Source: a virus (Duplodnaviria > Heunggongvirae > Uroviricota > Caudoviricetes). From it: a stretch of DNA of 64,000 nt. This document shows, in pieces, positions 1 through 64,000 of the stretch. The translations under genes were made by a program, and so were the position numbers. The first letter of the stretch is position 1. Each line of letters starts with the position of its first letter. A model generated the notes under the pieces. The model ran no database searches and was not told where the DNA came from. It was given only the letters and a program-made list of their open reading frames with translations. The stretch is taken from IMG/VR virus record IMGVR_UViG_3300037512_000782, positions 1 to 64,000 of that record. The stretch is one strand, 5' to 3'.

Positions 1-2
1 CG

Positions 3-374
3 TTCCACGGCCAGTTCGCCGCCGGGGAAGTGTTCGGCGAGTTCTACGGACAGTTTGCAGTCAAGGACAACATGAAGACCCTTCAGCAGATGAAGTTCAA
101 GTTCGGCGACTCCGACACCGAATCCATAATCAAGTGCAACAGCTGCCAGACAATGCTCAACGGCATCGCCAACGCATACAACATTTACCGTACAAGGAAG
201 TCGGCGCTTCCCAGAATCTATCCAGAACTAGTCAAGAGACTGGAACTCATTGAAAAGATTGCGGAAGACACGAAGGTTGCCGACAAGATTTTGTACCTCA
301 CAGCAGAAATCCGAGAGATGTTCGGTACTGACATCGAAATCGCGGGAACTCTGCCAGCAGAAAAGGAAGGCTAA
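3..374 (+). CDS. hypothetical protein, 5'-truncated by the window edge
   Basis: Frame is open from base 3 to TAA at 374; codon usage matches neighbouring genes. Confidence 0.7.
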   Translation, partial: FHGQFAAGEVFGEFYGQFAVKDNMKTLQQMKFKFGDSDTESIIKCNSCQTMLNGIANAYNIYRTRKSALPRIYPELVKRLELIEKIAEDTKVADKILYLTAEIREMFGTDIEIAGTLPAEKEG

Positions 375-375
375 T

Positions 376-981
376 ATGCAGCTCGACAAGTACATCAGCG
401 ACATCAAGGCGGGAATCGACAAGAAAGGCAAGTGGCCGTCGAAGATGCTCACCGAACGCTCGATCGAAATCAACTACACGGCGAACAACATCCGTCTCGC
501 CGGACGTGTCATCATCGCGTTCAGCGTACCGAACGGACATGTCAACGTGCGCGTGTCCTTCTACAACTACAACTGCGTACGAAAAGAGTCCATCGTCATG
601 CGGGAGCTTTCCGTTGACGCGGTCGTAAGGCAGATCGAGAGCTTCGTGGACGAGAAGGAATCCAGCCTCAAGGCAGAATGCGTCACCGCTGGAGCTAACC
701 GCAAGACCATCGACGACATCATGGCCAATAACGGATACGCAGTCGATTGCGACTCGAAGTACATGGCCGTGTTCAAGGGCAAGGGCGTCAAGATTACCTT
801 CAAGTACACCGACGACGCGAACTTCTCCGTAATCATCACCAAGATCCGCAAGAAGTACAACGAAAAGGACATCATGTTCGAGACGGCCTTCCCGGACGGC
901 GACTACAAGCCGTGGGTCGATAAGATTTCTACTGGCATCGAGAACATCCGTCTGAAACTCATCCCAGAGGACAAGCAATGA
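376..981 (+). CDS. hypothetical protein (201 aa)
   Basis: ATG at 376 follows an AAGGAAGG RBS, 1 nt after the previous stop; stop overlaps the next start (ATGA). Confidence 0.8.
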   Translation: MQLDKYISDIKAGIDKKGKWPSKMLTERSIEINYTANNIRLAGRVIIAFSVPNGHVNVRVSFYNYNCVRKESIVMRELSVDAVVRQIESFVDEKESSLKAECVTAGANRKTIDDIMANNGYAVDCDSKYMAVFKGKGVKITFKYTDDANFSVIITKIRKKYNEKDIMFETAFPDGDYKPWVDKISTGIENIRLKLIPEDKQ

Positions 982-1217
982 ACGAAGAACAGTTTCTAGC
1001 GCTCAAGCGATTCTTCTACTTTATCTACGAGGCGATAGCTGGCCTCGGCATCATCTTCGTGATGCTCATCGCTTCGCTCGCCGCCGGAACGTGGTTAATA
1101 TCCAGCCTCGGCGACGTCGGCGGTTTCATCTGGCTCGGAATAACCTATCTCGAATTCCTTGCCTTCTATCCAATCTACGACCGCATACTGGAAAGCATGC
1201 GCAAATATATGCCGTGA
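978..1217 (+). CDS. small membrane protein (two hydrophobic segments)
   Basis: ATGA overlap with the upstream gene; two long hydrophobic stretches. Confidence 0.7.
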   Translation: MNEEQFLALKRFFYFIYEAIAGLGIIFVMLIASLAAGTWLISSLGDVGGFIWLGITYLEFLAFYPIYDRILESMRKYMP

Positions 1218-1224
1218 GGTAAGC

Positions 1225-1410
1225 ATGACCGCACCCATAAATGAGTACTGCAGACCGCAAGCCGATATCGACGAAGAGAACTACATCAAGGAAGGCATCG
1301 CCAAGTACGGCTATGACGGATTCTGGAAACTTATCGAAGAGCTGAACAAACAGCCGATGAAGCCAGTAACGATACCGATGATACGCCGCACATTCCCCCA
1401 GATACCGTAA
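1225..1410 (+). CDS. small hypothetical protein
   Basis: GAGGT RBS then ATG at 1225 (MTAPINEY...). Confidence 0.65.
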   Translation: MTAPINEYCRPQADIDEENYIKEGIAKYGYDGFWKLIEELNKQPMKPVTIPMIRRTFPQIP

Positions 1411-1647
1411 TCACTCGTCCGCATCGACTACAACGCATTCCTTCAAGAATGCGTTTTTGTTTATGAGATCCATGTCTTGTGGACACCAGCCAACGAAGAA
1501 CAGTTTTGCATTCTCGACCATCTGTTCGGCAAGCTCCTTCATTTCGAACTTGTCGGCATGTTCCTTGTCCGTGGCGAATAACAGAGGATAGGTCTGTCGC
1601 TGCCTCGTGTAATAAAGTCCGTTAGTCTTGTGCAATAGGTAATACAT
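1411..1647 (-). CDS. small hypothetical protein
   Basis: ORF abuts the convergent gene; TGTTATATT extended -10-like motif just upstream. Confidence 0.6.
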   Translation of the reverse strand: MYYLLHKTNGLYYTRQRQTYPLLFATDKEHADKFEMKELAEQMVENAKLFFVGWCPQDMDLINKNAFLKECVVVDADE

Positions 1648-1661
1648 GCCACAAATATAAC

Positions 1662-1686
1662 AAAAGGCGGCTAGATGCCGCCTTTC
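1662..1686 (-). terminator. intrinsic terminator after nrdG
   Basis: AAAAGGCGGC-TAGAT-GCCGCCTTTC hairpin with A/T tracts. Confidence 0.75.
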
Positions 1687-2193
1687 TTATTTCCGCAATT
1701 CGGCGATTTCCGCCCTCGACAGAAGCCGCTGGTTGCTACTGCCTCGGAATCGCAAGGAAAGGTCTCTCTGGGCTTGGATAAACGGCCCGTCGACCAAAGT
1801 ATCCACCAAGTCGAGAATGCGGTCTGTGACCACTTCTACGTGCTTTCTCTGCCCCTTGAGCAAGTCCTTTTCGAGGACGTACCCAGTGAACATCCAAAGC
1901 GTCTTGTTCGGACACTCTGTCTTGAACCTAGCGAGGAAACGAAGGAGGCCAGCTTGGTTCTCTTCCTCGAACGGTTCGCCGCCTACGACGGTGAGACCAT
2001 CGATGTAAGGCTGCTTGCAAGCCTCGATGATTTCGTTCTCCTCGATGGGAGTAAATTCCTTGCCGAAATTGAAGTCCCACGTCTTCGGATTGAAACAACC
2101 CGGACAATGGTTGCGGCAACCGCTGACGAAAAGGCTGACTCTGCAGCCTTCGCCGTCAACGATACTCATGAAGTCGATATTACCGTAGTTCAT
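1687..2193 (-). CDS. nrdG: anaerobic ribonucleotide reductase activating enzyme (radical SAM)
   Basis: DGEGCRVSLFVSGCRNHCPGCFN (CxxxCxxC), GGEP, LVDGPF, FRGSSNQR; coupled to nrdD. Confidence 0.97.
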   Translation of the reverse strand: MNYGNIDFMSIVDGEGCRVSLFVSGCRNHCPGCFNPKTWDFNFGKEFTPIEENEIIEACKQPYIDGLTVVGGEPFEEENQAGLLRFLARFKTECPNKTLWMFTGYVLEKDLLKGQRKHVEVVTDRILDLVDTLVDGPFIQAQRDLSLRFRGSSNQRLLSRAEIAELRK

Positions 2194-4766
2194 TAGATGT
2201 TATGCCTATCGTCGAGTTCTTTGAGCTTGCCGTCATTCCATGACCAGCGGATGGTCTTTCTGGGAGAACCAGTCAGATATCCGGTGATACGACGGACACG
2301 CACAAAATATCTTTCGTCACTGCAGCCGCACTTCGGACAAACGTTGTCGATGATGCCGTGGAAACCGCACTTCAAGCAGTCGTCACTGTCCATCGTACAA
2401 GTGAAATATCCCAAGTCGCCTTCGTACATCGCGTCGATACAAGCCTTCACAGCGGCGGTATTCTTGGTAAGGTCGCCGTTGAGCTTGTAATAGAAGATGT
2501 GGCCAGCGTTGGTGAGCGCATGGAACGGAGCTTCGGTCTTGATCTTGTTCTCAAGCGAGGTGTCGAGAGAGAAGTCCATCATGTGAGAGTTCGTGTAGTA
2601 GCCCTTACCGAACAAGCGCTGCAGATTGACGTCGGCGAGCTTCTTGTTCTTGGCGACGAGCATGAGGTTTCCGTTCTCGTCCTTGACTTCCTTGGAGAAC
2701 TTGTTCTTGTCGATCGTAGCAAAGCGGCCAGCGACAGCTTCTGCCGGAGTAGCGAACGTACTCCAGTTGTAGTGTGTTTCCTTCTGGCAAGCGTCAGTAA
2801 AGTCGCGGATGTGCTTGACGATGCTGATAGCGAACTCGTCGACATCGTGGTCGATACCGAAGGTCTTTCCAGTGATGACATTGACGGTTTCAGCGATACC
2901 GATGTAACCGATGCTCAAGGTAGACTGCTTCAATACATCGGCAATCTTGTCATGAATGTCGTGTTCCTTGTCATCAGAAGTGTAATAGACGCCTTGCTGC
3001 ATCGTGAACGGATAGTTCTCGTACGTCTTGTCGCAGATGAGCTTGAAGCGTTCGATGAGGCTTCCCTTTGCATCTTCGAGCATTTCGTCGAGCTTCTTGA
3101 AGAAGATTTCCTTGCGATGCTCGACATTCGTGGAGTCAAGGTGGGCTTCGATAGCGAGGCGCGGAAGGTTGATCGTGTGGAATGCGAAGTTGCCACGGCC
3201 AGTCGTCTGCTGGGCACCGTTGATGTTGCCGATGACGCGAGTACGGCAGCCCATCGTAGCGATGGTCGTATTCGGAATCACGCGGCGGAGAGTTGCGTGG
3301 TAGCCCTTGCACTTGACGATATCCCAGTTCTCGCCGATACCGAGGTTGACGGAGTAGACAGGGAACTCTCCCTTCGGAGTGTCGATGTCGGTTTCGTCGG
3401 TGACCATGATATAATCGTTCTGGCCACGATGAGAAATCATCCTTCCACCAGAAAGCACGACTTCCTTCGTCTCGTACTTGATGTACGGCTTGTTGAAGGA
3501 GGAGTCAACACGGACAAAGTTCGGATAGAATCTGCGAGCGAGACAGTCGATGGACTGGAGATACAAGTCGAAGTTCGGATCGCCGACATACTTCGTGTAG
3601 CCCTTCATGAGCTTGAAAATCAAAATTGGGAATATTGCGGTGAGTCCGTCGCCCATACCTTCGTACTGGGCCCTAACAAGGTTCTTGCTGACCATTCGTC
3701 CGCAGTTGGAAGTATCGAGGCCGAAGTTCAACGACGAGAACGGCACCTGGTTTCCAGAGCGCGACTGCAAGGAGTTCAAGTTATGGACAAGCGCTTCCAT
3801 GGCTTGATGGGTGTCATTGTCGGTACATTCAATCGCAGTAGCGACGCATTCCGGACGATATACGTTGTACAAATCGGCGAGCGGAGCGTCCATCGTTATG
3901 CCGATTTCAGCAAGCTTCTTCGAGACACGCTTAATCATGAACTCTTCAGTCTCGGCTTGCTGCTTGAGGAACATCGCATAATCCGGGTCATGAGAATACA
4001 TCGCATAGCGGTTCAGTTCACGCGCAAGGTTCTTACGGAAAGATTCGTCGACAAACGGTGCGAGATCAAAGTCGATATTGTCTGCAGCGATACCGCCGTA
4101 CTGCTGGTTTGACTGCAACTGGAGGATAACCGCAGTCAATGCGGCTGCCGACTGGATAGACTTAGCCCTGCGCAAAAAGCCAGTGCCAGAGTCAAAGCCG
4201 TTCGTTAGTAATTTTCCGACTGGGGCAAAGAGGCAGTTAAAGGAAAGGTCGTAGAAATTCAAGTCGTGAATGTGCATCGCGCCGTCGGCATGTTCGTCGG
4301 CATACTTTCTCGTCATCGAGTTCAAGCTGTTGTACATCTTGTTCGTCTCGCTGGCAATCTTGCCGAACATGCCAGCTGGAGTAGCGCCAGATTCGTTCGC
4401 ATTGTCTCTCAAGATGTTGGAGCTAGCGAGCTTTGCATGCTTCAACTTACGTATTAACGCATATACGCCGCTTTCATTCTCACGAATTATTGCACGGTTT
4501 TGACGATACTTGATGAACGCCTTGGCCACGCAGTTGAATCCGTTGTCCATTAGTACGTTCTCGATGGTGTCTTGAATGTCCTCGACCTTTGCGGCTTGCT
4601 TACCGCCAGCGGACAAGTCGTCAACGACTTCGCCTACAAGTCCGTCAAGAATGTCATTGGTGTACTGGGTTGTGCAATCCTTGAAAGCCGCCTCGATTGC
4701 GTCATAAATGTGCTTCGTATCGAACGGTTTCTTACGATGGTCGCGCTTAATTACTTGTGTTAACAT
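2193..4766 (-). CDS. nrdD: anaerobic (class III) ribonucleoside-triphosphate reductase with ATP cone
   Basis: N-terminal VIKRD ATP cone, HIHDL, MGCRT finger loop, TPAE, GYYTNS, CxxC..CxxC, RRITGYL glycyl-radical motif. Confidence 0.97.
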   Translation of the reverse strand: MLTQVIKRDHRKKPFDTKHIYDAIEAAFKDCTTQYTNDILDGLVGEVVDDLSAGGKQAAKVEDIQDTIENVLMDNGFNCVAKAFIKYRQNRAIIRENESGVYALIRKLKHAKLASSNILRDNANESGATPAGMFGKIASETNKMYNSLNSMTRKYADEHADGAMHIHDLNFYDLSFNCLFAPVGKLLTNGFDSGTGFLRRAKSIQSAAALTAVILQLQSNQQYGGIAADNIDFDLAPFVDESFRKNLARELNRYAMYSHDPDYAMFLKQQAETEEFMIKRVSKKLAEIGITMDAPLADLYNVYRPECVATAIECTDNDTHQAMEALVHNLNSLQSRSGNQVPFSSLNFGLDTSNCGRMVSKNLVRAQYEGMGDGLTAIFPILIFKLMKGYTKYVGDPNFDLYLQSIDCLARRFYPNFVRVDSSFNKPYIKYETKEVVLSGGRMISHRGQNDYIMVTDETDIDTPKGEFPVYSVNLGIGENWDIVKCKGYHATLRRVIPNTTIATMGCRTRVIGNINGAQQTTGRGNFAFHTINLPRLAIEAHLDSTNVEHRKEIFFKKLDEMLEDAKGSLIERFKLICDKTYENYPFTMQQGVYYTSDDKEHDIHDKIADVLKQSTLSIGYIGIAETVNVITGKTFGIDHDVDEFAISIVKHIRDFTDACQKETHYNWSTFATPAEAVAGRFATIDKNKFSKEVKDENGNLMLVAKNKKLADVNLQRLFGKGYYTNSHMMDFSLDTSLENKIKTEAPFHALTNAGHIFYYKLNGDLTKNTAAVKACIDAMYEGDLGYFTCTMDSDDCLKCGFHGIIDNVCPKCGCSDERYFVRVRRITGYLTGSPRKTIRWSWNDGKLKELDDRHNI

Positions 4767-4817
4767 AACATCTCTTTTGCCGTTTCGGCAGATTAAATGA
4801 TCGTTTCGGTAAAGGCA

Positions 4818-4846
4818 AGTTTAGCAATATTCAAATGCGAAAGCAA
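4818..4846 (-). promoter_or_regulatory. sigma70-type promoter of nrdDG
   Basis: Minus strand TTGCTT-17 bp-TAAACT with a TG extension. Confidence 0.6.
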
Positions 4847-4875
4847 ACAGAAAATCGCCCTAAAAATACCCCGAA

Positions 4876-4924
4876 CCACTATATATTGTTGATATCTTGT
4901 TGATATTTATACCATATATAGATG
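4876..4924. promoter_or_regulatory. tandem NrdR boxes
   Basis: CCACTATATATTGTTG (4876-4891) and ATACCATATATAGATG (4909-4924) fit the consensus acaCwAtATaTwGtgt; starts are 33 bp apart; upstream of nrdD. Confidence 0.75.
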
Positions 4925-4946
4925 CCGTTCGGGGCGATACCAATAA

Positions 4947-4975
4947 AAACGTCGAAACCAGCGCAGTTTCGACGT
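4947..4975 (-). terminator. intrinsic terminator after the AAA+ gene
   Basis: AACGTCGAAAC...GTTTCGACGTT hairpin followed by a T run on the minus strand. Confidence 0.65.
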
Positions 4976-4989
4976 TAATTATTTTTTAC

Positions 4990-6552
4990 TTACTTTTTAG
5001 CCTCGACGATGTGGCCGTCGGAGCCAGTCACCATCGCCGCGTTGGCAATGCTCTGGATTCTCTTGTTCACCGACGACGCGAAGTCTTCGATGCTGTATCC
5101 GTCCGGATACAAGTCCACGAGGTCGCTGATGATGCCAGCGATGTGCGCGTGGGTGAAGTTCGCGGAGATAATCGTCTGAACCAGTTTCTGGAACTCTTCA
5201 CTGCGACCATCCATCCAGTTCGGCATGAAAGCGTCAAGGCACTTGTACCTCTGCGTAATCACGTCGAAGACTTGGTCGAAGGTTTCTGGATTCTTGACGT
5301 GGATAACTTCGTCGATACGACCGTTACGAGTCTTGATAGTCGAGTTGATTCGCTGCGGGTCGTTGATCGTCATGATGATAACGCCAGAGAACTTGTTGGA
5401 GTTCGTCTCGTCGATGCAAGTGATGAATGTCGTAGTGAGGTTGTCCTTCTTGCTGAAGTCGTTGCCGTCGATATCGTCGAATACGAATATCGAGCCGGGG
5501 AACATGTTCAGAATGCGGAATACGCTACGAATCTTGCCAGTGTCGTTCAACGAGTCGGACGAAATCCAGAACACCGGGACATCGGTAAAGTCCATCACGA
5601 GCTTGTGGATCGAGACGGTCTTGCCAGTACCAGGGTCGCCTTGGAGAATGTAGCCACGGCGGCGCTTGGACGAAAGCACTGCGCGGCAAGTCTTGGACAT
5701 GTCGGCAAGGTCGATATTGTGAATGTCGAAGTTGATTTTTCGGCGAGGTTCCGTATGGAAATGGCCACCATCAATCTTGATCAAGTTCTTCTTGATGTCG
5801 ATGGAAGAAATGTAGTTCGCATAGATGATGTGTACAACATCGTCAAGGATGTCTACGTTGTCTTCGTCGTCGGAATCGGACAGACCGAACATGTCAGCAT
5901 TGTAGACGCCAAGGTTGATGTAGCTGTAGCCAGCATCTTGATTGACGTTGCTGTCCTTGTTCTTCTGGTTGTAGTAGTTGACTTCAATACCGACATTCAC
6001 CTTCTTGTACTTCGCAAGAAGATAGACCGTCACCATTTCTCCGCCAGTACCAGAACCAGTCGTAGGCGGACGATGCGTCTTCGTAATCTTGATGCCGTAC
6101 TTGTCTTGAATTTCCGGCTTCATTTCGACGAGCGCACGGCAGATGTCGCCAGTCGAGTCCATCTGCGTTGTATGGATAGCTTGTCCGTTCTTGTAGCCCA
6201 TGAACTTCGCGAGTTCGTCGTAGTCGGTATGGACTTCGTACTTCTGGGACACGAACAAGTTGTTGATAATCATGCTGGCCTTGCCGAGGTTCAATGCAGT
6301 CTCGGCAACGTCAGCGTAGTCCTTCATAGGGCCGCTTGCGTTGGACTTCACGATGTCAATCACACTCTCTACGAGGTGCGTACCCACGTTGATGAGCTTC
6401 TTTCGATTTTCGCCGGACAGCTTGTTCTTCAAATAACGGAGCTTCGCCTTTCTGTCCTTGCCAACCCAGAGGTCGCTGTCGATCTCGATATTCAGAAGCA
6501 TACTTCCGAGGTCGTCGAGCAGCCTCGTACCAATATTTTCCTTGTCAGCCAT
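4990..6552 (-). CDS. AAA+ ATPase with a long N-terminal domain
   Basis: Walker A GDPGTGKT, Walker B IFVFDDID, sensor TIN, RNGRID arginine finger. Confidence 0.9.
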   Translation of the reverse strand: MADKENIGTRLLDDLGSMLLNIEIDSDLWVGKDRKAKLRYLKNKLSGENRKKLINVGTHLVESVIDIVKSNASGPMKDYADVAETALNLGKASMIINNLFVSQKYEVHTDYDELAKFMGYKNGQAIHTTQMDSTGDICRALVEMKPEIQDKYGIKITKTHRPPTTGSGTGGEMVTVYLLAKYKKVNVGIEVNYYNQKNKDSNVNQDAGYSYINLGVYNADMFGLSDSDDEDNVDILDDVVHIIYANYISSIDIKKNLIKIDGGHFHTEPRRKINFDIHNIDLADMSKTCRAVLSSKRRRGYILQGDPGTGKTVSIHKLVMDFTDVPVFWISSDSLNDTGKIRSVFRILNMFPGSIFVFDDIDGNDFSKKDNLTTTFITCIDETNSNKFSGVIIMTINDPQRINSTIKTRNGRIDEVIHVKNPETFDQVFDVITQRYKCLDAFMPNWMDGRSEEFQKLVQTIISANFTHAHIAGIISDLVDLYPDGYSIEDFASSVNKRIQSIANAAMVTGSDGHIVEAKK

Positions 6553-6722
6553 TACATCCCCACTTGCATATCTTCAGGTGGCATTCCATCATCATACTGT
6601 ACGGTCACTGTAGACTTTGAACCGCCGTACTTCCAAGTGCGTATACACACGCGCAAAATATTCACAGCAAATGCCGAAAACAGCACTATCTTCAACCATT
6701 TAATGATTGTTTTGTGTGACAT
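6552..6722 (-). CDS. small membrane peptide (56 aa), not in the ORF track
   Basis: MSHKTIIKWLKIVLFSAFAVNILRVC...; GGAG RBS; TAATG overlap with the AAA+ start. Confidence 0.7.
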   Translation of the reverse strand: MSHKTIIKWLKIVLFSAFAVNILRVCIRTWKYGGSKSTVTVQYDDGMPPEDMQVGM

Positions 6723-6766
6723 CGTAATACTCCATCAATACACTATTTTAAGAAAAATATAGCAAA

Positions 6767-7510
6767 TCATCTTGTATATGGCAACAACCTAGCGTTCAGC
6801 TCGTAGATCATCGACGGACGGTAGTTGTCATCCCCAGTATACGAAAAACATTTCTTCGTGTCAACCGCCATCGAGTGTACCATACCGCGATGACCGCCAC
6901 AATGCAGAATGTACTTGGCCGAAGCCATGTAATCGCCGAGCAGACCGATCGAAGTGAACGGACAGTCGAGAACGTCGCGTTCGGTTATCATCATGTGCTT
7001 CAGAGCGCCCAGCATCTTGAAATACCCATCGTTGTCGGCAGCGATGCCGCCGTACGGACAAGTGATTCGGATGCACATGTACTTCGTGTCAAGAAGTTCC
7101 TTTACCTTCGACAGAAGCCAGTCATGACAGTATCCTTCATATTCGCCAGTGATCAATATAGGAAATTTCGGATCTTCTGGGCGAGGCATCCCATGGGCGA
7201 CCGGATACGATTCCAGCGTGACCGCACGATCCATCGCCGGATGGTCGAACTTGCCCAAGAAAATCGCCTTGTCATACTTTCCGATCTTCGTGGAATAATG
7301 GTCATACCAATCGTGGAAAATGTAGACATTGTTCCTACCTTCGGCACGGCGCACAAGGCCGCCACCGAACTGCGTGACTCCCAGCTTCGCATTGTCATTG
7401 GGTGACGAGAACTTCGTCTCTACACCGATGGAACGAGCCACGGCTACGGCAAGTATGTCGTACTTTGATTCGCCTTCGAAGGCACCAAGGTCTTTACCGA
7501 AACTGATCAT
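6767..7510 (-). CDS. hypothetical protein, possibly a degenerate GT-B glycosyltransferase-like fold
   Basis: ATGA-coupled to the upstream glycosyltransferase; the fold guess is weak. Confidence 0.55.
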   Translation of the reverse strand: MISFGKDLGAFEGESKYDILAVAVARSIGVETKFSSPNDNAKLGVTQFGGGLVRRAEGRNNVYIFHDWYDHYSTKIGKYDKAIFLGKFDHPAMDRAVTLESYPVAHGMPRPEDPKFPILITGEYEGYCHDWLLSKVKELLDTKYMCIRITCPYGGIAADNDGYFKMLGALKHMMITERDVLDCPFTSIGLLGDYMASAKYILHCGGHRGMVHSMAVDTKKCFSYTGDDNYRPSMIYELNARLLPYTR

Positions 7511-8565
7511 TCGTCACCGTTCTCCACGATTTGCTTCGCCTTCTCCACGAAGTCGGCAATCTCCTTCCGCTGTTCGTCCGACAAGTCTGGAATAGGATCG
7601 AAGATTTCTTGGACGAAAGTCGGAATGTAGCCGGGGCCATCTTCGGCCATGACCGCTTGCAGAATCTTCGTGAAGCTGATTTCTTCCTCGTAGTCGATGT
7701 CGTAAATCGTGGTATCGATCGTGAGGAGAGTCTTCTGCGTACAAGCCCACCTCAAGCGCACATTCAAGCGTTTCTTCTTGTCGTACTTTTCGACAAGTTC
7801 GGTGAGCGTCACCTTCTTGGCCACATAGGCTTCCAAGTCTTCCTTGGTCATACGGCGGATGCAAGCGCACAGCTTACGGTTGTACGTATATACGGACGAC
7901 GCTTGGTACGCTTCCGTGTTGACTTGCGGATGGAACAGATGATAGATGTAGCCAGTCGTACGGCAGACCGGGCCTACAAGGCGCTTAATCTTGTACGTAA
8001 ATGCATCATCTTCAGCACCCCATTCATAGAAGTCCTCGTCGAATCCGCCGACAGCTTCCCAAGTGGATTTCAAGTACATGTTGCAAAGGCCAGTCTGCCG
8101 CTGGATATGCACACCATGGAAACAGAACTTCGAGTTGATTGTTCCTCCACCGAGCAGCGTCCTCGTATGGGCCTCGGTCAAGTAATCGACGCCGTCGTAC
8201 GGATAAAGTATTCCGCAGCAGTTCCTACGAAGAAGTTCGGTGCCGTTCTCTATCGACTTCGCGGCTTCGTCGTTCAAATAGCTGTCCGCATCGACCATGA
8301 CGATGACATCCGATTCGGCTGCCTTGATAGCCTCGTTAAGCAATTTCGTCTTGTGGAAGCGAGTTCCGTCGTCGACTTGAACGCGCTTGACGTGCGGATT
8401 GTAGGTTGAAAGTTTTTCCGATTGGCTCGACTCGCCTTGTTCAGCAATGACGATTTCGGCGTCCGGCATTAGTTCTATACACCGATCGATTACAGCGAAT
8501 AGATTGCGCCGTCTGAACGAGTTCTTACCGTCCATGAAAGCCATTACTATCGAAAAATTGGGCAT
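7507..8565 (-). CDS. GT-A glycosyltransferase (GT2/GT7-like)
   Basis: FSIVMAF start, EIVIAEQ, FHKTKLLN, VDAD (DxD), GGFDEDFYEWGAEDD, YHLFH. Confidence 0.9.
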   Translation of the reverse strand: MPNFSIVMAFMDGKNSFRRRNLFAVIDRCIELMPDAEIVIAEQGESSQSEKLSTYNPHVKRVQVDDGTRFHKTKLLNEAIKAAESDVIVMVDADSYLNDEAAKSIENGTELLRRNCCGILYPYDGVDYLTEAHTRTLLGGGTINSKFCFHGVHIQRQTGLCNMYLKSTWEAVGGFDEDFYEWGAEDDAFTYKIKRLVGPVCRTTGYIYHLFHPQVNTEAYQASSVYTYNRKLCACIRRMTKEDLEAYVAKKVTLTELVEKYDKKKRLNVRLRWACTQKTLLTIDTTIYDIDYEEEISFTKILQAVMAEDGPGYIPTFVQEIFDPIPDLSDEQRKEIADFVEKAKQIVENGDE

Positions 8566-8579
8566 ATACAGCTCTTTTG

Positions 8580-8586
8580 ATAAACT
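8580..8586 (+). promoter_or_regulatory. ATAAACT putative late promoter (terminase); representative of about 16 intergenic copies
   Basis: Same heptamer lies shortly upstream of many structural genes on both strands; resembles T4 late TATAAATA. Confidence 0.7.
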
Positions 8587-8628
8587 CTATATAGAAATAT
8601 AGCAAAAATAATTTCAAAAAGGACTTAA

Positions 8629-11619
8629 ATGCCATTTAACGGAATTACAAACCTTCGTGACGCGAAGGAGTCAGTAAAGCTCAGCCCTAAGCAGCTGAAC
8701 GAGATAAAGAAGTGCGCATTGGATCCTCTCTACTTCATGAATAACTATATGTTCATTAACACGAAAGATAATGGCATGCAGTTATTCAAGACGTGGCCAT
8801 TCCAAGACGAAGCAGTCAAGAGATTCTTAAAATACCGCTTCAACATCAACAAGTGGAGCCGTCAGGTCGGTAAATCTACGATCGTGCGTGGCTTCATCCT
8901 ATGGTACGCAATGTTCCACAGCGACCAGCTCGTGGCCATGCTCGCAAACAAGTTGGCATTGGCCAAGGAACAGCTGCAGTTGCTCCGTGACTCATACGTG
9001 GCGCTGCCATTCTGGCTTCAACCCGGCGTGAAGCTATGGAACAAGATGAGTATTCAGTTCTCGAACAATACTCGTATCCTAGTGGCCGCAACGACTCCGG
9101 ACGGCGTCCGTGGTTTCTCGCCCAACCTACTTTACTTGGACGAATTTGCGTTCTTGAGAAACGGATTGGCCGACGACTTCATGGCTTCCGTGTTCCCGTC
9201 AATTTCTTCCGGTAAGAAGACCCGCGTTATCATCACCAGCTGTGTCACCAAGGATACCATGGTATTCACCCCAGATGGCATTAAAACGGTCGAAGACTTC
9301 ATCATCGATGACGGACGTGTTCTAGGATACGAAGTCCCAGAATACCAAGTATTGGGCCGATATGGCATGAACCGAGGGCATATAATGCACAACGACGGTG
9401 CGGCCAAGGAAACCAGAGTCATTTCAACTCGGTATTCCGAAGTCGAAACCTCATTGATGCACAAGTTCTGGACCTGCCGCGACGGCGTCTATCAGATCCG
9501 TCGCGCACACGAGCTGAAGGTCGGCGACTACGTAATGATCAAGTACGGCATGAACTGCTGGGGAGACGACAAGATTGACTTCGACGACAGCCAATCGAAA
9601 CCCAGATATCCACTTGGTAAAATCAATGAAATATCCGAAGAATTAGCATATTTCTTTGGGTTATACATAGCTGAAGGCTGTGCAATGCACACTCCAGCGC
9701 ATCATTATGTCATTATAACATGTGGTGACGATATTCTAAATGACCTAAATTCGATTGGCGTACAATTTAAAAAACTTGACAAATTTCATTATAGAGTTGA
9801 CCGCAAATCTATATGTATGCTATTGGAATGTGTCGGTTTTGATTTAACTAGACATGCAAATCGCAAGGTTATTCCAGACCGTTTAATGCGGATGTCTAAA
9901 CGAAATGTCGCCGCCATGATTCGAGGCATGTTTGACGGAGACGGATGCTCAACAAAAAAACGTAAGCGTCTATCCTACGCATCAACGTCCAAACGGCTTA
10001 TTGATCAGTTGCGCGTTCTTTTAGCAAACTTTGGTATTTTAAGCAATTTGTATCATAAATACACCAAACCCACCAAGCGAGTTAAAGTTTCTAGTGAAGT
10101 ATGGAATCTTGAAATAAATCAGCAAGATATGGTTGATTTATTCTTCACTGAAATTGGGTTCGGACTGAAACGGAAATCAGATACATACTTCACGCAAGAC
10201 CAGCATAAGAAACGTCCTAGCCGATATGACTATATTCCGTTTGCCGCACCGGAAATTCGCCGTTTAAAGAAAGAAAAGGTGCTAACAAACAAGGAATTCA
10301 AGCTCACTGGCGGTATCTGCGACAAGCACGACATACATTTAAACCGTAAACTGGTGCTTGAAATCAAGTCCAAACTTCCAGAGGAAGTCTGGTCTAAGTA
10401 TGACGTGTTCAAGAACGCCGAACCGGACTGCGTATGGACACCTATTACCGAAATTACAAAGTCATTCAATAAAGTGTACGACTTCTCACTGAACGACGAT
10501 AACTATAACGGTTATGGAGAGACTGAATGGTCGCATTCAGTTGTACATAATTTATTAGTTTGTCAGAACACGCCACAAGGACTTAACCACTTCTACCGCA
10601 TGTGGGAAGACGCCGTCGACGAGAACACGGCTTCCTACCACGACTTGACTTCTCGCTACGTCCGTTCAGTCGTGAAGTGGAACGAAGTGCCCGGTCGTGA
10701 TGCCCAGTGGGGTATCGATGAAATGGCTCGTATCGGCGAACAGAAGTTCAGACAAGAATACGAGTGCGAATTCATCGGTTCTGCAGTGACACTTATCGAC
10801 TATAAGATCTTGCAGAAACTGAAGCCGGACGAACCGCTCAAGATGGCCAACACGCCGCCGGACTTCCAGATGCGAATGTTCCAGAAGCCGATTATCCGTC
10901 AGAAGATGGAATTGAACGGCTGGACTTACATCGCGTCAATCGATACTGGCTACGGTATCCGTAAGGACTATCACGTTCTGCAGATTCTTCTTGCAAAGAG
11001 CAACATCGACCTCGAACAAGTTTTCGTCATGTCGTCCAATACGGTGACTATCGAAGACTTCTGCGCATATTCCTACCTTGTACTCAAAGGATATGGATTC
11101 CCGCCGCTTACTATCGAATACAACGGCCCTGGCGCTCGTACGCTAGGTATCATGTTCAACAACTTGCAGTACGAGAACCTTGTCCACTACGACAACAAGC
11201 TTCGCGGAATGTGGGCTACCGACACCATCAAGCAAACCGCCGTCATGCTTCTGAAGCTGTACGTCCAGCGTTTCTACTGCAAACTGCACGACGAGGCGAC
11301 AATCAACGAACTCATGTCCTTCACGACGACGACAGAATCCGGACGTAAGTGGGGCGCTACTGGCGGAAACCACGACGACCACGTGACTTCGCTATACTGG
11401 TGCATCTACTACGCAGCATCGCCGATGTTCGAGGGCGGCAACGTCGAGGAAGTCGACTTCCTCAAGGGTCTCGAACTGGCCTTCACGGCAATCGGAAATA
11501 CTGGCGAGGAGACCAACCGTGCGCTAGAGTTCGTCCAAGACCAGATTGCACAGCGAGAACAGCTTGCAATAGGCCGTCTGCAGCAACAGCAGCAAGAACA
11601 AGCCGAGCAAATTGTATAA
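8629..11619 (+). CDS. terminase large subunit (T4 gp17-like) containing an intein
   Basis: Walker A SRQVGKST, Walker B LLYLDEFAF, coupling motif IITS/TPQGLNHFY split by the intein, FRQEYECEF, nuclease SIDTGYG and HDD. Confidence 0.95.
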   Translation: MPFNGITNLRDAKESVKLSPKQLNEIKKCALDPLYFMNNYMFINTKDNGMQLFKTWPFQDEAVKRFLKYRFNINKWSRQVGKSTIVRGFILWYAMFHSDQLVAMLANKLALAKEQLQLLRDSYVALPFWLQPGVKLWNKMSIQFSNNTRILVAATTPDGVRGFSPNLLYLDEFAFLRNGLADDFMASVFPSISSGKKTRVIITSCVTKDTMVFTPDGIKTVEDFIIDDGRVLGYEVPEYQVLGRYGMNRGHIMHNDGAAKETRVISTRYSEVETSLMHKFWTCRDGVYQIRRAHELKVGDYVMIKYGMNCWGDDKIDFDDSQSKPRYPLGKINEISEELAYFFGLYIAEGCAMHTPAHHYVIITCGDDILNDLNSIGVQFKKLDKFHYRVDRKSICMLLECVGFDLTRHANRKVIPDRLMRMSKRNVAAMIRGMFDGDGCSTKKRKRLSYASTSKRLIDQLRVLLANFGILSNLYHKYTKPTKRVKVSSEVWNLEINQQDMVDLFFTEIGFGLKRKSDTYFTQDQHKKRPSRYDYIPFAAPEIRRLKKEKVLTNKEFKLTGGICDKHDIHLNRKLVLEIKSKLPEEVWSKYDVFKNAEPDCVWTPITEITKSFNKVYDFSLNDDNYNGYGETEWSHSVVHNLLVCQNTPQGLNHFYRMWEDAVDENTASYHDLTSRYVRSVVKWNEVPGRDAQWGIDEMARIGEQKFRQEYECEFIGSAVTLIDYKILQKLKPDEPLKMANTPPDFQMRMFQKPIIRQKMELNGWTYIASIDTGYGIRKDYHVLQILLAKSNIDLEQVFVMSSNTVTIEDFCAYSYLVLKGYGFPPLTIEYNGPGARTLGIMFNNLQYENLVHYDNKLRGMWATDTIKQTAVMLLKLYVQRFYCKLHDEATINELMSFTTTTESGRKWGATGGNHDDHVTSLYWCIYYAASPMFEGGNVEEVDFLKGLELAFTAIGNTGEETNRALEFVQDQIAQREQLAIGRLQQQQQEQAEQIV
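9241..10569 (+). mobile_element. intein with LAGLIDADG homing endonuclease (443 aa)
   Basis: Begins CVTKDT; block B TSLMHKF; LAYFFGLYIAEG and IRGMFDGDG; block F VYDFSL; ends CQN followed by T; removal restores IITSTPQG; core is visibly AT-rich. Confidence 0.93.
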
Positions 11620-11648
11620 ACTAGGCATAAACGACTTGGAATAAAATT

Positions 11649-12488
11649 ATGCCGTATGACGAACTTGAACAACTGAGGAAACTCACTCGATCCATTGAAC
11701 TTGAAGCAATGGCTCAGCCAGACGTCGAACCAGAAGACGACGACTTCGGAGCGACGGTACTTGATGCCGAAATGGGCAACCAGCCATACGACCCCGATCC
11801 GGAGGTCAAAGCCTACGAAGTCAAGGGAACCGCTGGACTTGGAAGCTGCGCAACGCCGACCAAGGGTGCAAAGCCCAAGGAAGCCATCTTCGGTTCTCAA
11901 GACGAAGAAGCCGAACGCGCCATGGAAGAAGGTCTCGGCCTTCATGTGGGTGGTTTGAGCCTCAAGAAATCACTTGCAAACGGTCTCTCCGAATGCATGG
12001 ACTTGTGCGACCCCAACTGCGCGGTAAAGTACAATGTCGGCGACTTCGTGAAGCCTACTTGCAGCGAAATCCCGGTCATTCTCGTCGTGAAGTGTACCGA
12101 CGGTTCCAACATCATGACGGCCAAGCCGACGGAATGCGCTGACGAATGCAGCGACACCGGATGCTGGCCGGAATTCTCCTTCGAGCAAGACGAGATCGAG
12201 CCGATGGGTGAAATCAAGCTTTCCGACATCTTCAATGTCATGAAGTTCAACGATTCCGCAAAGACCGAAAGCTTCAACGGCGGAAACTACGATGAAAGTC
12301 CTATGAAGGCGGCACAGAAGGGCGCTAGCGAAAACATGCGCGACAAGAAGGCAGCCTCGTTCGACGACATCAACGAGTTCATGGAAGACGTGTTCGGCCC
12401 AGTGCCTGACTATACGGTCAAGCAGAAGATCACGCCAGACCAGCCGGAAGAACAGCGCGTCAAGTTCGGATTTATGGGAGCCCTATAA
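11649..12488 (+). CDS. acidic, Cys-rich hypothetical protein (probably late)
   Basis: ATAAACT at 11616; about ten cysteines in the central part. Confidence 0.8.
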   Translation: MPYDELEQLRKLTRSIELEAMAQPDVEPEDDDFGATVLDAEMGNQPYDPDPEVKAYEVKGTAGLGSCATPTKGAKPKEAIFGSQDEEAERAMEEGLGLHVGGLSLKKSLANGLSECMDLCDPNCAVKYNVGDFVKPTCSEIPVILVVKCTDGSNIMTAKPTECADECSDTGCWPEFSFEQDEIEPMGEIKLSDIFNVMKFNDSAKTESFNGGNYDESPMKAAQKGASENMRDKKAASFDDINEFMEDVFGPVPDYTVKQKITPDQPEEQRVKFGFMGAL

Positions 12489-12820
12489 TGCAGAAGCCTC
12501 AGCTTTTCTTTGATAGCGACTGTCCGGTCTGCTCCGAGTTCAAGAGACTCGTCAGCCGCAAGCTCGGTGATTCGGTCGAGTACGTCCCCATCGGTGCGTA
12601 CAAGTCGGACTTCGAGTACGTCGACGCGACCGGGAAGAAATTCGTCGGTTCAAAGGCAATCGAGAAGCTGTCCACGGACTTTCCGCAAATCAAGGACTAT
12701 GTCTGGATACTTCCAGAGAAGCTGAAGGTCACTGGACTCAAGATGGCCTACAAGGTCGGAAGCGTAGTCCGAAAAGCGATAGCCACAGTCCATCACGGAT
12801 GTAACTGCGGTAAGCACTAA
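12488..12820 (+). CDS. DCC-family (DUF393) thiol-disulfide oxidoreductase-like protein
   Basis: N-terminal LFFDSDCPVC (DxxCxxC) and later GSKAI motif. Confidence 0.75.
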   Translation: MQKPQLFFDSDCPVCSEFKRLVSRKLGDSVEYVPIGAYKSDFEYVDATGKKFVGSKAIEKLSTDFPQIKDYVWILPEKLKVTGLKMAYKVGSVVRKAIATVHHGCNCGKH

Positions 12821-12824
12821 ATTT

Positions 12825-12850
12825 AAAAGCCAGTCGATCGACTGGCTTTC
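12825..12850. terminator. bidirectional terminator
   Basis: AAAGCCAGTCGATCGACTGGCTTT palindrome between convergent genes. Confidence 0.75.
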
Positions 12851-12853
12851 TTC

Positions 12854-13396
12854 TTATATGTCCGCTTGTGTCGTATGCATTTCTCGCAGCTTGTCGATGG
12901 AAGTGTCGACAAAGTCTTGATGCTCGGCCTTCGAAGTCAATGTCTCGTCAATGAGTGAAATGAGTTCATCCTTGTGTTCAGCTAGGATGTTGTACGCGAT
13001 GTCGTTATAGTCGTCCTTGTAGGAGACTTCGTGAGTCTGGTAATACCTACTGACCCACGGCGCGATGTTGATTAGGATTCTGTCTGGAAGCGATTCGCCG
13101 ACCGACGGATTGAACGACACGATTCGATTAGTGCTGGCGTTACCAGCATAGATACGGAAGATAGCGCCAGCGACACGCATCATGACACCCTTCGGAACCA
13201 TCATGCCCTTCTGCGCAAGGATAGCGCCAAGCTGCTTTCCTTCATGGCACGACTGGATGCATCGCCATAGACGCGCACCGACGCTCGCGTAGGTGGTGCG
13301 GTCTGGGACTTGCTTGTACAAGTCGAGGATCGCTTCGCACAGCGGCTTGTCGTCACCGCATATCTCTTTTATCACTTCAACCATCGTCATAGACAT
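12854..13396 (-). CDS. hypothetical protein (probably late)
   Basis: ATAAACT on the minus strand at 13417-13423. Confidence 0.75.
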   Translation of the reverse strand: MSMTMVEVIKEICGDDKPLCEAILDLYKQVPDRTTYASVGARLWRCIQSCHEGKQLGAILAQKGMMVPKGVMMRVAGAIFRIYAGNASTNRIVSFNPSVGESLPDRILINIAPWVSRYYQTHEVSYKDDYNDIAYNILAEHKDELISLIDETLTSKAEHQDFVDTSIDKLREMHTTQADI

Positions 13397-13454
13397 TTCT
13401 CATAATCAACACATACAGTTTATCACAAAAGGCCGCCTTGCGGCGACCTCTTTG

Positions 13455-13781
13455 CTATAGGATTTCGATTATCATCGGCGCTTTCTCGTACAAGCCCGGT
13501 AGCGAGCCAAGCGTATTGTATTCAAACCAGTCGATAGCTTGTTCATACGGATCCTCGTCATGAGAGCAATCCGCAGAGAACTGCTGCGCAAGACATTCGA
13601 GGCACAAGCCACGTTCATAGACCGCGACTACATTCCCTGCGTTCGTGTAGTGCGTTCCGACGATAGCCTTGTCCATACCGTCAATGAAGTACACCTCACA
13701 GTCGAGCTCGTTTGCCCTCTCGACGATAGCCGCCTTCTTTTCAGCAGCCATTTCATCGGTAATATCGCACAGTCTCATCAT
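13455..13781 (-). CDS. hypothetical protein
   Basis: Start re-called at MMRLCD, just after the Hsp20 gene stop; followed by a hairpin at 13427-13453. Confidence 0.7.
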   Translation of the reverse strand: MMRLCDITDEMAAEKKAAIVERANELDCEVYFIDGMDKAIVGTHYTNAGNVVAVYERGLCLECLAQQFSADCSHDEDPYEQAIDWFEYNTLGSLPGLYEKAPMIIEIL

Positions 13782-13785
13782 ATCG

Positions 13786-14691
13786 CTACCCAATCGCGAT
13801 CGACTTGCCTTCGAGCGGAGTCCTGAAGCCGAGAACCACATGCAACTGCCCAAGGTCGAACGAACAGCTGATGCGGTTCTCGTCAACAGGCTTCATGATA
13901 CTGTATACAACGGTGTGCTCGCCGAGAAGATATTCTGGAATGTTGACTTGTGCAGCCCACTTCGTAGCGTCCTTTTTCTTCTTGGTGCCCTTCTTCTGGG
14001 TCGTCCTCGCTTCGGCGGACATGATGGATACATGCGTCTCGCGCTTGAACGTGACAGCGACTTCGTTGTTCTGCGTAAGCTTGATACCGATGTTCTCCTT
14101 CGGAATACCCGGAAGGTCTACGAACAAATGACATTCCGTATCGGTGATGACGAGTTCGGAGAACGGTTCGGCCAAGAGACCGACCGGGGCTTGCGCGGCC
14201 ATATTCTGCTGTTGAGGTGCGCCGTTAATCGGAATGTTGATTCCGCCTTGAGGCTGGCCTTGAACATTTGTCTGAATGTAATTGCCTTGCGGTACGCCGT
14301 TCGGTACACCAGTCTGCACGTTGTAACCGCCAGCGAACTGTCCAAAGTTGGCTGGCTGCACGTAGTTACCGTTCGGGTTCGGCGGATTGATCGGCGCACC
14401 CGGAGGAGGCTGGTGCGTAGCCACGCCGACACCGCGACCACGGTTGGGACGCTGGCCAGCAATCGGATGCGAAGCGTTAAGACGCGCATCTTCTTGAGCC
14501 ATCTGCTGGATAATCCTTGGGCTGATCGGAGTTCCGCTACCGTCAGCGGAACCATTGCTTATCACTGACGTATAGTCCGGTTCACCAGTAAAAATTAGAG
14601 TATCGTTCATATTCGACCTTTGAGTTATATATTCAACTTCCACCTTGTCGCCATGGAACAGTCCAGTTATAAAATTTAGAAGACCCATCAC
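13786..14691 (-). CDS. Hsp20/alpha-crystallin-domain protein with a Q/N/G/P-rich N-terminal region
   Basis: C-terminal LFVDLPGIPKENIGI ... PVDENRISCSFDLGQLHV pattern. Confidence 0.75.
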   Translation of the reverse strand: MMGLLNFITGLFHGDKVEVEYITQRSNMNDTLIFTGEPDYTSVISNGSADGSGTPISPRIIQQMAQEDARLNASHPIAGQRPNRGRGVGVATHQPPPGAPINPPNPNGNYVQPANFGQFAGGYNVQTGVPNGVPQGNYIQTNVQGQPQGGINIPINGAPQQQNMAAQAPVGLLAEPFSELVITDTECHLFVDLPGIPKENIGIKLTQNNEVAVTFKRETHVSIMSAEARTTQKKGTKKKKDATKWAAQVNIPEYLLGEHTVVYSIMKPVDENRISCSFDLGQLHVVLGFRTPLEGKSIAIG

Positions 14692-15500
14692 GTACCACAG
14701 GAAGCTCGCAACTCGGCGACTTCGTGGAGCCCTCGCAGTTTAGCAAGTGCCTTGGTACGCATGCGGCGTATAAGCTCCTTGCTGACCCTTCGTTCGGAGG
14801 ATATTTCGCTGACGGTGTCCTCGTAGCCATCCAAGCCATACAATCTTCGTAATAAATTATTCTCTTCTGCGCTCAAGTTGTCTTCCATGACATTTCGAAG
14901 GGAATCGCGCAGCAAATCGTCGCCGTGCTGGCTGTCCGTCTGGTCGGACGCGGCTATCGTATCGCCAACAGTCATGTGGCAGTCGCCGTGATCGGAATCG
15001 TTCCCAACATACGCCGAGAAAGAGGTCGTCTCTCTTATGGCATTGTCGGCCAGAACGCCGTACTTGAACTTGTCCACGGCCTCGCCGTTCTTCTTCGCGT
15101 CAAGGACATCGTGCCTCGTCTTGACGGGGACACGCACCATGTCGCAATTATTGACGATCATGTTCATGTGGCGCTTGACTTCGTAGGCGGCGAACGAACC
15201 GAACTTCGTTCCGGTCTTGTAGTCGAATTTCTCGAAAGCCTCCAGAAGGGCGAGCTTGCCTTCTGCGTAGAAGTCGTTGATTGGGAGTCCGTTCTGCTTC
15301 TTGTATGACTTGGCGACGGCGAGAACGAATCTGAGGTATGACTGGACTATAGCCGCTTTTATCTCTTGTTTTCGGCGAAAATCCTTGATTCTGTTGTATT
15401 CCTCGAACAGTTTGCGTTCTGCATCCCGTCCAAGAATTTTAAACTTCTTAGTCTCCTCTATGAGCAGACGTGTACTGCGATCTTCTTCATGTGTTTTCAT
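14688..15500 (-). CDS. sigma70-family RNA polymerase sigma factor (divergent)
   Basis: Region 2 LRFVLAVAKSY..LPINDFYAEGKLALLEAFEKFDYKTGTKF; region 4 LSAEE..LRRLYGL..ELIRRMRTKALAKLR. Confidence 0.9.
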   Translation of the reverse strand: MKTHEEDRSTRLLIEETKKFKILGRDAERKLFEEYNRIKDFRRKQEIKAAIVQSYLRFVLAVAKSYKKQNGLPINDFYAEGKLALLEAFEKFDYKTGTKFGSFAAYEVKRHMNMIVNNCDMVRVPVKTRHDVLDAKKNGEAVDKFKYGVLADNAIRETTSFSAYVGNDSDHGDCHMTVGDTIAASDQTDSQHGDDLLRDSLRNVMEDNLSAEENNLLRRLYGLDGYEDTVSEISSERRVSKELIRRMRTKALAKLRGLHEVAELRASCGT

Positions 15501-15527
15501 CCACAACTCGATGAAAAGCTGATTATA

Positions 15528-15556
15528 AATATAATACTTTTAAATTTGAATTCCAA
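15528..15556 (-). promoter_or_regulatory. sigma70-like promoter with extended -35 (TTGGAATTCAAA)
   Basis: TTGGAA-17 bp-TATATT. Confidence 0.65.
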
Positions 15557-15588
15557 ATTTTTACGCCATCTTGATAAACTGAACTCCG

Positions 15589-15915
15589 ATGGCATCAATG
15601 ACAGATATACACGATAGACTTGTCCTGAACCTGGGCCAAGAGGCGTTCCGAAAGCTCGCTGTCGAAGCCGTGGGCAAGCTGACGAAGGTTCGAAAGATCG
15701 ACGGAAGGAACCGCCGCGTATACGGAGATTTCGCAATTTCCATAGATGCTAGCATGGATCGGCGTAATTTCAACATTTACCGCAACCGATCGAGCATGCT
15801 GGTACTTTCCGTCAAGAACGATAACGTGGTGAGCATTAGTTATGAATATGTCTATATCGAAGACCACCTCAAATCATTATTGAAGGAACTGAATGGCAAA
15901 GGAACAATGCATTAG
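15589..15915 (+). CDS. hypothetical protein
   Basis: ATAAACT at 15574; overlaps the infA start. Confidence 0.7.
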   Translation: MASMTDIHDRLVLNLGQEAFRKLAVEAVGKLTKVRKIDGRNRRVYGDFAISIDASMDRRNFNIYRNRSSMLVLSVKNDNVVSISYEYVYIEDHLKSLLKELNGKGTMH

Positions 15916-16114
15916 TGTCGAAGGCACAGTCACCGAGGAACGTGGTAACGGATTCTTTACGGTAGTGCTCGACAACGGGCACTCAGTCGTTGCGCGGCTG
16001 TGTGGGAAGATGGAAAAGCGCAACTTCATACGAGTTCTGACCGACGACAGAGTTATCGTCGAGATCTCTCCATACGACCTAGATAGGGGTCGTATCATCT
16101 ACAGATACAAATAA
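15893..16114 (+). CDS. infA: translation initiation factor IF-1
   Basis: MAKE..ISVEGTV..F.V.LDNGH..GKM..FIRVL.DDRV.VEISPYDLDRGRIIYRYK. Confidence 0.96.
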   Translation: MAKEQCISVEGTVTEERGNGFFTVVLDNGHSVVARLCGKMEKRNFIRVLTDDRVIVEISPYDLDRGRIIYRYK

Positions 16115-16121
16115 AATTTGT

Positions 16122-16168
16122 TTACGCTGAACGGAAAGCCCACGGCTTCAGCCGTGGGAGTATGTCAA
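16122..16168 (+). mobile_element. minimal IS200/IS605-family end relic (PATE-like)
   Basis: TTAC..AAAG-CCCACGGC TTCA GCCGTGGG-AGTATG-TCAA; contains no ORF. Confidence 0.7.
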
Positions 16169-16225
16169 ATACGAAAAAAGCCGCACCAGAATCTGGTACG
16201 GCGTAGTTTCGTTTTATACCAAGCG

Positions 16226-16807
16226 TTACTTGGTGCTGGACTTCTTGGCAGCCTTCACAAGAGCCTTGTAGGCAGCCTTGAGTTCCTTGAGCGAAGCCTT
16301 CCACTTGACGAGGCGTTCGTCCTTGGTAACTGGCTTCTTGAGCTGCTTGAGCAACACAGTGCGGCGACCGATCTGGCCTTCGAGCTTGGCGATTGTGGCT
16401 TCTGCACGTTCAAGCGGCGTCTTGCGCGGCTTGCGTTCCTTCTTGGCCTTCGGAGCTTCCTTGGCTTCGAGTTCGGCAATCGGCTTCGGCTCGCATTCAA
16501 CGGTCTTGCAGTTTGCCCACGGGTCTGCGATGGGTTCGACAGCGACCGTATTGGTTTCCGTCACCACGAGGGACGGCGGCTCGACAACCTTCGGATCGTC
16601 TTCGACAATGGTCGTAGCCTTTTCTTGTTCGGCTTCGACGACTGGTTCTGTCGGAGTTTCGGCGGTTTCAGCCGGGGCTTCTGGTGTGGCTTCGTCAATC
16701 GGCCAAGTCACGTCGATGACTCCAGTCTGCTTTGCCTTACGCCATGCGGCGATCCAGATGACGAAAATAACGATGGTCAGAACGACCGCGATGATAGCTA
16801 ATGTCAT
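16226..16807 (-). CDS. membrane-anchored protein: N-terminal TM, acidic Pro/Glu linker, basic helical C-terminus
   Basis: GGAG RBS; hydrophobic N-terminus; compositional pattern. Confidence 0.8.
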   Translation of the reverse strand: MTLAIIAVVLTIVIFVIWIAAWRKAKQTGVIDVTWPIDEATPEAPAETAETPTEPVVEAEQEKATTIVEDDPKVVEPPSLVVTETNTVAVEPIADPWANCKTVECEPKPIAELEAKEAPKAKKERKPRKTPLERAEATIAKLEGQIGRRTVLLKQLKKPVTKDERLVKWKASLKELKAAYKALVKAAKKSSTK

Positions 16808-16901
16808 TTTTGACTCCTTTTAGTTAGCGCTAACGAGAAATAAATTATTTCATATTAGTGCAAAACGGAACAGTCATAAACGCATTAGCCACCATTGATC
16901 A

Positions 16902-18038
16902 CTAGGACGCCTTGAAGTTGTATTCCGGCTTGATGACCATGTCTACCGTGCAGAGGTCGCCGATATTGTCCAAGATAGCTTGGACTGGCTTGTAGGCCAT
17001 CGGGCTCTCGTCGATAGTGCTAGTACGCACCGAGGTCGAGTAGATGCCTTCCATGGCAGCCTTGAAGTCTTCCATGGACAGCTTCGCCTTCGCATCGCCA
17101 CGGCTCAGTACTCGACCAGCACCGTGCGGCCCGGAGAAGTTAGCCGCAGCATTGCCCTTGCCAGTAACTATCAAGGAGCCGTCGCGCATGTTCATCGGAA
17201 TGATAGCGCGTTCGCCGTTCTGCAACGAGATCGAACCCTTACGGATGATCTTGTTCTCAACGTCGACGTAGTTGTGCAACGTCGTGAACTCTTCCATGAT
17301 GTAACGGCGCTTGATGTCCATTCCGTCCAAGATTTCCTGGAGCATCGCCTTGCGATTCCAGTAGGAGAACTCGGAACAGATCTTCATGTCGTTCAAGTAG
17401 TCATCGACGTCGGTGCCTTCCAGCCAAGCGAGGCTAGCCGGATGCTGGGTCTCGTCACCAGTCTCCTTGCGGTTACGCAAGTAGCGGTCGATAGCTCGCT
17501 GCTGGTGGAACTTGCATACGACCTGTCCCAAGTAGCGTGAACCAGAGTGGATCACGATGTAGTGGTCGCCAGCCTCGTCGACATCCACTTCGATGAAGTG
17601 GTTACCTCCACCCAAGCTTCCAACGCTGTACAACAACTTGTGACGGTCTGTATCGGCAATCAATCCAGACAGATCAACGTTCTTCGCAAACTTGTGCAGG
17701 GTCTTACGATGGTTCATTCCAGACGGAATGTTCAAGCGAATGAGCTTGTCCAAGCGCTCGTAGTTGAAGTGGTAATCTTGAGATACCTTGCAGACCAGCA
17801 TACCGCAAGCCACGTCGACGCCGACCAAGTTCGGCACGATCGTATCGGTCACAGTCTGCGTGTACCCCACACACGCCCCAACTCCGGCATGCACGTCGGG
17901 CATAATCGCGATCTTAGCTCCTTTCATGCACGGCACCGACAATAACTGGACGATCTGTCCATAGGACGCACTGTCCAACTTATCATATCCGGCCACATAC
18001 ACGTCAGCCGAGCAATACTTTCCATCAATAGTAATCAT
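16902..18038 (-). CDS. rtcB: RtcB-family RNA ligase
   Basis: IMPDVHAG, VGVDVACG, SLGGGNHFIE, HSGSR, HNY, RKGS, HGAGR, DESPMAYK; start MITIDGK with a GGAGG RBS. Confidence 0.95.
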   Translation of the reverse strand: MITIDGKYCSADVYVAGYDKLDSASYGQIVQLLSVPCMKGAKIAIMPDVHAGVGACVGYTQTVTDTIVPNLVGVDVACGMLVCKVSQDYHFNYERLDKLIRLNIPSGMNHRKTLHKFAKNVDLSGLIADTDRHKLLYSVGSLGGGNHFIEVDVDEAGDHYIVIHSGSRYLGQVVCKFHQQRAIDRYLRNRKETGDETQHPASLAWLEGTDVDDYLNDMKICSEFSYWNRKAMLQEILDGMDIKRRYIMEEFTTLHNYVDVENKIIRKGSISLQNGERAIIPMNMRDGSLIVTGKGNAAANFSGPHGAGRVLSRGDAKAKLSMEDFKAAMEGIYSTSVRTSTIDESPMAYKPVQAILDNIGDLCTVDMVIKPEYNFKAS

Positions 18039-18048
18039 ATAGCCTCCA

Positions 18049-18885
18049 TTATTTTCTGTTAAGCCACCGAGGGTCAAGAAACCCGGCAACATATCCATCT
18101 GGACATTCATAACAAAACTTATTTTTTATACCATTATTATACCAATGTTTACCCTTACTAGCAGCCCCTATTTTAGATCGTCGTACCTTTTCGGTTTCAG
18201 CATCAATTTTATTATTATGACCAGGGCGAAATCCTTGTGGACATTCTAAAGCAACGACATGCTGTACGCCATTTGTGTAATGATGTTTACCATACATGGG
18301 ATTATTTTCTTGAAATTTCGCTAACTGCGGACACTTCTTACCCTTATTCCAAGTAACCATGCCAGCCTCATACTTCGCTTTCAAGGTATCCGAAATCTTT
18401 TTTCGATACTCATCAGTAAAATCTCTATGCGGAATATCGATTAACCCAGCAGCATATTTAGCTTTTAACGTCGACGAAATTTTCTGACGACTTTCTTCCG
18501 AGAACGTATGCCCCTTTAGCGTTTCAGAGATGTATTCACTAGCAAGCTTCTGTATACATTCATATTCTCGACTCGAAATATAGCATAGTTCAGTTGCTCG
18601 ATACACTCCACATAACTGTCGCATCGCATACGCCATTTGACGTCCCGGATAGATTTTATACAATAATTTATGACATATAAAATGTTCACGAGCCGTCAAC
18701 GCAACTTTATTTTTACGAAGTCGAGCATATTGTGGAAATAACGACTTTGGCAATATGTGATGAAACTCATAATAATCACGACATATTTTCCGCTTTCTAA
18801 ATGAATAACTTGCTGGACGTAAGCCAGCCATCTGTTCATTCTTTGCACGTCGTATAATCTGTATATAAATATGTCGATAATTCAT
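18049..18885 (-). mobile_element. free-standing HNH homing endonuclease with NUMOD3-like repeats
   Basis: EFHHILPKS..LTAREHFICHKLL; HTFSEESRQKIS and FTDEYRKKIS repeats; WNKGK; AT-rich island. Confidence 0.88.
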
Positions 18886-18939
18886 TTCAATCGCCTACCA
18901 GATATAAAATTATTTCAAATTATATAAACTACATTAGCT

Positions 18940-19173
18940 ATGGCAAAAAAGAAACAGACACAGAACGAGCTCGAAGAGCAAGTAGAAACCGAAATTCCGT
19001 CAGTTGAACCGGAAGTGAAGGCTGCTGAGGTAGTTCAGCCCAAGGAAGCCCCAGTAACGGAAGCTCCGAAGCCGTCCACGCCAAAGAAGCGCATCCGCAT
19101 TCGCAAAAAGGCGACGAAAAAGCTTTCCGCCGCCATCATTTGCATGGATCCGTCTATTCAGCGCTTTATTTAA
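18940..19173 (+). CDS. small hypothetical protein (acidic then basic)
   Basis: ATAAACT at 18924 directly upstream. Confidence 0.7.
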   Translation: MAKKKQTQNELEEQVETEIPSVEPEVKAAEVVQPKEAPVTEAPKPSTPKKRIRIRKKATKKLSAAIICMDPSIQRFI

Positions 19174-19177
19174 CTAA

Positions 19178-19777
19178 TTAGCCATTCTGAAAGACTTGCG
19201 GCATTACGTCAGTTTCATCTTCTTCTGATTCGTCAGAGGCAGCTGGCTTCTGTTCATCGTACAGAGAGAACGGTTCAATTTGCTTGAACTCGATAGCGAG
19301 CGGCGAGATGAATTCCTTACCATCTTCGTCGATTTCGGTATGCTTCAAGTACAGTTCGTCGAAGCGCTTGTCGCCGTCGAGCTGTTTCTTTTCGAACACC
19401 AAGTTAGCTTCGAGATACCTCTGCACATACTTTTCACCAGTGACTGGATCCTTCAGCTTCTTCGTCTTGATGTTGACCGCGATCGACTTGAACTGAACAG
19501 GAACCACGTCTTCATAAATCTTGAGATTCATGCAGATATGATAATCGTCAAGAGCGTGGAAGCGCTTCGTGTTCGGGTCGTCGTCCACGTTACGGATAAC
19601 CTGGAGATTGGACACGGCATCGGTGGCCTTGCCCCAACTGGCGAGAGCGTCGAGGATGTCGTTGATCTCGTCCGTGTCGCTGCACTTAACATTCATGCGC
19701 TTGAATATTAAGCCCTTGCGCACTTCGGTCGAGTGTTTCATGATGACGCCGTTGATAGAGAATGAAAGCTGTGACAT
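19178..19777 (-). CDS. hypothetical protein
   Basis: AAGGA RBS; TGCTATATT motif upstream. Confidence 0.8.
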   Translation of the reverse strand: MSQLSFSINGVIMKHSTEVRKGLIFKRMNVKCSDTDEINDILDALASWGKATDAVSNLQVIRNVDDDPNTKRFHALDDYHICMNLKIYEDVVPVQFKSIAVNIKTKKLKDPVTGEKYVQRYLEANLVFEKKQLDGDKRFDELYLKHTEIDEDGKEFISPLAIEFKQIEPFSLYDEQKPAASDESEEDETDVMPQVFQNG

Positions 19778-19850
19778 AGTGATTTCCTTCTAAGTTAATG
19801 GCACACAATATAGCAAAGATTAGATAAACTTGCAAGTACGAGGTATTTTA

Positions 19851-20369
19851 ATGGCCGACTTGGTAAAAACACTACTGGAATCACACTCATCTGCCTTCAA
19901 CCAAGGGGTTGAAGCATTGTTCAATACGCTGTTCGAAGCCGCTGGGCCAGTCCCCGTCAATTCGCATGACGCGGTCGATATCCTCGCCCAGAAGGTTGGC
20001 GAGAACGTCCACAAGACCGAGAACGGCGCTGACATCGTAGGACTGGCTGCGCAAGCTGGCATGGGCGACAATCCGCTTCCTACCGACGAGGACAAGCTCG
20101 TCAACGCCATCAACAACGACGTGGCGCAGAATGTGGAAATTCCAGACCTTCCCACAGAGAAGGACATGCCGGGTCTTCCAGTTGGCGGAGGCCCAGCGGC
20201 CCAACAGCCAGAATCGCCAGAAATTGGCGGCGACCTTCCAGAAGACGACAACTCATTCGGTGACGAACCGTTCGAGGATGTTTCTGAGACGCCTCCGCCA
20301 GACGACTTCGAGCTTCCAGACATTCCGCTGGACGACATCGGAGGAGAAGAAATGGGAACAGACATGTAA
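19851..20369 (+). CDS. acidic hypothetical protein (probably late/virion)
   Basis: ATAAACT at 19824, GAGGT RBS, ATG at 19851. Confidence 0.8.
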   Translation: MADLVKTLLESHSSAFNQGVEALFNTLFEAAGPVPVNSHDAVDILAQKVGENVHKTENGADIVGLAAQAGMGDNPLPTDEDKLVNAINNDVAQNVEIPDLPTEKDMPGLPVGGGPAAQQPESPEIGGDLPEDDNSFGDEPFEDVSETPPPDDFELPDIPLDDIGGEEMGTDM

Positions 20370-20372
20370 GAC

Positions 20373-20397
20373 AAAGGCGACCATCTGGCCGCCTTTC
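20373..20397. terminator. bidirectional terminator
   Basis: AAAGGCG..CGCCTTT hairpin between convergent genes. Confidence 0.65.
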
Positions 20398-20398
20398 T

Positions 20399-21493
20399 TC
20401 ATATCTGCACGTGGTACTTCGCGTGTTTGTTCTTTTCCTTTCGCTTCTCCGCCTTGACGATTGCGCGTACCTCGTCCTCGGCCTCCTTCTCGCGGTTGTG
20501 GATTCGCTTCATAAGGGCCTTGCGGACATCCTTGTTGTATTCGAGGCGCTTCGGAGAAACATTACCTTCCTTGATGAACTTCTCGACATTGCCGATGACC
20601 TTGCCGACCTTCACTTCTTCGTCGTTCATCACGTTCAAGGCGTTAATACGAGCAGTCGTGTTTTCACGAGCGGTCTTCACGGATGCATCGATTCTATCCC
20701 AGATTCCGTACAAGCTGTCAAAGTGCTGCGTGATATAGGCGTTCAGTCCAGCCGGAGACATCGGCGATTGGTTGACTTGGCCTTCTGGAACCCAGCGGTC
20801 AGCCTTCCAAGACTTTCCTTCCACATGCACCGGGACGATCTTCAATCGACCGTCGGCGTTGACTTGGACGAGTGTCATGTGTTCGGCGTTGGCGGCCCAG
20901 TTGATGCACTTGCGCTTTTGGATGCCATGGTCGGAATATGCGAGGCTCACGGTTTCGTTGCACTGGAATACGACTCCCCAGTAATAGTCCTTCGTCTCGC
21001 TTGGCTGCAGTTCGGAAAGCTTCGTAGTATACATGTATCCATTACGGCGGCCACCCACTTCCTCGGTTTTCGAGTTCGTGTCTACCTTCCAGAACGTATT
21101 GATATTCGGCAGTCCGTGATACACTTGGGTTTCACAAATAGAACGAGCGTCGACTTCAGCTTGCATCAAGTCAATGTACCAGATTCCTTCCGGTTCCTCG
21201 ATAGGGTCTTTCGTATGGTAGAACAAGTTAAGCGTACCGTTAACAAAATTGATCCAGTCCTCGTCCTCGCACTGGAAGTCGAACTGACCAAACCATTCGG
21301 CGTACTTCTTCTGCGCTGCGGTAGGAAGCTGGATGACGCGAGAATACTTGTCGAAGTCATGAGGGTTGAAGCCGTCGTTGCGGCATTTGTTCATGATCCA
21401 AAAATCAAGGATGATGTCCTTGTGCGTATCCCACGTAATACCACCGTTGATATAGTTGATGAGACGGATTCCAGCAAGTTTCTTGGCTTTCAT
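20399..21493 (-). CDS. hypothetical protein
   Basis: GAGGG RBS; ATAAACT on the minus strand at 21517-21523. Confidence 0.8.
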   Translation of the reverse strand: MKAKKLAGIRLINYINGGITWDTHKDIILDFWIMNKCRNDGFNPHDFDKYSRVIQLPTAAQKKYAEWFGQFDFQCEDEDWINFVNGTLNLFYHTKDPIEEPEGIWYIDLMQAEVDARSICETQVYHGLPNINTFWKVDTNSKTEEVGGRRNGYMYTTKLSELQPSETKDYYWGVVFQCNETVSLAYSDHGIQKRKCINWAANAEHMTLVQVNADGRLKIVPVHVEGKSWKADRWVPEGQVNQSPMSPAGLNAYITQHFDSLYGIWDRIDASVKTARENTTARINALNVMNDEEVKVGKVIGNVEKFIKEGNVSPKRLEYNKDVRKALMKRIHNREKEAEDEVRAIVKAEKRKEKNKHAKYHVQI

Positions 21494-21585
21494 GCGATGA
21501 CCCTCGTTATGACATCAGTTTATCGAATTCGGTTTCAAGCAAAACCGATAAACTATGTTCTAAAGTTCACAATTACAGGTGCATC

Positions 21586-22467
21586 ATGTACGAACTATTC
21601 GATTTACCCAACGAGAAGGAACTCGCCCAGATCATGCTTGAAGGCGCGAAGAAGGCAAAGAGCGAATCCAGCGTCGTTGACACCAAGGATATCTTTCCGT
21701 TCTGGACTCCGCCAGGTTCAGCAAAGAAGAACGTCGCTTCGCCGGACAAGACTGGCGCAGTGAAGGTAAAGCCAGCTGACTTCAAGGCAGTCGACACGGC
21801 TACCGCATGGCATGAATTCCTCGGCAACCTCAAGAAGTCCACTACGCACAACGCCAAGGATTCTGGCAGCTTCGGCACAGTCACCGTCGAAAATGGCAAG
21901 TCCGTTCCGAAGCCGGATGACCTCATCGGCAAGGTGAAGGCCCTCAAGGAAACTCAAGTTACCGACATGTCCGGAAAGACCAAGGCAACTACCGAAGAAC
22001 TCGGCGTGTTCAAGGAAATGGTCAAGTCCAACGCTGCAGAGCCGAATAAGGACAAGCTCGTCGGAATCGTCAAGCCGAAGACCGCTCTCGGCACTATCGC
22101 CAAGAAGCCGAAGTTCGACGTTGACGCAAGCGCCACGGTCGAAGTCAAGAACGAAATCCCGGCAATCAAGGACGTTGCGAACAAGATGTCTCCAGACAAG
22201 ACTGGAGCCGTCAAGGTGAAGCCAGCCGTAGACATCAAGGGCATCAAGTCCATCAAGGACGCTGAAAAGCCGGAGCTCTACGACAACAACACCAAGCCGC
22301 AGTACGTCACCGTCGAGAACGGCCAGAAGGTTCCTACCGCTCCGTTCAAGAAGGACACTCGTGTTGACGGCTCCGCAGTGACTGGCGCTAACAAGAAGAC
22401 CGCCACTGCAATGACTCCGGACAAGACTGGCGCTGTCAAGCCCCAGAAGCTCGTAACGGCAAAGTAA
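21586..22467 (+). CDS. Lys-rich protein with PDKTGAVK repeats
   Basis: ATAAACT at 21548; three (S/T)PDKTGAVK copies and two VTVENG copies. Confidence 0.85.
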   Translation: MYELFDLPNEKELAQIMLEGAKKAKSESSVVDTKDIFPFWTPPGSAKKNVASPDKTGAVKVKPADFKAVDTATAWHEFLGNLKKSTTHNAKDSGSFGTVTVENGKSVPKPDDLIGKVKALKETQVTDMSGKTKATTEELGVFKEMVKSNAAEPNKDKLVGIVKPKTALGTIAKKPKFDVDASATVEVKNEIPAIKDVANKMSPDKTGAVKVKPAVDIKGIKSIKDAEKPELYDNNTKPQYVTVENGQKVPTAPFKKDTRVDGSAVTGANKKTATAMTPDKTGAVKPQKLVTAK

Positions 22468-22468
22468 T

Positions 22469-23155
22469 ATGGCAAAGACAGATCCTTACTACGACGAATA
22501 TGCCAGAAGGTTAATGAGAAACCCAGTCCCTGTTCATCAAGGGTTTCTCCGCCTTCGCATTTCCGAACTTCCGGTCAACTACCAGGAGCGTCGTAAGTCT
22601 GTTACCGAGCCATACACGACCGATGCCCAAGAGACGATCAACGCGAACATCAAGGATTGGGTATGCCCTGGACTTACGTGCGCTCTCGCTAAAGAAGGCC
22701 ACTACAAGTTCGTCACGAGGATACCTACCCAAGAGGATAACCAGTATGACGACACCATAACGGTGAACATGCTGGCCGACAACCGTTGGGAGAACTATTG
22801 GGCAATCAACCGATACATGGACGTAGTGCAGAGCGGCCAGACCGACGCCGACCCAGTCAGGGACATCCGTCACCGTGTCTACGGCATCGACCACAGATAC
22901 CGCAACCGCCTCACTTACATCCAGTGGATCGACATGCACTTCGCCGACGACGTAGCGCAAGAGTACATGGTTGTAAGGTTGGAACGCTGCAGAATCGCAG
23001 CACTCAGCCAGATGAACCTCAAGCCGGGAAGCATCGAGCCAGCCTCTTTCAACCTATCTATCAACTACGAAATCCGTCGAATCATCCGCATGCCAGACCC
23101 TAACGAACTGATGAACGCAATCTGTATCGCCCAAGGCGCAGACTCCTACTACTAG
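22469..23155 (+). CDS. tail tube terminator-like protein (T4 gp3-like)
   Basis: CPGLT..YDDTITVNMLADNRWENYWAINRYM pattern resembles the gp3/tube fold. Confidence 0.55.
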   Translation: MAKTDPYYDEYARRLMRNPVPVHQGFLRLRISELPVNYQERRKSVTEPYTTDAQETINANIKDWVCPGLTCALAKEGHYKFVTRIPTQEDNQYDDTITVNMLADNRWENYWAINRYMDVVQSGQTDADPVRDIRHRVYGIDHRYRNRLTYIQWIDMHFADDVAQEYMVVRLERCRIAALSQMNLKPGSIEPASFNLSINYEIRRIIRMPDPNELMNAICIAQGADSYY

Positions 23156-23164
23156 AGGTAACCC

Positions 23165-24157
23165 ATGGCCGACAAGAATAAAAATTACCAGCAAGGAACT
23201 TCGTCTGGGATCGACTCGTCCCATGACGCTATGCTCGCCTTCTACATGGAAAAGTTCTATGCGGCAGCACGTGGCCACCTTGTCAACAAGTACCACGTAG
23301 GGTTCTGGGGAGACTACGTCGCCGAGGCGTTGCGCATAATGGACAGAAACTCGTACTCGGACAAGTATTCTCTGACCAACACCAAGACGTTCAAGAACAC
23401 TACGGACGCTTGGCTGAAGGCTGCGTTCAACCAGTGGGCCGACCTTTTCTACGACCGCGACACCCACGTACTCAACATGTACTGGGCGGCGACTTCGGTC
23501 AAGATTGGCGAGGCACAGTCCAACACCGTTCCGGTCGCCGGACTCGATACCACTAAAGGCATGAAGTATCCGCTTATCCAAGGCGACAAGGGCCCTCAAA
23601 CTCTTACGCTTACGATAGTGGACGATCCGTATATGATGTGGTATCAATTTTTCAATGCTCTGTACAATGCACAGTTCAGTCCACTCGTACTGAAGACTCG
23701 TAGCACTTGGCACAAGATCAATATCGCCGTAGACCTTTATTCCGACGCCACGACCATCATGCGCAGCAGCAATGGCCAGCTGGCTACCGAAGCCGGGCCT
23801 TACATCACCGATATCAGCCTTAACCAGATGTACGAATTCAACTCGTCGGTTCTGACGAAAGCACCTGACATGAAGATGGGGTTCACCGAGGACAAGCCGT
23901 TCACCTTCACGGTATCATTCCAATATCCAAACGCTTTCCAAGGCACCTTCAAGCAACAGCTCCGCTACTTGCGCGACAATACGTGCGACGGTACTGACGT
24001 GACCGCGTACGACGCCGTAAACAAGCGTCTGAAGAAGCAGTTCTTCGAGGACGACTACAGCAGACTGAAAGCTTCAAAGGGCGTCTACGAGGCGTTCAAC
24101 GAGAAGGAATACTACAGCGAATACAGTCAACGGTACTTCACTTCAAAGAATTCATAA
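23165..24157 (+). CDS. tail-tube-fold baseplate protein (gp54-like)
   Basis: TLTLTIVDDPYMMWYQFFN and FTFTVSFQY tube-fold patterns; tail gene context. Confidence 0.5.
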   Translation: MADKNKNYQQGTSSGIDSSHDAMLAFYMEKFYAAARGHLVNKYHVGFWGDYVAEALRIMDRNSYSDKYSLTNTKTFKNTTDAWLKAAFNQWADLFYDRDTHVLNMYWAATSVKIGEAQSNTVPVAGLDTTKGMKYPLIQGDKGPQTLTLTIVDDPYMMWYQFFNALYNAQFSPLVLKTRSTWHKINIAVDLYSDATTIMRSSNGQLATEAGPYITDISLNQMYEFNSSVLTKAPDMKMGFTEDKPFTFTVSFQYPNAFQGTFKQQLRYLRDNTCDGTDVTAYDAVNKRLKKQFFEDDYSRLKASKGVYEAFNEKEYYSEYSQRYFTSKNS

Positions 24158-24182
24158 AAAAGGCGGCCAGATGGCCGCTTTT
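24156..24182. terminator. bidirectional terminator
   Basis: AAAAAAGGCGGCCA GA TGGCCGCTTTT. Confidence 0.7.
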
Positions 24183-24183
24183 C

Positions 24184-25224
24184 TCATTTGATCATCGTAA
24201 TGACTCGCTGGTTGATATCCAGTATCTTGTTCTTGCCGTAGAACTTTATCATGTTCGCGTAGGTGTTGTACATCTTCGCATTAGTCCTCGTTAGCGGCAG
24301 TTCAGAGATAAAGTCATTGTAGATTGTCGTCATGTGAGTGGCGGTCAGCTTGTAGGCCATCTTCCCGATGACGTTGACGCCCCAGAAATCCTCGACCAGC
24401 GGCGTATAGAAGATACCGTCGCCAGCGGCGGAAATGGCAGAAGGAATCTTGACCGGATCCACCGACATCCTCACTCGGTCGAACATTCCGCAGATGTAGT
24501 TCATGTAGGAGTCTATACGGTTGTCCATGACAACCAGAGTCTCTGGGAACTCCTTGTCCATAATCATCTTGCTACAGACCTTGCCGGAGACCGGAACCAC
24601 TTCGATACCCTCGGCGGCAAGAATGTCGTTACAGATTGACTCGAAGGATGTCTTGGGCTTGTAGAAAGTCTCGGTGTACGGAACTTCGAGAAGGTCGAAG
24701 GAATACTCGTATCCGTAGCCGATCATCGTCAGCTTGGATACGTTGATGCCGCGCCAGCGAGTAGTACTGAGAGCCTTGCCGAAGGTATCGACGAACTTCT
24801 TCGGCATACCGTTCTTCATTGCCGTAATCAGCTTCGAAGGAGTATTGCCCTTGTCCGCGTGGAGCTTGGCGATAGGATCCTTTCTGAATGCGTCGCACAC
24901 TTCCTTCCATTCGGACTCGTCCTCGAACGAGTTCTTGTTGAGAGGGAACGCGATTACTCCGTTCTTGGTATTCTTGAGCTTCACCTTGTCATAAGGGATG
25001 TACAGATGGCGCGGATTATGGTACTTCTCGAACTCCAGCTTGATAGGAGAAATGGCGTCAAGCATTTCGACGGTGCGAGCGCTCACCATGTCCTTGTAGG
25101 TGTCGAGCGGTTCGCCCAGCCTAGCCGTAGCCAAGAAATGAACATTTTCACCGTTGAGCTTACGGCGAACTGCTTCAATTACAGAATCAAGGCTGTAGCC
25201 AATTATGTAAGTTTCATTACTCAT
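24184..25224 (-). CDS. degenerate UDP-galactopyranose mutase (Glf)-like protein
   Basis: Collinear resemblance to Glf (FPLNKNSF, TTRWRG, PKTSFESICNDIL, IDSYMNY, NAKMYNTY), but the GxGxxG position reads GYSLDS. Confidence 0.6.
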   Translation of the reverse strand: MSNETYIIGYSLDSVIEAVRRKLNGENVHFLATARLGEPLDTYKDMVSARTVEMLDAISPIKLEFEKYHNPRHLYIPYDKVKLKNTKNGVIAFPLNKNSFEDESEWKEVCDAFRKDPIAKLHADKGNTPSKLITAMKNGMPKKFVDTFGKALSTTRWRGINVSKLTMIGYGYEYSFDLLEVPYTETFYKPKTSFESICNDILAAEGIEVVPVSGKVCSKMIMDKEFPETLVVMDNRIDSYMNYICGMFDRVRMSVDPVKIPSAISAAGDGIFYTPLVEDFWGVNVIGKMAYKLTATHMTTIYNDFISELPLTRTNAKMYNTYANMIKFYGKNKILDINQRVITMIK

Positions 25225-25649
25225 GCAATTTTTCCGTCAGCTTGAATGAAGGGAAGCACGTACTGTTCCAGCCACTTCGCGCCGGGGAACTCGAACAAGA
25301 TATCGAGTATTCGGCACTTCTCGTCGGCAAACACGACCGCTGGCAACTTGTTCATGCCCAAGTCCGTATAGATCAAGTTCTTGAGCGGTTCTGGTTCAAC
25401 CACCGTGCGGACGCAGCGCACCGGGTCGTCGAAAAGGTTGTACTTGTTGAACCAAGCGAACATGTCGCTGAAACTCTGCTTGCAAGTGGGACACATATTG
25501 TTCTCATCATAGAACAGGAACACCCACATCACCACACGCTGACGCTTCTTGACGTCGCTATAGGCGTCTTGACCATACTCCAGTAGTCGCTGGCTCAAGG
25601 GCTTATATTCGCCGCTGATAAATACGCCATCGCTGCAACAGACCGACAT
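25221..25649 (-). CDS. thioredoxin-like protein
   Basis: FLFY..CPTCK, then LGMNKLPAVVF cis-Pro segment. Confidence 0.75.
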   Translation of the reverse strand: MSVCCSDGVFISGEYKPLSQRLLEYGQDAYSDVKKRQRVVMWVFLFYDENNMCPTCKQSFSDMFAWFNKYNLFDDPVRCVRTVVEPEPLKNLIYTDLGMNKLPAVVFADEKCRILDILFEFPGAKWLEQYVLPFIQADGKIA

Positions 25650-25807
25650 CGCTGTCACCTTCCAAAGTTAATGTTTAAATTACATCTTTTTGAGAAGAAC
25701 GCGCCAAGAAACATGCCACACAGCGCCGCTATGCGCTTGGGAACCTTTTATGTTGCGTATGATAGAAAAATAAATATATAAACTACTAAAGAATAAAACT
25801 TCGAACC

Positions 25808-26968
25808 ATGTTTCAACGCGCCTACAACGTCAGACTGTATCCTAGCAAGCAGCAAGAAGTCTTGCTATGTAAAACTTTCGGCTGCTGCCGTAAGGTATAC
25901 AACTGCATGTTGGAAGCAAAGATAAAGTCGTATGAGGCAACCGGAACGATGTGTCGGTCTAAGCCGACAGATTTCTATGCCGAGTTTCCTTTCTTGAAGG
26001 AAGTCGACGCACAAGCGTTGACTTCCGAGAAGATTAACTTGCAAGCTGCGTTCAAGAACTTCTTCGCTCGAAAGGCCGACGGATTCGGCTTTCCGCAGTT
26101 CAAGTCGAAACATAAAGACAAGGATTCGTATACCAGTTATACAACCAATCACAATATTCGAGTAGAAGGCAAGAAACTCCGCCTACCGAAGGTAGGATTA
26201 GTTTCCTTCCGCAACTACGAAGATATCGACTGGTCTGCAAGGGACATTAAACACGTGACAGTGACACGGTCACGTGCCGGAAAGTACTATGCGTCGATCC
26301 TAGTCGAGGAAGCTGTGCCGAAAGCACTGCCGATGTCCGAATCAGAAATCGGAATCGACCTCGGCATTAAAGACTTCTGCGTTACCAGCGACTGCGAAGC
26401 CGTCGCGAACCCTCAGTTCTTCAAGGAAGCCGAAAATCGCATCGCTGGCCTTCAGCAAGCTTTCGCCAAGAAGCAGAAAGGTTCAAAAAGACGCGAGGCG
26501 TTGCGCTTGCGCATAGCTCGCGAACATGAAAAAGTTGCTAACCGAAGGAAGGATTTCCTTGACAAGCTGTCTACAAGACTGATCCGCGAGAACCAAACGG
26601 TTGTAGTCGAAGATTTGGACGTGCGCGAGGTCGCCGAAGGCGACCACGCGAAGTCCGAGCATGATACAGCGTGGAGGATGTTCCTGAACAAACTACAGTA
26701 CAAGGCTGAATGGTACGGACGAACCATTGTCCGAGTCGGGCGATGGTTCCCCTCAACTCAACTTTGTCATCGATGTAGTTACAGGAATATGTTGACCAAG
26801 GACTTAAACGTAAGGTCGTGGACATGTCCGCATTGCGGCACATCCCACGACCGCGACGTCAATGCCGCCATCAACATTCTTAATGAAGGTAAAAGATTAA
26901 TCGCCGCAGGGACTGCGGTTAAAGGCGCGGGAAACAACGATACGCAACGCGAAATTCACCGTATTTAG
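25808..26968 (+). CDS. tnpB: RNA-guided endonuclease TnpB (solo, no tnpA)
   Basis: AYNVRLYP HTH; RuvC motifs GIDLG, VEDL, DRDVNAAINI intact; CHRC/CPHC zinc finger. Confidence 0.96.
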   Translation: MFQRAYNVRLYPSKQQEVLLCKTFGCCRKVYNCMLEAKIKSYEATGTMCRSKPTDFYAEFPFLKEVDAQALTSEKINLQAAFKNFFARKADGFGFPQFKSKHKDKDSYTSYTTNHNIRVEGKKLRLPKVGLVSFRNYEDIDWSARDIKHVTVTRSRAGKYYASILVEEAVPKALPMSESEIGIDLGIKDFCVTSDCEAVANPQFFKEAENRIAGLQQAFAKKQKGSKRREALRLRIAREHEKVANRRKDFLDKLSTRLIRENQTVVVEDLDVREVAEGDHAKSEHDTAWRMFLNKLQYKAEWYGRTIVRVGRWFPSTQLCHRCSYRNMLTKDLNVRSWTCPHCGTSHDRDVNAAINILNEGKRLIAAGTAVKGAGNNDTQREIHRI

Positions 26969-27000
26969 GCGGTGCATAGTTCATATAATTGTCGATGAAT
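26900..27000 (+). ncRNA. putative TnpB omegaRNA/reRNA and element right end
   Basis: GCCGCAG-GGA-CTGCGGT hairpin, CACCG..TTTAGG..CGGTG terminal hairpin, TAGTTCA end; downstream flank would be the guide. Confidence 0.6.
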
Positions 27001-27517
27001 CAAACAATTTTCCGGTATTTTTCTCGGTCGCTATGAACCAGTTGACCCCATGCATCCTACACCATTCGGAGGCGGCCTCCCATTTGGCTAGGTTCACGAT
27101 AACGTCCATGACCTTCTGGTCGTAGTTGGCCTTGCGCTTGTTGTAGCGCTCAAAGGCTGCAGCGTCCGACCCAGCCTTGGGCGGCTGGGGCATCTTGGGC
27201 TGGACAGCGTACGAAGTCGGCTTAACCTCTATGAGCCAGCGGTTGACCTTCGTAGCGCCTTCCGGAAGAATCTCCAAGTAGATGTCCGGATGATAGATGG
27301 ACACTCGGCCATACTTCGGAGACATGTAGGGAATCTCGAACACCTTCGGTTCATAGGCCCAGAAGGTGATGCGAGGGTTGGTATCGCACACCACGAATAT
27401 CTTGCGCTCCCACGCGGACTTGTAGTACGGCATGGGCAGATTGGGCATGTACTTCTCTGGATGCAACAGATTGTAACGACCCTTGTGGCAGTCAGTGTAA
27501 TAGTTATGCTTCGCCAT
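26981..27517 (-). CDS. head completion nuclease (T4 gp4/TnsA-like)
   Basis: YKSAWE..CD.NP....WAYEP..IPY..YHPD..LIEVKP..VNLAKWEAA..F..TE. Confidence 0.88.
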   Translation of the reverse strand: MAKHNYYTDCHKGRYNLLHPEKYMPNLPMPYYKSAWERKIFVVCDTNPRITFWAYEPKVFEIPYMSPKYGRVSIYHPDIYLEILPEGATKVNRWLIEVKPTSYAVQPKMPQPPKAGSDAAAFERYNKRKANYDQKVMDVIVNLAKWEAASEWCRMHGVNWFIATEKNTGKLFDSSTII

Positions 27518-27525
27518 GCAGCCTC

Positions 27526-29451
27526 CTATGACAAGGCAGCCGCGTACATTCTCCGATAGTAAGTCGCAAGAGGTTCATTCGGATAACGTACAGTAAACTT
27601 GTACCCAGCGATCTTTTCCGTGCGAGTCTTGTCGAAGTCGTCCGGAATTGCATAGGTAGGCTTAACCGATTCCGGCAAGTCTGGGTTATCGACGGTCGGT
27701 AAACCAGTAGGATTCTTGACAAAGTCTGGCTGACGACCGACGTAATCGGCGGAACGAGCGCTAGTCGTATTGCTGCTGAAGTCGGAACCCGGCCTTTCGA
27801 TTTCGCCGATGTTGTCGTTCATGTGGGACACGTAATTCTTGCTGACGGCGTACTTGTTTCCAAAGCGCACCAGCTGGTACATCTTCTCGACATAGTACGA
27901 ATCCTTCTTGCTGCCAGCGACCATGCTGTCGGAAATGCTCATAAGGATGTTCTCGTCGCGTTCGGTAATCTTCTTCGTACCGACGTTGACGGAGTTTTCC
28001 GTTTCCGGAGAATAGGCGAAGTTGACCGCGTCGGAGAACGAGCTCGGCTCTTGGTTATCATCGGTCGGCATCATGTCCTTCATGCTGATCGGACGCGACA
28101 GTTCGTATTCCTCGGCCTCTTCCTCGTCTGGGCTGGTATTGTCGTCCTTGTTCTTGGACTTACGGAACCAAGACATGAGCAAGTCCCACGGAGACTCGTT
28201 ATAGAGCTGGCGAAGGACGCTTTCACGCGGAGTCATTCCGTCAAGGTCAACGGCGATACAGCAAGTGTAGATGTCAGCTTCCATAGCGCGACGCCAATAC
28301 TTGTCGTCAAGACGCAAGTCCTTGTACAACTGCTTCGTCTTGTTCTTGATCTTTTCGGACAACGCTGGGCAAGCGACTTCGAGGCACTTTATCCATCCAC
28401 GGTAAGTGTTGATCATATCAATAACGGACATGCCCAAGAATTCCTTGCCATTGTCGTATTCCTTGGAATAAACAAACAAGCACTCGAACGGGCCAAGTCC
28501 TTCGATAAATCCAGTCACGTTCATCTTTGAACGGAGCATGGACACATACTTCTTCAACAGCCAGCGGAACGGCTTGATGAGCAAGTTGAACACATAGACA
28601 ATCCAAGACTCGATGTAGTTGAAGGCCAAGTCGATGTACCGACGGACATACTTTGTAAGCAAGTTGTCGATGGCAAGGCTCAACCCAACCGGGGTCATCA
28701 ATGAGAACTTCTGTTCAAGGCAATACTTCACGGCGGCAGCGTTCGTGGTAATGTCACGACCGTTCTCGTCTTCGGTACATCCAGTCAAGTTGGCAATGAT
28801 CTTGCAGATGCAAGGGCAGTTGTGCATGTGCCTCAGCAAGTCATCCCAGTTGATAGAAATAGAAAAGTTAATCGTATCCATTATCTTGTCGCGCATGGCA
28901 TTGAATACGTCAAGTATGCAGTGCCTTACGGCTTCGGTAATGGACAAATAGGCATCTTCCAAGCGAGTACGAGCAGCGTCAATCTTATTGAAAAGGGCAA
29001 ATGCAGTCTTGATGAAAACGTCCAGCCAGCCATCGATCATTCCTCCCCAGTTCTCGATGAAGCTGCAGATGTTCTTCATGAAATCCGGTTCCTGAATGAG
29101 CTTGCTGATGTACGCGCCGCTGGTCACGCCGTTCATGGCGTTCTTGATCTTGTCGAGACCACCCATGGCCGTACCAAACAAGGGCACGTTTTCCTTGATA
29201 AAGTCAAACAGCATGTCGGAGCAGTCGACGGCGTTCAGCTTGCGAGTGCCGACGTCAATAGCCGAAGCAACTTCCTCAACCGCGCCAGTAAATTTATTGA
29301 CGGCGCTGTCAATAGTTGTCATGAACGACGGCTTCGGAGTCGACTGGGTAGACGAGTTAGTAGGGGTCTTGTCGGCTACGACCGCACCATTGTCGGTGCC
29401 GCCTGGAGCAGCAATATTCTCAAGTTTCGCGCAACCGTCCTTAACCGCCAT
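27526..29451 (-). CDS. large helical Cys-rich hypothetical protein downstream of the gp5-like gene
   Basis: ATG at 29451 overlaps the gp5-like stop; baseplate operon. Confidence 0.8.
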   Translation of the reverse strand: MAVKDGCAKLENIAAPGGTDNGAVVADKTPTNSSTQSTPKPSFMTTIDSAVNKFTGAVEEVASAIDVGTRKLNAVDCSDMLFDFIKENVPLFGTAMGGLDKIKNAMNGVTSGAYISKLIQEPDFMKNICSFIENWGGMIDGWLDVFIKTAFALFNKIDAARTRLEDAYLSITEAVRHCILDVFNAMRDKIMDTINFSISINWDDLLRHMHNCPCICKIIANLTGCTEDENGRDITTNAAAVKYCLEQKFSLMTPVGLSLAIDNLLTKYVRRYIDLAFNYIESWIVYVFNLLIKPFRWLLKKYVSMLRSKMNVTGFIEGLGPFECLFVYSKEYDNGKEFLGMSVIDMINTYRGWIKCLEVACPALSEKIKNKTKQLYKDLRLDDKYWRRAMEADIYTCCIAVDLDGMTPRESVLRQLYNESPWDLLMSWFRKSKNKDDNTSPDEEEAEEYELSRPISMKDMMPTDDNQEPSSFSDAVNFAYSPETENSVNVGTKKITERDENILMSISDSMVAGSKKDSYYVEKMYQLVRFGNKYAVSKNYVSHMNDNIGEIERPGSDFSSNTTSARSADYVGRQPDFVKNPTGLPTVDNPDLPESVKPTYAIPDDFDKTRTEKIAGYKFTVRYPNEPLATYYRRMYAAALS

Positions 29452-30673
29452 TGTAGTCGTCTCCGTCAAATGTAGGCATCAAGGCAGTCGGCTTCGGAAT
29501 GTCAAAGTCATTCGGCGATACCACCGGAATGTCGTCATTCTTGGCCTTAGCCCTAATATGCGTAACAAGTTTATCCAGTATTCCAGTCTGGTAAGGTGTC
29601 AAGCTGTCCGTCGCAGAACCGATGCACATGATGATGACCGAGTCGACGTTCGCCTTGTCACCATTGATAGTGGAACCGCTGTACACGCCACCATCATCCT
29701 CGATGTCGATGAACTGCACGAAACCGCTGTTCTTGAGAGAATCCTTGTCGTTGTTATCATCGGAAAGAACTTCTGGCTGGCCAGCAACCTTACCGACAAG
29801 GTAATGTGCCGTGCTTGAGCTTTCCATGAACTTCTTGGCCATGATCGGGAAGCACTCGCCTTCGGAATGGCAAACGAGGATACGCTTGATTTCCTTGCCG
29901 TTGCGTTTGATCATCTGGTCAGTACGTTCCATCGGAACCGTATCAACGACTTCGCCAGACTTGTTGATAATGTCAATCTTAGGAATGTCAGCTTCAGTCT
30001 GCGGCTGCTGCGGAGAATTGCCAGTTTCAGTCGGCTGGCCTTGTCCGTTGAAGGCGTCAATCGTCGCTTGAGATATGTGAGATATCGTAAGATACTCGCT
30101 ACCTTGCCCAATGCCGCTGTTTGCACGGTTATGGCCTACTGGCATACAAGTGAAGATGTCGATAGTGCCTTCGGTCAATACATGCTGCAGATTCTCGCCA
30201 GTTCCTTCCTTCGCGCCCATACCAGCTTGCGCATGCGCGGTTCCAGACTCGTAAGTGACAAAGCCAGACGCATCCCAAGTGAAAGTCGAGTTGTTTCCAG
30301 GATTCACTATGTCGGTGATGTGCGTCTGTCGATTATGCGTATAAAAGAAACCGTCTTCGCCGAGGTTGGCCACGGCAACGTCTGGATAATATTCGGTGAA
30401 CGCGGCTGGAGCCACGTCTTGTGTCTGCGACATTCCATAGTAATACCCAGAGTTCACGTCGCCATGCATGAAACGGATCCGCAGATAATAGCCCACTTGA
30501 GGAACTTGCTGAATACCAGTGGTAATCGCCGGATATACGTATGGCTGCTCATCGTCTTCGTATTCTTCGGTAACGCCAAGAATCTTGCAACGCACCGCGC
30601 CACGATGGTTGATGTCGTTGCTTCCGCCGACAACCAATCCGATATAGTCTTTATCTGGCAGCTGATTAAACAT
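29441..30673 (-). CDS. baseplate spike protein (gp5-like OB domain) fused to an Amidase_2/PGRP-like domain
   Basis: N-terminal YIGLVV..D..HRGAVRCKILG..VPQVG...RF.HGD; C-terminal IKRILVCHS..STAHYLV..FVQF..NVDSVII..LTPYQ. Confidence 0.7.
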   Translation of the reverse strand: MFNQLPDKDYIGLVVGGSNDINHRGAVRCKILGVTEEYEDDEQPYVYPAITTGIQQVPQVGYYLRIRFMHGDVNSGYYYGMSQTQDVAPAAFTEYYPDVAVANLGEDGFFYTHNRQTHITDIVNPGNNSTFTWDASGFVTYESGTAHAQAGMGAKEGTGENLQHVLTEGTIDIFTCMPVGHNRANSGIGQGSEYLTISHISQATIDAFNGQGQPTETGNSPQQPQTEADIPKIDIINKSGEVVDTVPMERTDQMIKRNGKEIKRILVCHSEGECFPIMAKKFMESSSTAHYLVGKVAGQPEVLSDDNNDKDSLKNSGFVQFIDIEDDGGVYSGSTINGDKANVDSVIIMCIGSATDSLTPYQTGILDKLVTHIRAKAKNDDIPVVSPNDFDIPKPTALMPTFDGDDYNGG

Positions 30674-31995
30674 TACTTCTTCTCCGATTCAACGTTGCAT
30701 GCCTTGGCGATATTTTCAAGCTTCTCGCTAGTAGGCTTGTAGCCTTCAATACCAATGGACTTCGAGCCGAGCAGCAATATTGTCATGTAGTCCGCAGACT
30801 GGTTCGGAATCTCGTTACCGAGGGCACCAGCTTGCGTCGTACCTTCCTTGCGGATTTTCTTCGCAAGCACGATGTACTCGTCGGTATAGTTCATGTCTGG
30901 GCCGCCGTTGTTATCGAGCTTCAATGCACGGACACACACGGTACTACCGACGGCTGGGCCGATGGCGTTGTAGACACCGATAATCATTATCTTGCTGTAT
31001 TCGGCATAGATACGGTCACGGATCATCTTGGCGACCGGATAGGACTTGTGCGTATTCAATGGGAAATAGTCGACGACCATCATCTCACCGAACACGGCGT
31101 TCTTGTCATCGACGCCATATTCCTTACGAGCAGCCGCGCTGTTCTTCGCACCATAGCTAGTCACAACATTGTCAAAGCATTCGCCGCCGCACTTGGATAC
31201 ATCGGCCTTGCCTTCGGACGTGATATTCGAGAACACCACGTTTGGGAAGATTTCCTCGATGCGTTCACCCTTCTTGTTAGAGCGTTCCTCATAGCCATAA
31301 AGCCACAGACGGCTTCCAGTATTCGGATCGGAATACTGTACGCTGTTAGTAGATGCCAAGGCGTCTTGAGAATAAATAAGCGCTTGCGGCTTGCTGTTCT
31401 TCGAAGACACGCCCAGCGACGAGAATACAATCTTCTGCGAAGCCTCGTCATAAGTCCAGAACAAATAGTCACCATTGAGCGCCGAATGCTCGACGGTATG
31501 AACCAGCATATCTTCGAGGTTCGCGTTAGTGTATCGCCAAGTCATCGTATCGGTCAATCCAGACGCATTCGCCATCACCAAGTTGGAATAAGGAATCTGC
31601 TTGTCATACGATTTCAGCACATCTATCATGGCATCAAGGCTGGTGCCAGTAATCGCCATCGTCTTGCGCTTGAGCGTTTCCTCGGTCGCGCACACCCACG
31701 TAACGGACAGCTTGGTAGTAACTTCGTTGATAGTAATCTGTGTAGCGTTCAGTACATAGAACGAGAAACCCTTTCCATCGATTTCCGGGATGCCAGTATT
31801 GAGGAACATGAAGTGTCCGTAGCAACCGCTATCGACCTTGTAATTTAAGTCGTCGGTAATCATGACCGAGAAGTTTCCTCTCGGCATGCCGTTCATCGGT
31901 ATCGCCATTTCCATCGAATGGACTGTCGATGCGTCAAACGCTCGATCCTTAATGGTCAATGCAATACTAAAACTTGGGCCGACGCGATTAGCCAT
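30673..31995 (-). CDS. baseplate hub protein (gp27-like, inferred)
   Basis: Position between the gp53-like and gp5-like genes; size; beta-rich. Confidence 0.5.
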   Translation of the reverse strand: MANRVGPSFSIALTIKDRAFDASTVHSMEMAIPMNGMPRGNFSVMITDDLNYKVDSGCYGHFMFLNTGIPEIDGKGFSFYVLNATQITINEVTTKLSVTWVCATEETLKRKTMAITGTSLDAMIDVLKSYDKQIPYSNLVMANASGLTDTMTWRYTNANLEDMLVHTVEHSALNGDYLFWTYDEASQKIVFSSLGVSSKNSKPQALIYSQDALASTNSVQYSDPNTGSRLWLYGYEERSNKKGERIEEIFPNVVFSNITSEGKADVSKCGGECFDNVVTSYGAKNSAAARKEYGVDDKNAVFGEMMVVDYFPLNTHKSYPVAKMIRDRIYAEYSKIMIIGVYNAIGPAVGSTVCVRALKLDNNGGPDMNYTDEYIVLAKKIRKEGTTQAGALGNEIPNQSADYMTILLLGSKSIGIEGYKPTSEKLENIAKACNVESEKK

Positions 31996-32429
31996 TATTC
32001 ATCCTCTTTAAGCTCATTATACTTTCCGTACCAGTCAACGACGCTGTCCGGAGAAGGAAGCACATAGTTTCGGTCGCCAACGGCTTCCGTGATGACTCCG
32101 CTGAACGGCTCGCTATAGCCCATCCAGTCGTTGTCACCGAGCACGACGGCTTCCTTCGCCTTCTTGAATTCCTCTTCCAGCTCGTAGTCGCTATACCCCT
32201 TCAAAATTAGTTCATTACGGATGCTTTCATCGACTGGGCGGATAGTGCCCCTCAAGGCCATCGGATTGCGTATCTGGTTGGCTGCGGCGAACGCCTTGTA
32301 CATCGTCGGTGTTCCGTACAGATCGCCGATCACTCGGTCGAGACGGCCATTCTTCACCATAGGCACGTTGAACATGCCAGCATAGGTGAATTTATCGTCC
32401 CTTATTCTAGGAAACTGTTCCTTGGCCAT
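31995..32429 (-). CDS. baseplate wedge protein (gp53/LysM-like)
   Basis: GRLDRVIGDLYGTPTMYKAFAAANQIRNP. Confidence 0.7.
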   Translation of the reverse strand: MAKEQFPRIRDDKFTYAGMFNVPMVKNGRLDRVIGDLYGTPTMYKAFAAANQIRNPMALRGTIRPVDESIRNELILKGYSDYELEEEFKKAKEAVVLGDNDWMGYSEPFSGVITEAVGDRNYVLPSPDSVVDWYGKYNELKEDE

Positions 32430-32436
32430 ATCCTAC

Positions 32437-33648
32437 CTACCTTTTCTTGTTCTTCGACGGATTGTTGTTCTTGCTGATACCACCGTCGTTCTTGTTCTTA
32501 CCAGACTTTCCATTCTTGCTCGGATACTTGATGAACTGGCTGAACACCTCGTTACCAAGAATAGAGATAAAGTCCTTGGTCGGGCCCGGCTGCATCCAGT
32601 AGGACACTTGAACCTCGGCGTTGATGAATACTGGCAAGTGAGTTCCATCCGGAGAGATGAACTGTTCGTTGCTGGCTTGAATCCTAACGCTGTTAATCAC
32701 CATCGGCTCGAAGTCGAGGTAGTGACCGATGCTCACGCGCACCGGAAGCGGGTTAGCAGTAATCTCGCCGCCGAAGAAAGTATTTAAGTTGTTATAAATG
32801 TCGACGCCGCTACCAAGCACCTTGTTGATGACATCCTTGACGCTACCAGTTTCAGCCTTGCCGCTATTGGACGAAGACGAGTTGCCTTCCTTGTATGACG
32901 AATCGCCGCTGGAATAATATCCAGACGTTACGTCGTCAATCATCTTCTTTGCGCCGTCCACCAGCTCGCTACCAGCATTTACCAAGCCGTTGATCATTTC
33001 ATTCACGATGGCTTCGCCTTGCATATCCATCGGACGAACGTAGGTCATCATCACGAGTCGCTTCAAAGACTGACGGCACATATCCTCTTGTTCCGGCAAG
33101 TACCAGCGGAACTTCAACGGAAGCGTGGCGTCGATCTGGGCACCAGTGAACTTCTTGATAGTCATGCTACCAGTGCAGTTGTTGTTGACGCCAGACAGTT
33201 CCATACCAACTTGGGCGACACTTTCGATACCGCCGAGAACACTGTTGGTCGTGCGAGAAATCGCCGAACCGATGCCAGGAATAGCACCGAGCAATCCAGC
33301 GTTTCCACCGCCACCAGTAAGAATCGTATTCATTCGAGCGAAGCCGCTCTTATTGCCACCCGGCTCGTTCCAGTTGGCCTTCACGCTGAACGAAGGGCCA
33401 TTTCCAGTATCCGCGTTGAGGATACCGTAAAACGGTTCGTACATGTCGTAACCGCTTTCGAGTGAGATGGCGTCAAGCATGGTCTCGCGGAACGTATCGA
33501 GAGACTTCTGAAAGCCTCCCATGTATGCGCGGCGAGCCTCGCCGTCCAAGACTTCGATACGGCACACGTTCGGCTTAGGAAGACGCTTACTCATCTTCCC
33601 AGTAGTATGACCTATTCGCTGTACATATTTCTCATAACCAGTGGCCAT
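32437..33648 (-). CDS. baseplate/tube cap protein (gp48-like)
   Basis: LKFRWYLP, PLPVRVSIG..PMVINSV..LPVFINAEVQV tube-initiator pattern; follows the tape-measure-like gene. Confidence 0.5.
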   Translation of the reverse strand: MATGYEKYVQRIGHTTGKMSKRLPKPNVCRIEVLDGEARRAYMGGFQKSLDTFRETMLDAISLESGYDMYEPFYGILNADTGNGPSFSVKANWNEPGGNKSGFARMNTILTGGGGNAGLLGAIPGIGSAISRTTNSVLGGIESVAQVGMELSGVNNNCTGSMTIKKFTGAQIDATLPLKFRWYLPEQEDMCRQSLKRLVMMTYVRPMDMQGEAIVNEMINGLVNAGSELVDGAKKMIDDVTSGYYSSGDSSYKEGNSSSSNSGKAETGSVKDVINKVLGSGVDIYNNLNTFFGGEITANPLPVRVSIGHYLDFEPMVINSVRIQASNEQFISPDGTHLPVFINAEVQVSYWMQPGPTKDFISILGNEVFSQFIKYPSKNGKSGKNKNDGGISKNNNPSKNKKR

Positions 33649-33651
33649 CTA

Positions 33652-35571
33652 TTAACCCCCAAACAGTTTACCGTTCATAGCCTCGGCAGCTTCCTTGGCG
33701 TTCCTTGCGTTAGCCTCTTGCACTTCCGGACTCAACGTGGCTTCCTTCATGCCTTCCTTTACGCCTTCCTTGATAGCGTTCAAGCGATCGGCTTCGGACA
33801 TCGGCTTGTCGTCCGGAAGGTTCGGAACAACAGTCGCCGTAGGAGACTTGCTATTTTCCATAGATCCAGCGGCCTTCGGAACATAGAGAGCAGCAGCGTG
33901 ACCGAAGCCACCAGCAGCACCGCTGACCGTCTTCACGCCAGCGGCATCGTAACCAAGACCCCTATTATAAGCATCAGCAACGCGGCGAGTAGTCTCGGTC
34001 TCGTTACCGACAAAGTTCTGGACGTTGGCCATCAGACCAGTACCGATACTGATGTCGTTGGCGTCGCGTCCCTTCATAAATCCAGAGCCAGCGCCCTTCA
34101 AGACACCGCCGATTCCCTTACCAGACTGGGCAGCCGCAACGGCTCCACCAACCGAGTTCACGATTTCTGGAATGAGGAGAGTATCGGCGAGCGTATCGAC
34201 AAGGCCAGCACCCACAGTAGACATCACATCAGTAACGCCGCCACCACCCTTAACTACCTTGTACGTATTAACCGCAGTATCGGCAATACCAGCAGCTGCT
34301 TGGATCAATGGGAACTTCTTCGCGAGCTTCGCGCCAGTCTTGGCCGCGCTTACGGCAGCCTTAACTACTCCAGAGTTGGCCACCGCCTTCGCGGCTACCT
34401 TGGCACCAGAAGCGACGGCCTTACCAGCGCTCTTGATAGCAGAACCAGCCGCATTCGCAGCGCCAGAAATCTTGCTACCAATACTCGTGGCCATCGACTT
34501 GAAGAAACCGCCAACCTTGCGAGCAGTATCGGCTACCTTACCAGCAGCCTTACCGACAGCGCTTTCCTTGATACTCTTCATCCAGTTGCTCAACATGCTC
34601 GTAAAAGACGACTTCAATTCACCAATCTTCGACACGCCGTCAGTAAACGTGGACTTCAGCTTCGACCCAAGTTCACTAACCTTCTGAATACCGCCAGAAA
34701 CCGCATTCTTCAACTTTGTACCAAGTTCGCCAACCGTCTTACCGATCTTACTATTACGCAGCTTGTCCCAACCAGCCTTAATGCCGCTGGCGAAGGACTT
34801 GCCGACAGTCTTCCACATTTCGGCGAACTTACTCAAATAACCATAAGCAAAACCAACAGCACCACCAGCGAGGGCGGCAAGGAACTCAGACAAACTTGTA
34901 GCGCTGTCACCGCCGTTATTCGTGGAGCTGTTCTTTCCTTCGAGATACATGTCGAGCGCACGGCTCAACTTAGGCATGACTGGACGAGCCGCCTCCTTGT
35001 AGAGACGGTCTTCTTCTGCAGCTTGCGCCTTCTTGTTAGATTCTTCGTAGTTCTCCTTCTCGACCGGGACTGGAGAAGTCATGGCCTCTTGATAGCCTTG
35101 GCTTGAGTCTACTGGAGACGGCGTAGGAGTTTGTGCGGAAACGGAATTATTCGCAACCGCGAAATTCTTGAACGCGCTACCGACCGTACCAGTGTTCATC
35201 GGAGTCGAAGAAGTCAGCGTCATTTCGTTCGACGAGGCGGTAGCTTGTGAAGCGAGCGAACTGCCCACCATCGGGGAACCTTGCTGCGTACTCATCATCG
35301 ACAGCGACTGGCTCATAGAAGCGAACAGTTCAGTGAGCTTGTCTTGGTTTTGACGCATGGCATCGATATTGTCGGAAACCTTGGACATAGGATCGGTTTC
35401 CTGTCCTTCGCCGACAACCTTGACATGCTGCGCAAGCATTGCCTCGTGTTCGGCCTTCGCCGCCTCGATGGCATCACGTGCGGCCAAGGCGCTCATGACG
35501 CCTTCAGACACCCCTTGCTTCAAGAGGTTTTCAAAGCTCTGCGTCGATACATTTGATAATGTCTTAGCCAT
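33652..35571 (-). CDS. tape-measure-like protein (gp29-like)
   Basis: Long Ala/Gly/Lys/Ser-rich amphipathic helical repeats; heads the baseplate operon; ATAAACT at 35599. Confidence 0.6.
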   Translation of the reverse strand: MAKTLSNVSTQSFENLLKQGVSEGVMSALAARDAIEAAKAEHEAMLAQHVKVVGEGQETDPMSKVSDNIDAMRQNQDKLTELFASMSQSLSMMSTQQGSPMVGSSLASQATASSNEMTLTSSTPMNTGTVGSAFKNFAVANNSVSAQTPTPSPVDSSQGYQEAMTSPVPVEKENYEESNKKAQAAEEDRLYKEAARPVMPKLSRALDMYLEGKNSSTNNGGDSATSLSEFLAALAGGAVGFAYGYLSKFAEMWKTVGKSFASGIKAGWDKLRNSKIGKTVGELGTKLKNAVSGGIQKVSELGSKLKSTFTDGVSKIGELKSSFTSMLSNWMKSIKESAVGKAAGKVADTARKVGGFFKSMATSIGSKISGAANAAGSAIKSAGKAVASGAKVAAKAVANSGVVKAAVSAAKTGAKLAKKFPLIQAAAGIADTAVNTYKVVKGGGGVTDVMSTVGAGLVDTLADTLLIPEIVNSVGGAVAAAQSGKGIGGVLKGAGSGFMKGRDANDISIGTGLMANVQNFVGNETETTRRVADAYNRGLGYDAAGVKTVSGAAGGFGHAAALYVPKAAGSMENSKSPTATVVPNLPDDKPMSEADRLNAIKEGVKEGMKEATLSPEVQEANARNAKEAAEAMNGKLFGG

Positions 35572-35621
35572 GGAACCACGATATGATTAACTATTGCTAG
35601 TTTATCAATTCATAGGCACAG

Positions 35622-35647
35622 AAAAAGCCGGATTTCTCCGGCTTTTC
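35622..35647 (-). terminator. intrinsic terminator
   Basis: AAAAAGCCGGA TTTC TCCGGCTTTT. Confidence 0.75.
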
Positions 35648-35823
35648 TACATCATGGGCATGGAACTCAGTTCCGTTTCCGTTTCGTCGTCATCCACGTG
35701 GTTCAAGGCGTTGTACTTCTCGATGCAGTAGTTGAGCAGTTCCTTGAATTCCGGGAAGAACATCTGGTCGCAATCGTGACAGCTGTTGTGCGTCATGTCT
35801 GACACGATGCACTTACAGCGCAT
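35647..35823 (-). CDS. small ORF (58 aa from ATG), possibly the +1 frameshift extension of the gp26-like gene
   Basis: MRCKCIVSDMTHNSCHDCDQMFFPEFKELLNYCIEKY..; its frame stays open upstream across CCC TTT CGT. Confidence 0.65.
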   Translation of the reverse strand: MRCKCIVSDMTHNSCHDCDQMFFPEFKELLNYCIEKYNALNHVDDDETETELSSMPMM

Positions 35824-35836
35824 AAGGTCACGATAA

Positions 35837-37279
35837 TCATAGACCGGAAATATAGACGTCGAGACGAAAGGGATAAGGAATGGTAACCTCCTTCTTACAG
35901 AACGGACAAATTATCTTTGCGGTAATATCCGTCGTAAGCGAGGCTCCGTCGACTTCGTCTAAGAAGTGCTTGGCGGCTGCGTAGCCGAGGTTTCCGAGAT
36001 AGTTGATCTTGTCCACGATGTTGTCGATACCCTGGATTTCCACGATAACGGCAGAGTGGAGAAGGACTTGCATCTCGAACGGCATTTCCTTTCCAGTATC
36101 CTTCAGATACTGGGCCAGCGTCTCGTTGACGATTTCTTCGTGGTAGCGACGGCGGAGATATACGTCACACTGGCGGCCATCAGCAAGATAGAAGGAGTAG
36201 CATCCGTTTGCATGCTTGGCTACGATCTCGCGCAAGTTTCCACGGATCTTGAAGTCCATGTTGTTGAAGAAGACTTGGATCTTCTTGTAGTCCTCTGCAG
36301 TCTGGGCGACCTTGCCGCAATCTGGACACTTGTACGGTTCCCACTTGTCGGTAGGCGGCACGTAAGGAAGCGGGTCTTCGATAGTGGACGCCCTCAACCA
36401 GTGCATCATGTAAGCCTCGTCGCACTGGAGCACGTTGGAGGCGTTGAAGCCGTCATCCCAACCGCCGTTGATGCGACGGTCGAACAAAGTATTGACCGTC
36501 GTCGTGATGTTCTCATTGTCCATGTGGTTCAACATGAGAATATCCATGAAGGTCAAGGACTGGCCCATGAACGGAAGGTCATAGAGCATACCTTCGGACG
36601 GAAGTCCACGAAGGTCACTGAAGTTCGTGACTTCGTTTCGAGGGAACACATGCTGTTGCCGGGGCGGCTCTGCAATTTGTTGACGCGGCAACTCGGCCAT
36701 CACTGGCTTAACAATCTGCGTCGGCTTTTCAGTCTGCTTGGGAGCGACGGTCGGCTTCGGCTGCTGTTTCGGTAGGACGGCGGCATCATCATAACGAACC
36801 TCACGAGGAGGCTGTCTGAAGTTCGGCGTGAAGTTCTGAACTGGCGCTTGAACGGCCTCGTTCTGCGGAATGTCGCTCAGTTCGACCATTTCGGTTTCTG
36901 GAACTTCGTCTTCCGGAGCTTCCATCAATGACTGCATGTAGCTGTCATAGCCCACTTGGTTCATAGCGGCATCGTTGATCGGAGCAGCTTCCTCGACTGG
37001 TTCCTCGACCTCTTGCTGTCTCAGCACGGTCGGAATCGGCTGTGTTGTCTGGACTGGTTGCACTGGAGGTACAGTCTGGATAGGCTGCTTCTTGACAAGA
37101 CGCTGCTGCTTGACCATTCCTTGCTTGGAGGCCATGGTCTGGGCAGCTTCGTGAAGTCGCTTGTTGTTCTCGCGCATAATTTCTGCGGGGTCACGATCAA
37201 TCGCTAGACCGTGATTGTTCGCGATACTCTGCTTTGCGCTCTGAATAAATGCCCTGGTCTGTTCATCATACTGGGGCAT
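35837..37279 (-). CDS. baseplate hub assembly chaperone (gp26/gp51-like) with a long Q/P-rich N-terminus
   Basis: LPSEGMLY, LTFMD, D.AYMMHWLRAST, CPDC..CPFC zinc motifs; start re-called at MPQYDEQ just after the upstream stop. Confidence 0.65.
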   Translation of the reverse strand: MPQYDEQTRAFIQSAKQSIANNHGLAIDRDPAEIMRENNKRLHEAAQTMASKQGMVKQQRLVKKQPIQTVPPVQPVQTTQPIPTVLRQQEVEEPVEEAAPINDAAMNQVGYDSYMQSLMEAPEDEVPETEMVELSDIPQNEAVQAPVQNFTPNFRQPPREVRYDDAAVLPKQQPKPTVAPKQTEKPTQIVKPVMAELPRQQIAEPPRQQHVFPRNEVTNFSDLRGLPSEGMLYDLPFMGQSLTFMDILMLNHMDNENITTTVNTLFDRRINGGWDDGFNASNVLQCDEAYMMHWLRASTIEDPLPYVPPTDKWEPYKCPDCGKVAQTAEDYKKIQVFFNNMDFKIRGNLREIVAKHANGCYSFYLADGRQCDVYLRRRYHEEIVNETLAQYLKDTGKEMPFEMQVLLHSAVIVEIQGIDNIVDKINYLGNLGYAAAKHFLDEVDGASLTTDITAKIICPFCKKEVTIPYPFRLDVYISGL

Positions 37280-37283
37280 GGCG

Positions 37284-37574
37284 TTAGCTGTCTGTACGTA
37301 CGGTTTCTTCGGCATTCTCAACCTCGTCTGGTGGACGATCATCTTCGGCCACTCGGTAAATGTAGCGTGGCCCGTGATACGGTTTATCATTTGAAAGGAC
37401 AAGGTCAACAGTCTCGCCGCCGTTGCTCAAGCACATGCCTTCCGCAATCTTCTCGGCGGTTTCGTATTCGGCGTAGCTAGGACGAATAAAAGAAGGAGCC
37501 TCTACGGAGAGGTCTTCGTAGTTGGCTCCCTTTTTGAAACTGGTGACGTCGTATTTTACGACCCAGAAACTCAT
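37284..37574 (-). CDS. hypothetical protein
   Basis: ATGA overlap with the upstream gene; AAGGA RBS. Confidence 0.7.
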   Translation of the reverse strand: MSFWVVKYDVTSFKKGANYEDLSVEAPSFIRPSYAEYETAEKIAEGMCLSNGGETVDLVLSNDKPYHGPRYIYRVAEDDRPPDEVENAEETVRTDS

Positions 37575-38965
37575 TGTTTCTTTTCCTTCTTTTCTCGCTT
37601 GGCCTTTTCAGCCTCAGCCTTTTCGGCCTTCTCGCGTTCCTTCTCGGCCTCGACAGCGGCCTTGACCTTGGCAGCGTAGGCGTCGGAGAGCGTGTGGCCA
37701 AGCATTGCGTGGAAGTAGCCGCCGATGATCTGTTCAGAAGATACCGTCTTCTGCTTTAGTAATTCGCGCTGCTTCTTGTAGGCTTCGTCCCAGTTGACGC
37801 AGATTCTCCAGCGTTCGATCAAGCTCTTGATCGCTTCTGGCGTATCCGTGTTGCTGAACTGGAGGTTGGAGGCCACGCAAATGTGGTTGGCAGCCGTGAA
37901 CGGAGAGCCCTTCACACCAGCGATAGTCACCGCACCTTCGGCGACGGCGAGAACGTTGTCCGTATCGGCGTTGCAGAGTTCGTACGGATTGTTTTCGATA
38001 TCATCAGGAATACAAGTGATGACAAAGTCAAAACCCACGTCACGCTCAATAGCCATTGTCGACGCGAAGTTGTTGAAATCCACGACTGGGCTTGCCCAGT
38101 GCTGGATTGTCGTAACTTCTGGTTCAGAACCGTCCGGAAGCTGTTGCATCTTCTTGTAGATTTCCTTGCTCAAGCTGCCGACAGACGACACGGTAATCTT
38201 GTAGTCCTTCGTCACATTGTTCATCATGATGAACTTCTGGACGTTCATAGGAATAGTCGTACCCTTGATGAGGATCTTGGGACGACGGATTGTCGTGGCG
38301 TAATGAGAAGCACGAGCATTGATACGGTGCAACGGATACATCGTATCGTTCACGAAAGTATTGATGACGACAACGTCCTTGTCTTCCGGGATGAGGTTGC
38401 CCTTCTTGAGAACCAGCATCATGTCGGCAGTCGGAACGACGATTTCATCAGCGATGATCATTGCATCTTCGACCATGCGAGCGGTGAACATGTTAACCTG
38501 GCGGCCAGCCGGGGCGTCCCATACGAATTCGTCGAGAGCGTAGATCACACGCAAGCTGAGGTTGCGCATAATGCGGCGCTGCTTGCTTTCAGCTTCGAGG
38601 TCTTCGACTCTTGCATTAGTCGGAACTTCCATAGCACCGCCGCAGATTTCGTTTTCGTAGGCTTCAAGGGTGCCGTTGAGGTTATGGATGAACTTCGGAT
38701 TGGTCACGTTGTCAATCCAGAGTACGTTGTACTTGTGCAAGTCTGGCTGTTCGCGAAGGTATCCGTTACTGGTCATGGTCGTGACGGTAACGTCGGCCAT
38801 GGTACGGTACACGTTCTTGAAAAAGTCCAAAGCGGCGTAGCCACGAAGCGGAGAGAGTCGAGAATTGCCGTCAGAAACCAACAAGATGTGGAAAGCCAAC
38901 TTCTTCTCGGTCTTGTCGTTAAGGATGTCGTTAATGCGCTGATCAATCTGTTTTTGGAAATCCAT
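37571..38965 (-). CDS. GT-B glycosyltransferase-like protein (divergent)
   Basis: RVIYALDEFVW, ADEIVVPT..M, VVVINTFV patterns typical of phage GT-B N-terminal domains. Confidence 0.55.
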   Translation of the reverse strand: MDFQKQIDQRINDILNDKTEKKLAFHILLVSDGNSRLSPLRGYAALDFFKNVYRTMADVTVTTMTSNGYLREQPDLHKYNVLWIDNVTNPKFIHNLNGTLEAYENEICGGAMEVPTNARVEDLEAESKQRRIMRNLSLRVIYALDEFVWDAPAGRQVNMFTARMVEDAMIIADEIVVPTADMMLVLKKGNLIPEDKDVVVINTFVNDTMYPLHRINARASHYATTIRRPKILIKGTTIPMNVQKFIMMNNVTKDYKITVSSVGSLSKEIYKKMQQLPDGSEPEVTTIQHWASPVVDFNNFASTMAIERDVGFDFVITCIPDDIENNPYELCNADTDNVLAVAEGAVTIAGVKGSPFTAANHICVASNLQFSNTDTPEAIKSLIERWRICVNWDEAYKKQRELLKQKTVSSEQIIGGYFHAMLGHTLSDAYAAKVKAAVEAEKEREKAEKAEAEKAKREKKEKKQ

Positions 38966-39003
38966 ACGAAATTCCTAATGAATGTTCTCTTTTGAATTTT
39001 AAA

Positions 39004-40119
39004 TTACTTTATTTTCGCGTTGTATTCCTTGAGATATTCAAGGGCAACTTCCTTCGCATCTGCGCCATTAGAGAGTTCTGGCAAGATCTCCGGATGCTTT
39101 TCGAGGTAAAGCTTCGCCATGCCGACTGAATCGGTAGTCATGAGCTGCCTTGCTTCCTCCTCGGTCTGCGGCGTATCGGCTTCGCCTTCCTCGGCTGGGT
39201 CTTCGCCGTAGTACACAGTTTCGATGTAGATAGGCTTCTTGTCCACCAGATAGCCCTTCAAGTTCGCGGCATCGTCATAGGTGCGCGTCTTGTCGGTAGA
39301 ATAGCGGACGATGCAGTTGGACATGTCACGGTCGAAATCTGGGCCCAGTTCCGTATCCACGACGTCGACGAAAGTCGGAGAAATCGTATTCTCGACAAAC
39401 GCCAGTTCGCCAGTCGCGTCGTCATAGATGTGGTATCCAGCCGGGATGCCGACATGGCCAAATGTCTTCTGGAACGGAGTACCGACGTAGCAAATCGTGC
39501 TGTAGTCGTCACCGATGACCGATCGGCAGTGGTAGTGGCCACTGATAGTCAGCTTTGCAGCATTCAAGAAGCGCTTGGGATCGAAGCCAGCAGTCGATAC
39601 CGTCTTGGCTTCCATCTGGGCTCCAATCATGTCGAAGTGGCCTACGATGATGTTGTCGTCAATGTTGCCACGAGACATCTTGACGAGCCACTTGTTCACG
39701 CCGTCAATCTTGTCCTCTTGGATCCACGGAACGAAATACCACTTCTTAGTTCCGATGCTAGCGAAACCAACCTTGTCGATATAGACATTCACGTTCGGCA
39801 AGTTTTCTATAAAGCGAATCTGACACACGTCTGAACTGTTGTCATAAAGCATGTCATGGTTGCCAGCAACCACATAGCAAGTGAACTTGGAAAGACGTTC
39901 CTTGAAAAGGCGGTAAACCTTGTCCATCACGTCGGATGCGATGAACCTACGGTTGTCGAAAATGTCGCCAGTGAACACGACGGTATCTATGCCACGTGAC
40001 TCGAAGTCGGCGATCATCGACTCGACAATCGCATGCTGACCCTTCGTAAGTGCGTTGGTAATCGGTGCCTTTGCAGTCGTAAATCCGTAGTGCAAGTCAC
40101 CTACAATTCCGATTTTCAT
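39004..40119 (-). CDS. Mre11/SbcD-like recombination nuclease (gp47-like)
   Basis: GDLHYG, GDIFDNR, GNHD, GHF, SGHYH, YVGTPFQ. Confidence 0.92.
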   Translation of the reverse strand: MKIGIVGDLHYGFTTAKAPITNALTKGQHAIVESMIADFESRGIDTVVFTGDIFDNRRFIASDVMDKVYRLFKERLSKFTCYVVAGNHDMLYDNSSDVCQIRFIENLPNVNVYIDKVGFASIGTKKWYFVPWIQEDKIDGVNKWLVKMSRGNIDDNIIVGHFDMIGAQMEAKTVSTAGFDPKRFLNAAKLTISGHYHCRSVIGDDYSTICYVGTPFQKTFGHVGIPAGYHIYDDATGELAFVENTISPTFVDVVDTELGPDFDRDMSNCIVRYSTDKTRTYDDAANLKGYLVDKKPIYIETVYYGEDPAEEGEADTPQTEEEARQLMTTDSVGMAKLYLEKHPEILPELSNGADAKEVALEYLKEYNAKIK

Positions 40120-40814
40120 TGTTCTTCCTTATTCTCTATCTGCTTGGTTTCTACGCCGATGCGAGCAAGCTCACGCGCCTCGACTTCTTGGCGAACCTTA
40201 TCTTGAATATCGGCCTCATTCTCCTTAGTCCAATGGGCGATAATCTTGTTAGCCTGTTCGGGGCTGAAATCAAACTCTTGTTCAGTGACATCGAGTTCGC
40301 CAGACTGAACCTTCTTTTCGATGTATCGGTCGTTCTCTTCGCGAAATTCCTTGGTCATCTTGTTCAAGTCGGCAAGGGACTTCGTGACGGCGGCGCACAT
40401 GCTTGCGCAAGCGGCCCACTGCTTGTCGCTTGGGTCGATCTGGCCTTTCAGCTGTTCGTACATGTAGTTGAGCAAGTTCTTCTGCATGTCGTACAGCTCG
40501 TGCGCTTCCTTACGGATCTTGGCGCGGTCGGCCTTCAAGACTTCGTCGTCGATGTCCTCGGCATCACGAGTGTCAATACTTTGTTCCTTAAATGTAACCA
40601 TTTCGGCTTGCATTGCCAAGGACTTCGTACGCGCAATAGCGTCCTTCGAAGCGGCAAGAGCTTCCTTCGTAGAGCCTATAGGAAGCTGCAGAGTCTGTTC
40701 CAGCGTAGCAAAAACGTTCTCGTCATTTTGTTTCTTGGACGGCTGGATGGTAGCGTCTATTGAAGCCGATGCGGCTGACAGGTCAAAAAACGATGTAGGA
40801 TTTATTTCACTCAT
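40116..40814 (-). CDS. terminase small subunit (gp16-like, inferred)
   Basis: Two-helix pattern D...IR...H......L........P.......ASM...V...L..L.KM.KE resembles gp16. Confidence 0.5.
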   Translation of the reverse strand: MSEINPTSFFDLSAASASIDATIQPSKKQNDENVFATLEQTLQLPIGSTKEALAASKDAIARTKSLAMQAEMVTFKEQSIDTRDAEDIDDEVLKADRAKIRKEAHELYDMQKNLLNYMYEQLKGQIDPSDKQWAACASMCAAVTKSLADLNKMTKEFREENDRYIEKKVQSGELDVTEQEFDFSPEQANKIIAHWTKENEADIQDKVRQEVEARELARIGVETKQIENKEEQ

Positions 40815-40824
40815 AACGATAAAA

Positions 40825-41319
40825 TTACTTCATAGTCTTGATCGGTCTCAATATGCCAGTTTCCATGCCATACTTGGCCGCGTCGACGATATCCTTCACA
40901 TTGCGAGGGAAGTATCTGACGTGTTCTTGGCATTGCTCCAAGAACTCCACATACAGCTTCTGGTTCTCGTATTCCTTGCGTATGTCAGACAGTGCGGCGT
41001 CGCCGTCAACCATAATTTCAATACCCTTTTGGGTTGGCTGCCACTTCATTCGGTTTTCGCATATATCCGTATAAACGGCGCGACGTTTCTGATTGAAAGT
41101 TTCTTCGAATGTACGAAGCTTCATCTTTTCTTGTAACAGCAAACCACAAAGTTCGATACCAGCCTCGCCCATGTTGATTGCGGCATTGTTAATCATCTTA
41201 CCCAAATCATAGTCGCCGTTCTCGTCCGTACAATCCAACGTCTTCATGAAATAATCACGAAGCGTTCTGATATGTTCGTTCTTGTCGGTTTCTTTATACA
41301 GTTCACTTTGCGCGTTCAT
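40825..41319 (-). CDS. uvsY: recombination mediator UvsY-like
   Basis: IEIMVDGD..L......EFLEQC...V.....NVKDIVD pattern; size. Confidence 0.65.
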   Translation of the reverse strand: MNAQSELYKETDKNEHIRTLRDYFMKTLDCTDENGDYDLGKMINNAAINMGEAGIELCGLLLQEKMKLRTFEETFNQKRRAVYTDICENRMKWQPTQKGIEIMVDGDAALSDIRKEYENQKLYVEFLEQCQEHVRYFPRNVKDIVDAAKYGMETGILRPIKTMK

Positions 41320-41341
41320 ACAATACCTACCATCAGGCGAA

Positions 41342-41370
41342 AATATAGTTTAGGTATGTTTGAATTTCAA
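41342..41370 (-). promoter_or_regulatory. sigma70-like promoter with extended -35 (TTGAAATTCAAA)
   Basis: TTGAAA-17 bp-TATATT. Confidence 0.65.
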
Positions 41371-41376
41371 ATTCAC

Positions 41377-41405
41377 AAAAAACGGCCCCTTTCGAGGCCG
41401 TTTTT
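41377..41405 (-). terminator. terminator after the tail tube gene
   Basis: AAAAAACGGCC..GGCCGTTTTT. Confidence 0.75.
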
Positions 41406-41427
41406 CACATTTTTCCCAGCTTTAAGG

Positions 41428-42144
41428 CTAGATAACCTTGTATCCAGGCGGAATGTAGATGTTGAAGCGGTCGTAACGGAACTTGACCGAGAACGAACCC
41501 AGCTTGGCATCTTGATAGTCAAGACCGAACTGGGAAGCGTCCACGTGCTTCGGCCATGCGTTGACGAGCAACACAGACAGAGTCACGTTACCGTACATCC
41601 AGTCATACAACTCCAGACGGATAGAGGCGTTACGCATCAATCCGGCGTAGACGTTGTTATGGTTCTCTTGCTGACCGAGGCCAAGATAAATCTTGTTGTT
41701 ACCCTCGTTAGCGGTACGGTCGGACTCGTGGATCGCGTCGTTCGTACCAGTATTCGAGAGGATACCTTGGTTGAAGCAAGTCTGGTTCCATGCCATCATC
41801 ATTTCGTATGCTCGCATGTCTTCAAGCAAGAGGCACTTGATGTCCATTTCGCCAGCGAGGCCGTCTTGCTGGACAGCGAAGTACTTCTGGAAGCCCATGT
41901 AGTTAATGGCAGCATCCTTGATCTTCGCAGCCGGAACCTTCGCTCCGCCCTGCACATGCAGAGCGAATTCGTCGGAACCGCCTTCTGTACCGAAGTGGAC
42001 ACCGTTGGTGCAGTTCACGCCGACGAGACGGAAGATGTCCGTCGGAATGACAAGACGCCAACGAGTGCTACGTTGAGGGTCGACAAGGTGGTCAATCGCA
42101 CTGGCGTAGAACACCTTTTTCTTTTGTTCTTCACTAAGAGCCAT
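41428..42144 (-). CDS. tail tube protein (gp19-like)
   Basis: PQRSTRWRL, VPAAKI..INYMG, LVNAWP, FSVKFRYD; directly after the sheath gene. Confidence 0.85.
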   Translation of the reverse strand: MALSEEQKKKVFYASAIDHLVDPQRSTRWRLVIPTDIFRLVGVNCTNGVHFGTEGGSDEFALHVQGGAKVPAAKIKDAAINYMGFQKYFAVQQDGLAGEMDIKCLLLEDMRAYEMMMAWNQTCFNQGILSNTGTNDAIHESDRTANEGNNKIYLGLGQQENHNNVYAGLMRNASIRLELYDWMYGNVTLSVLLVNAWPKHVDASQFGLDYQDAKLGSFSVKFRYDRFNIYIPPGYKVI

Positions 42145-42160
42145 AGTTATTTACCTCCCT

Positions 42161-45100
42161 TTAAGCTTGCAGAACGTCGGTTGCAATGTTCTTGCCATTC
42201 TTCTGCGACTCAACGGTGGTACGGAGGATAATCCAACGAGTGGACTTCGGCGGCAAGAGCTTCAGATCGACGATCAAGAAGTTCTGGTCGATGATTTCCG
42301 GAGTATTGTTGGTATCGTCGCAAATAACCTTACCATCGATCAATCCCGGCGGATTCTGGCGCTTAATGTTGTTAAGCTTGTCCTGAAGGTCGGAAGTAAT
42401 CTGGGCACGGAGAATCGTAGTGTTCAGCTTGAATACCTTGTGGTCAAGGTACTTGTAGAACGCCTTGTGAATACCAGCAACAAGCATGGTCACGTGGATC
42501 TGGTTGAAGGCCGTATCTTCCATCTGAAGGGTGAAGTCACCCCAAATGCGGATGCCGTCCTTGTTCACGCGGGTCGCGTTGACATGGATGTCGCTCAACT
42601 TGGCATGGTCACAGTTCTTGTCTTCAGCGTTGTAGGAACGAGTGAAGCGTTCCTTGGTGCCCCAAGCAGCTGGCACGAATGCTTCATCACCAGCTGGCGG
42701 AATCCACCAGACACCGCCTTGACGGTTAGCAGTAATAATCGCAGCCAACTGGACGGACTTCATGCAGTCCACTTGACTTTGAGTGTAGAGGGAATCCTGG
42801 AACACGCCACGGCCATCGTAGAGAGCGCCCCAGCGACCGAGGGAGAGACGACCAGCTTCAGTCATCTTCTTCACAGCCTTCTGGATATCCGGTTCGTAAA
42901 CACCGTCGAACACGCAGAAGCAGTCCTTACGGTTTTCGCAAACATTGATCATGGCTTGCATGACTTGCGGATTGAGCGTTTCGTTCTTGCGAGTGAACGG
43001 TGCGTTGATCGCCACACCAGCAGCAACGAGCATGTCGACGTCGGAAGCGTCCTTGTTCACAAAGAGGTTCCAGACAGTAGACAGAGTGCTTCCGCTGTTG
43101 TTGTTCTGCGGATCGTACGTCCACACGGCGTCGTTGAGGATAGCCGGGTCTTCAGGGTTGTAGGCGATAGCGGTGTAGCTACCGTTGAGAGTACCGTTCT
43201 GCACCGTCTGGGACAGATCATAGGAGTTGTTCTCAAGGAAGTAGTCGAGCACACCAGAATCGTTCAACACGAATTCGAGGCCGCTGTTTTCGAGTTCGTA
43301 CTCGGCGGATTCTTGAATACCGAGCTGGCGGTTGTTGTAGTTGTACGGAACGATAGTACCGTCGAACTCGTAGAGCTTACCGTTGAAGCGATAAGAAATC
43401 GCGAGGTACATACGAGCGACCGCGACACCTTCGTCGGTCAACGTAAACACTTGCATCGGGTTGCCGTCGTAGTTGATATCGAGGTACTGGGACTTCGCAA
43501 GGCCGAGGGCCATGAAGTTAGCACCAATATCGGAGTCGGCGAGAACCGTCGGAGACTTTTCGACGTCGTACTTGAACGTGCTGGAAGCAGACACGATGTA
43601 GTCCTTTGCAGCCAATTTCGCAAACGGATTGGTCTTCTGGTCAGCCTTGCTAACATACATCGAGTAGCTAGACACGACATACATGTCGACCACGTCGAAC
43701 GTATAGGCAGCCGTGTAGGAACCCGCTGTAATCTTATCGAAATACAGCTTGTTGCCATCAACAGCCGTGACAAGAACGTCAGTCGTTACATTGCTAGCAG
43801 TAAGCGAGATGGTTCCACCAACAGAAACCGCTGCAGCCAACTGTGCGTTTTCGATAAAGCTACGAGTTGCGACAGCCGGAGCATCCACAGTTTCATCGGC
43901 AACAGTCACGCTCACATCGGCAACAGCAACCGTAGTTGTCGCGTTGTAGATAGTAGCGTTAGTCGTGCTGAAGTTGATCAACTGGTAAGAAACCTTAGCC
44001 GTGTCAAGTCCAGACGGAGCCGCATTCAGTACAATCGAACCGTTAAGAGGATTCAAGTCAACAATCGTGAACACATCACCGCTGAATGCCTTACCAGCAG
44101 AAACAGTCGTGTCCGTCGTCGTGTTGGAGTTACGAACAATACCAACCAAGTCACCGATTGCGTAATCGTACACAGCGCTCGGATCAAGCGTGATCTGCGT
44201 ACCAGACACCTCAACAATGTCGTTGGTCACAGGAACCTTGCTGTAGCCCTTTGCATAACGAATCGTATCGGAAACTGCGTTTGCAACGTAAGTCCAAGTG
44301 TTCTTGGTCGGATCAGAGCCATTTACAGCCGTGATATCAACCACATACACACCGTCGACATCAGCCATAGACAGATAGTCGATTGCAGTCCAAGAACCCG
44401 ATGCAGCCGTCCAGCCATCCGGTGCAGCACCAGACACATTGTATTCACCAGTCGTAGAAGTTTCAACAACCTTATCGACAGTGAACTTGTAGGTCTTTGC
44501 ATCGTTGCCAGTTCCAAGAGTGATGACGAGTTCGTCGCCAACCGTAACTCCATCAACCTTCAAGCTTTCAAGAGTCAACACTTGGTTAGCCACATTGAAG
44601 GACTTGCCAGGGCTTGACTTGAATGCGTTCACACCACCCAAGAAACGAATATCGTATTCTGCACCATCACGGTCAAGAATAGTAATGATTTCGCCTTCGG
44701 TAACCGTCTTGCTCGGAAGAGAACCAGTCGTCGTATCACCCCACTTGAGCGTGGTGAAATTCTTCATGGTGTTTCCAGCAACGGCAGTCTTGATGTTCAA
44801 GTAGTCGAAACCATCAGCAATAGCATTTTCGGCGTCATTGTAGATAATGACGTTCGGAAGGCTAGTACCATAGCTGCCCTTCACATCCAAAAGAACCGTC
44901 TTGTCGTCGATATTAAGAACCGTAGCCGTTACCGCAGCGTACGAAGTACCCTTCGTGCCGTACTGGTCAAGCTTCTGGCTCGTTGCCGGAAGAAGTACAT
45001 CTTCACCAACAACGAAAATCGGCTTACTGTTGAGCAAGCACTCAATCTGAGTCGGAGAACCAGCCACACGAGAGGCGCTGACAACTTCATAACGGTCGAA

Positions 45101-45769
45101 CGCACGGTTAGCATAGGACGGGTCGCGGTTCATAATCGAGAACAGCACCATATCAGTGCAGTGCTTGTTATCGAACAAACGAGATTCCAAGCTATCCGAG
45201 TAGTTCTCGCTAGCGTCTACGCCGAAAGACACGTTGTTGTTGCTTTCGATAGTTTCGGCAATGTTGTTAATCTTACGAGTAACACCGAATTCAGCAGCGC
45301 CGTCGGTCTTGAAACGAGTCGAAGCAAAGTGCTTCACCTTGAAAGAAGTCTCAACAAGCGGTTCGCCAGTCTTGCGGTCTTTTGCCCAGCAGTTTTCAGC
45401 GCCATTACGATACAGAGACGCATTCTTGTCGAACGCAACCACGAAGGCGTCGGTCTTCAGATCACGCTTGTATGCATCGGTGCGGCTGATTTCTTCGCCA
45501 TACGGACGAACGAACTCGACCACGCCACCAGTGGTCAAGACCGCGTTGGCGGCGTACATGCCCTGGTTGTATTTGTAGCTCTGGTATCCGTAACCCAGCT
45601 TCACACCAAGTTCGCCAGTGTTGGCCACCTGGATGATCTTGTTCAGTTCACCCTTGGATGCATAACCAACGATACCAGCGACAGTGAGAGGATTTTGCAC
45701 CACCGTATAGGCGGAATTATCCCTCAGCTGAATTCGCACACCTGGAGCATAACCCATTTTTGTTGCCAT
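42161..45769 (-). CDS. contractile tail sheath protein (gp18-like) with large inserted domains
   Basis: N-terminal APGVRIQLRD..AGIVG.A.KG; C-terminal RKDCF, WIPPAG, IWGD.T, VICDDTNNTPEIIDQN. Confidence 0.92.
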   Translation of the reverse strand: MATKMGYAPGVRIQLRDNSAYTVVQNPLTVAGIVGYASKGELNKIIQVANTGELGVKLGYGYQSYKYNQGMYAANAVLTTGGVVEFVRPYGEEISRTDAYKRDLKTDAFVVAFDKNASLYRNGAENCWAKDRKTGEPLVETSFKVKHFASTRFKTDGAAEFGVTRKINNIAETIESNNNVSFGVDASENYSDSLESRLFDNKHCTDMVLFSIMNRDPSYANRAFDRYEVVSASRVAGSPTQIECLLNSKPIFVVGEDVLLPATSQKLDQYGTKGTSYAAVTATVLNIDDKTVLLDVKGSYGTSLPNVIIYNDAENAIADGFDYLNIKTAVAGNTMKNFTTLKWGDTTTGSLPSKTVTEGEIITILDRDGAEYDIRFLGGVNAFKSSPGKSFNVANQVLTLESLKVDGVTVGDELVITLGTGNDAKTYKFTVDKVVETSTTGEYNVSGAAPDGWTAASGSWTAIDYLSMADVDGVYVVDITAVNGSDPTKNTWTYVANAVSDTIRYAKGYSKVPVTNDIVEVSGTQITLDPSAVYDYAIGDLVGIVRNSNTTTDTTVSAGKAFSGDVFTIVDLNPLNGSIVLNAAPSGLDTAKVSYQLINFSTTNATIYNATTTVAVADVSVTVADETVDAPAVATRSFIENAQLAAAVSVGGTISLTASNVTTDVLVTAVDGNKLYFDKITAGSYTAAYTFDVVDMYVVSSYSMYVSKADQKTNPFAKLAAKDYIVSASSTFKYDVEKSPTVLADSDIGANFMALGLAKSQYLDINYDGNPMQVFTLTDEGVAVARMYLAISYRFNGKLYEFDGTIVPYNYNNRQLGIQESAEYELENSGLEFVLNDSGVLDYFLENNSYDLSQTVQNGTLNGSYTAIAYNPEDPAILNDAVWTYDPQNNNSGSTLSTVWNLFVNKDASDVDMLVAAGVAINAPFTRKNETLNPQVMQAMINVCENRKDCFCVFDGVYEPDIQKAVKKMTEAGRLSLGRWGALYDGRGVFQDSLYTQSQVDCMKSVQLAAIITANRQGGVWWIPPAGDEAFVPAAWGTKERFTRSYNAEDKNCDHAKLSDIHVNATRVNKDGIRIWGDFTLQMEDTAFNQIHVTMLVAGIHKAFYKYLDHKVFKLNTTILRAQITSDLQDKLNNIKRQNPPGLIDGKVICDDTNNTPEIIDQNFLIVDLKLLPPKSTRWIILRTTVESQKNGKNIATDVLQA

Positions 45770-45877
45770 AGATTAAACCTCATGGTACGTTCATTTTGTT
45801 TCAAGTTTATGCTGTGGTCACGATTTTTTCTGGCGCACGGTATTGATAAACTGCAAACAGCGGAATTTGAGGCGCAA

Positions 45878-46774
45878 ATGGAACATATTTCTGGAATTTT
45901 CAACATCATGCTCAATGAGCTCAAGGCTAGGAAGCCTGAAGACAAGGCTCTAATAGAGGCGATGCAGAACGAAATCGCCAACAAGGTACAGATTATCTCG
46001 CCGGAGACGAGGAAGTCGCTTCTGCAGTTCCCTATCCAGTTTACCCAGAAAATCCGCATAAACGGTCGCGACTGGACTACCCAGCTGCACAAGTGGGCCG
46101 ATTACCAGCTTCACGACTTGCTCATGCTCGACCCTATCTACCTCACGACGACCGATTCCAACAACGACTGCGTCCTCAAGCACCTCGTTATGGCCGCCCT
46201 CGGACTCACGATGACAAGGGTCGTCAACTATGAACTTATCGAAGAACTGTTCCAGAAGGACATGAACTACGCCGCAATGACCGTCGCCGGGGATCCGGAA
46301 TCTACCGAAGCTGGAAACGCTTGGTACGAACCAGACCTCGAAGGCAAGAGCGTAATGGAATTTATGTACGATTTCGCCGTCGGCGAAGGCCAGTTCCAAG
46401 GCAAGCCGCGTGACGAAAAGCTGCTCGGTATGTTCGACACCTACGCCGAACGTGCGCTTACCATGCCGGACGAAGACCTCGAAGCCGATTTTGACGAGAA
46501 CGCAGACCCAGCCGAAGACCAGAAGGCCGTCATGCAAGCAGAGGCCGAGCGCGAAAACTCAAACGCTACCGATCCCAACGACATTCCGCTCGCCACCGAC
46601 GGCACTCAGAACGAAGAAGGCAAGCAGACCGAGACCATGGATTCGGTCAACGGCGAGGCTACGGTAGATGAAAATGGACAAATAGCTCCGCCCAATCAAG
46701 GCGAAGCTAATCAACAAGACAATTTGTCAAAGGTTCTAGGAGTTCTGCTGAAACTCTCCAACAGTCTCGGCTAG
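45878..46774 (+). CDS. acidic hypothetical protein (probably late)
   Basis: ATAAACT at 45846, GAGG RBS, ATG at 45878. Confidence 0.8.
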   Translation: MEHISGIFNIMLNELKARKPEDKALIEAMQNEIANKVQIISPETRKSLLQFPIQFTQKIRINGRDWTTQLHKWADYQLHDLLMLDPIYLTTTDSNNDCVLKHLVMAALGLTMTRVVNYELIEELFQKDMNYAAMTVAGDPESTEAGNAWYEPDLEGKSVMEFMYDFAVGEGQFQGKPRDEKLLGMFDTYAERALTMPDEDLEADFDENADPAEDQKAVMQAEAERENSNATDPNDIPLATDGTQNEEGKQTETMDSVNGEATVDENGQIAPPNQGEANQQDNLSKVLGVLLKLSNSLG

Positions 46775-46951
46775 CCGTTCCTTTACCTTTTCAACTTCCT
46801 TTCCCAAGTTAAGCTCTGGTTCGACATACTTGTCGACGCCGTCCCTCAGCATACTCACGTTGATTCCAGCGTTGATGAAGCTGACGGCGGTATCCTCGTC
46901 ACAGCCAAAGCTCTTCATGACGAGGTCGATATCACTTCTTTCGACGGACAT
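46736..46951 (-). CDS. small hypothetical protein
   Basis: GGAAGG RBS; overlaps the gp62-like stop. Confidence 0.6.
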   Translation of the reverse strand: MSVERSDIDLVMKSFGCDEDTAVSFINAGINVSMLRDGVDKYVEPELNLGKEVEKVKERLAETVGEFQQNS

Positions 46952-47363
46952 TCTTCTTTCCTTCCGGCAGCTTGCCGTTTACCTTGTATTCATACGCTTC
47001 GTTAATCAGCTCTGGGTCGATTTCCTTGTTGCGGATCATCGAGTCCGCTGACGAGGCGGACGTTTCGTAGACGGCCATGACTTGTTCACGGAGCTTGTTC
47101 GTGGCGGCAATCTCGGTAGGGAATGCGCGAAGATACCCGGTGTTGAGCTTGCAGCCGTTGAACGCCTCCATCACCTTTGCGCGAACCTTTGTTGTAAGTC
47201 GGCTGAACTCGACCGTGTTCAGCGCAAGCAGCGACTTGTAGATGGACGGAGTCATGGACAAGGAGTAAATCGCCGCATAGGTGTCATGCGAGGCGATATC
47301 CTCCATCGTCATCTTTCGACCAGCTATGCGGTCTTGAATGAATTTTTCGTGATCAAACGGCAT
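46932..47363 (-). CDS. clamp loader small subunit (gp62-like)
   Basis: Directly follows gp44; size; EQVMAVYETSASSA C-terminal pattern. Confidence 0.6.
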   Translation of the reverse strand: MPFDHEKFIQDRIAGRKMTMEDIASHDTYAAIYSLSMTPSIYKSLLALNTVEFSRLTTKVRAKVMEAFNGCKLNTGYLRAFPTEIAATNKLREQVMAVYETSASSADSMIRNKEIDPELINEAYEYKVNGKLPEGKKNVRRKK

Positions 47364-48396
47364 ACTTCCAATCCGGTGCGTACTTCTTGAGAATCTGCAT
47401 TACGTTGAGCAAGAAGCCCCACAAGGCATACTCTTGGTCAACTTGGTGGTTAGACTGGTACATCGCATTGGAAAGAGCGACGCCGAACGGAATGAGCACT
47501 TCGTCTGGAAGGCGGTCGATTGCGTAATCGCCGAATGAACGGTACACGCCTTGGCAGAACGTGATGTTCTTCGATATAAAGTAGCGGAGTTCGCGCACCT
47601 TGAAGTTGACCGTCATGTCGAAAAGAGTTTCCGTATTGGACGGAGCCATGCTAGGCATCGTACCGATAATGCTGCCGCCATTTTCGAGGAACGAACGGTG
47701 CATAGTGGCGATCATCAAGCGGATGTCTGGGTAGCACTCGTTGATGATGTTGGCGACGAGGAACTTGTCCACCGTGCCGCCCTTGGCATCGCACTCGCCC
47801 TTGGCAATCTTCATCAAGCGCTTGTGGAGACGAGTCTTGTATTCCTTGAGTTCAGCCTCGGCGTCTTCCTCGTGTTCAAACTTTGCGCCGAAGTCGATAG
47901 CCATACAGCGAGACTGGATTGCTGGCGGAATGCGCCAGAGTTCGTTACACGTCAAGATGAATCGTAACGTGCTGGAAGTATCCTCGATTTCGGACTGAAG
48001 AACGCGGTAGAAGTCGGCTGGCTTGTTCGGCTTGTCGGCTTCGTCGATGATAACGAACTTCGGCTGTCCATCCGGAGAGCTGTACTTAGAAAATTCCTCA
48101 ATCTGGTCAATGATTTCGGAGTCACGCTTACCGAATAGGAACATCGACTGTGCGCCGATGATCTTCGGAATGGCCTTTGCTATAGAAGTCTTGCCAGTGC
48201 CCGGTGCGCCAGAGTGAAGGATGTAGTTGCCGAACGAATTCATTTCGATAGCGTTCTTGAACAAGTTCTCCACGTTGCGGTGGAGGATGATGCTATCCAA
48301 GTCAGTACCACGGTACTTCTCTTCCCAAGGAAGGTTGCTGTTGATGGCCGACTGCATATCGGCGGTAGCATTCTGCTGGTCAATTACGTTGAACAT
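47353..48396 (-). CDS. clamp loader large subunit (gp44/RFC-like)
   Basis: WEEKYR, GAPGTGKTS, IIDEAD, FILTCN, IQSRC, YPDIR. Confidence 0.95.
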   Translation of the reverse strand: MFNVIDQQNATADMQSAINSNLPWEEKYRGTDLDSIILHRNVENLFKNAIEMNSFGNYILHSGAPGTGKTSIAKAIPKIIGAQSMFLFGKRDSEIIDQIEEFSKYSSPDGQPKFVIIDEADKPNKPADFYRVLQSEIEDTSSTLRFILTCNELWRIPPAIQSRCMAIDFGAKFEHEEDAEAELKEYKTRLHKRLMKIAKGECDAKGGTVDKFLVANIINECYPDIRLMIATMHRSFLENGGSIIGTMPSMAPSNTETLFDMTVNFKVRELRYFISKNITFCQGVYRSFGDYAIDRLPDEVLIPFGVALSNAMYQSNHQVDQEYALWGFLLNVMQILKKYAPDWKYAV

Positions 48397-48412
48397 TGAT
48401 AAACTCTCATGT

Positions 48413-48730
48413 ATGAATGTTGAATTTGTTAAATACCTTTCTTCGAAGAACTCCGAGCCAGCACGAGCCGCTTTGGCGCTCTATGAGCAAGTGTGCAGCG
48501 ATGTGAACGCTCCGCTTGTGTCGCCGGGCCAAGCTTGTTGTACTCAGTCACTCGACGAAAACGAGTATTTCGACGAACCGACAATGAGCGACGAAGCGCT
48601 TGAAAAAGTCCATCAGGCGAAGACTGGGTGTCGACGAGTTCTCGCACCATCAGCTGGACGGACGTCACTCGGCATAATGGGAAACGGATTCCCCGAAAAT
48701 GTATGCGCTTCGAGCGGTTCTTCAACTTAA
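48413..48730 (+). CDS. hypothetical protein (probably late, very short leader)
   Basis: ATAAACT at 48399, 7 nt before the ATG; fills the gap between gp44 and the polymerase. Confidence 0.6.
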   Translation: MNVEFVKYLSSKNSEPARAALALYEQVCSDVNAPLVSPGQACCTQSLDENEYFDEPTMSDEALEKVHQAKTGCRRVLAPSAGRTSLGIMGNGFPENVCASSGSST

Positions 48731-48754
48731 TCTTTCCTACTTTCATAATCTCTC

Positions 48755-51712
48755 CTAGAACATCGACAGCATGAAATCGCTCTCGTCGTATTCGAGGCGT
48801 TCATCCCAGCCGACGGCTTTGAATAGACGGCCAAGCACTTGAGCCACGCAAACCTTCCAGTGTTCTTCCCAGTCTGGGTGGAAGATTTCGAGCAGACGAG
48901 GCGGACATTTATCGCCAGTATAGCAGATGATGCTAACGCCAAACAGACGGTCGGCCTTCTTAATGAATCTGATCTTCGATCCAGCGTACACTGGTTCGTA
49001 AGGGAACTTCGAGAGTTCCGGGTCATTCTGGATAAGGTAATTCCACACAGCACCAGCCTTGACGCGCCAGTCAATCTTCTTCTTTTCTTCTGCTGGCATG
49101 CTGTCAAGAACTTCGAGCGGAGGCGGATCATTCTTGACGCCGCACGGACATGCGATGTAGCTGAAATTCTCCTTCTGCACGGAATCGAAGAATTCCTTCT
49201 TGATTTCGAGCAAGCGGTTACGCACCGTCGCCTTGTCCATGGTATCCATCATCAAGTCCACCATGTCCATCATACGATCCTTACCGAACAAAGCTGTAGA
49301 GCTTCGTACAAGTTCAAGACCAGTGATGGCGTATTCTGGCTTGACCGCAAGAGTACCCTTGACCCACTGCTTGTTATCGTCCTTGTGACCCAAGTCGAGG
49401 TAGACGATGTCTTCCATGCTTTCCACCAAGCAGATGTACTTCTTCTTGGCGGTCACGATAGCCTTGTGGATGCACTTCTCTCGCTTTAAGAACAACTCGT
49501 TCGTCAAGTAGCCCCACTGGTTAGCGTAACTGAGCATGTACTCGTCAAGTTTCTCTTCCAAGATGCAAGCATCAAGGATTCGGCAGAAGTCGGTAAGTCT
49601 GTAGCGGTTGTAGATGATGCGGTAATCGCCCGTCATGAAGATACCGTCGGCGAAGGTAATCTGCGCCTTCGTCCATCCAGTCTTTTCATCTGGTGTACGC
49701 ATTTCCGCGCCAGTCCAATTTTCCTTACCGTACTTCGTGCAGAGGCGGTTGAACGCCTTCTTGGAGTCGAGTTCGTGGTCGTTGTCGAACGAATAGCGTT
49801 CCACGATTTCGTGCTTGTCGAATACGATGACCTCGGTGCCAGTTCCTTGCTTCAGTCGGAACTGTTCATAGATGTCGCCGAACTTCACGAAGAAGGAGTC
49901 AGTATCGCCGTGGCTCATGCGCTTGTAATTCACTTCGCCTTCGGCATCGGTGAACGTACCGACAAGTTCTGGGTCGATATCCGGCTCGTATCCGAAGACC
50001 TTCTTGAATACTGGGTCGCTATGGATATCGTTGTTGATGTATTCAGAAAGACGTGCAATCGTGTACTTGATGAGGCGCTGGCCGTAAGCGGTAATGGAGG
50101 CGGCATTGTCCACGTCGTACAGAGCAAATAGTTCAGAACCCATCAAGCCATACAGAGAGTTTCCAAGCACCTTGTACACTTTCTGCATCATATCATAGAC
50201 GCCAGCCATTTCCTTGTCGCCGTTCTTCTTGGCCTTCTTCATCTGCTTCTTCAAGTTGGAACGACCGTCGAACAGAAGCCTTGTAACTTCTGGCACGACG
50301 CCGACCTTGTCCTTGCGGAAGTAGACTTGGTAGCGACCGTTATGATCCCACGGAGACTTAATAAGATTCTTCTTTTCTTCTTCTGTAAGCACATAGTCGA
50401 TCGGGAACGTGACCTTCATCTCCGGTGACGTGTTGAACGTCATCATGATAGAAGGATACAGCGATCGATAGTCATAAGATACTAGGTATTCCTTGTAGCC
50501 CGGAACAGAGTACACGAAAGCGCCAGGGAACACTTCCTTGTGCTGCTGGCGATACGGCGGGAATGTACGGTTCGTGTGGTGAAGATGATCCAGCATGAAG
50601 CCAGTAAGCATCTTCTTGGACGAGAACACAGACGAGAACGGAACACGAGCAGCGGCTGCAGAAGTAACCGCGAGGCGGAACATCTGAGCCTTAATTTCAA
50701 TCTTTACAAGGAGCTTGACGTCTTGGAAGTTATACAAGACATAGTCTTCCCAGTACTTCTGCCAAGACAGATAGCCGTCTGGAAGCGGAGCCTTGCTCTC
50801 ACCAACAATCTTTTTACCAATATAATCGAGTTTGTATGAAGCCTCTTCAGAGAAGGTGTACTTCTTGTAGAGTTCAAGGAAGTCAATAACTTCAGTACCG
50901 TTAATTACCAACTCGTTCTTGGCATTCAAGTATGCGCGTTTGTTCTTACCGCGCATTCTGGATAGTAAGTCGAGCGAAATACGGTCTTTCGGCGGAAGCT
51001 TTTCGTTAACTTGCTTCAGTCGATTGCAAATGTAAACAGTATCGAATCCGAAGTTCCAGCCAGACAAAATGTCGAGGTCGCTGGCACCAATCTGGAATAG
51101 TAACTTTGTAAGGAGGTCGGCTTCATCCGTACAGAGGATGTACTCGCCATTGTTTTCCTTTAGGAACTGCTTGCCCTTTTCGGAAATGTCCTTGGCGACG
51201 CCGTAGGTATAATACTTGTCTTCTTTGGATACGTAGAACGTAACGACATTGATAGGATACTTCGCTTCGGTCGGTAGAGAGAATCGGCCAGTCGTGGCGT
51301 TTTCAATATCGAGGAAGCCGAGGTTGATATCCTTCATGTCTGGGTGAATGACACCCGTATCGGCATAATGCTTTTGTAAAAATCGGCCACGTGGGTCAAT
51401 GTCGATTTCCGCAAGGTGATTAGTCGGCCCAGCATGGTTCTGCTTGATGGCCTTCTCAACTTCGAATGCGGACACTCCGTTGGCTGGGGGAACTTCTACC
51501 TTGTATACATCCCTATCCCAGATGTCCTTCATGCCGCACGGCTTTGCGCCGTATTCACCTTGCTTGTCGGTATAGAACTCATGCACCGATGGAACGGCAT
51601 CCATCGTGCCGTCCGTGTACCAAACGTACATGCGGTCGTTCTCCGTATCATGGAAGATCGAGCGCCACATAGGACGTTTTGGTTTTGCTTCTTCTGGTGT
51701 AATCTGAGCCAT
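48755..51712 (-). CDS. family B DNA polymerase (gp43-like)
   Basis: Exonuclease motifs LDIE, SGWNFGFD, YNFQDV; polymerase motifs DYRSLYPS, KVLGNSLYG, GDTDS, KKKY, GLE.VRSST. Confidence 0.97.
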   Translation of the reverse strand: MAQITPEEAKPKRPMWRSIFHDTENDRMYVWYTDGTMDAVPSVHEFYTDKQGEYGAKPCGMKDIWDRDVYKVEVPPANGVSAFEVEKAIKQNHAGPTNHLAEIDIDPRGRFLQKHYADTGVIHPDMKDINLGFLDIENATTGRFSLPTEAKYPINVVTFYVSKEDKYYTYGVAKDISEKGKQFLKENNGEYILCTDEADLLTKLLFQIGASDLDILSGWNFGFDTVYICNRLKQVNEKLPPKDRISLDLLSRMRGKNKRAYLNAKNELVINGTEVIDFLELYKKYTFSEEASYKLDYIGKKIVGESKAPLPDGYLSWQKYWEDYVLYNFQDVKLLVKIEIKAQMFRLAVTSAAAARVPFSSVFSSKKMLTGFMLDHLHHTNRTFPPYRQQHKEVFPGAFVYSVPGYKEYLVSYDYRSLYPSIMMTFNTSPEMKVTFPIDYVLTEEEKKNLIKSPWDHNGRYQVYFRKDKVGVVPEVTRLLFDGRSNLKKQMKKAKKNGDKEMAGVYDMMQKVYKVLGNSLYGLMGSELFALYDVDNAASITAYGQRLIKYTIARLSEYINNDIHSDPVFKKVFGYEPDIDPELVGTFTDAEGEVNYKRMSHGDTDSFFVKFGDIYEQFRLKQGTGTEVIVFDKHEIVERYSFDNDHELDSKKAFNRLCTKYGKENWTGAEMRTPDEKTGWTKAQITFADGIFMTGDYRIIYNRYRLTDFCRILDACILEEKLDEYMLSYANQWGYLTNELFLKREKCIHKAIVTAKKKYICLVESMEDIVYLDLGHKDDNKQWVKGTLAVKPEYAITGLELVRSSTALFGKDRMMDMVDLMMDTMDKATVRNRLLEIKKEFFDSVQKENFSYIACPCGVKNDPPPLEVLDSMPAEEKKKIDWRVKAGAVWNYLIQNDPELSKFPYEPVYAGSKIRFIKKADRLFGVSIICYTGDKCPPRLLEIFHPDWEEHWKVCVAQVLGRLFKAVGWDERLEYDESDFMLSMF

Positions 51713-51735
51713 AGTAAGTCTAGTTTAACAGTGAA

Positions 51736-51764
51736 TATGTAGCAATAAACAATTTGAATTGCAA
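51736..51764 (-). promoter_or_regulatory. sigma70-like promoter with extended -35 (TTGCAATTCAAA)
   Basis: TTGCAA-17 bp-TACATA(TT), immediately after the terminator at 51772-51797. Confidence 0.6.
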
Positions 51765-51819
51765 ATACAAGAAAAACCGCCATTTCTGACGGTTTTCGTA
51801 AGGAACATCAGTGTATGAA

Positions 51820-52428
51820 TTAAGCCTTCGGCTTCAGATAGGACGAGATCTTGTCGAACTTCTTCAAGACCTTTTCGGCGTCGGCAGCAGTCTTGGAGTC
51901 AGTGGCCAAAGCGCGTACGCCCTTCTTGAACAAGTCGATACGCTTCTGGAGCTTTGCGTTCTCCTCGAACTTCTTGTTCTTATCGGCACCGCTCTGGTTG
52001 CTGGAAGCTGCAGACTTGGCGGCGCTATCGAACTTTCCACCCTTACCAGCTTCAGGAGCCTTTTCGGCCTTCACTTCGGTATTGGTCTTGACTTCGGTAG
52101 TCTGGCCCTTGTCCTTCTTTTCCTTGGCATCGACATTCTCGACAACCTTGCCGTCGTCCTTCTTCTCGCCAGTCTTTGCCGGAGCAGCCTTTGCGAGCTT
52201 AGGATCGGAAGCAGTCTTGGCCTTGCCAACCTTCTTCTTGTTTTCATCGACGCCGTCGCCGGAGCACCAGCTACCAGTGTCGATCTTGTGGCCGTTGAAA
52301 TCGAGGATCGATTCTACAACAGGCTTGGGATTGTGAACGAGGCTGTACGGTTCGTCATCGATCGGTTCTGCAGCAATCCTATCGAATTCGGCCATAAGCG
52401 CTTCATTTTCGAATACATTGAATGACAT
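51820..52428 (-). CDS. Lys/Ala-rich hypothetical protein (probably late)
   Basis: GAGGTG RBS; ATAAACT on the minus strand at 52460. Confidence 0.8.
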   Translation of the reverse strand: MSFNVFENEALMAEFDRIAAEPIDDEPYSLVHNPKPVVESILDFNGHKIDTGSWCSGDGVDENKKKVGKAKTASDPKLAKAAPAKTGEKKDDGKVVENVDAKEKKDKGQTTEVKTNTEVKAEKAPEAGKGGKFDSAAKSAASSNQSGADKNKKFEENAKLQKRIDLFKKGVRALATDSKTAADAEKVLKKFDKISSYLKPKA

Positions 52429-52538
52429 AAACACCTCATGAGTCGTGTTTTTGCCCAATAGTTTATTATGTGGCCAAAAAATATTTTTTCAAATGCAAGC
52501 ATTTCGATAAACTGCAATTAGCTATCAAGGAATGGCAC

Positions 52539-53489
52539 ATGGACGATACAAAACCATCAATTATTGACAAGTTCTTAGACCAGAAGACGACCGAGTTCGA
52601 CAGCGAACAGCCGCCTAACATCCAGCACCTTGCCAAGATATCCGGCAAGTCTCCCAATGCCGTTAATGTCGAGTACGATCAAGAAGTGCGCAAGCTGGAA
52701 AAAGAGCAGATGCAGAATCCACCAGCCATGACCAACAATACAGACTTGGCGGCGATGGCTCGCGTCAAAGCCGTAGACAATCTGGAAGACCAGTACAAGT
52801 CCGGACAGACCGAAGAATCTGACGAAGTGACCTATGACGAGCTCGTAGGGGACATTAACACCGACTTCGGCCAAGCCCCAGCGGCAAACGAATTCAGCAT
52901 GTTCACGCCCGGTGAGCAAGATACAGCAAACCAGATGTTCGCCGATATCGACAACATCAATGCGACAAACCCATACGAAGAAGACGGATTCGACGACGGA
53001 TTCGAAGAACCAGAAACGGCGCTCGATTCGATGGACGGTCTTGCAGATATCGCAGAAAACGAAGACGGATCCACTACAGAAACTATGCCGAACGACAGCG
53101 CACCAGAGACACCAGCGGATGATTTTGATGCCGAAATTCCGGACACCCCAAAGCTCGAAGGTATTGACGACGTAATCAAGAAATTCGGTAAGTACGCGGC
53201 AATGGGTACGTTAGCATTCAACGTAGCAAACGCGCATGCCGCACCAAGCGACTTCCGACACGAGACGACGTCGCCAGACGGCAAGTCGACTACGGTATTA
53301 GCCAGCAATACACACAAAAATCTTTGGCAAAACCAAGACTACGAAGACCGAGTCATGGAAATATTCAAGCAACTCAAACAGCAGCGCATTGATGCTGGTA
53401 AGACGTTCAACGAACAAATTCTCTACAACAAGGCGCAGATGTACGCGCAAGCGGAGTTGACCACGGGAAAGCCGTGGAATGGCAAATAA
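52539..53489 (+). CDS. acidic hypothetical protein (probably late)
   Basis: ATAAACT at 52507; AAGGA RBS. Confidence 0.8.
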   Translation: MDDTKPSIIDKFLDQKTTEFDSEQPPNIQHLAKISGKSPNAVNVEYDQEVRKLEKEQMQNPPAMTNNTDLAAMARVKAVDNLEDQYKSGQTEESDEVTYDELVGDINTDFGQAPAANEFSMFTPGEQDTANQMFADIDNINATNPYEEDGFDDGFEEPETALDSMDGLADIAENEDGSTTETMPNDSAPETPADDFDAEIPDTPKLEGIDDVIKKFGKYAAMGTLAFNVANAHAAPSDFRHETTSPDGKSTTVLASNTHKNLWQNQDYEDRVMEIFKQLKQQRIDAGKTFNEQILYNKAQMYAQAELTTGKPWNGK

Positions 53490-53490
53490 G

Positions 53491-53516
53491 AAAAGGCGGT
53501 CGATTGACCGCCTTTC
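53491..53516. terminator. bidirectional terminator
   Basis: AAAAGGCGGTC GATT GACCGCCTTTC. Confidence 0.75.
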
Positions 53517-53532
53517 TCATTACGCTGAACGA

Positions 53533-54816
53533 TTAAGCGTTGTAGGTACACTTCCTCAAGAACATACCGTTACCATAAGTCATCATGGTACGGCCATTCT
53601 CAAATCCGTGCTGAAGCACGAGGTCGGGGCAACCAGAATTGCGCACCATCATCGTGAACACGTCAAGCGGAAGGACGATTTCGAAGCCCGGCTTTTCGAC
53701 TTGGCAGTCACCAACGCTGATGTTGACGTGAATGCGTTCGTCTTCCAGACCTTCGATACCGATAAGGCCATCTTCGATACCATAGATGCGAGCCTTTCCA
53801 GTCGGATTGACATGGTTGATTTCGAAGTACATACCGATGGCAGCCGCGATAGATTCAGCCTTGATGTGGAACACACGCTCAAGTCCATCGTTGTTGTATG
53901 TCTTCAAGGTGGCATCACCGATGTCAGTTTCGAGAGTAGCGAACATACCAGAAATACGGAGCTTCTTGTTCTTAGTATCGAGATCGATAATGACATTGAG
54001 CGACAAGTCAAGGTCAAGCGCATTCACGAGAGGAATGGCCTTAAAGATCTTGGCTGGAATGCTGACGCTGAAGTCAGACGTATTGTCATACTGCTTTGCG
54101 CCTTCGCTGTTGTCGTTCACCATCACAGTATTCTGCATGGCGGTCGCAATGGTGCAATGTTCATCACCAGTTCGGTAAGACACACGACCATTCTTGCGGT
54201 GGATTTCGACAGTTTCGAAATTGTACACGCTGTCGAGAATCGTGTTAAAGGACATCTGATCCATTGCGATACGGACGTTGAAGTCGTCATCGCTGGCCAG
54301 CTTCACTTCAAACGGTTCGCACGGATTGAATCCGATTTCGAGTTCGAAACCGCCGATACCATCATTGAAGAAAGCACCTAGATAAAGCTTGCCTTCGCTG
54401 ACCCACAGAGCTGCAGTCTTTTCAGCAGTGCCCATCAAGTGACGCACAGCGTTGCAGAGGTCGTAAATCTTGATGAACACTGGGCCATCAAGTTCTACGG
54501 AAACCGGAAGAGCATCCATCTTCACATGGATACCGCTATCGGTGTCAATATGGAGCCAGATCTTGTTGTCCTTCGGATCCACCTTGGTTTCGAGCCTTGC
54601 GACGGTTTCCGTATCGAGCAGAGACTGTTCGATAAGGGCAAGACCTTGTCCGAAACGGCCTTGCAGCACGAACATGGTCAACGGCAAATCTTCGCCAGTG
54701 GACACTTCCTCGGCAGCATCTTCGGTCGTCGGAGCCAACTTGTTGAAGTCTTCAAGCATGCCGTGAAGCGAGCTTGCGCGAACTTTCTCGTCTTCTGTTA
54801 TTTTGAGTTCACTCAT
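53533..54816 (-). CDS. divergent DnaN (beta clamp)-like protein
   Basis: Three-domain periodicity with DnaN-like segments: TDSGIHV..ELDGPVFI..LCNAVRHL; IAMDQMSFNTILDSV; TGDEH; FSVSIPAK; FEIVLPLDVFTMMVRNSGCPDLVL. Confidence 0.6.
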   Translation of the reverse strand: MSELKITEDEKVRASSLHGMLEDFNKLAPTTEDAAEEVSTGEDLPLTMFVLQGRFGQGLALIEQSLLDTETVARLETKVDPKDNKIWLHIDTDSGIHVKMDALPVSVELDGPVFIKIYDLCNAVRHLMGTAEKTAALWVSEGKLYLGAFFNDGIGGFELEIGFNPCEPFEVKLASDDDFNVRIAMDQMSFNTILDSVYNFETVEIHRKNGRVSYRTGDEHCTIATAMQNTVMVNDNSEGAKQYDNTSDFSVSIPAKIFKAIPLVNALDLDLSLNVIIDLDTKNKKLRISGMFATLETDIGDATLKTYNNDGLERVFHIKAESIAAAIGMYFEINHVNPTGKARIYGIEDGLIGIEGLEDERIHVNISVGDCQVEKPGFEIVLPLDVFTMMVRNSGCPDLVLQHGFENGRTMMTYGNGMFLRKCTYNA

Positions 54817-54893
54817 AGTATGTTTCCTTTTGAATTTTAAATTACATTAAAAAGGCCGCATCGCTGCGGCCTCTTGAAATTGTGTCGTTTCGA

Positions 54894-56453
54894 CTAGATG
54901 TTGGTCAGCGAGGCAGCAGACTCTTGGGTCTTGTCAGCTGGTTGCTGGGAAGGGCCGACATCGGCACCCAGCTCATCTTCTTCAGTGCCGAACGCGAAGT
55001 CTTCGCCTTCTGGCGGAAGGTCGACTTGTTCACCGCCAACTTGATCCATCATCGCGCCGAACGAACCATCGTTCATGAAGTCGTTCGACGCGGTAAGAGC
55101 GCTAGGATCAGCCGGAGCATCCAAGTCAAATCCGTCGGTGGAGGCAGCAGCACCACCACTACCGAATGCGGTTTCACCCGGCAATGACAAGTCAGAAGTG
55201 CTCATGTCAGACGGAGACGCAGTCGGAGCATTCATTGCATCTGGGAAGATTTCAGTGAGCTTGTCGTTAAACTCGGTAAGCGAAACATCGGCAGTCTGCG
55301 GGTCGTCAAGATAATCCAAGAATTCTTGAATCTTTTCTTCAGGAACTTGGTTGCGCTCCAGTTCTTGGAACTCCTTGAAGAACGCATTGAACACATCCTT
55401 CGGATCCTCGTTCTTCATCGGCTTCGTACCGTTATAGATTTCAGACGGACTCAGCGAGAAACCACGTCCAGTCTGGCCGCCTTCCTTGGCATCTTGAGAC
55501 ATCTTCTGAGAAAGAATCTTGCCCAATGTGTCAAGAGCTTGATGGCTGACGCTAGACATGTTGTCGAAGATTGCGCTCTTCATGTCGACAAGAGCATTCT
55601 TGTCATCATCGCCGCCATTGACATCGCCAGCGCCAATGGCGTTGTTTTCCATGCCAGGGATGTTCTCTGGAGGAGCGATGTCTTGTTCTTCGCCGTCCAT
55701 CGCGAACGCTTCTGCGCCCGGTGCTTGTTCGCCATCTTCAAGCAAAGTAACAGCGTTACACATATTCAACAGCTGCGCAAGGCCGCTGTCCACGCATTCG
55801 TGATAAATGGAACTGTCGGTGGCCATCCATGAATTGCTGGCGTCCTCGGTTCCGTTGCTAAGGCCATTCAATGTCTGCATCGTATCGAGATCGTTTCCGA
55901 CGTCGTAAGTGTTGTTGGAGTCGATAAGTTCGTCGCAAGTCTTCAAGATTGTATAGCCGAAGTTGTTGACGAACTGAGGACTCTGCAAGGATACTTCGTA
56001 AAGGTTCGACAGACCAGTGTCCGAAGTCAGCTTCACGGAGATATTTTCGTTTTCGTTCGGATAGAACAGCTCGACAAGCATATCATGGTCACGACGGTTG
56101 ATGATGAACTTGCAGTGAGTTTCCTTCATGTCGATACTTGCAAGGTTCATGCGCATGCCACGGTAGGCGGTATTGGTCACGGCTTCCGTAAAGACCTTCT
56201 TGTAGAGGTCGCGGGTCGTAATCAAGTTCTTGCCATATACCAATGGCTTGTTCTGGTCGTAGGTACGGTGATCCCAGTCGTCGCCATCTTGGGGCTTCTT
56301 TACTGGGTCTGGAATCTGCTTTGTCAGCATCTTAATCACTTTCGTCTTTGAAGGAACTATAGGGCCGCTCTGCGTGGTCACGTAAACATAGTCCTTCATT
56401 GCCTTGAGAAGCGTATTCTTGTCGATCTGGGTTCCCATGGAAATATCCTGCAT
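54894..56453 (-). CDS. large protein with a very acidic C-terminal half (probably late/virion)
   Basis: ATAAACT on the minus strand at 56467; start re-called at MQDISMG; terminator at 54849-54875. Confidence 0.8.
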   Translation of the reverse strand: MQDISMGTQIDKNTLLKAMKDYVYVTTQSGPIVPSKTKVIKMLTKQIPDPVKKPQDGDDWDHRTYDQNKPLVYGKNLITTRDLYKKVFTEAVTNTAYRGMRMNLASIDMKETHCKFIINRRDHDMLVELFYPNENENISVKLTSDTGLSNLYEVSLQSPQFVNNFGYTILKTCDELIDSNNTYDVGNDLDTMQTLNGLSNGTEDASNSWMATDSSIYHECVDSGLAQLLNMCNAVTLLEDGEQAPGAEAFAMDGEEQDIAPPENIPGMENNAIGAGDVNGGDDDKNALVDMKSAIFDNMSSVSHQALDTLGKILSQKMSQDAKEGGQTGRGFSLSPSEIYNGTKPMKNEDPKDVFNAFFKEFQELERNQVPEEKIQEFLDYLDDPQTADVSLTEFNDKLTEIFPDAMNAPTASPSDMSTSDLSLPGETAFGSGGAAASTDGFDLDAPADPSALTASNDFMNDGSFGAMMDQVGGEQVDLPPEGEDFAFGTEEDELGADVGPSQQPADKTQESAASLTNI

Positions 56454-56531
56454 GTGCTTGCTTTTCAGTTTATACAAATGCAAAAATGCGGCGAGCGCTG
56501 ACTCACCGCATTTTGTACCCATGACATAAAT

Positions 56532-57422
56532 TTACTGAACCAAGTCGAACTGGGAATAAGCGCCAGCGGAGCATTCAGCCGCACCCATCCAGAGAGTCAT
56601 CGGCTTTTCTGGATCGGCACCAGGGATAAGCGAAGTTGCCTTGAGGGACATCTGCTCGACACCCTTGAACGATGCGTAGGTGATGTCGATGTCGTATTCT
56701 CCGCCGATGCCCTTCATGTAGTTGAAGAGCTGGACTGGGAACACGGTGACGGTGCCCGGTCGGAAAATCTTGTGGACAAGCTGCGTATCGATGCCGCGAG
56801 TGCATGTCGACGGTACGCAGTAAGTAATCTGCTGAGACATCTTGCCCTTGATGTAGAGCTTGATGCCGCCGTCGTCGATACGGAGAGTCACGAACTCGCA
56901 CGTCGGAACCGCACGGAGCTTCGTAACAAAGTCCTTGACCATATCCTCGGAGAAGTGCATTTCACCGACCTTCATCATAGGGTCGTTATCCCTAGTGAAC
57001 GGAATGTGAGAATGGCCTTCCTTGAAACAGCTGGGGTCAGCAGTCGGCGTACGGCAAGTGATACCGCCACCAGAAAACTTGATGTACTCGTAACGGCGAC
57101 CAGTAATCGACGTGTCTACGGACAGTTCAGCCGTGCCGCGCTTGGGGAAGTTGGCCAGTTCCGCATACTTCACAAATTCATTCAGCGAGAAGATGTTGAT
57201 GCGGTTGGTATCGAAATCCAAGTCTGCATCCGATGCAGCAAGGTGTGTCATCATCGCCATGTCTGGAACGCTGATGTGGTTTCCCGGAATACGGCCCTTC
57301 ACGTTACCCTTGAACATGATGACGCATCCAGTCTTTGTAATAGAACTGATGTTCTTCAAGATCTTGTAGAACGGTTCGCTAAAACGAATGCCTACCGCTG
57401 GTTTTTCAATTTCTTCAGCCAT
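56532..57422 (-). CDS. sliding clamp (gp45-like)
   Basis: FSEPFYKILKNISSI, INIFSLNEFV, TADPSC match gp45 landmarks (L.KNF..IN, IYDLN.FL, ADPS); promoter TTGAAT-17-TATATT at 57442-57470. Confidence 0.75.
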   Translation of the reverse strand: MAEEIEKPAVGIRFSEPFYKILKNISSITKTGCVIMFKGNVKGRIPGNHISVPDMAMMTHLAASDADLDFDTNRINIFSLNEFVKYAELANFPKRGTAELSVDTSITGRRYEYIKFSGGGITCRTPTADPSCFKEGHSHIPFTRDNDPMMKVGEMHFSEDMVKDFVTKLRAVPTCEFVTLRIDDGGIKLYIKGKMSQQITYCVPSTCTRGIDTQLVHKIFRPGTVTVFPVQLFNYMKGIGGEYDIDITYASFKGVEQMSLKATSLIPGADPEKPMTLWMGAAECSAGAYSQFDLVQ

Positions 57423-57449
57423 GTTTAAACCTCGGCTATCAAATATAGT

Positions 57450-59642
57450 CTAAATGTATTTTGGATTCAAATCGCCCTTCGTGACCACTTTTTTGCCGAT
57501 TTCGACGAATTTCGGCTCAAGCTGGTTCCACTCAAGCGGCGTAAACGGAGCATTGACATCGACACACCAGCTGCAGTCAACCTCGATCTGCTGCATGCGA
57601 GCCTCCAGACGGTGCATCATCATGGAAACGACGTATGGTACGCAGCCCCTACCGTCACCAAACTTATACAGCTTGCCGAAGTTCTTCAAGATGGGAAGGT
57701 AGCCGCCACGGATAGCGACGAACGGCCCGTCCAGAACGGCAACGTCATGCGAACCAGTGACAGACACGGTTCCAGCAACACGGCGGTTGTACATTCCGTC
57801 CTTTGTCGAATATTCGCTATACATGCCATAGGTATTAGGGCAGCGCATCCAAGTGCCATCCGGCAAGAAATTCTCATAGCCGAACGGAGCGACAGCACCT
57901 ACATCGCTAGGGACGGCTTCGAGCTTTTGTATGAACGACGGATCATATATCAGCGAAGACGCATGGGCAAGTACAATCCAAGAAGGCGGAACCTTCGGAT
58001 TCACCTTGACAATCTTTTCAGCGACACGAGCGATGTTGAGGAATATCGACATCTGCGGATTGCTCTTCTTGCACATCCTTACTGGCTGGTCACTAGCCAA
58101 GTAGACAAGTTCATCACGACTGGAGGCATACTTCTTGTATGGAACCTTGACGTCGGATCCCTTGCGCCTATAAAGAATGGTAATCACGCACGGCGTCTTA
58201 CTGTGCTGCAAGATCGTGTTATTGTCAAGACGGATTGTCTCGACCGGGCGGATACCCAGAGCCTTGCGAAGCTGGTTCTTCTCGCCTTCTTCCTTGGCGC
58301 GTTCCGCATATACGGTACGCCTACGGTCTTCTGCGCGAAGTTCGTTTTCGTACAAGGCAGCCTTGATGGCGACTTCGAATTCGTCCATCACCGGGGTCTC
58401 CCATACAAACTGCTTGGACGTCTTCTTACGAGTCTTCGCAGCAGCCACTCCAGCCTTGTGACGCTTGTAATAGGCAGCACGACGGTTCGTCTTGTTTAGC
58501 TTGTCCAGATGTTTCTTCTGGAATTCGGAGAGTTCCATCTTCGGATCGACATTGACTCCAGAAGCGACAATGGCGTCAACATCCTCTTGAACCCAGCCCC
58601 ACATCGGATACATCGGCCAGCCCTTGGCTTGTACCTCGGCACAATGGGCATTGTACTCGTCAACCGTCATCACGCAATAGTCCTTCGACTTCTGAATGTG
58701 CATCAGCTTGGGAGGAGCAACGACGCGGCACTTACCGGATATCAAGTTGTCAATCCAGTAATTGCTCTTGCCGAACTTTGTACGGATAGCGAAACGGTTG
58801 TAATACGGCTTGCCTTCACAATAGAAATAACGGCGGTTGATCTGGTCGCATAGCTCATCGAGTTCGGACTTCTTGAACAAATTCCTCGTGCGAGCGCCAA
58901 CCTTGACTTGCTCTGGATGCAGAAGCTTCATGAATATGAACTTCGTTAACGTGCGACGAGAAATCTTCATGTATACGCAAGCCATGCCAGTAGTCAGCAC
59001 GTCTGGAAGAGGCTCCTTCTTTATCAAACGGCTACCTTTCTTTACGGTCTCGTTGATAGAGTCGTTGACATACTGGATGATGTTCTCACGAGTCATCCAC
59101 TTGTATCGCTTGCGGCCAGTCGTACTGTGAATCCAGAACGCGATGTTCGCCTTGCCAGCTCGGCAAGCTGCTCGGAGCTTTCCCGGTGTCGTACCGATGA
59201 ACGTAGCGCTGTCCTTGACATTTAGAGTCTTGGGAAGGAACTTGAAATTCTTGGACGGCACGTAGTTCTTGAGGAACCAGTCGTAATCACGGAAGTAGAC
59301 GAACTTGCCGTAATCGTCGGCTGGCTGTTCCTTGATAATGCCCTTTCTGACCAGTCGCAGATACGTCATCGGACTTACATCCAAGTCAGCGACGATTTCA
59401 GCCGGACGGATCTTTGCGTAAGGGTGCGTAGTGCAAGGAGGTTTCAGACCATAGGCTGAAAGCTTCTTCAGACACGCATCGTAACGGTATTTCTTCTGGC
59501 CTTGATAATTGACTATGTAAGGTATCCCATCAAAGAAACCCATTCCCTTCAAGTCAGAAACCGGACGGTCAAGATACTGCGCAATCTTCAACGGCTGCAC
59601 ATATTCATCTATACCCTTCTGTTTCAACGCACCAAGAGCCAT
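57450..59642 (-). CDS. tandem MerR/Xis-like HTH protein fused to a degenerate GT-A glycosyltransferase-like domain
   Basis: Four to five HTH-like units in the N-terminal ~300 aa; C-terminal WIVLAHAS..VGAVAPFG..VAVLDGPFVAIR; TAATG-coupled to primase. Confidence 0.6.
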   Translation of the reverse strand: MALGALKQKGIDEYVQPLKIAQYLDRPVSDLKGMGFFDGIPYIVNYQGQKKYRYDACLKKLSAYGLKPPCTTHPYAKIRPAEIVADLDVSPMTYLRLVRKGIIKEQPADDYGKFVYFRDYDWFLKNYVPSKNFKFLPKTLNVKDSATFIGTTPGKLRAACRAGKANIAFWIHSTTGRKRYKWMTRENIIQYVNDSINETVKKGSRLIKKEPLPDVLTTGMACVYMKISRRTLTKFIFMKLLHPEQVKVGARTRNLFKKSELDELCDQINRRYFYCEGKPYYNRFAIRTKFGKSNYWIDNLISGKCRVVAPPKLMHIQKSKDYCVMTVDEYNAHCAEVQAKGWPMYPMWGWVQEDVDAIVASGVNVDPKMELSEFQKKHLDKLNKTNRRAAYYKRHKAGVAAAKTRKKTSKQFVWETPVMDEFEVAIKAALYENELRAEDRRRTVYAERAKEEGEKNQLRKALGIRPVETIRLDNNTILQHSKTPCVITILYRRKGSDVKVPYKKYASSRDELVYLASDQPVRMCKKSNPQMSIFLNIARVAEKIVKVNPKVPPSWIVLAHASSLIYDPSFIQKLEAVPSDVGAVAPFGYENFLPDGTWMRCPNTYGMYSEYSTKDGMYNRRVAGTVSVTGSHDVAVLDGPFVAIRGGYLPILKNFGKLYKFGDGRGCVPYVVSMMMHRLEARMQQIEVDCSWCVDVNAPFTPLEWNQLEPKFVEIGKKVVTKGDLNPKYI

Positions 59643-60790
59643 TAGAACCACACCTCTACTTTCTGTTTTGCTTGCATCTTCTGTACCAGCTGCAGACGAG
59701 TCTCGCGCTGCTTCTGGCGTTCACGTGCGGCCATGTCGCCGCGTTCGAGAGCGAAGATAATAGCCGCGCCTTCTGGCGGCAAGCTACGACCTTCGATAAA
59801 TTCACTGGAAACGTAGCCGTCGTCATCGACTGGCATCTCGCCAGACAGAACGGCTCCGTTGACATCCTTTTCCTTTATTCCAGACCAGTTGAACCACTTG
59901 TACCCCTTCTTGACGGATTCGATACGAGCAAGTTCACCAGCGTTGTCGTTATCCCAGATGACCGTACAGTTTTCCTTGTGCTCTGCAATCTGCGGATTGT
60001 CCGCAATGACTTCGTCAAAGTGCGAGATGCCGCCGATGGCGATAGCATTGCGAATGAACGTAGAGTCAATCGTTCCTTCCAAGATGTAGAACGGCTTGGT
60101 CACATCGAGGAAGTCGATGTTGTACGCTTGACGCTTGACGCCTTCGAAGTTTCGATAGCGCAGCTTGTTATCGGGGTCTAGCGCACGAGCGTCGAACTGC
60201 GTCCACGCACCGCCGTACTTGTAGAACGGAATGATCAGACGGTTCTTGAACTCGTTGCCGATCGGACGTCCTTGCTCGTTCAGCACGAGTCCGCCCAAGT
60301 CGTCGCGCTTCAAGAACTGGTCGCCTTCCTGGCATACGAACCAAAGGTCATACACTTCTGGACGAATGCGGCGTCCTTGACAGAAAGCCACTGCTTGTTC
60401 CGCGAGAGGATGATGGTCTAGTAGAGAAATGAGTTCGCCATCTTCGAACGGCAAGTCGACTTTCTTCTTGGGCAAGACTTCTTCTCGCTTGTCGTCAGAC
60501 CTATCGCCGTCGAAACCGAACAGAAGCATTCGCTTGTATGCGGCGTCGTCATTCTCCTTCAAGTATTTCATGAAGTGCATGCTCTGTCCGCATTTATAAC
60601 AACGGAACAGCCAACGGTCACGATAGACGTAAGCCTTCTTCTTGTTCGGTCTTGCTGGATCACCACAGAACGGACAAATGAAATTATAGTATTGGGACTT
60701 CTTCTCTAATGCGAAAGAGTTGTCGCCGAATTCAGCTTCCACCGCTTCTTCCAGCGCCGCATCAGGAATATTAGCATAGGAAAAGGACAT
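59642..60790 (-). CDS. DNA primase (gp61-like)
   Basis: NFICPFCGD..CYKCG zinc domain, RLIIPF, ILEGTIDSTF, WDND, KDVN TOPRIM motifs. Confidence 0.93.
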   Translation of the reverse strand: MSFSYANIPDAALEEAVEAEFGDNSFALEKKSQYYNFICPFCGDPARPNKKKAYVYRDRWLFRCYKCGQSMHFMKYLKENDDAAYKRMLLFGFDGDRSDDKREEVLPKKKVDLPFEDGELISLLDHHPLAEQAVAFCQGRRIRPEVYDLWFVCQEGDQFLKRDDLGGLVLNEQGRPIGNEFKNRLIIPFYKYGGAWTQFDARALDPDNKLRYRNFEGVKRQAYNIDFLDVTKPFYILEGTIDSTFIRNAIAIGGISHFDEVIADNPQIAEHKENCTVIWDNDNAGELARIESVKKGYKWFNWSGIKEKDVNGAVLSGEMPVDDDGYVSSEFIEGRSLPPEGAAIIFALERGDMAARERQKQRETRLQLVQKMQAKQKVEVWF

Positions 60791-60808
60791 AGTAAAACCT
60801 TAAATAAA

Positions 60809-60837
60809 GTGGCGCTCAATGGTTAGTCGAGCGCCAC
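60809..60837 (-). terminator. hairpin/terminator between gene 32 and primase
   Basis: GTGGCGCTC..GAGCGCCAC stem followed by TTTATTT on the minus strand. Confidence 0.6.
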
Positions 60838-60875
60838 AGTGCCAAAGCCATTTCTAGCTGAAAAAACGGAAAAGA

Positions 60876-62051
60876 CTAGAATGGCAGTTCGGTATCGTCG
60901 TCATCGCCTTCTGGCAACTGGTTGGCCATCGCAGCGGCGGTAGCGGCCTGAGCGGCAGCGCGACGTGCGGCGAACGCATTGTTAGCAGCCGGAGCTTCTT
61001 GTGCCGGAGCAGCGCTAGCGCCGCTTACGAGCATTTCGTCTTCGTCTGGTTCCTTTGCGGGGGCTGGATCCATGTCGGCGGAGTTGCCGAGGAAGTCAGC
61101 ACCAGCAACCTTGGTAGTTGCACGGTTGGCGTAATTCGGATTCGGAGCCGCGCCGAAGCTAGCGTTGCTGGCCGTGAAGCCACCTTCGCCATCACCAGCG
61201 GACTGAGCGTTGGATGCCTTCTCAAGGAATTCACGCCACTTAGCGGCAGCAGTTGCTTCGTCCGGAATATCGGCCAAGAACTTTGTTAAGTCATGGCAGT
61301 TATTGAGGATTTCGAGCATTTCTTCCTTCGTGTCAGCGAGCGGAGTCGATTCTGCCACGTAGTCAGAGCCGTCGTAAGAAGTCATGTTCTTTGCAGCATC
61401 CCAGCTGACAATAACACCAAAGTCGACACCCTTGGTCGGAGAGTGAGGAATGAACTTGCGGCGTTCCTTCTTCATCTTGGCCAAAGCGCCCTTGGCTGGG
61501 GCACCATTTGCATTCTGGACTTCAGCTTCGACACTGTCATCGAACGGGGCTCGTAACGTGCGTTCCACAGCGTCGCTGTGACGCCACACGAGAACCTTAC
61601 CATTGTTGGCAGACTTGTTATCGTCTTCACGAACGAGGATGTTCGTATGCCATTCCGGACGAGCAGTCATGCCAGTCCATACCTTGAGGTGCTTGTCACC
61701 CTTTTCGTACTTCTTGGCGAGTTCGTTATAGCGATCCCAAATTGCGCGGCAGATGGGGCAGTCCTGGCCCGGTGTGTTACGGCAGCACTTCACTTCCATG
61801 TGAACGCCATTCAACTTGAGGTGGTGATAAAGAACCTTCACGCTCGGATAGGTCTTGTTCTTGACGCCTTCGATACCTTGCGGCAGAAGACGGATGATTG
61901 CGCTGTAGCTAGGATTGCGCTTGCTCACGCTAGGCTTCCAGCGAGTCGGGTCAACTTTGCCACCAATCGAAGTGGCTTCGTCGAGGTTGGACACGGTGTC
62001 GATGTCGAGATCGAGAAAATCGGCATCAGCTTGGGTATTCTTGGTAGTCAT
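60876..62051 (-). CDS. single-stranded DNA-binding protein (gp32-like)
   Basis: DPTRWKP..AIIRLLP..H..C..T.GQDCPIC..NILVRED..NNGKV; acidic tail DDDDTELPF. Confidence 0.92.
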   Translation of the reverse strand: MTTKNTQADADFLDLDIDTVSNLDEATSIGGKVDPTRWKPSVSKRNPSYSAIIRLLPQGIEGVKNKTYPSVKVLYHHLKLNGVHMEVKCCRNTPGQDCPICRAIWDRYNELAKKYEKGDKHLKVWTGMTARPEWHTNILVREDDNKSANNGKVLVWRHSDAVERTLRAPFDDSVEAEVQNANGAPAKGALAKMKKERRKFIPHSPTKGVDFGVIVSWDAAKNMTSYDGSDYVAESTPLADTKEEMLEILNNCHDLTKFLADIPDEATAAAKWREFLEKASNAQSAGDGEGGFTASNASFGAAPNPNYANRATTKVAGADFLGNSADMDPAPAKEPDEDEMLVSGASAAPAQEAPAANNAFAARRAAAQAATAAAMANQLPEGDDDDTELPF

Positions 62052-62144
62052 GGGGATTACTCCTTGGATATCATTGGTTTAACTTAGGGTTATTTATGGT
62101 TTAACGTGTTTTGGTGATTTTGTTGTAGCTGACCACCAACAGCT
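62052..62144 (-). promoter_or_regulatory. gene 32 leader: H-type pseudoknot plus unstructured operator
   Basis: Stem 1 AGCUG/CAGCU, stem 2 UUGGUG/CACCAA; then a G-poor tract with two GUUAAACCA copies up to the AAGGAG RBS. Confidence 0.75.
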
Positions 62145-62150
62145 GGACAA

Positions 62151-62179
62151 ATAGTAGAAAGAATAAATTTGAATTGCAA
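62151..62179 (-). promoter_or_regulatory. gene 32 promoter with extended -35 (TTGCAATTCAAA)
   Basis: TTGCAA-17 bp-TACTAT. Confidence 0.7.
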
Positions 62180-62184
62180 ATCGG

Positions 62185-62853
62185 CTATTTTGACGCTTTT
62201 TCGGCGCTTTCTTTGTTGTGAGTCAACAAGAGCATTGCGTCATGACGCTTCAATGCGGCATCAACTTGTTCTTCGAGGTTTTCTGGAAGTTCGAAGTCGA
62301 GATCGTCAAGGTGAGCTTCCTTCAATGAGGCAGTCACTTCGTCCATCAAGGAATCGAAATCCCATGTCAACTGCTTGGAAATTACGTTGTTGATAACGCA
62401 AAGATCGGAGAACTTCGCGGCATCACCAACCAGCTTCTCGTTGTCGACTTCTTCCACATTGTTCGGATCGAAATCGTCCTTGATATGCAGAGAACCGTCT
62501 TCATCGATGTCGAGAACATTTGCAGCATCTTCGTCGGTCATGGCAGTTTCTTGCTTGACTTCCTCGTCGTCGCGAGCGTATTCTTCAGCAATCTGCATGT
62601 AGCTTTTGCCGATGAACGGATTGCGCTTCTGCTGCTCCACGAGCCACTTGTTGTAGGCTTCGGTACGAACCATCACGCCAGTACCAGCGCCGCCGAAACC
62701 TTCTCCGTCCTTACCGGAACCGGAGCCGATGTTCACGATGGCCTTGGTAAGTTCATCACGCTTTTCGAGTGCGGTCTTTTCGTACTCGGCGTTATCCTTT
62801 TCGTGCTGGTCGACAATCTTCTTGTACTTAGATCCAAACTTAAAATGTGACAT
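62185..62853 (-). CDS. acidic hypothetical protein
   Basis: Clean ORF in the replication cluster. Confidence 0.8.
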   Translation of the reverse strand: MSHFKFGSKYKKIVDQHEKDNAEYEKTALEKRDELTKAIVNIGSGSGKDGEGFGGAGTGVMVRTEAYNKWLVEQQKRNPFIGKSYMQIAEEYARDDEEVKQETAMTDEDAANVLDIDEDGSLHIKDDFDPNNVEEVDNEKLVGDAAKFSDLCVINNVISKQLTWDFDSLMDEVTASLKEAHLDDLDFELPENLEEQVDAALKRHDAMLLLTHNKESAEKASK

Positions 62854-62867
62854 ACAAAACCTAAAAA

Positions 62868-63389
62868 CTAATCGTTCAATCCCGCCATAATAAAGGCTTC
62901 TTCTTCTGGATCTTCTTCAGTAAGTTTATCAAGATACTCTTGCGAGAGCTTGATCGGCTCGCTGATTTCTTGTTCAGATTCATCGGCACGAGTAGCGGCG
63001 TTCTCGATATCCGATTCAGAAGCGTTGATGCCAGCCTCCTTCGCTACCAGCAGCTTGATATCCATATCAAGCATCGCCGCCAGCTTATTCGCGTCCACCA
63101 TCTTCTCGATGGCGACCAACAGCTGCATCATGCCAAAGTCCTTCTTACAAAACTTGTTGTACATCCACCAGAGGCCAGCATTTATCTTCTCGCTGTACTT
63201 CTTCAAGGTAGCTTCGGGCATGGTAAGAACCAAGCAAGCGTCACCCGGAAATCTCGGTGTCTTCAAGTATTCATCAAAGACTTCGCGAATCTTGCCGTGT
63301 CGAGAGTCATCCAGTTCGATGTCCTCCAACTGGACAACTTCTTCATCAGCGTCGTCAGTTAAATATTTCCCCAGTACGTCCATAGACAT
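62868..63389 (-). CDS. acidic hypothetical protein, possibly a gp33-like late coactivator
   Basis: KLAAMLDMDIKLLVAKEA weakly recalls gp33; lies near gene 32; function is speculative. Confidence 0.45.
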   Translation of the reverse strand: MSMDVLGKYLTDDADEEVVQLEDIELDDSRHGKIREVFDEYLKTPRFPGDACLVLTMPEATLKKYSEKINAGLWWMYNKFCKKDFGMMQLLVAIEKMVDANKLAAMLDMDIKLLVAKEAGINASESDIENAATRADESEQEISEPIKLSQEYLDKLTEEDPEEEAFIMAGLND

Positions 63390-63418
63390 TTCCTATTGGA
63401 GTTACTGGAGAAATTACT

Positions 63419-64000
63419 TTAAAACTGGCTGTAAATACTCTGCATGCTCGCTACGGCAGCTTGCTGCTTGTCGTTCAACTTCTGGCCTCTAGGGGCACCG
63501 CCACCACGATTTCCGCCGCCAGTACCCACACGGACATTCTGATTCATGCCACCAGTCGCCTCGGCAGCGATCTGGGCTTGGGTAAGGGCATCGGTGTAAG
63601 CGGCGATATCGTCCGTAGTTGCGTCATACCAGCGCATCGTATTGTAGTCGTACTTCGTGTAGAACATGACTTCGTTTTCGCCGAAGCGGTTCTTCTTCAC
63701 GAAGTTGGCGTACATATTCTGCTTCTTCAAGAGGTCGTCACGAGTAATCGTAATCATGATGTCGGCGGTTTCAGCAAAGCCAGCTGAACCAGACACCGAT
63801 TCGAGACCAGCATCGAGCCTAGAGTAGCCAGAACGGTTGAACTGGACTGCGGAAATGCCGACCATGTTGCGGTCGATGCAAAGTTCGCGGATCTGTTCGG
63901 CCTTCTCTTGGCCATCGAGGTACATGCTTTCCATCGTGCGGTGAGTACGGTTCGGCTTCATGATGCCGATGTAGTCCACCACGAGGACATCCGGATTCTT
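63419..64000 (-). CDS. replicative helicase (gp41/DnaB-like), C-terminal part
   Basis: PDVLVVDYIGIM, SAVQFNRSG, SAGFAETAD, KNRFG; frame open to the window edge. Confidence 0.93.
   Translation of the reverse strand, partial: KNPDVLVVDYIGIMKPNRTHRTMESMYLDGQEKAEQIRELCIDRNMVGISAVQFNRSGYSRLDAGLESVSGSAGFAETADIMITITRDDLLKKQNMYANFVKKNRFGENEVMFYTKYDYNTMRWYDATTDDIAAYTDALTQAQIAAEATGGMNQNVRVGTGGGNRGGGAPRGQKLNDKQQAAVASMQSIYSQF

Follow-up and report, generated by a model that had tools for sequence, protein, structure and literature searches.

Two clamp architectures in one replication gene cluster

In the usual description, a replication system has a single sliding-clamp architecture, the bacterial beta dimer with Pol III or the PCNA/gp45 trimer with family B polymerases. 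The stretch of DNA analyzed here (the window, 64,000 nucleotides) covers the opening 64 kb of the 348-kb genome of a T4-like jumbo phage that branches deeply; the phage's replication gene cluster carries a two-domain, T4-type clamp protein (CL2) together with a three-domain, beta-shaped one (CL3). The same pair was found in all relatives examined. In T4, gp45 is the only clamp and works in replication as well as in late transcription. The genes on which the analysis centers are the following:

53533..54816, minus strand: CL3 (P0001), 427-aa open reading frame with a beta-clamp fold and three domains (residues 1-45, acidic, disordered, lineage-specific extension; residues 46-427, three clamp domains)
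56532..57422, minus strand: CL2 (P0002), 296-aa open reading frame, gp45/PCNA-type two-domain clamp protomer
54894..56438, minus strand: acidic, largely disordered 514-aa protein between the clamp genes, conserved in relatives
48755..51712, minus strand: T4-type family B DNA polymerase (PolB), C-terminus ...YDESDFMLSMF, a gp43-like predicted clamp-binding tail
47353-48396, minus strand: gp44-like AAA+ clamp loader (phrog_168, E 3e-46)
46932-47363, minus strand: putative gp62-like small loader subunit, by position only

The gene order gp32-primase-HTH-CL2-acidic protein-CL3-...-PolB was kept in 10/10 loci, the present one and nine relatives whose flanks were examined, across which PolB identity goes from 94% down to 60%. 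The CL3 family consists of about 46 clusters (at 90% identity), every one on jumbo-phage contigs, which reach 479 kb. CL3 is under purifying selection, with a dN/dS of about 0.1 (0.07-0.13, dS saturated) that is similar to those of gp44 and CL2. Because of this selection and the retention of the gene across the clade, the idea that CL3 is a relic or a redundant gene was rejected, and the two clamp proteins of the cluster are not redundant.

In the literature no T4-like phage was found to be described as carrying the two clamp types, nor was there any report of a phage DnaN together with a gp45-type clamp. A survey of jumbo-phage replication mentions only PCNA-superfamily clamps for T4-like jumbo phages (Iyer et al. 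2021, PMC7824862). A BFVD structural match to CL3, Pseudomonas phage PaBG, was considered as a possible known dual-clamp phage and discarded; it has no phrog_223, PF00712 or PF00136 match and therefore sets no documented precedent. Scans of viral contigs with the proteins P0028, P0031 and P0023 gave no match.

CL2 is a gp45 orthologue

The proposal of an earlier note, made from the sequence alone, that 56532-57422 encodes a gp45-like clamp was borne out by structure and by profiles. The AF2 monomer model of CL2 (pLDDT 89.7, pTM 0.87) had as its best VIA matches T4 gp45 (1czd, 6drt) and RB69 gp45 (1b77), with Z 17.3-17.4 and rmsd 2.6-2.7 Å; the superposition on 1czd (Z 17.4, rmsd 2.7 Å) covered 216/228 residues at 16% identity. 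Foldseek agreed on a two-domain protomer closest to T4/RB69 gp45. There was no Pfam match for CL2, and the match to phrog_223, 'DNA polymerase processivity factor', was weak (E 1.4e-4; 1.2e-5 in the genome-wide scan). Comparison with T4 gp45 by hhalign gave E 1.2e-3 and 28% identity over 148 collinear columns, including a common ADPS motif. CL2 is longer than gp45 (296 aa vs 228 aa) owing to insertions. Its bore helices carry 7-9 K/R per protomer, and it ends in a conserved flexible tail, [QN][FY]D[LM][VI]x. The neighborhood of CL2 also resembles the T4/RB69 system: it encodes a gp44-like loader and a PolB whose C-terminal tail is hydrophobic, and this polymerase tail (...DFMLSMF) is conserved in three subclades. 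CL2 is a gp45 orthologue and presumably trimeric.

CL3 has the fold of a DnaN clamp at the limit of sequence recognition

CL3 escapes the family models. The Pfam DnaN models (PF00712, PF02767, PF02768) did not match any of 11 family members at E<=1, the NCBIfam dnaN model matched none of 4 at the same threshold, PHROG gave no match, and none of 46 database homologues has a precomputed Pfam domain. P0001 had no tblastn match among INPHARED phages and no phmmer match in PDB, where a profile search returned 2awa at E 0.14. The structure, in contrast to these family models, is clear. The AF2 monomer model (pLDDT 82.4, pTM 0.76) consists of six beta-alpha-beta3 units, that is, three clamp domains. 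The best 50 Foldseek matches in PDB were all DnaN (top E about 1e-16, TM (target) 0.70-0.75), and the top BFVD matches were phage DnaNs. Superposition on DnaN by VIA gave Z 26-27 and rmsd 3.4-4.1 Å over ~340 residues, with residues 45-427 of the model corresponding to E. coli beta 1-363.

When the CL3 family was compared with 11 DnaNs by hhalign, P0001 51-404 aligned to beta 6-341 (E 3e-6, prob 88%, 11% identity); with 24 family members the values were E 1.3e-4 and prob 54%, and a reversed control gave E 0.07. As a profile-profile comparison, the match is collinear yet marginal. The CL3 family did not match CL2 or T4 gp45 by hhalign. The collinearity with the beta clamp over three domains that had been noticed by eye was thus reproduced end to end by hhalign and VIA. 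The earlier note would have abandoned its reading for a protein of another fold; the predicted fold is clearly that of a three-domain DNA clamp, and therefore the cluster encodes two clamp-fold proteins of different architecture. The acidic N-terminus that it had described is also real: residues 1-45 contain 12 D/E vs 4 K/R (pLDDT <50), occur only in subclades with proteins of 400 aa or more, and include a conserved amphipathic helix, SL..M[LI].D[FC].

Like CL3, the bacterial DnaNs (E. coli beta, 2POL/3Q4J; Rickettsia, 6DM6; T. maritima, 1VPK) are three-domain half-rings with a core of ~380 aa. CL3 differs from them in its genomic company, a family B polymerase and an RFC/gp44-type loader instead of Pol III alpha or a gamma/delta complex, and in the acidic extension of part of its family. 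The three-domain clamps of other phages (233 INPHARED records, with Arthrobacter, Ralstonia, Mycobacterium, Nodularia and Sinorhizobium phages among the carriers) are, unlike CL3, recognizable by sequence, since tblastn with E. coli DnaN finds them at 22-37% identity; among the matches listed, the carriers have mostly ~35-150 kb genomes and none is evidently T4-like. For CL3, the analysis establishes the fold, collinearity with DnaN over the full length, a gene order conserved throughout the clade, purifying selection and, as described below, an autonomous cassette. CL3 is most likely a three-domain clamp specific to phages, with an extreme divergence from the DnaN type.

Pocket, interface and bore of CL3

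The peptide pocket of E. coli beta, which we take to be formed by T172, G174, H175, R176, L177, P242, N320, Y323 and C-terminal residues, was located in CL3 through the hhalign map. Every assignment of a CL3 residue to beta rests on this 11%-identity alignment and is approximate. In the map, GHRL 174-177 corresponds to M-Q-N-T, N320 to P383 and Y323 to V386, and T172 (T225 in CL3) is the sole pocket residue retained. The pocket check suggested by the earlier note accordingly went against a conserved DnaN signature.

The salt bridges of the beta interface have been described (PMC12269063). In the same approximate map, CL3 D119, E158 and E160 fall on beta K74, R103 and R105, and R361 falls on Q299, beside the acidic E298-E304 strand. 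All four are invariant or nearly so across 24 CL3 sequences (R361 being the near-invariant one), and the ring interface looks charge-swapped relative to beta. We infer ring formation because these conserved, apparently charge-swapped residues fall at the beta interface.

Clamps that encircle DNA do not usually have a neutral or acidic bore. The six bore-lining helices of CL3 have 3-6 K/R and a mean net charge of -1.5, as opposed to 7-12 K/R and +3.1 in 11 DnaNs; two phage DnaNs, however, have a negative charge as well. The invariant basic residues of CL3 (R207, R215, R421, K422) lie on strands and loops rather than on the bore helices. We also infer a conserved functional face at E204-G217 and the C-terminal RKC motif, in the region of the DNA loop and peptide pocket of beta.

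Expression signals and the gene between the clamps

The following signals were identified around the three genes:

54871-54849, minus strand: hairpin terminator of the gene upstream of CL3, GGCCGC-AGCGAT-GCGGCC + T5
54849-54839, minus strand: conserved A/T box TAATGTAATTT, directly after the terminator
54829-54823, minus strand: CL3 Shine-Dalgarno sequence, AAGGAAA
53491..53516, minus strand: intrinsic terminator after the CL3 gene (11-bp stem, then a T run)
56509-56482, minus strand: terminator upstream of the acidic-protein gene
56474-56467, minus strand: late-type box TATAAACT upstream of the acidic-protein gene
57442..57470, minus strand: predicted sigma-70-like promoter TTGAAT-17-TATATT upstream of CL2

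The layout before CL3, a terminator followed by TAAT[G/A]TAATTT or TGATGTAGTTT, recurs in four relatives (L002, L004, L005 and L006), and the A/T box is nearly unique genome-wide; the region 54839..54871 is a candidate expression signal of CL3's own. Hairpins equivalent to the downstream terminator were seen in relatives as well. CL3 forms its own terminator-bounded cassette, and in L004 this cassette alone is inverted. Upstream of CL2, relatives share a -10 element of the GCTATATT type, which fits a genome-wide class, TTGxxx-17-TGCTATATT. Judging from these predicted signals, CL2, the acidic-protein gene and CL3 are probably under separate transcriptional control. The start of the acidic protein was placed at ATG 56438 and not at 56522 because the relatives begin at the equivalent Met. 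This protein had no family, profile or usable atlas match. A 3+2+1 heteromeric ring completed by it or by orf212 was considered and dropped, since neither protein matched CL2, CL3 or DnaN by hhalign.

Loader and possible clients

The gp44-type loader is the only recognizable one, and a genome-wide scan found no second true clamp loader. Three more AAA+ proteins have weak phrog_168 similarity; a second loader was not identified among them because Pfam gives only generic AAA domains. Searches of the 348-kb genome for Pol III alpha (PF07733, PF17657) gave no match, though very divergent forms could escape them, and a split minimal Pol III alpha of the kind described by Iyer et al. 2021 (PMC7824862) was discarded on the same two negative models. 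Among 413 open reading frames, the only shared terminal clamp-binding motifs were the tails of PolB and CL2, and no client protein with a motif matching CL3 was found. The phage gp55-like sigma does not have the T4 SLDFLY clamp tail, and no evidence was found that links CL3 to transcription. A minimal PolA-like accessory polymerase is encoded at 86939-88543 of the same genome (G000). It is present, at 35-78% identity, in 5/5 CL3-bearing relatives searched, the distant clade included, and its C-terminus has a loosely conserved D[QE]xF[IF]xE[ML] segment.

What the second clamp may do

Our best explanation, which as a whole has about an even chance of being right, is that CL2 is the clamp of PolB and CL3 a separate, specialized phage clamp in DNA metabolism. 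CL2 would most likely tether the family B polymerase via its DFMLSMF C-terminal tail and be loaded by gp44/62. CL3, most likely a second, specialized clamp or docking platform, would assemble head-to-tail as a two-protomer ring, or at least act as a half-ring platform, and would probably serve a separate, separately controlled set of phage clients. Among the roles offered by the earlier note, a division of labor between the two clamps is the most plausible. A stronger form, which seems unlikely, has two orthogonal systems: a trimeric gp45-type ring for PolB and a dimeric, charge-swapped beta-type ring whose new client pocket serves a second process. Candidates for that process are the accessory PolA-like polymerase, synthesis in repair or at specific origins, and a coupling between replication and late transcription; both rings might share the one RFC-like gp44/62 loader.

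It is somewhat unlikely that CL3 keeps the clamp fold without encircling DNA. In that case it would be a static scaffold or adaptor, or would regulate the clamp system of the phage itself; by binding the loader, CL2 or the polymerase tails, for example, it could influence loading, unloading or the exchange of polymerases. The non-basic bore helices, the invariant basic residues away from them, the helix of the N-terminal extension and the single recognizable loader fit this role, but the full half-ring geometry is kept with a confident pTM, and conservation in the alignment is among the highest at the putative interface residues. The CL2 tail resembles the bacterial QL[SD]LF clamp-binding motif and is the only such C-terminus among the 413 open reading frames; this count is nevertheless near chance (1.3 expected), and the distant L005/L006 clade retains both genes although it lacks the CL3 extension as well as the QFDLV-type tail of CL2. 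A quite improbable reading makes CL3 the processivity factor of the PolA-like polymerase, in an auxiliary replication or repair module apart from the PolB/gp45 replisome. Cooperation of accessory polymerases with the PolB beside them has been speculated for T4-like jumbo phages (Iyer et al. 2021, PMC7824862), and the two genes occur together in all five relatives searched. However, joint presence within a single clade does not count as independent evidence, the distance between the genes is 24-33 kb, the polymerase has no clear clamp-binding tail, and no Pol III alpha-like partner was detected.

The earlier note had also proposed that the second clamp sequesters host clamp-binding proteins or jams the host loader. 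Such a DnaN mimic, which might also poison beta rings and so shut off host replication, would share the overall architecture of the host clamp and could use its acidic tail as an extra interaction element; there is precedent for phage proteins that act on the host clamp, such as Twort Gp168 (bound to beta in PDB 7evp). We nonetheless regard it as very improbable. Simple mimicry is argued against because, in the approximate alignment, the pocket residues are lost, the interface charges swapped and the bore helices non-basic, and the inverted charges should make CL3 repel host beta, not pair with it. A mimic would also be expected to track host DnaN surfaces, while CL3 matches no DnaN model and lies within the phage's own replisome module clade-wide.

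Here the two architectures share one conserved viral replisome module, for which a single recognizable loader and no Pol III were found. Should CL3 form a functional ring, the questions become how a gp44/62-type loader or another factor would handle two protomers, which clients use a fully re-specified beta-type pocket, and why giant phages have a second clamp. Orthogonal systems, if true, would be a viral parallel to eukaryotic PCNA and 9-1-1, two related clamps with different clients in one system. The analogy is functional only: those are both two-domain protomers, each with a dedicated RFC variant, whereas here 2x3 domains stand beside 3x2 and one loader was seen. If the loader were shared as well, this would be the first case of one loader opening three-protomer and two-protomer rings. 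The CL3 family is also a natural example of clamp sequence drift with the fold kept, at 8-14% identity to any DnaN and a Z of 27, and it bears on the annotation of 'hypothetical' genes in jumbo-phage replication modules.

Genomic Context of the Two Clamp Genes

The gp45 clamp system is textbook knowledge. The minus strand of the window carries a T4-type replication module; the window itself covers bases 1-64000 of an IMG/VR virus record of 348,092 bp with a completeness of 91% (CheckV). The genes of the module are the following:

46932-47363 (-), gp62-like ORF
47353-48396 (-), gp44 clamp loader (phrog_168, E 3e-46)
48755-51712 (-), family B DNA polymerase (PolB)
between PolB and CL3 (-), ORF of 212 aa (orf212)
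53533-54816 (-), CL3, three-domain beta-clamp-fold protein of 427 aa (AF2 fold, DnaN matches)
54894-56438 (-), acidic protein of 514 aa (start corrected by relatives)
56532-57422 (-), CL2, two-domain gp45/PCNA-type clamp of 296 aa (phrog_223, gp45 structural matches)
beyond CL2 in the module order (-), HTH-array protein of 733 aa
beyond the HTH-array protein (-), DnaG-type primase, then gp32

PolB shares only 26-30% identity with the polymerases of cultured T4-like phages, which makes the phage a deep branch of the T4-like group. Genes for tail sheath, tail tube, terminase, NrdD, RtcB and an IS605-type transposase are found elsewhere in the window. Each clamp is present in a single copy in the whole genome, a genome-wide scan identified one true clamp loader, and no Pol III alpha was detectable in the 348-kb genome.

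The flanking genes were compared in nine related IMG/VR loci, with PolB identities from 94% to 60%. The order gp32-primase-HTH protein-CL2-acidic protein-CL3-(orf339)-orf212-PolB is kept in all nine. Identities between the most distant clades are 29-31% for CL3, about 30% for CL2 and 60% for PolB; the two clamps, far below PolB in identity yet present in every locus, are thus fast-evolving but always retained. Pairwise dN/dS was similar for the three proteins compared, 0.07-0.13 for CL3, 0.05-0.10 for CL2 and 0.06-0.17 for gp44, values that are rough because dS is saturated.

Folds and Kinship of CL2 and CL3

The earlier note had proposed that two sliding clamps of different type are encoded here, one gp45-like and one collinear with the bacterial beta clamp over three domains. 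The AF2 models bear this out, as both proteins have a DNA-clamp fold and the folds are of different type. The gp45-like assignment of CL2 is confirmed by a match to the gp45 PHROG that is weak but specific, by profile alignment to T4 gp45 (hhalign, E 1.2e-3, 28% identity, 148 collinear columns, among them the ADPS motif) and by a confident model (pLDDT 89.7, pTM 0.87) whose top structural matches are T4 and RB69 gp45 (Z 17.3-17.4, rmsd 2.6-2.7 Å, 216/228 residues). PCNA, 9-1-1 and the ASFV clamp come next. Its bore has four helices with 7-9 K/R. The C-terminus of CL2 is a flexible tail, [QN][FY]D[LM][VI]x (residues 288-296; 56532-56560, -), which is kept down to 44% identity and resembles the bacterial clamp-binding motif QL[SD]LF. 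In the clade of related loci L005/L006 this tail is replaced by ...EELVD, CL3 is devoid of its N-terminal extension, and the PolB tail is KKVRAFV, not DFMLSMF. These changes in the CL2 tail, the CL3 extension and the PolB tail are one co-varying transition, statistically not meaningful.

Searches of Pfam, PHROGs and NCBIfam returned no match for CL3, nor did a phmmer search of the PDB. When a profile of 11 CL3 family members was compared with the PDB, the single above-noise sequence was the DnaN 2awa (E 0.14, collinear). The AF2 model, built from an alignment of 11 family members (pLDDT 82.4, pTM 0.76), predicts a disordered N-terminus followed by six beta-alpha-beta-beta-beta units, i.e., the expected three-domain clamp protomer. 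Its leading Foldseek matches in the PDB are all beta clamps (E about 1e-16, TM 0.70-0.75), the closest viral structural matches are phage-encoded DnaNs, and structural comparison (VIA) places model residues 45-427 onto E. coli beta 1-363 (Z 26-27, rmsd 3.4-4.1 Å, about 340 residues). Collinearity was also seen full-length by hhalign against E. coli DnaN and ten phage-borne DnaNs, where CL3 residues 51-404 correspond to beta 6-341 (E 3e-6, probability 88%). With 24 family members, the alignment to DnaN gave E 1.3e-4 and a probability of 54%, while a reversed-column control gave E 0.07. The CL3 profile showed no similarity to CL2 or T4 gp45. Because the profile matches DnaN and neither of these, the view that fits best is that CL3 split off from the three-domain clamps of DnaN type and diverged extremely, and is not a triplicated gp45; by sequence, it falls outside the ordinary definition of the DnaN family. 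A database-wide profile search yielded about 46 clusters at 90% identity, none with a Pfam domain or informative name, on contigs of up to 479 kb; the members are 357-430 aa long, except for one 175-aa fragment. A 300-aa ORF runs antisense to CL3 (53479-54381, +) and is regarded as a shadow ORF of this conserved gene on the minus strand.

Interface, Pocket and Bore of CL3

In E. coli beta, salt bridges across the interface connect residue 74 with E298/E300, R105 with E301/E303, and R103 with E304/D307 (PMC12269063). The same paper names I272/L273 as the hydrophobic core. Residue 74 is K74 in the E. coli sequence and is printed as "L74" in that paper. The mapping of CL3 residues onto beta is approximate, as it rests on an 11%-identity alignment; by this mapping, CL3 D119, E158 and E160, which vary little or not at all among 24 sequences, align to K74, R103 and R105, and the near-invariant R361 aligns at Q299, beside the acidic strand of beta. 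The interface thus looks preserved with its polarity inverted, an arrangement that would favor CL3-CL3 pairing and disfavor pairing with the host beta.

The peptide-binding pocket, which the earlier note had singled out for inspection, does not keep the DnaN signature: on the approximate hhalign map, GHRL, N320 and Y323 are replaced by M-Q-N-T, P383 and V386, residues largely conserved across the CL3 family. The most conserved block of CL3, E204-G217 with R207 and R215 invariant, and the invariant C-terminal R421-K422 map, with the same approximation, to the DNA-contact loop and pocket region of beta. The bore of CL3 is lined by six helices with 3-6 K/R and a mean net charge of -1.5, compared to 7-12 K/R and +3.1 in the 11 DnaNs. 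Taken together, the interface, pocket and bore data suggest that CL3 retains a functional face and an oligomer interface with a changed ligand specificity; the bore is unusual for a ring that slides on DNA.

Expression Units

Although adjacent, the CL2, acidic-protein and CL3 genes are separate expression units. CL2 is preceded by a sigma-70-like promoter, TTGAAT-17-TATATT, a member of a genome-wide TTGxxx-17-TGCTATATT class that resembles host sigma-70 promoters in which the -10 is extended, and the gene ends in a hairpin terminator (56509-56482). The true start of the acidic protein is the ATG at 56438 (M29 of the ORF 54894-56522), which matches its relatives. Upstream of it are the CL2 terminator and then a late-type box, TATAAACT (56474-56467), an 8-mer that is the top-enriched upstream motif genome-wide. 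The most enriched upstream 8-mer family is [G/T]ATAAACT (e.g., at 8580, 11616 and 52507, +, and 56467, -); since the motif is found before terminase and orphan genes, it is a probable late promoter. The acidic protein has an N-terminal domain and a C-terminal tail, ...[SA]L[TS]NI, that are both conserved, as well as a long disordered stretch of acidic character; searches for a family or fold match to this protein found none.

Hairpin terminators flank the CL3 gene on both sides, and ahead of it stands a conserved A/T box, TAAT[G/A]TAATTT, which has no -35 element and is nearly unique within the genome. In one relative only (L004:8150-9457, IMGVR_UViG_3300021255_002810), a cassette comprising terminator, A/T box, CL3 gene and terminator is inverted with respect to every flanking gene. 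As the CL3 cassette alone is inverted, it is an autonomous unit, regulated differently from CL2.

Possible Roles of CL3

The best-supported reading, which we consider evenly balanced, is that CL3 would be a second, specialized clamp or docking platform of the phage, working alongside the replicative clamp of gp45 type. That it instead does not encircle DNA and serves the clamp system of the phage as a scaffold or regulator is conceivable but rather unlikely. A role as partner of an accessory PolA-like polymerase appears improbable: the polymerase co-occurs with CL3 in all five relatives searched, but these all belong to one clade and the polymerase is devoid of a clear clamp tail. Mimicry of the host DnaN is very improbable, since the pocket and interface of CL3 and its extreme divergence all speak against it. 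For a link to late transcription, the evidence points neither way. The genome encodes a gp55-like late sigma of 252 aa (genome positions 118211-118969, +) with 30% identity to T4 gp55 over residues 37-121; while T4 gp55 has the clamp-binding tail SLDFLY, this motif is absent from the C-terminus of the protein found here, which is lysine-rich and basic.

Phage-encoded DnaNs are common. E. coli DnaN matched 233 INPHARED records by tblastn, and among the matches listed the genomes are mostly about 35-150 kb and none is evidently T4-like. In a comparative survey of the replication proteins of jumbo phages, the only clamps mentioned for the T4-like ones belong to the PCNA superfamily; the survey also describes the phages with a minimal split Pol III alpha as devoid of other Pol III domains (PMC7824862). 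Our literature search found no paper on both clamp types in a single T4-like replisome. PaBG, a structural match, was considered as a dual-clamp precedent, but searches of it for phrog_223, PF00712 and PF00136 gave no match, and by these searches it is not one.

Other Features of the Genome

Three further AAA+ proteins (4990-6552, -, in the window; genome positions 125910-126353, +, and 314604-315059, -) show a weak likeness to phrog_168 and have only generic AAA domains in Pfam. The terminase match of the 996-aa large subunit (8629-11619, +) is limited to residues 2-212, and residues 330-520 have helicase- or endonuclease-like matches. The match of NrdD (2193-4766, -) is split into two blocks, 3-426 and 501-856. 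Judging from these patterns, both genes may harbor inserted elements, e.g., an intein or homing endonuclease. An IS605/TnpB-type transposase gene (25808-26968, +; phrog_506, E 2e-117) has a GATAAACT box upstream, and 31 of the 38 genomic copies of this box lie upstream of genes.

Follow-up and report, generated by a model that had tools for sequence, protein, structure and literature searches.

We wanted to establish what kind of protein is encoded between the primase and sliding clamp genes of a T4-like jumbo phage, and what it might do there. The gene lies in a stretch of 64,000 nucleotides (the window), the initial 64 kb of a 348-kb virus record, G000 (50% GC, 91% complete), which carries 42 tRNAs and T4-like replication genes. 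It is present in one copy in this genome, and we found no stand-alone intact paralogue of its glycosyltransferase (GT) domain in G000. The first-pass annotation had described a very basic protein of about 730 aa, coupled to primase and directly upstream of the clamp, and this description was accurate. The 730-aa ORF runs uninterrupted on the minus strand from an ATG at 59642 to a stop at 57450. The ATG overlaps the primase TAA by one base, the clamp gene begins 27 bp downstream, and the computed pI is 9.6. Both the pI and the structural models were obtained for P0003, a cluster representative in which 8 residues differ from those of the window protein. We number residues along the 730-aa protein; Table 1 gives the coordinates of all features.

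Table 1. Features of the fusion gene, its neighbours and other glycosyltransferase genes. Positions are those of the window, except where G000 is named.
Feature	Position	Strand	Basis or remark
Whole gene, 730 aa: five winged-HTH (wHTH) units, helical linker, pseudo-GT-A domain	57450..59642	-	intact ORF
wHTH unit 1, aa 12-66, divergent	59445..59609	-	model; HHalign 69% to unit 4
wHTH unit 2, aa 75-133	59244..59420	-	model; HHalign 94-95% to units 3 and 4
wHTH unit 3, aa 136-198	59049..59237	-	model; sequence nearest BldC/CueR (weak)
wHTH unit 4, aa 212-272	58827..59009	-	sub-cut-off HTH_17/excisionase match; weak RdfS match
Predicted wHTH unit 5, aa 278-362, long wing insertion	58557..58811	-	topology from model alone; conservation
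Basic helical linker and 42-residue helix, aa 373-462	58257..58526	-	model; 373-420 of low confidence
GT-A fold domain akin to PF13712/majastridin, catalytic motifs lost, aa 480-720	57483..58205	-	model, profiles
HAS at the place of the metal-binding HxD	57957..57965	-	aligned with HED of PF13712 proteins
gp45-like sliding clamp	56532..57422	-	phrog_223, E 1.4e-4
Unknown 542-aa gene	54894..56522	-	sole neighbour retained in both lineages
DNA primase	59642..60790	-	phrog_47, E 8.5e-37; stop overlaps fusion-gene start
Intact GT2/GT7C glycosyltransferase, invariant DxD	7507..8565	-	comparison gene
Further GT-A genes	G000 about 93065-94756, 140956, 317121		

The C-terminal part had been read as a GT-A pattern, and structure prediction confirmed it. 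Folded separately, the domain gave a pLDDT of 87 and a pTM of 0.87. Its top match among solved structures was majastridin (PDB 2nxv; Z 14.9; rmsd 5.8 across 208 residues). A GT-A or related nucleotidyltransferase fold was common to all of the top 50 structural matches. Viral and Atlas fold searches indicated PF13712, with TM scores of 0.65-0.69 to PF13712 clusters. The two top Atlas rows, at 779 and 678 aa, were viral clusters without a name; they probably belong to the fusion family because their lengths match those of its members.

The relation to PF13712 (Glyco_tranf_2_5) is faint at the level of sequence. PDB sequence searches with the GT domain gave no match. The PF13712 profile did not match the window protein, matched one of 27 family members (E 2e-4), and scored 11 bits in record G002 against 27 for the Pfam cut-off. 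We compared a profile of the fusion family with 15 bacterial PF13712 proteins and obtained 215 colinear columns at E 0.002 (probability 12%, weak by sequence alone), while the reversed control gave 0.39. The two families have in common the GT-A fold, the Gly-rich strand, a Trp and the DG...R strand. They differ in that the fusion family lacks HED, YDxD and the C-terminal His, and is always fused to HTH units.

Further, we took a census of these motifs in 44 fusion-family homologues with mutual identity below 80% and down to about 20%. In the bacterial PF13712 proteins HED/HDD was present in 15/15, the YD motif in 14/15 and the C-terminal His in 15/15. None of the 44 homologues had an acidic metal motif (HxD/DxD), and the His of HAS was kept in just 12. 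The YDxD motif, the presumed general base, was replaced by hydrophobic residues, Pro or Gly, with no acid in the region in 42/44. The C-terminal metal-binding His was also absent, with an Asp or Glu near its position in 39/44. As an internal control, the glycosyltransferase at 7507 keeps its DxD and other motifs invariant within the same clade. Since all three catalytic motifs of PF13712 are lost, and HxD/DxD is found in no homologue, inactivity appears to be family-wide, as the annotation had suspected from the HAS of a single protein. The GT domain is nevertheless the best-conserved region of the fusion protein. Columns conserved at 90% number 23/163 in the acceptor half and 0/73 in the nucleotide half. 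Judged by these alignments, the domain is a maintained pseudoenzyme and not a decaying gene.

The N-terminal half had been described as an array of HTH repeats. The AlphaFold model shows the strand-HTH-wing-helix topology in all five units named in the annotation, followed by the 42-residue helix. The full-length pTM was 0.40, so single units are reliable while their relative arrangement is unpredicted. Units 2, 3 and 4 are mutual homologues (HHalign 94-97%, control segments below 4%). The repeat claim thus holds for these three; the homology of unit 1 is weak, and unit 5 went undetected in profile comparison with the other units. Unit 5 would be an HTH according to the model, and it has the largest number of invariant residues among the five.

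Profile searches place the array near excisionases and BldC. HTH_17 was matched by 16/27 family members at E <= 0.5 (best 1.9e-7), the excisionase model by 7/27 and the BldC model by 1/27. The window protein alone scored 19.8 bits against HTH_17, below the cut-off of 27. Sequence matches in the PDB to BldC, RdfS and CueR were weak, a search of BFVD returned a phage HTH protein (E 1.6e-4), and matches to IFIT1 in the PDB sequence search were set aside as helical noise. When the full model was used for fold searches, GT matches dominated and the array was barely probed. The net charge of the array was +17 to +31 in 42/44 members, and the N-terminal region was acidic in the two deepest members. 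The unit is the same as in BldC, lambda Xis and RdfS (HTH_17, TIGR01764; PDB 6ama, 6amk, 8dgl). Those proteins are small, stand alone and polymerise on DNA, whereas here five units are joined to a helix and a pseudoenzyme in one 730-aa multidomain chain. In classical MerR proteins each chain has a single HTH ahead of the dimer helix; this protein carries five.

Word and HMMER searches returned full-length homologues, about 670-780 aa long and in the most distant cases about 20-25% identical. The scans located the gene at 30 viral and 52 metagenome loci, with contigs partly shared between the two sets; tblastn found no homologue among the isolated phages in INPHARED. Both halves were present in 55/57 distinct locus sequences, the other two being a truncated copy (L014) and a split copy (L067), both possibly assembly errors. 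We found no stand-alone GT-only relative, and four short matches were all on contigs below 2 kb. In a further locus (L011:12848-14128) a 427-aa gene is inverted, possibly also through an assembly error. Three phage contigs (L098, L099 and L129) were binned in one Prevotella MAG and two Fibrobacterota MAGs; the phage NrdD was just 37-43% identical to that of either genus.

The annotation had placed the gene inside a replisome cluster and had proposed a search for the same fusion next to primase in related phages. We found it there: primase lies directly upstream in 48/49 distinct loci with a visible upstream gene. Of the nine loci without an upstream primase, contig ends or breaks account for eight, and the last belongs to the lineage described below. 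The two genes overlap by 1 or 4 bases in 35 loci, for which 34/222 gene pairs is a rough genome baseline, related phages being non-independent samples. The order helicase, two small genes, SSB, primase, fusion, clamp is constant from 26% to 57% GC. One deep lineage departs from this arrangement (P0048, P0057 and P0060; contig up to 267 kb, 36% GC); we judged its depth from a quick tree made solely for this purpose. There a head protease and a scaffold-sized gene precede the fusion gene, and the 542-aa neighbour alone follows it. The position beside primase and clamp therefore stands, but the link to the replisome is positional and not universal, as this lineage keeps the gene among head genes. 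The 542-aa protein has a conserved N-terminal domain. Elsewhere in the window, a 173-aa gene (62868-63389) resembles T4 gp33 by eye and by position, without a library match.

The protein probably organises the phage's own DNA instead of making sugars. Our best, though tentative, reading is a covalent Xis/BldC-like organiser or regulator that bends DNA and carries a non-catalytic docking domain. BldC binds head-to-tail on 9-bp direct repeats, bends DNA and resembles Xis and RacA (PMC5859096). Five units of this type in one chain would correspond, in covalent form, to the head-to-tail filaments assembled from separate subunits by Xis, BldC and RdfS. With each unit taking up about 9 bp, the array would cover and bend some 40-50 bp of phage DNA, and its sequence anchor would likely be unit 5. 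The protein could act as a transcription regulator or as an organiser of origins or promoters, and in most lineages it would be produced together with primase and clamp. The GT-A domain would have been acquired from a PF13712 enzyme, would be catalytically dead, and may have been retained for the surface of its acceptor half, for oligomerisation or docking of a protein partner. The conserved residues of this half may, however, simply be core. The evidence does not separate a role in transcription from one in replication or packaging.

Two candidates touching on this role were rejected. Between 232 and 297 kb of G000, outside the window, a conserved intergenic element of about 55 bp recurs 71 times, once every 0.5-1 kb or so, with the core CGGGRCTGC, often a hairpin, and an end near the ribosome-binding site. 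It is an unlikely conserved binding target, as the array was not found in four relatives; it could reflect gene-cassette shuffling or be a regulatory element. A small-terminase role was also considered. No T4 gp16-type small terminase was found in five genomes, yet nothing positive points to the fusion gene. The large terminase (window 8629-11619) carries a LAGLIDADG insertion, a probable intein. Two putative promoter motifs were noted as well. The sequence TGATAAACT occurs at window positions 8578 (+), 15572 (+), 13425 (-) and 35607 (-) and at about 30 genome sites, in each case 15-40 bp ahead of a gene, and is likely the late promoter; the extended -10 motif TGCTATATT, at 6764, 8604 and 19815 (-), is likely the early one.

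A different and more doubtful family of explanations makes the dead GT-A domain a sugar-binding module, through which phage DNA would be coupled to the glycan state of the host: it either tethers the replicating genome to an envelope glycan or senses a nucleotide-sugar and so controls the DNA-bending HTH array. The tether is unlikely but comes first among the rivals. Here the HTH array would hold DNA while a lectin-like dead GT binds an envelope glycolipid or glycoprotein, by the logic of RacA and TubY. These proteins share with the fusion the layout of a MerR-type HTH, a long helix and a C-terminal module (PMC7762940), but the fusion has five HTH units and a GT-A C-terminus. In its favour, conservation is concentrated in the acceptor half, including the near-invariant aromatics W598, Y589, Y605, Y608 and H632. 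The aromatics may be structural, however. Moreover, the model has no membrane segment, five incomplete genomes contained no tubulin/FtsZ-family gene (PF00091), and TubZ was not found in the genome.

The second form, a one-component sensor whose DNA binding would switch when the dead GT takes up a nucleotide-sugar or nucleotide, is quite unlikely. Other dead enzyme folds, such as those of NrtR and Bacillus PurR, do switch DNA binding. CarH/LitR, NrtR and PurR likewise combine a DNA-binding domain with a non-catalytic enzyme fold, but with one HTH per chain and with other folds, and we know of no enzyme-derived one-component regulator with a GT-A domain. In favour of a sensor, the Asp ending strand 2 is kept in 28/44 homologues, the Asn of the next helix in 20/44 and the DG of the PF13712 motif in 36/44, and the phage encodes several GTs. 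The annotation's suggestion that the protein senses a nucleotide-sugar is nevertheless weakened by the conservation pattern, as conservation within the domain is lowest in the nucleotide-binding half; in addition, the metal and diphosphate ligands are lost in every member.

It is very unlikely that the protein is an inactive partner which recruits the intact glycosyltransferase (7507-8565) to DNA or to a substrate bound there, as had also been suggested. Inactive GT-A partners are known (Cosmc, CHPF), and the intact gene co-occurs with the fusion in 7/10 related records, the misses being partial contigs. Such co-occurrence holds for any two core genes, however. The two GTs belong to different families with no detectable sequence similarity, their genes are 49 kb apart, and the intact GT is already coupled to its own neighbour. 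A complex prediction for the pseudo-GT domain with this enzyme scored 0.00, which counts neither for nor against a partnership. The coupled neighbour encodes 247 aa, and the pair (6767-8565) was found together in 6/8 related loci. The further GT-A genes of G000 include a GT-like N-terminal domain, recognised by eye, that lies ahead of gp46, then a GT2 carrying a helical tail and lastly a GT2 of 305 aa, which adjoins a UDP-galactopyranose-mutase-like gene in a relative.

We consider it just as improbable that the domain is an active, metal-independent glycosyltransferase delivered by the HTH array to DNA or DNA-bound proteins. Metal-independent GT-A enzymes exist, one of them (BoGT6a) was among the fold-search matches, and the domain retains invariant polar residues: D567 and R645 in 44/44, S/T563 in 43/44, Q685 in 40/44 and H632 in 39/44. 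Against activity stands the missing acid at the general-base position in 42/44 members. Moreover, R645 appears to match a structural Arg of PF13712, and D567 to lie at a helix start.

Restriction sites bear on the remaining proposal. In the 348 kb of G000, 14/64 six-base palindromes are absent (expected 15-96 each), and 17/64 are at or below 10% of expectation. GGWCC and CCTG are likewise strongly depleted. In the pooled loci of the relatives depletion was milder (0.66-0.93), and the strong avoidance concerns G000. Phages with hydroxymethylated DNA show no comparable site avoidance (PMC6286503). We found no hydroxymethylase/ThyA-family gene (PF00303) and no TET/JBP gene in G000 at its 91% completeness; among five records, PF00303 was found in 1/5 and TET in 0/5. 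T4 keeps its DNA glucosyltransferases among its replication genes, a placement resembling the present one, but the T4 enzymes have a GT-B fold, are active and modify hydroxymethylcytosine, a pathway we did not find here. The annotation's idea of a reader of glycosylated phage DNA, for which the T4 placement and the several GT-like genes of G000 could speak, is thus barely credible, given the purged palindromes and the hydroxymethylase and TET genes that were not found.

We found no description of this fusion in papers or family libraries; subscription journals were mostly uncovered by the search, which is hence no proof of novelty. The passages retrieved from a jumbo-phage survey (PMC7824862) mention no such protein, and the sole existing name in the source records is an automatic 'MerR regulator' label. 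Each module is known. No description came to light of the fusion, of a covalent array of five Xis/BldC units, or of a GT-A pseudoenzyme on a DNA-binding protein. The chain is Xis/BldC-like at one end and PF13712-derived at the other, and departs from defining features of each family.

In summary, phages spanning 26-57% GC retain the gene as one full-length copy, even where identity falls to about 20%. Such retention suggests a core function, for which T4 has no obvious equivalent. The protein offers a testable case of a glycosyltransferase fold reused after loss of catalysis. Its gene also serves as a marker for an uncultured family of jumbo phages, known largely from rumen-type metagenomes. 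If the sugar-binding reading were true, as tether or as sensor, the protein would belong to a new class of regulators or anchors at the core of the whole jumbo-phage family.
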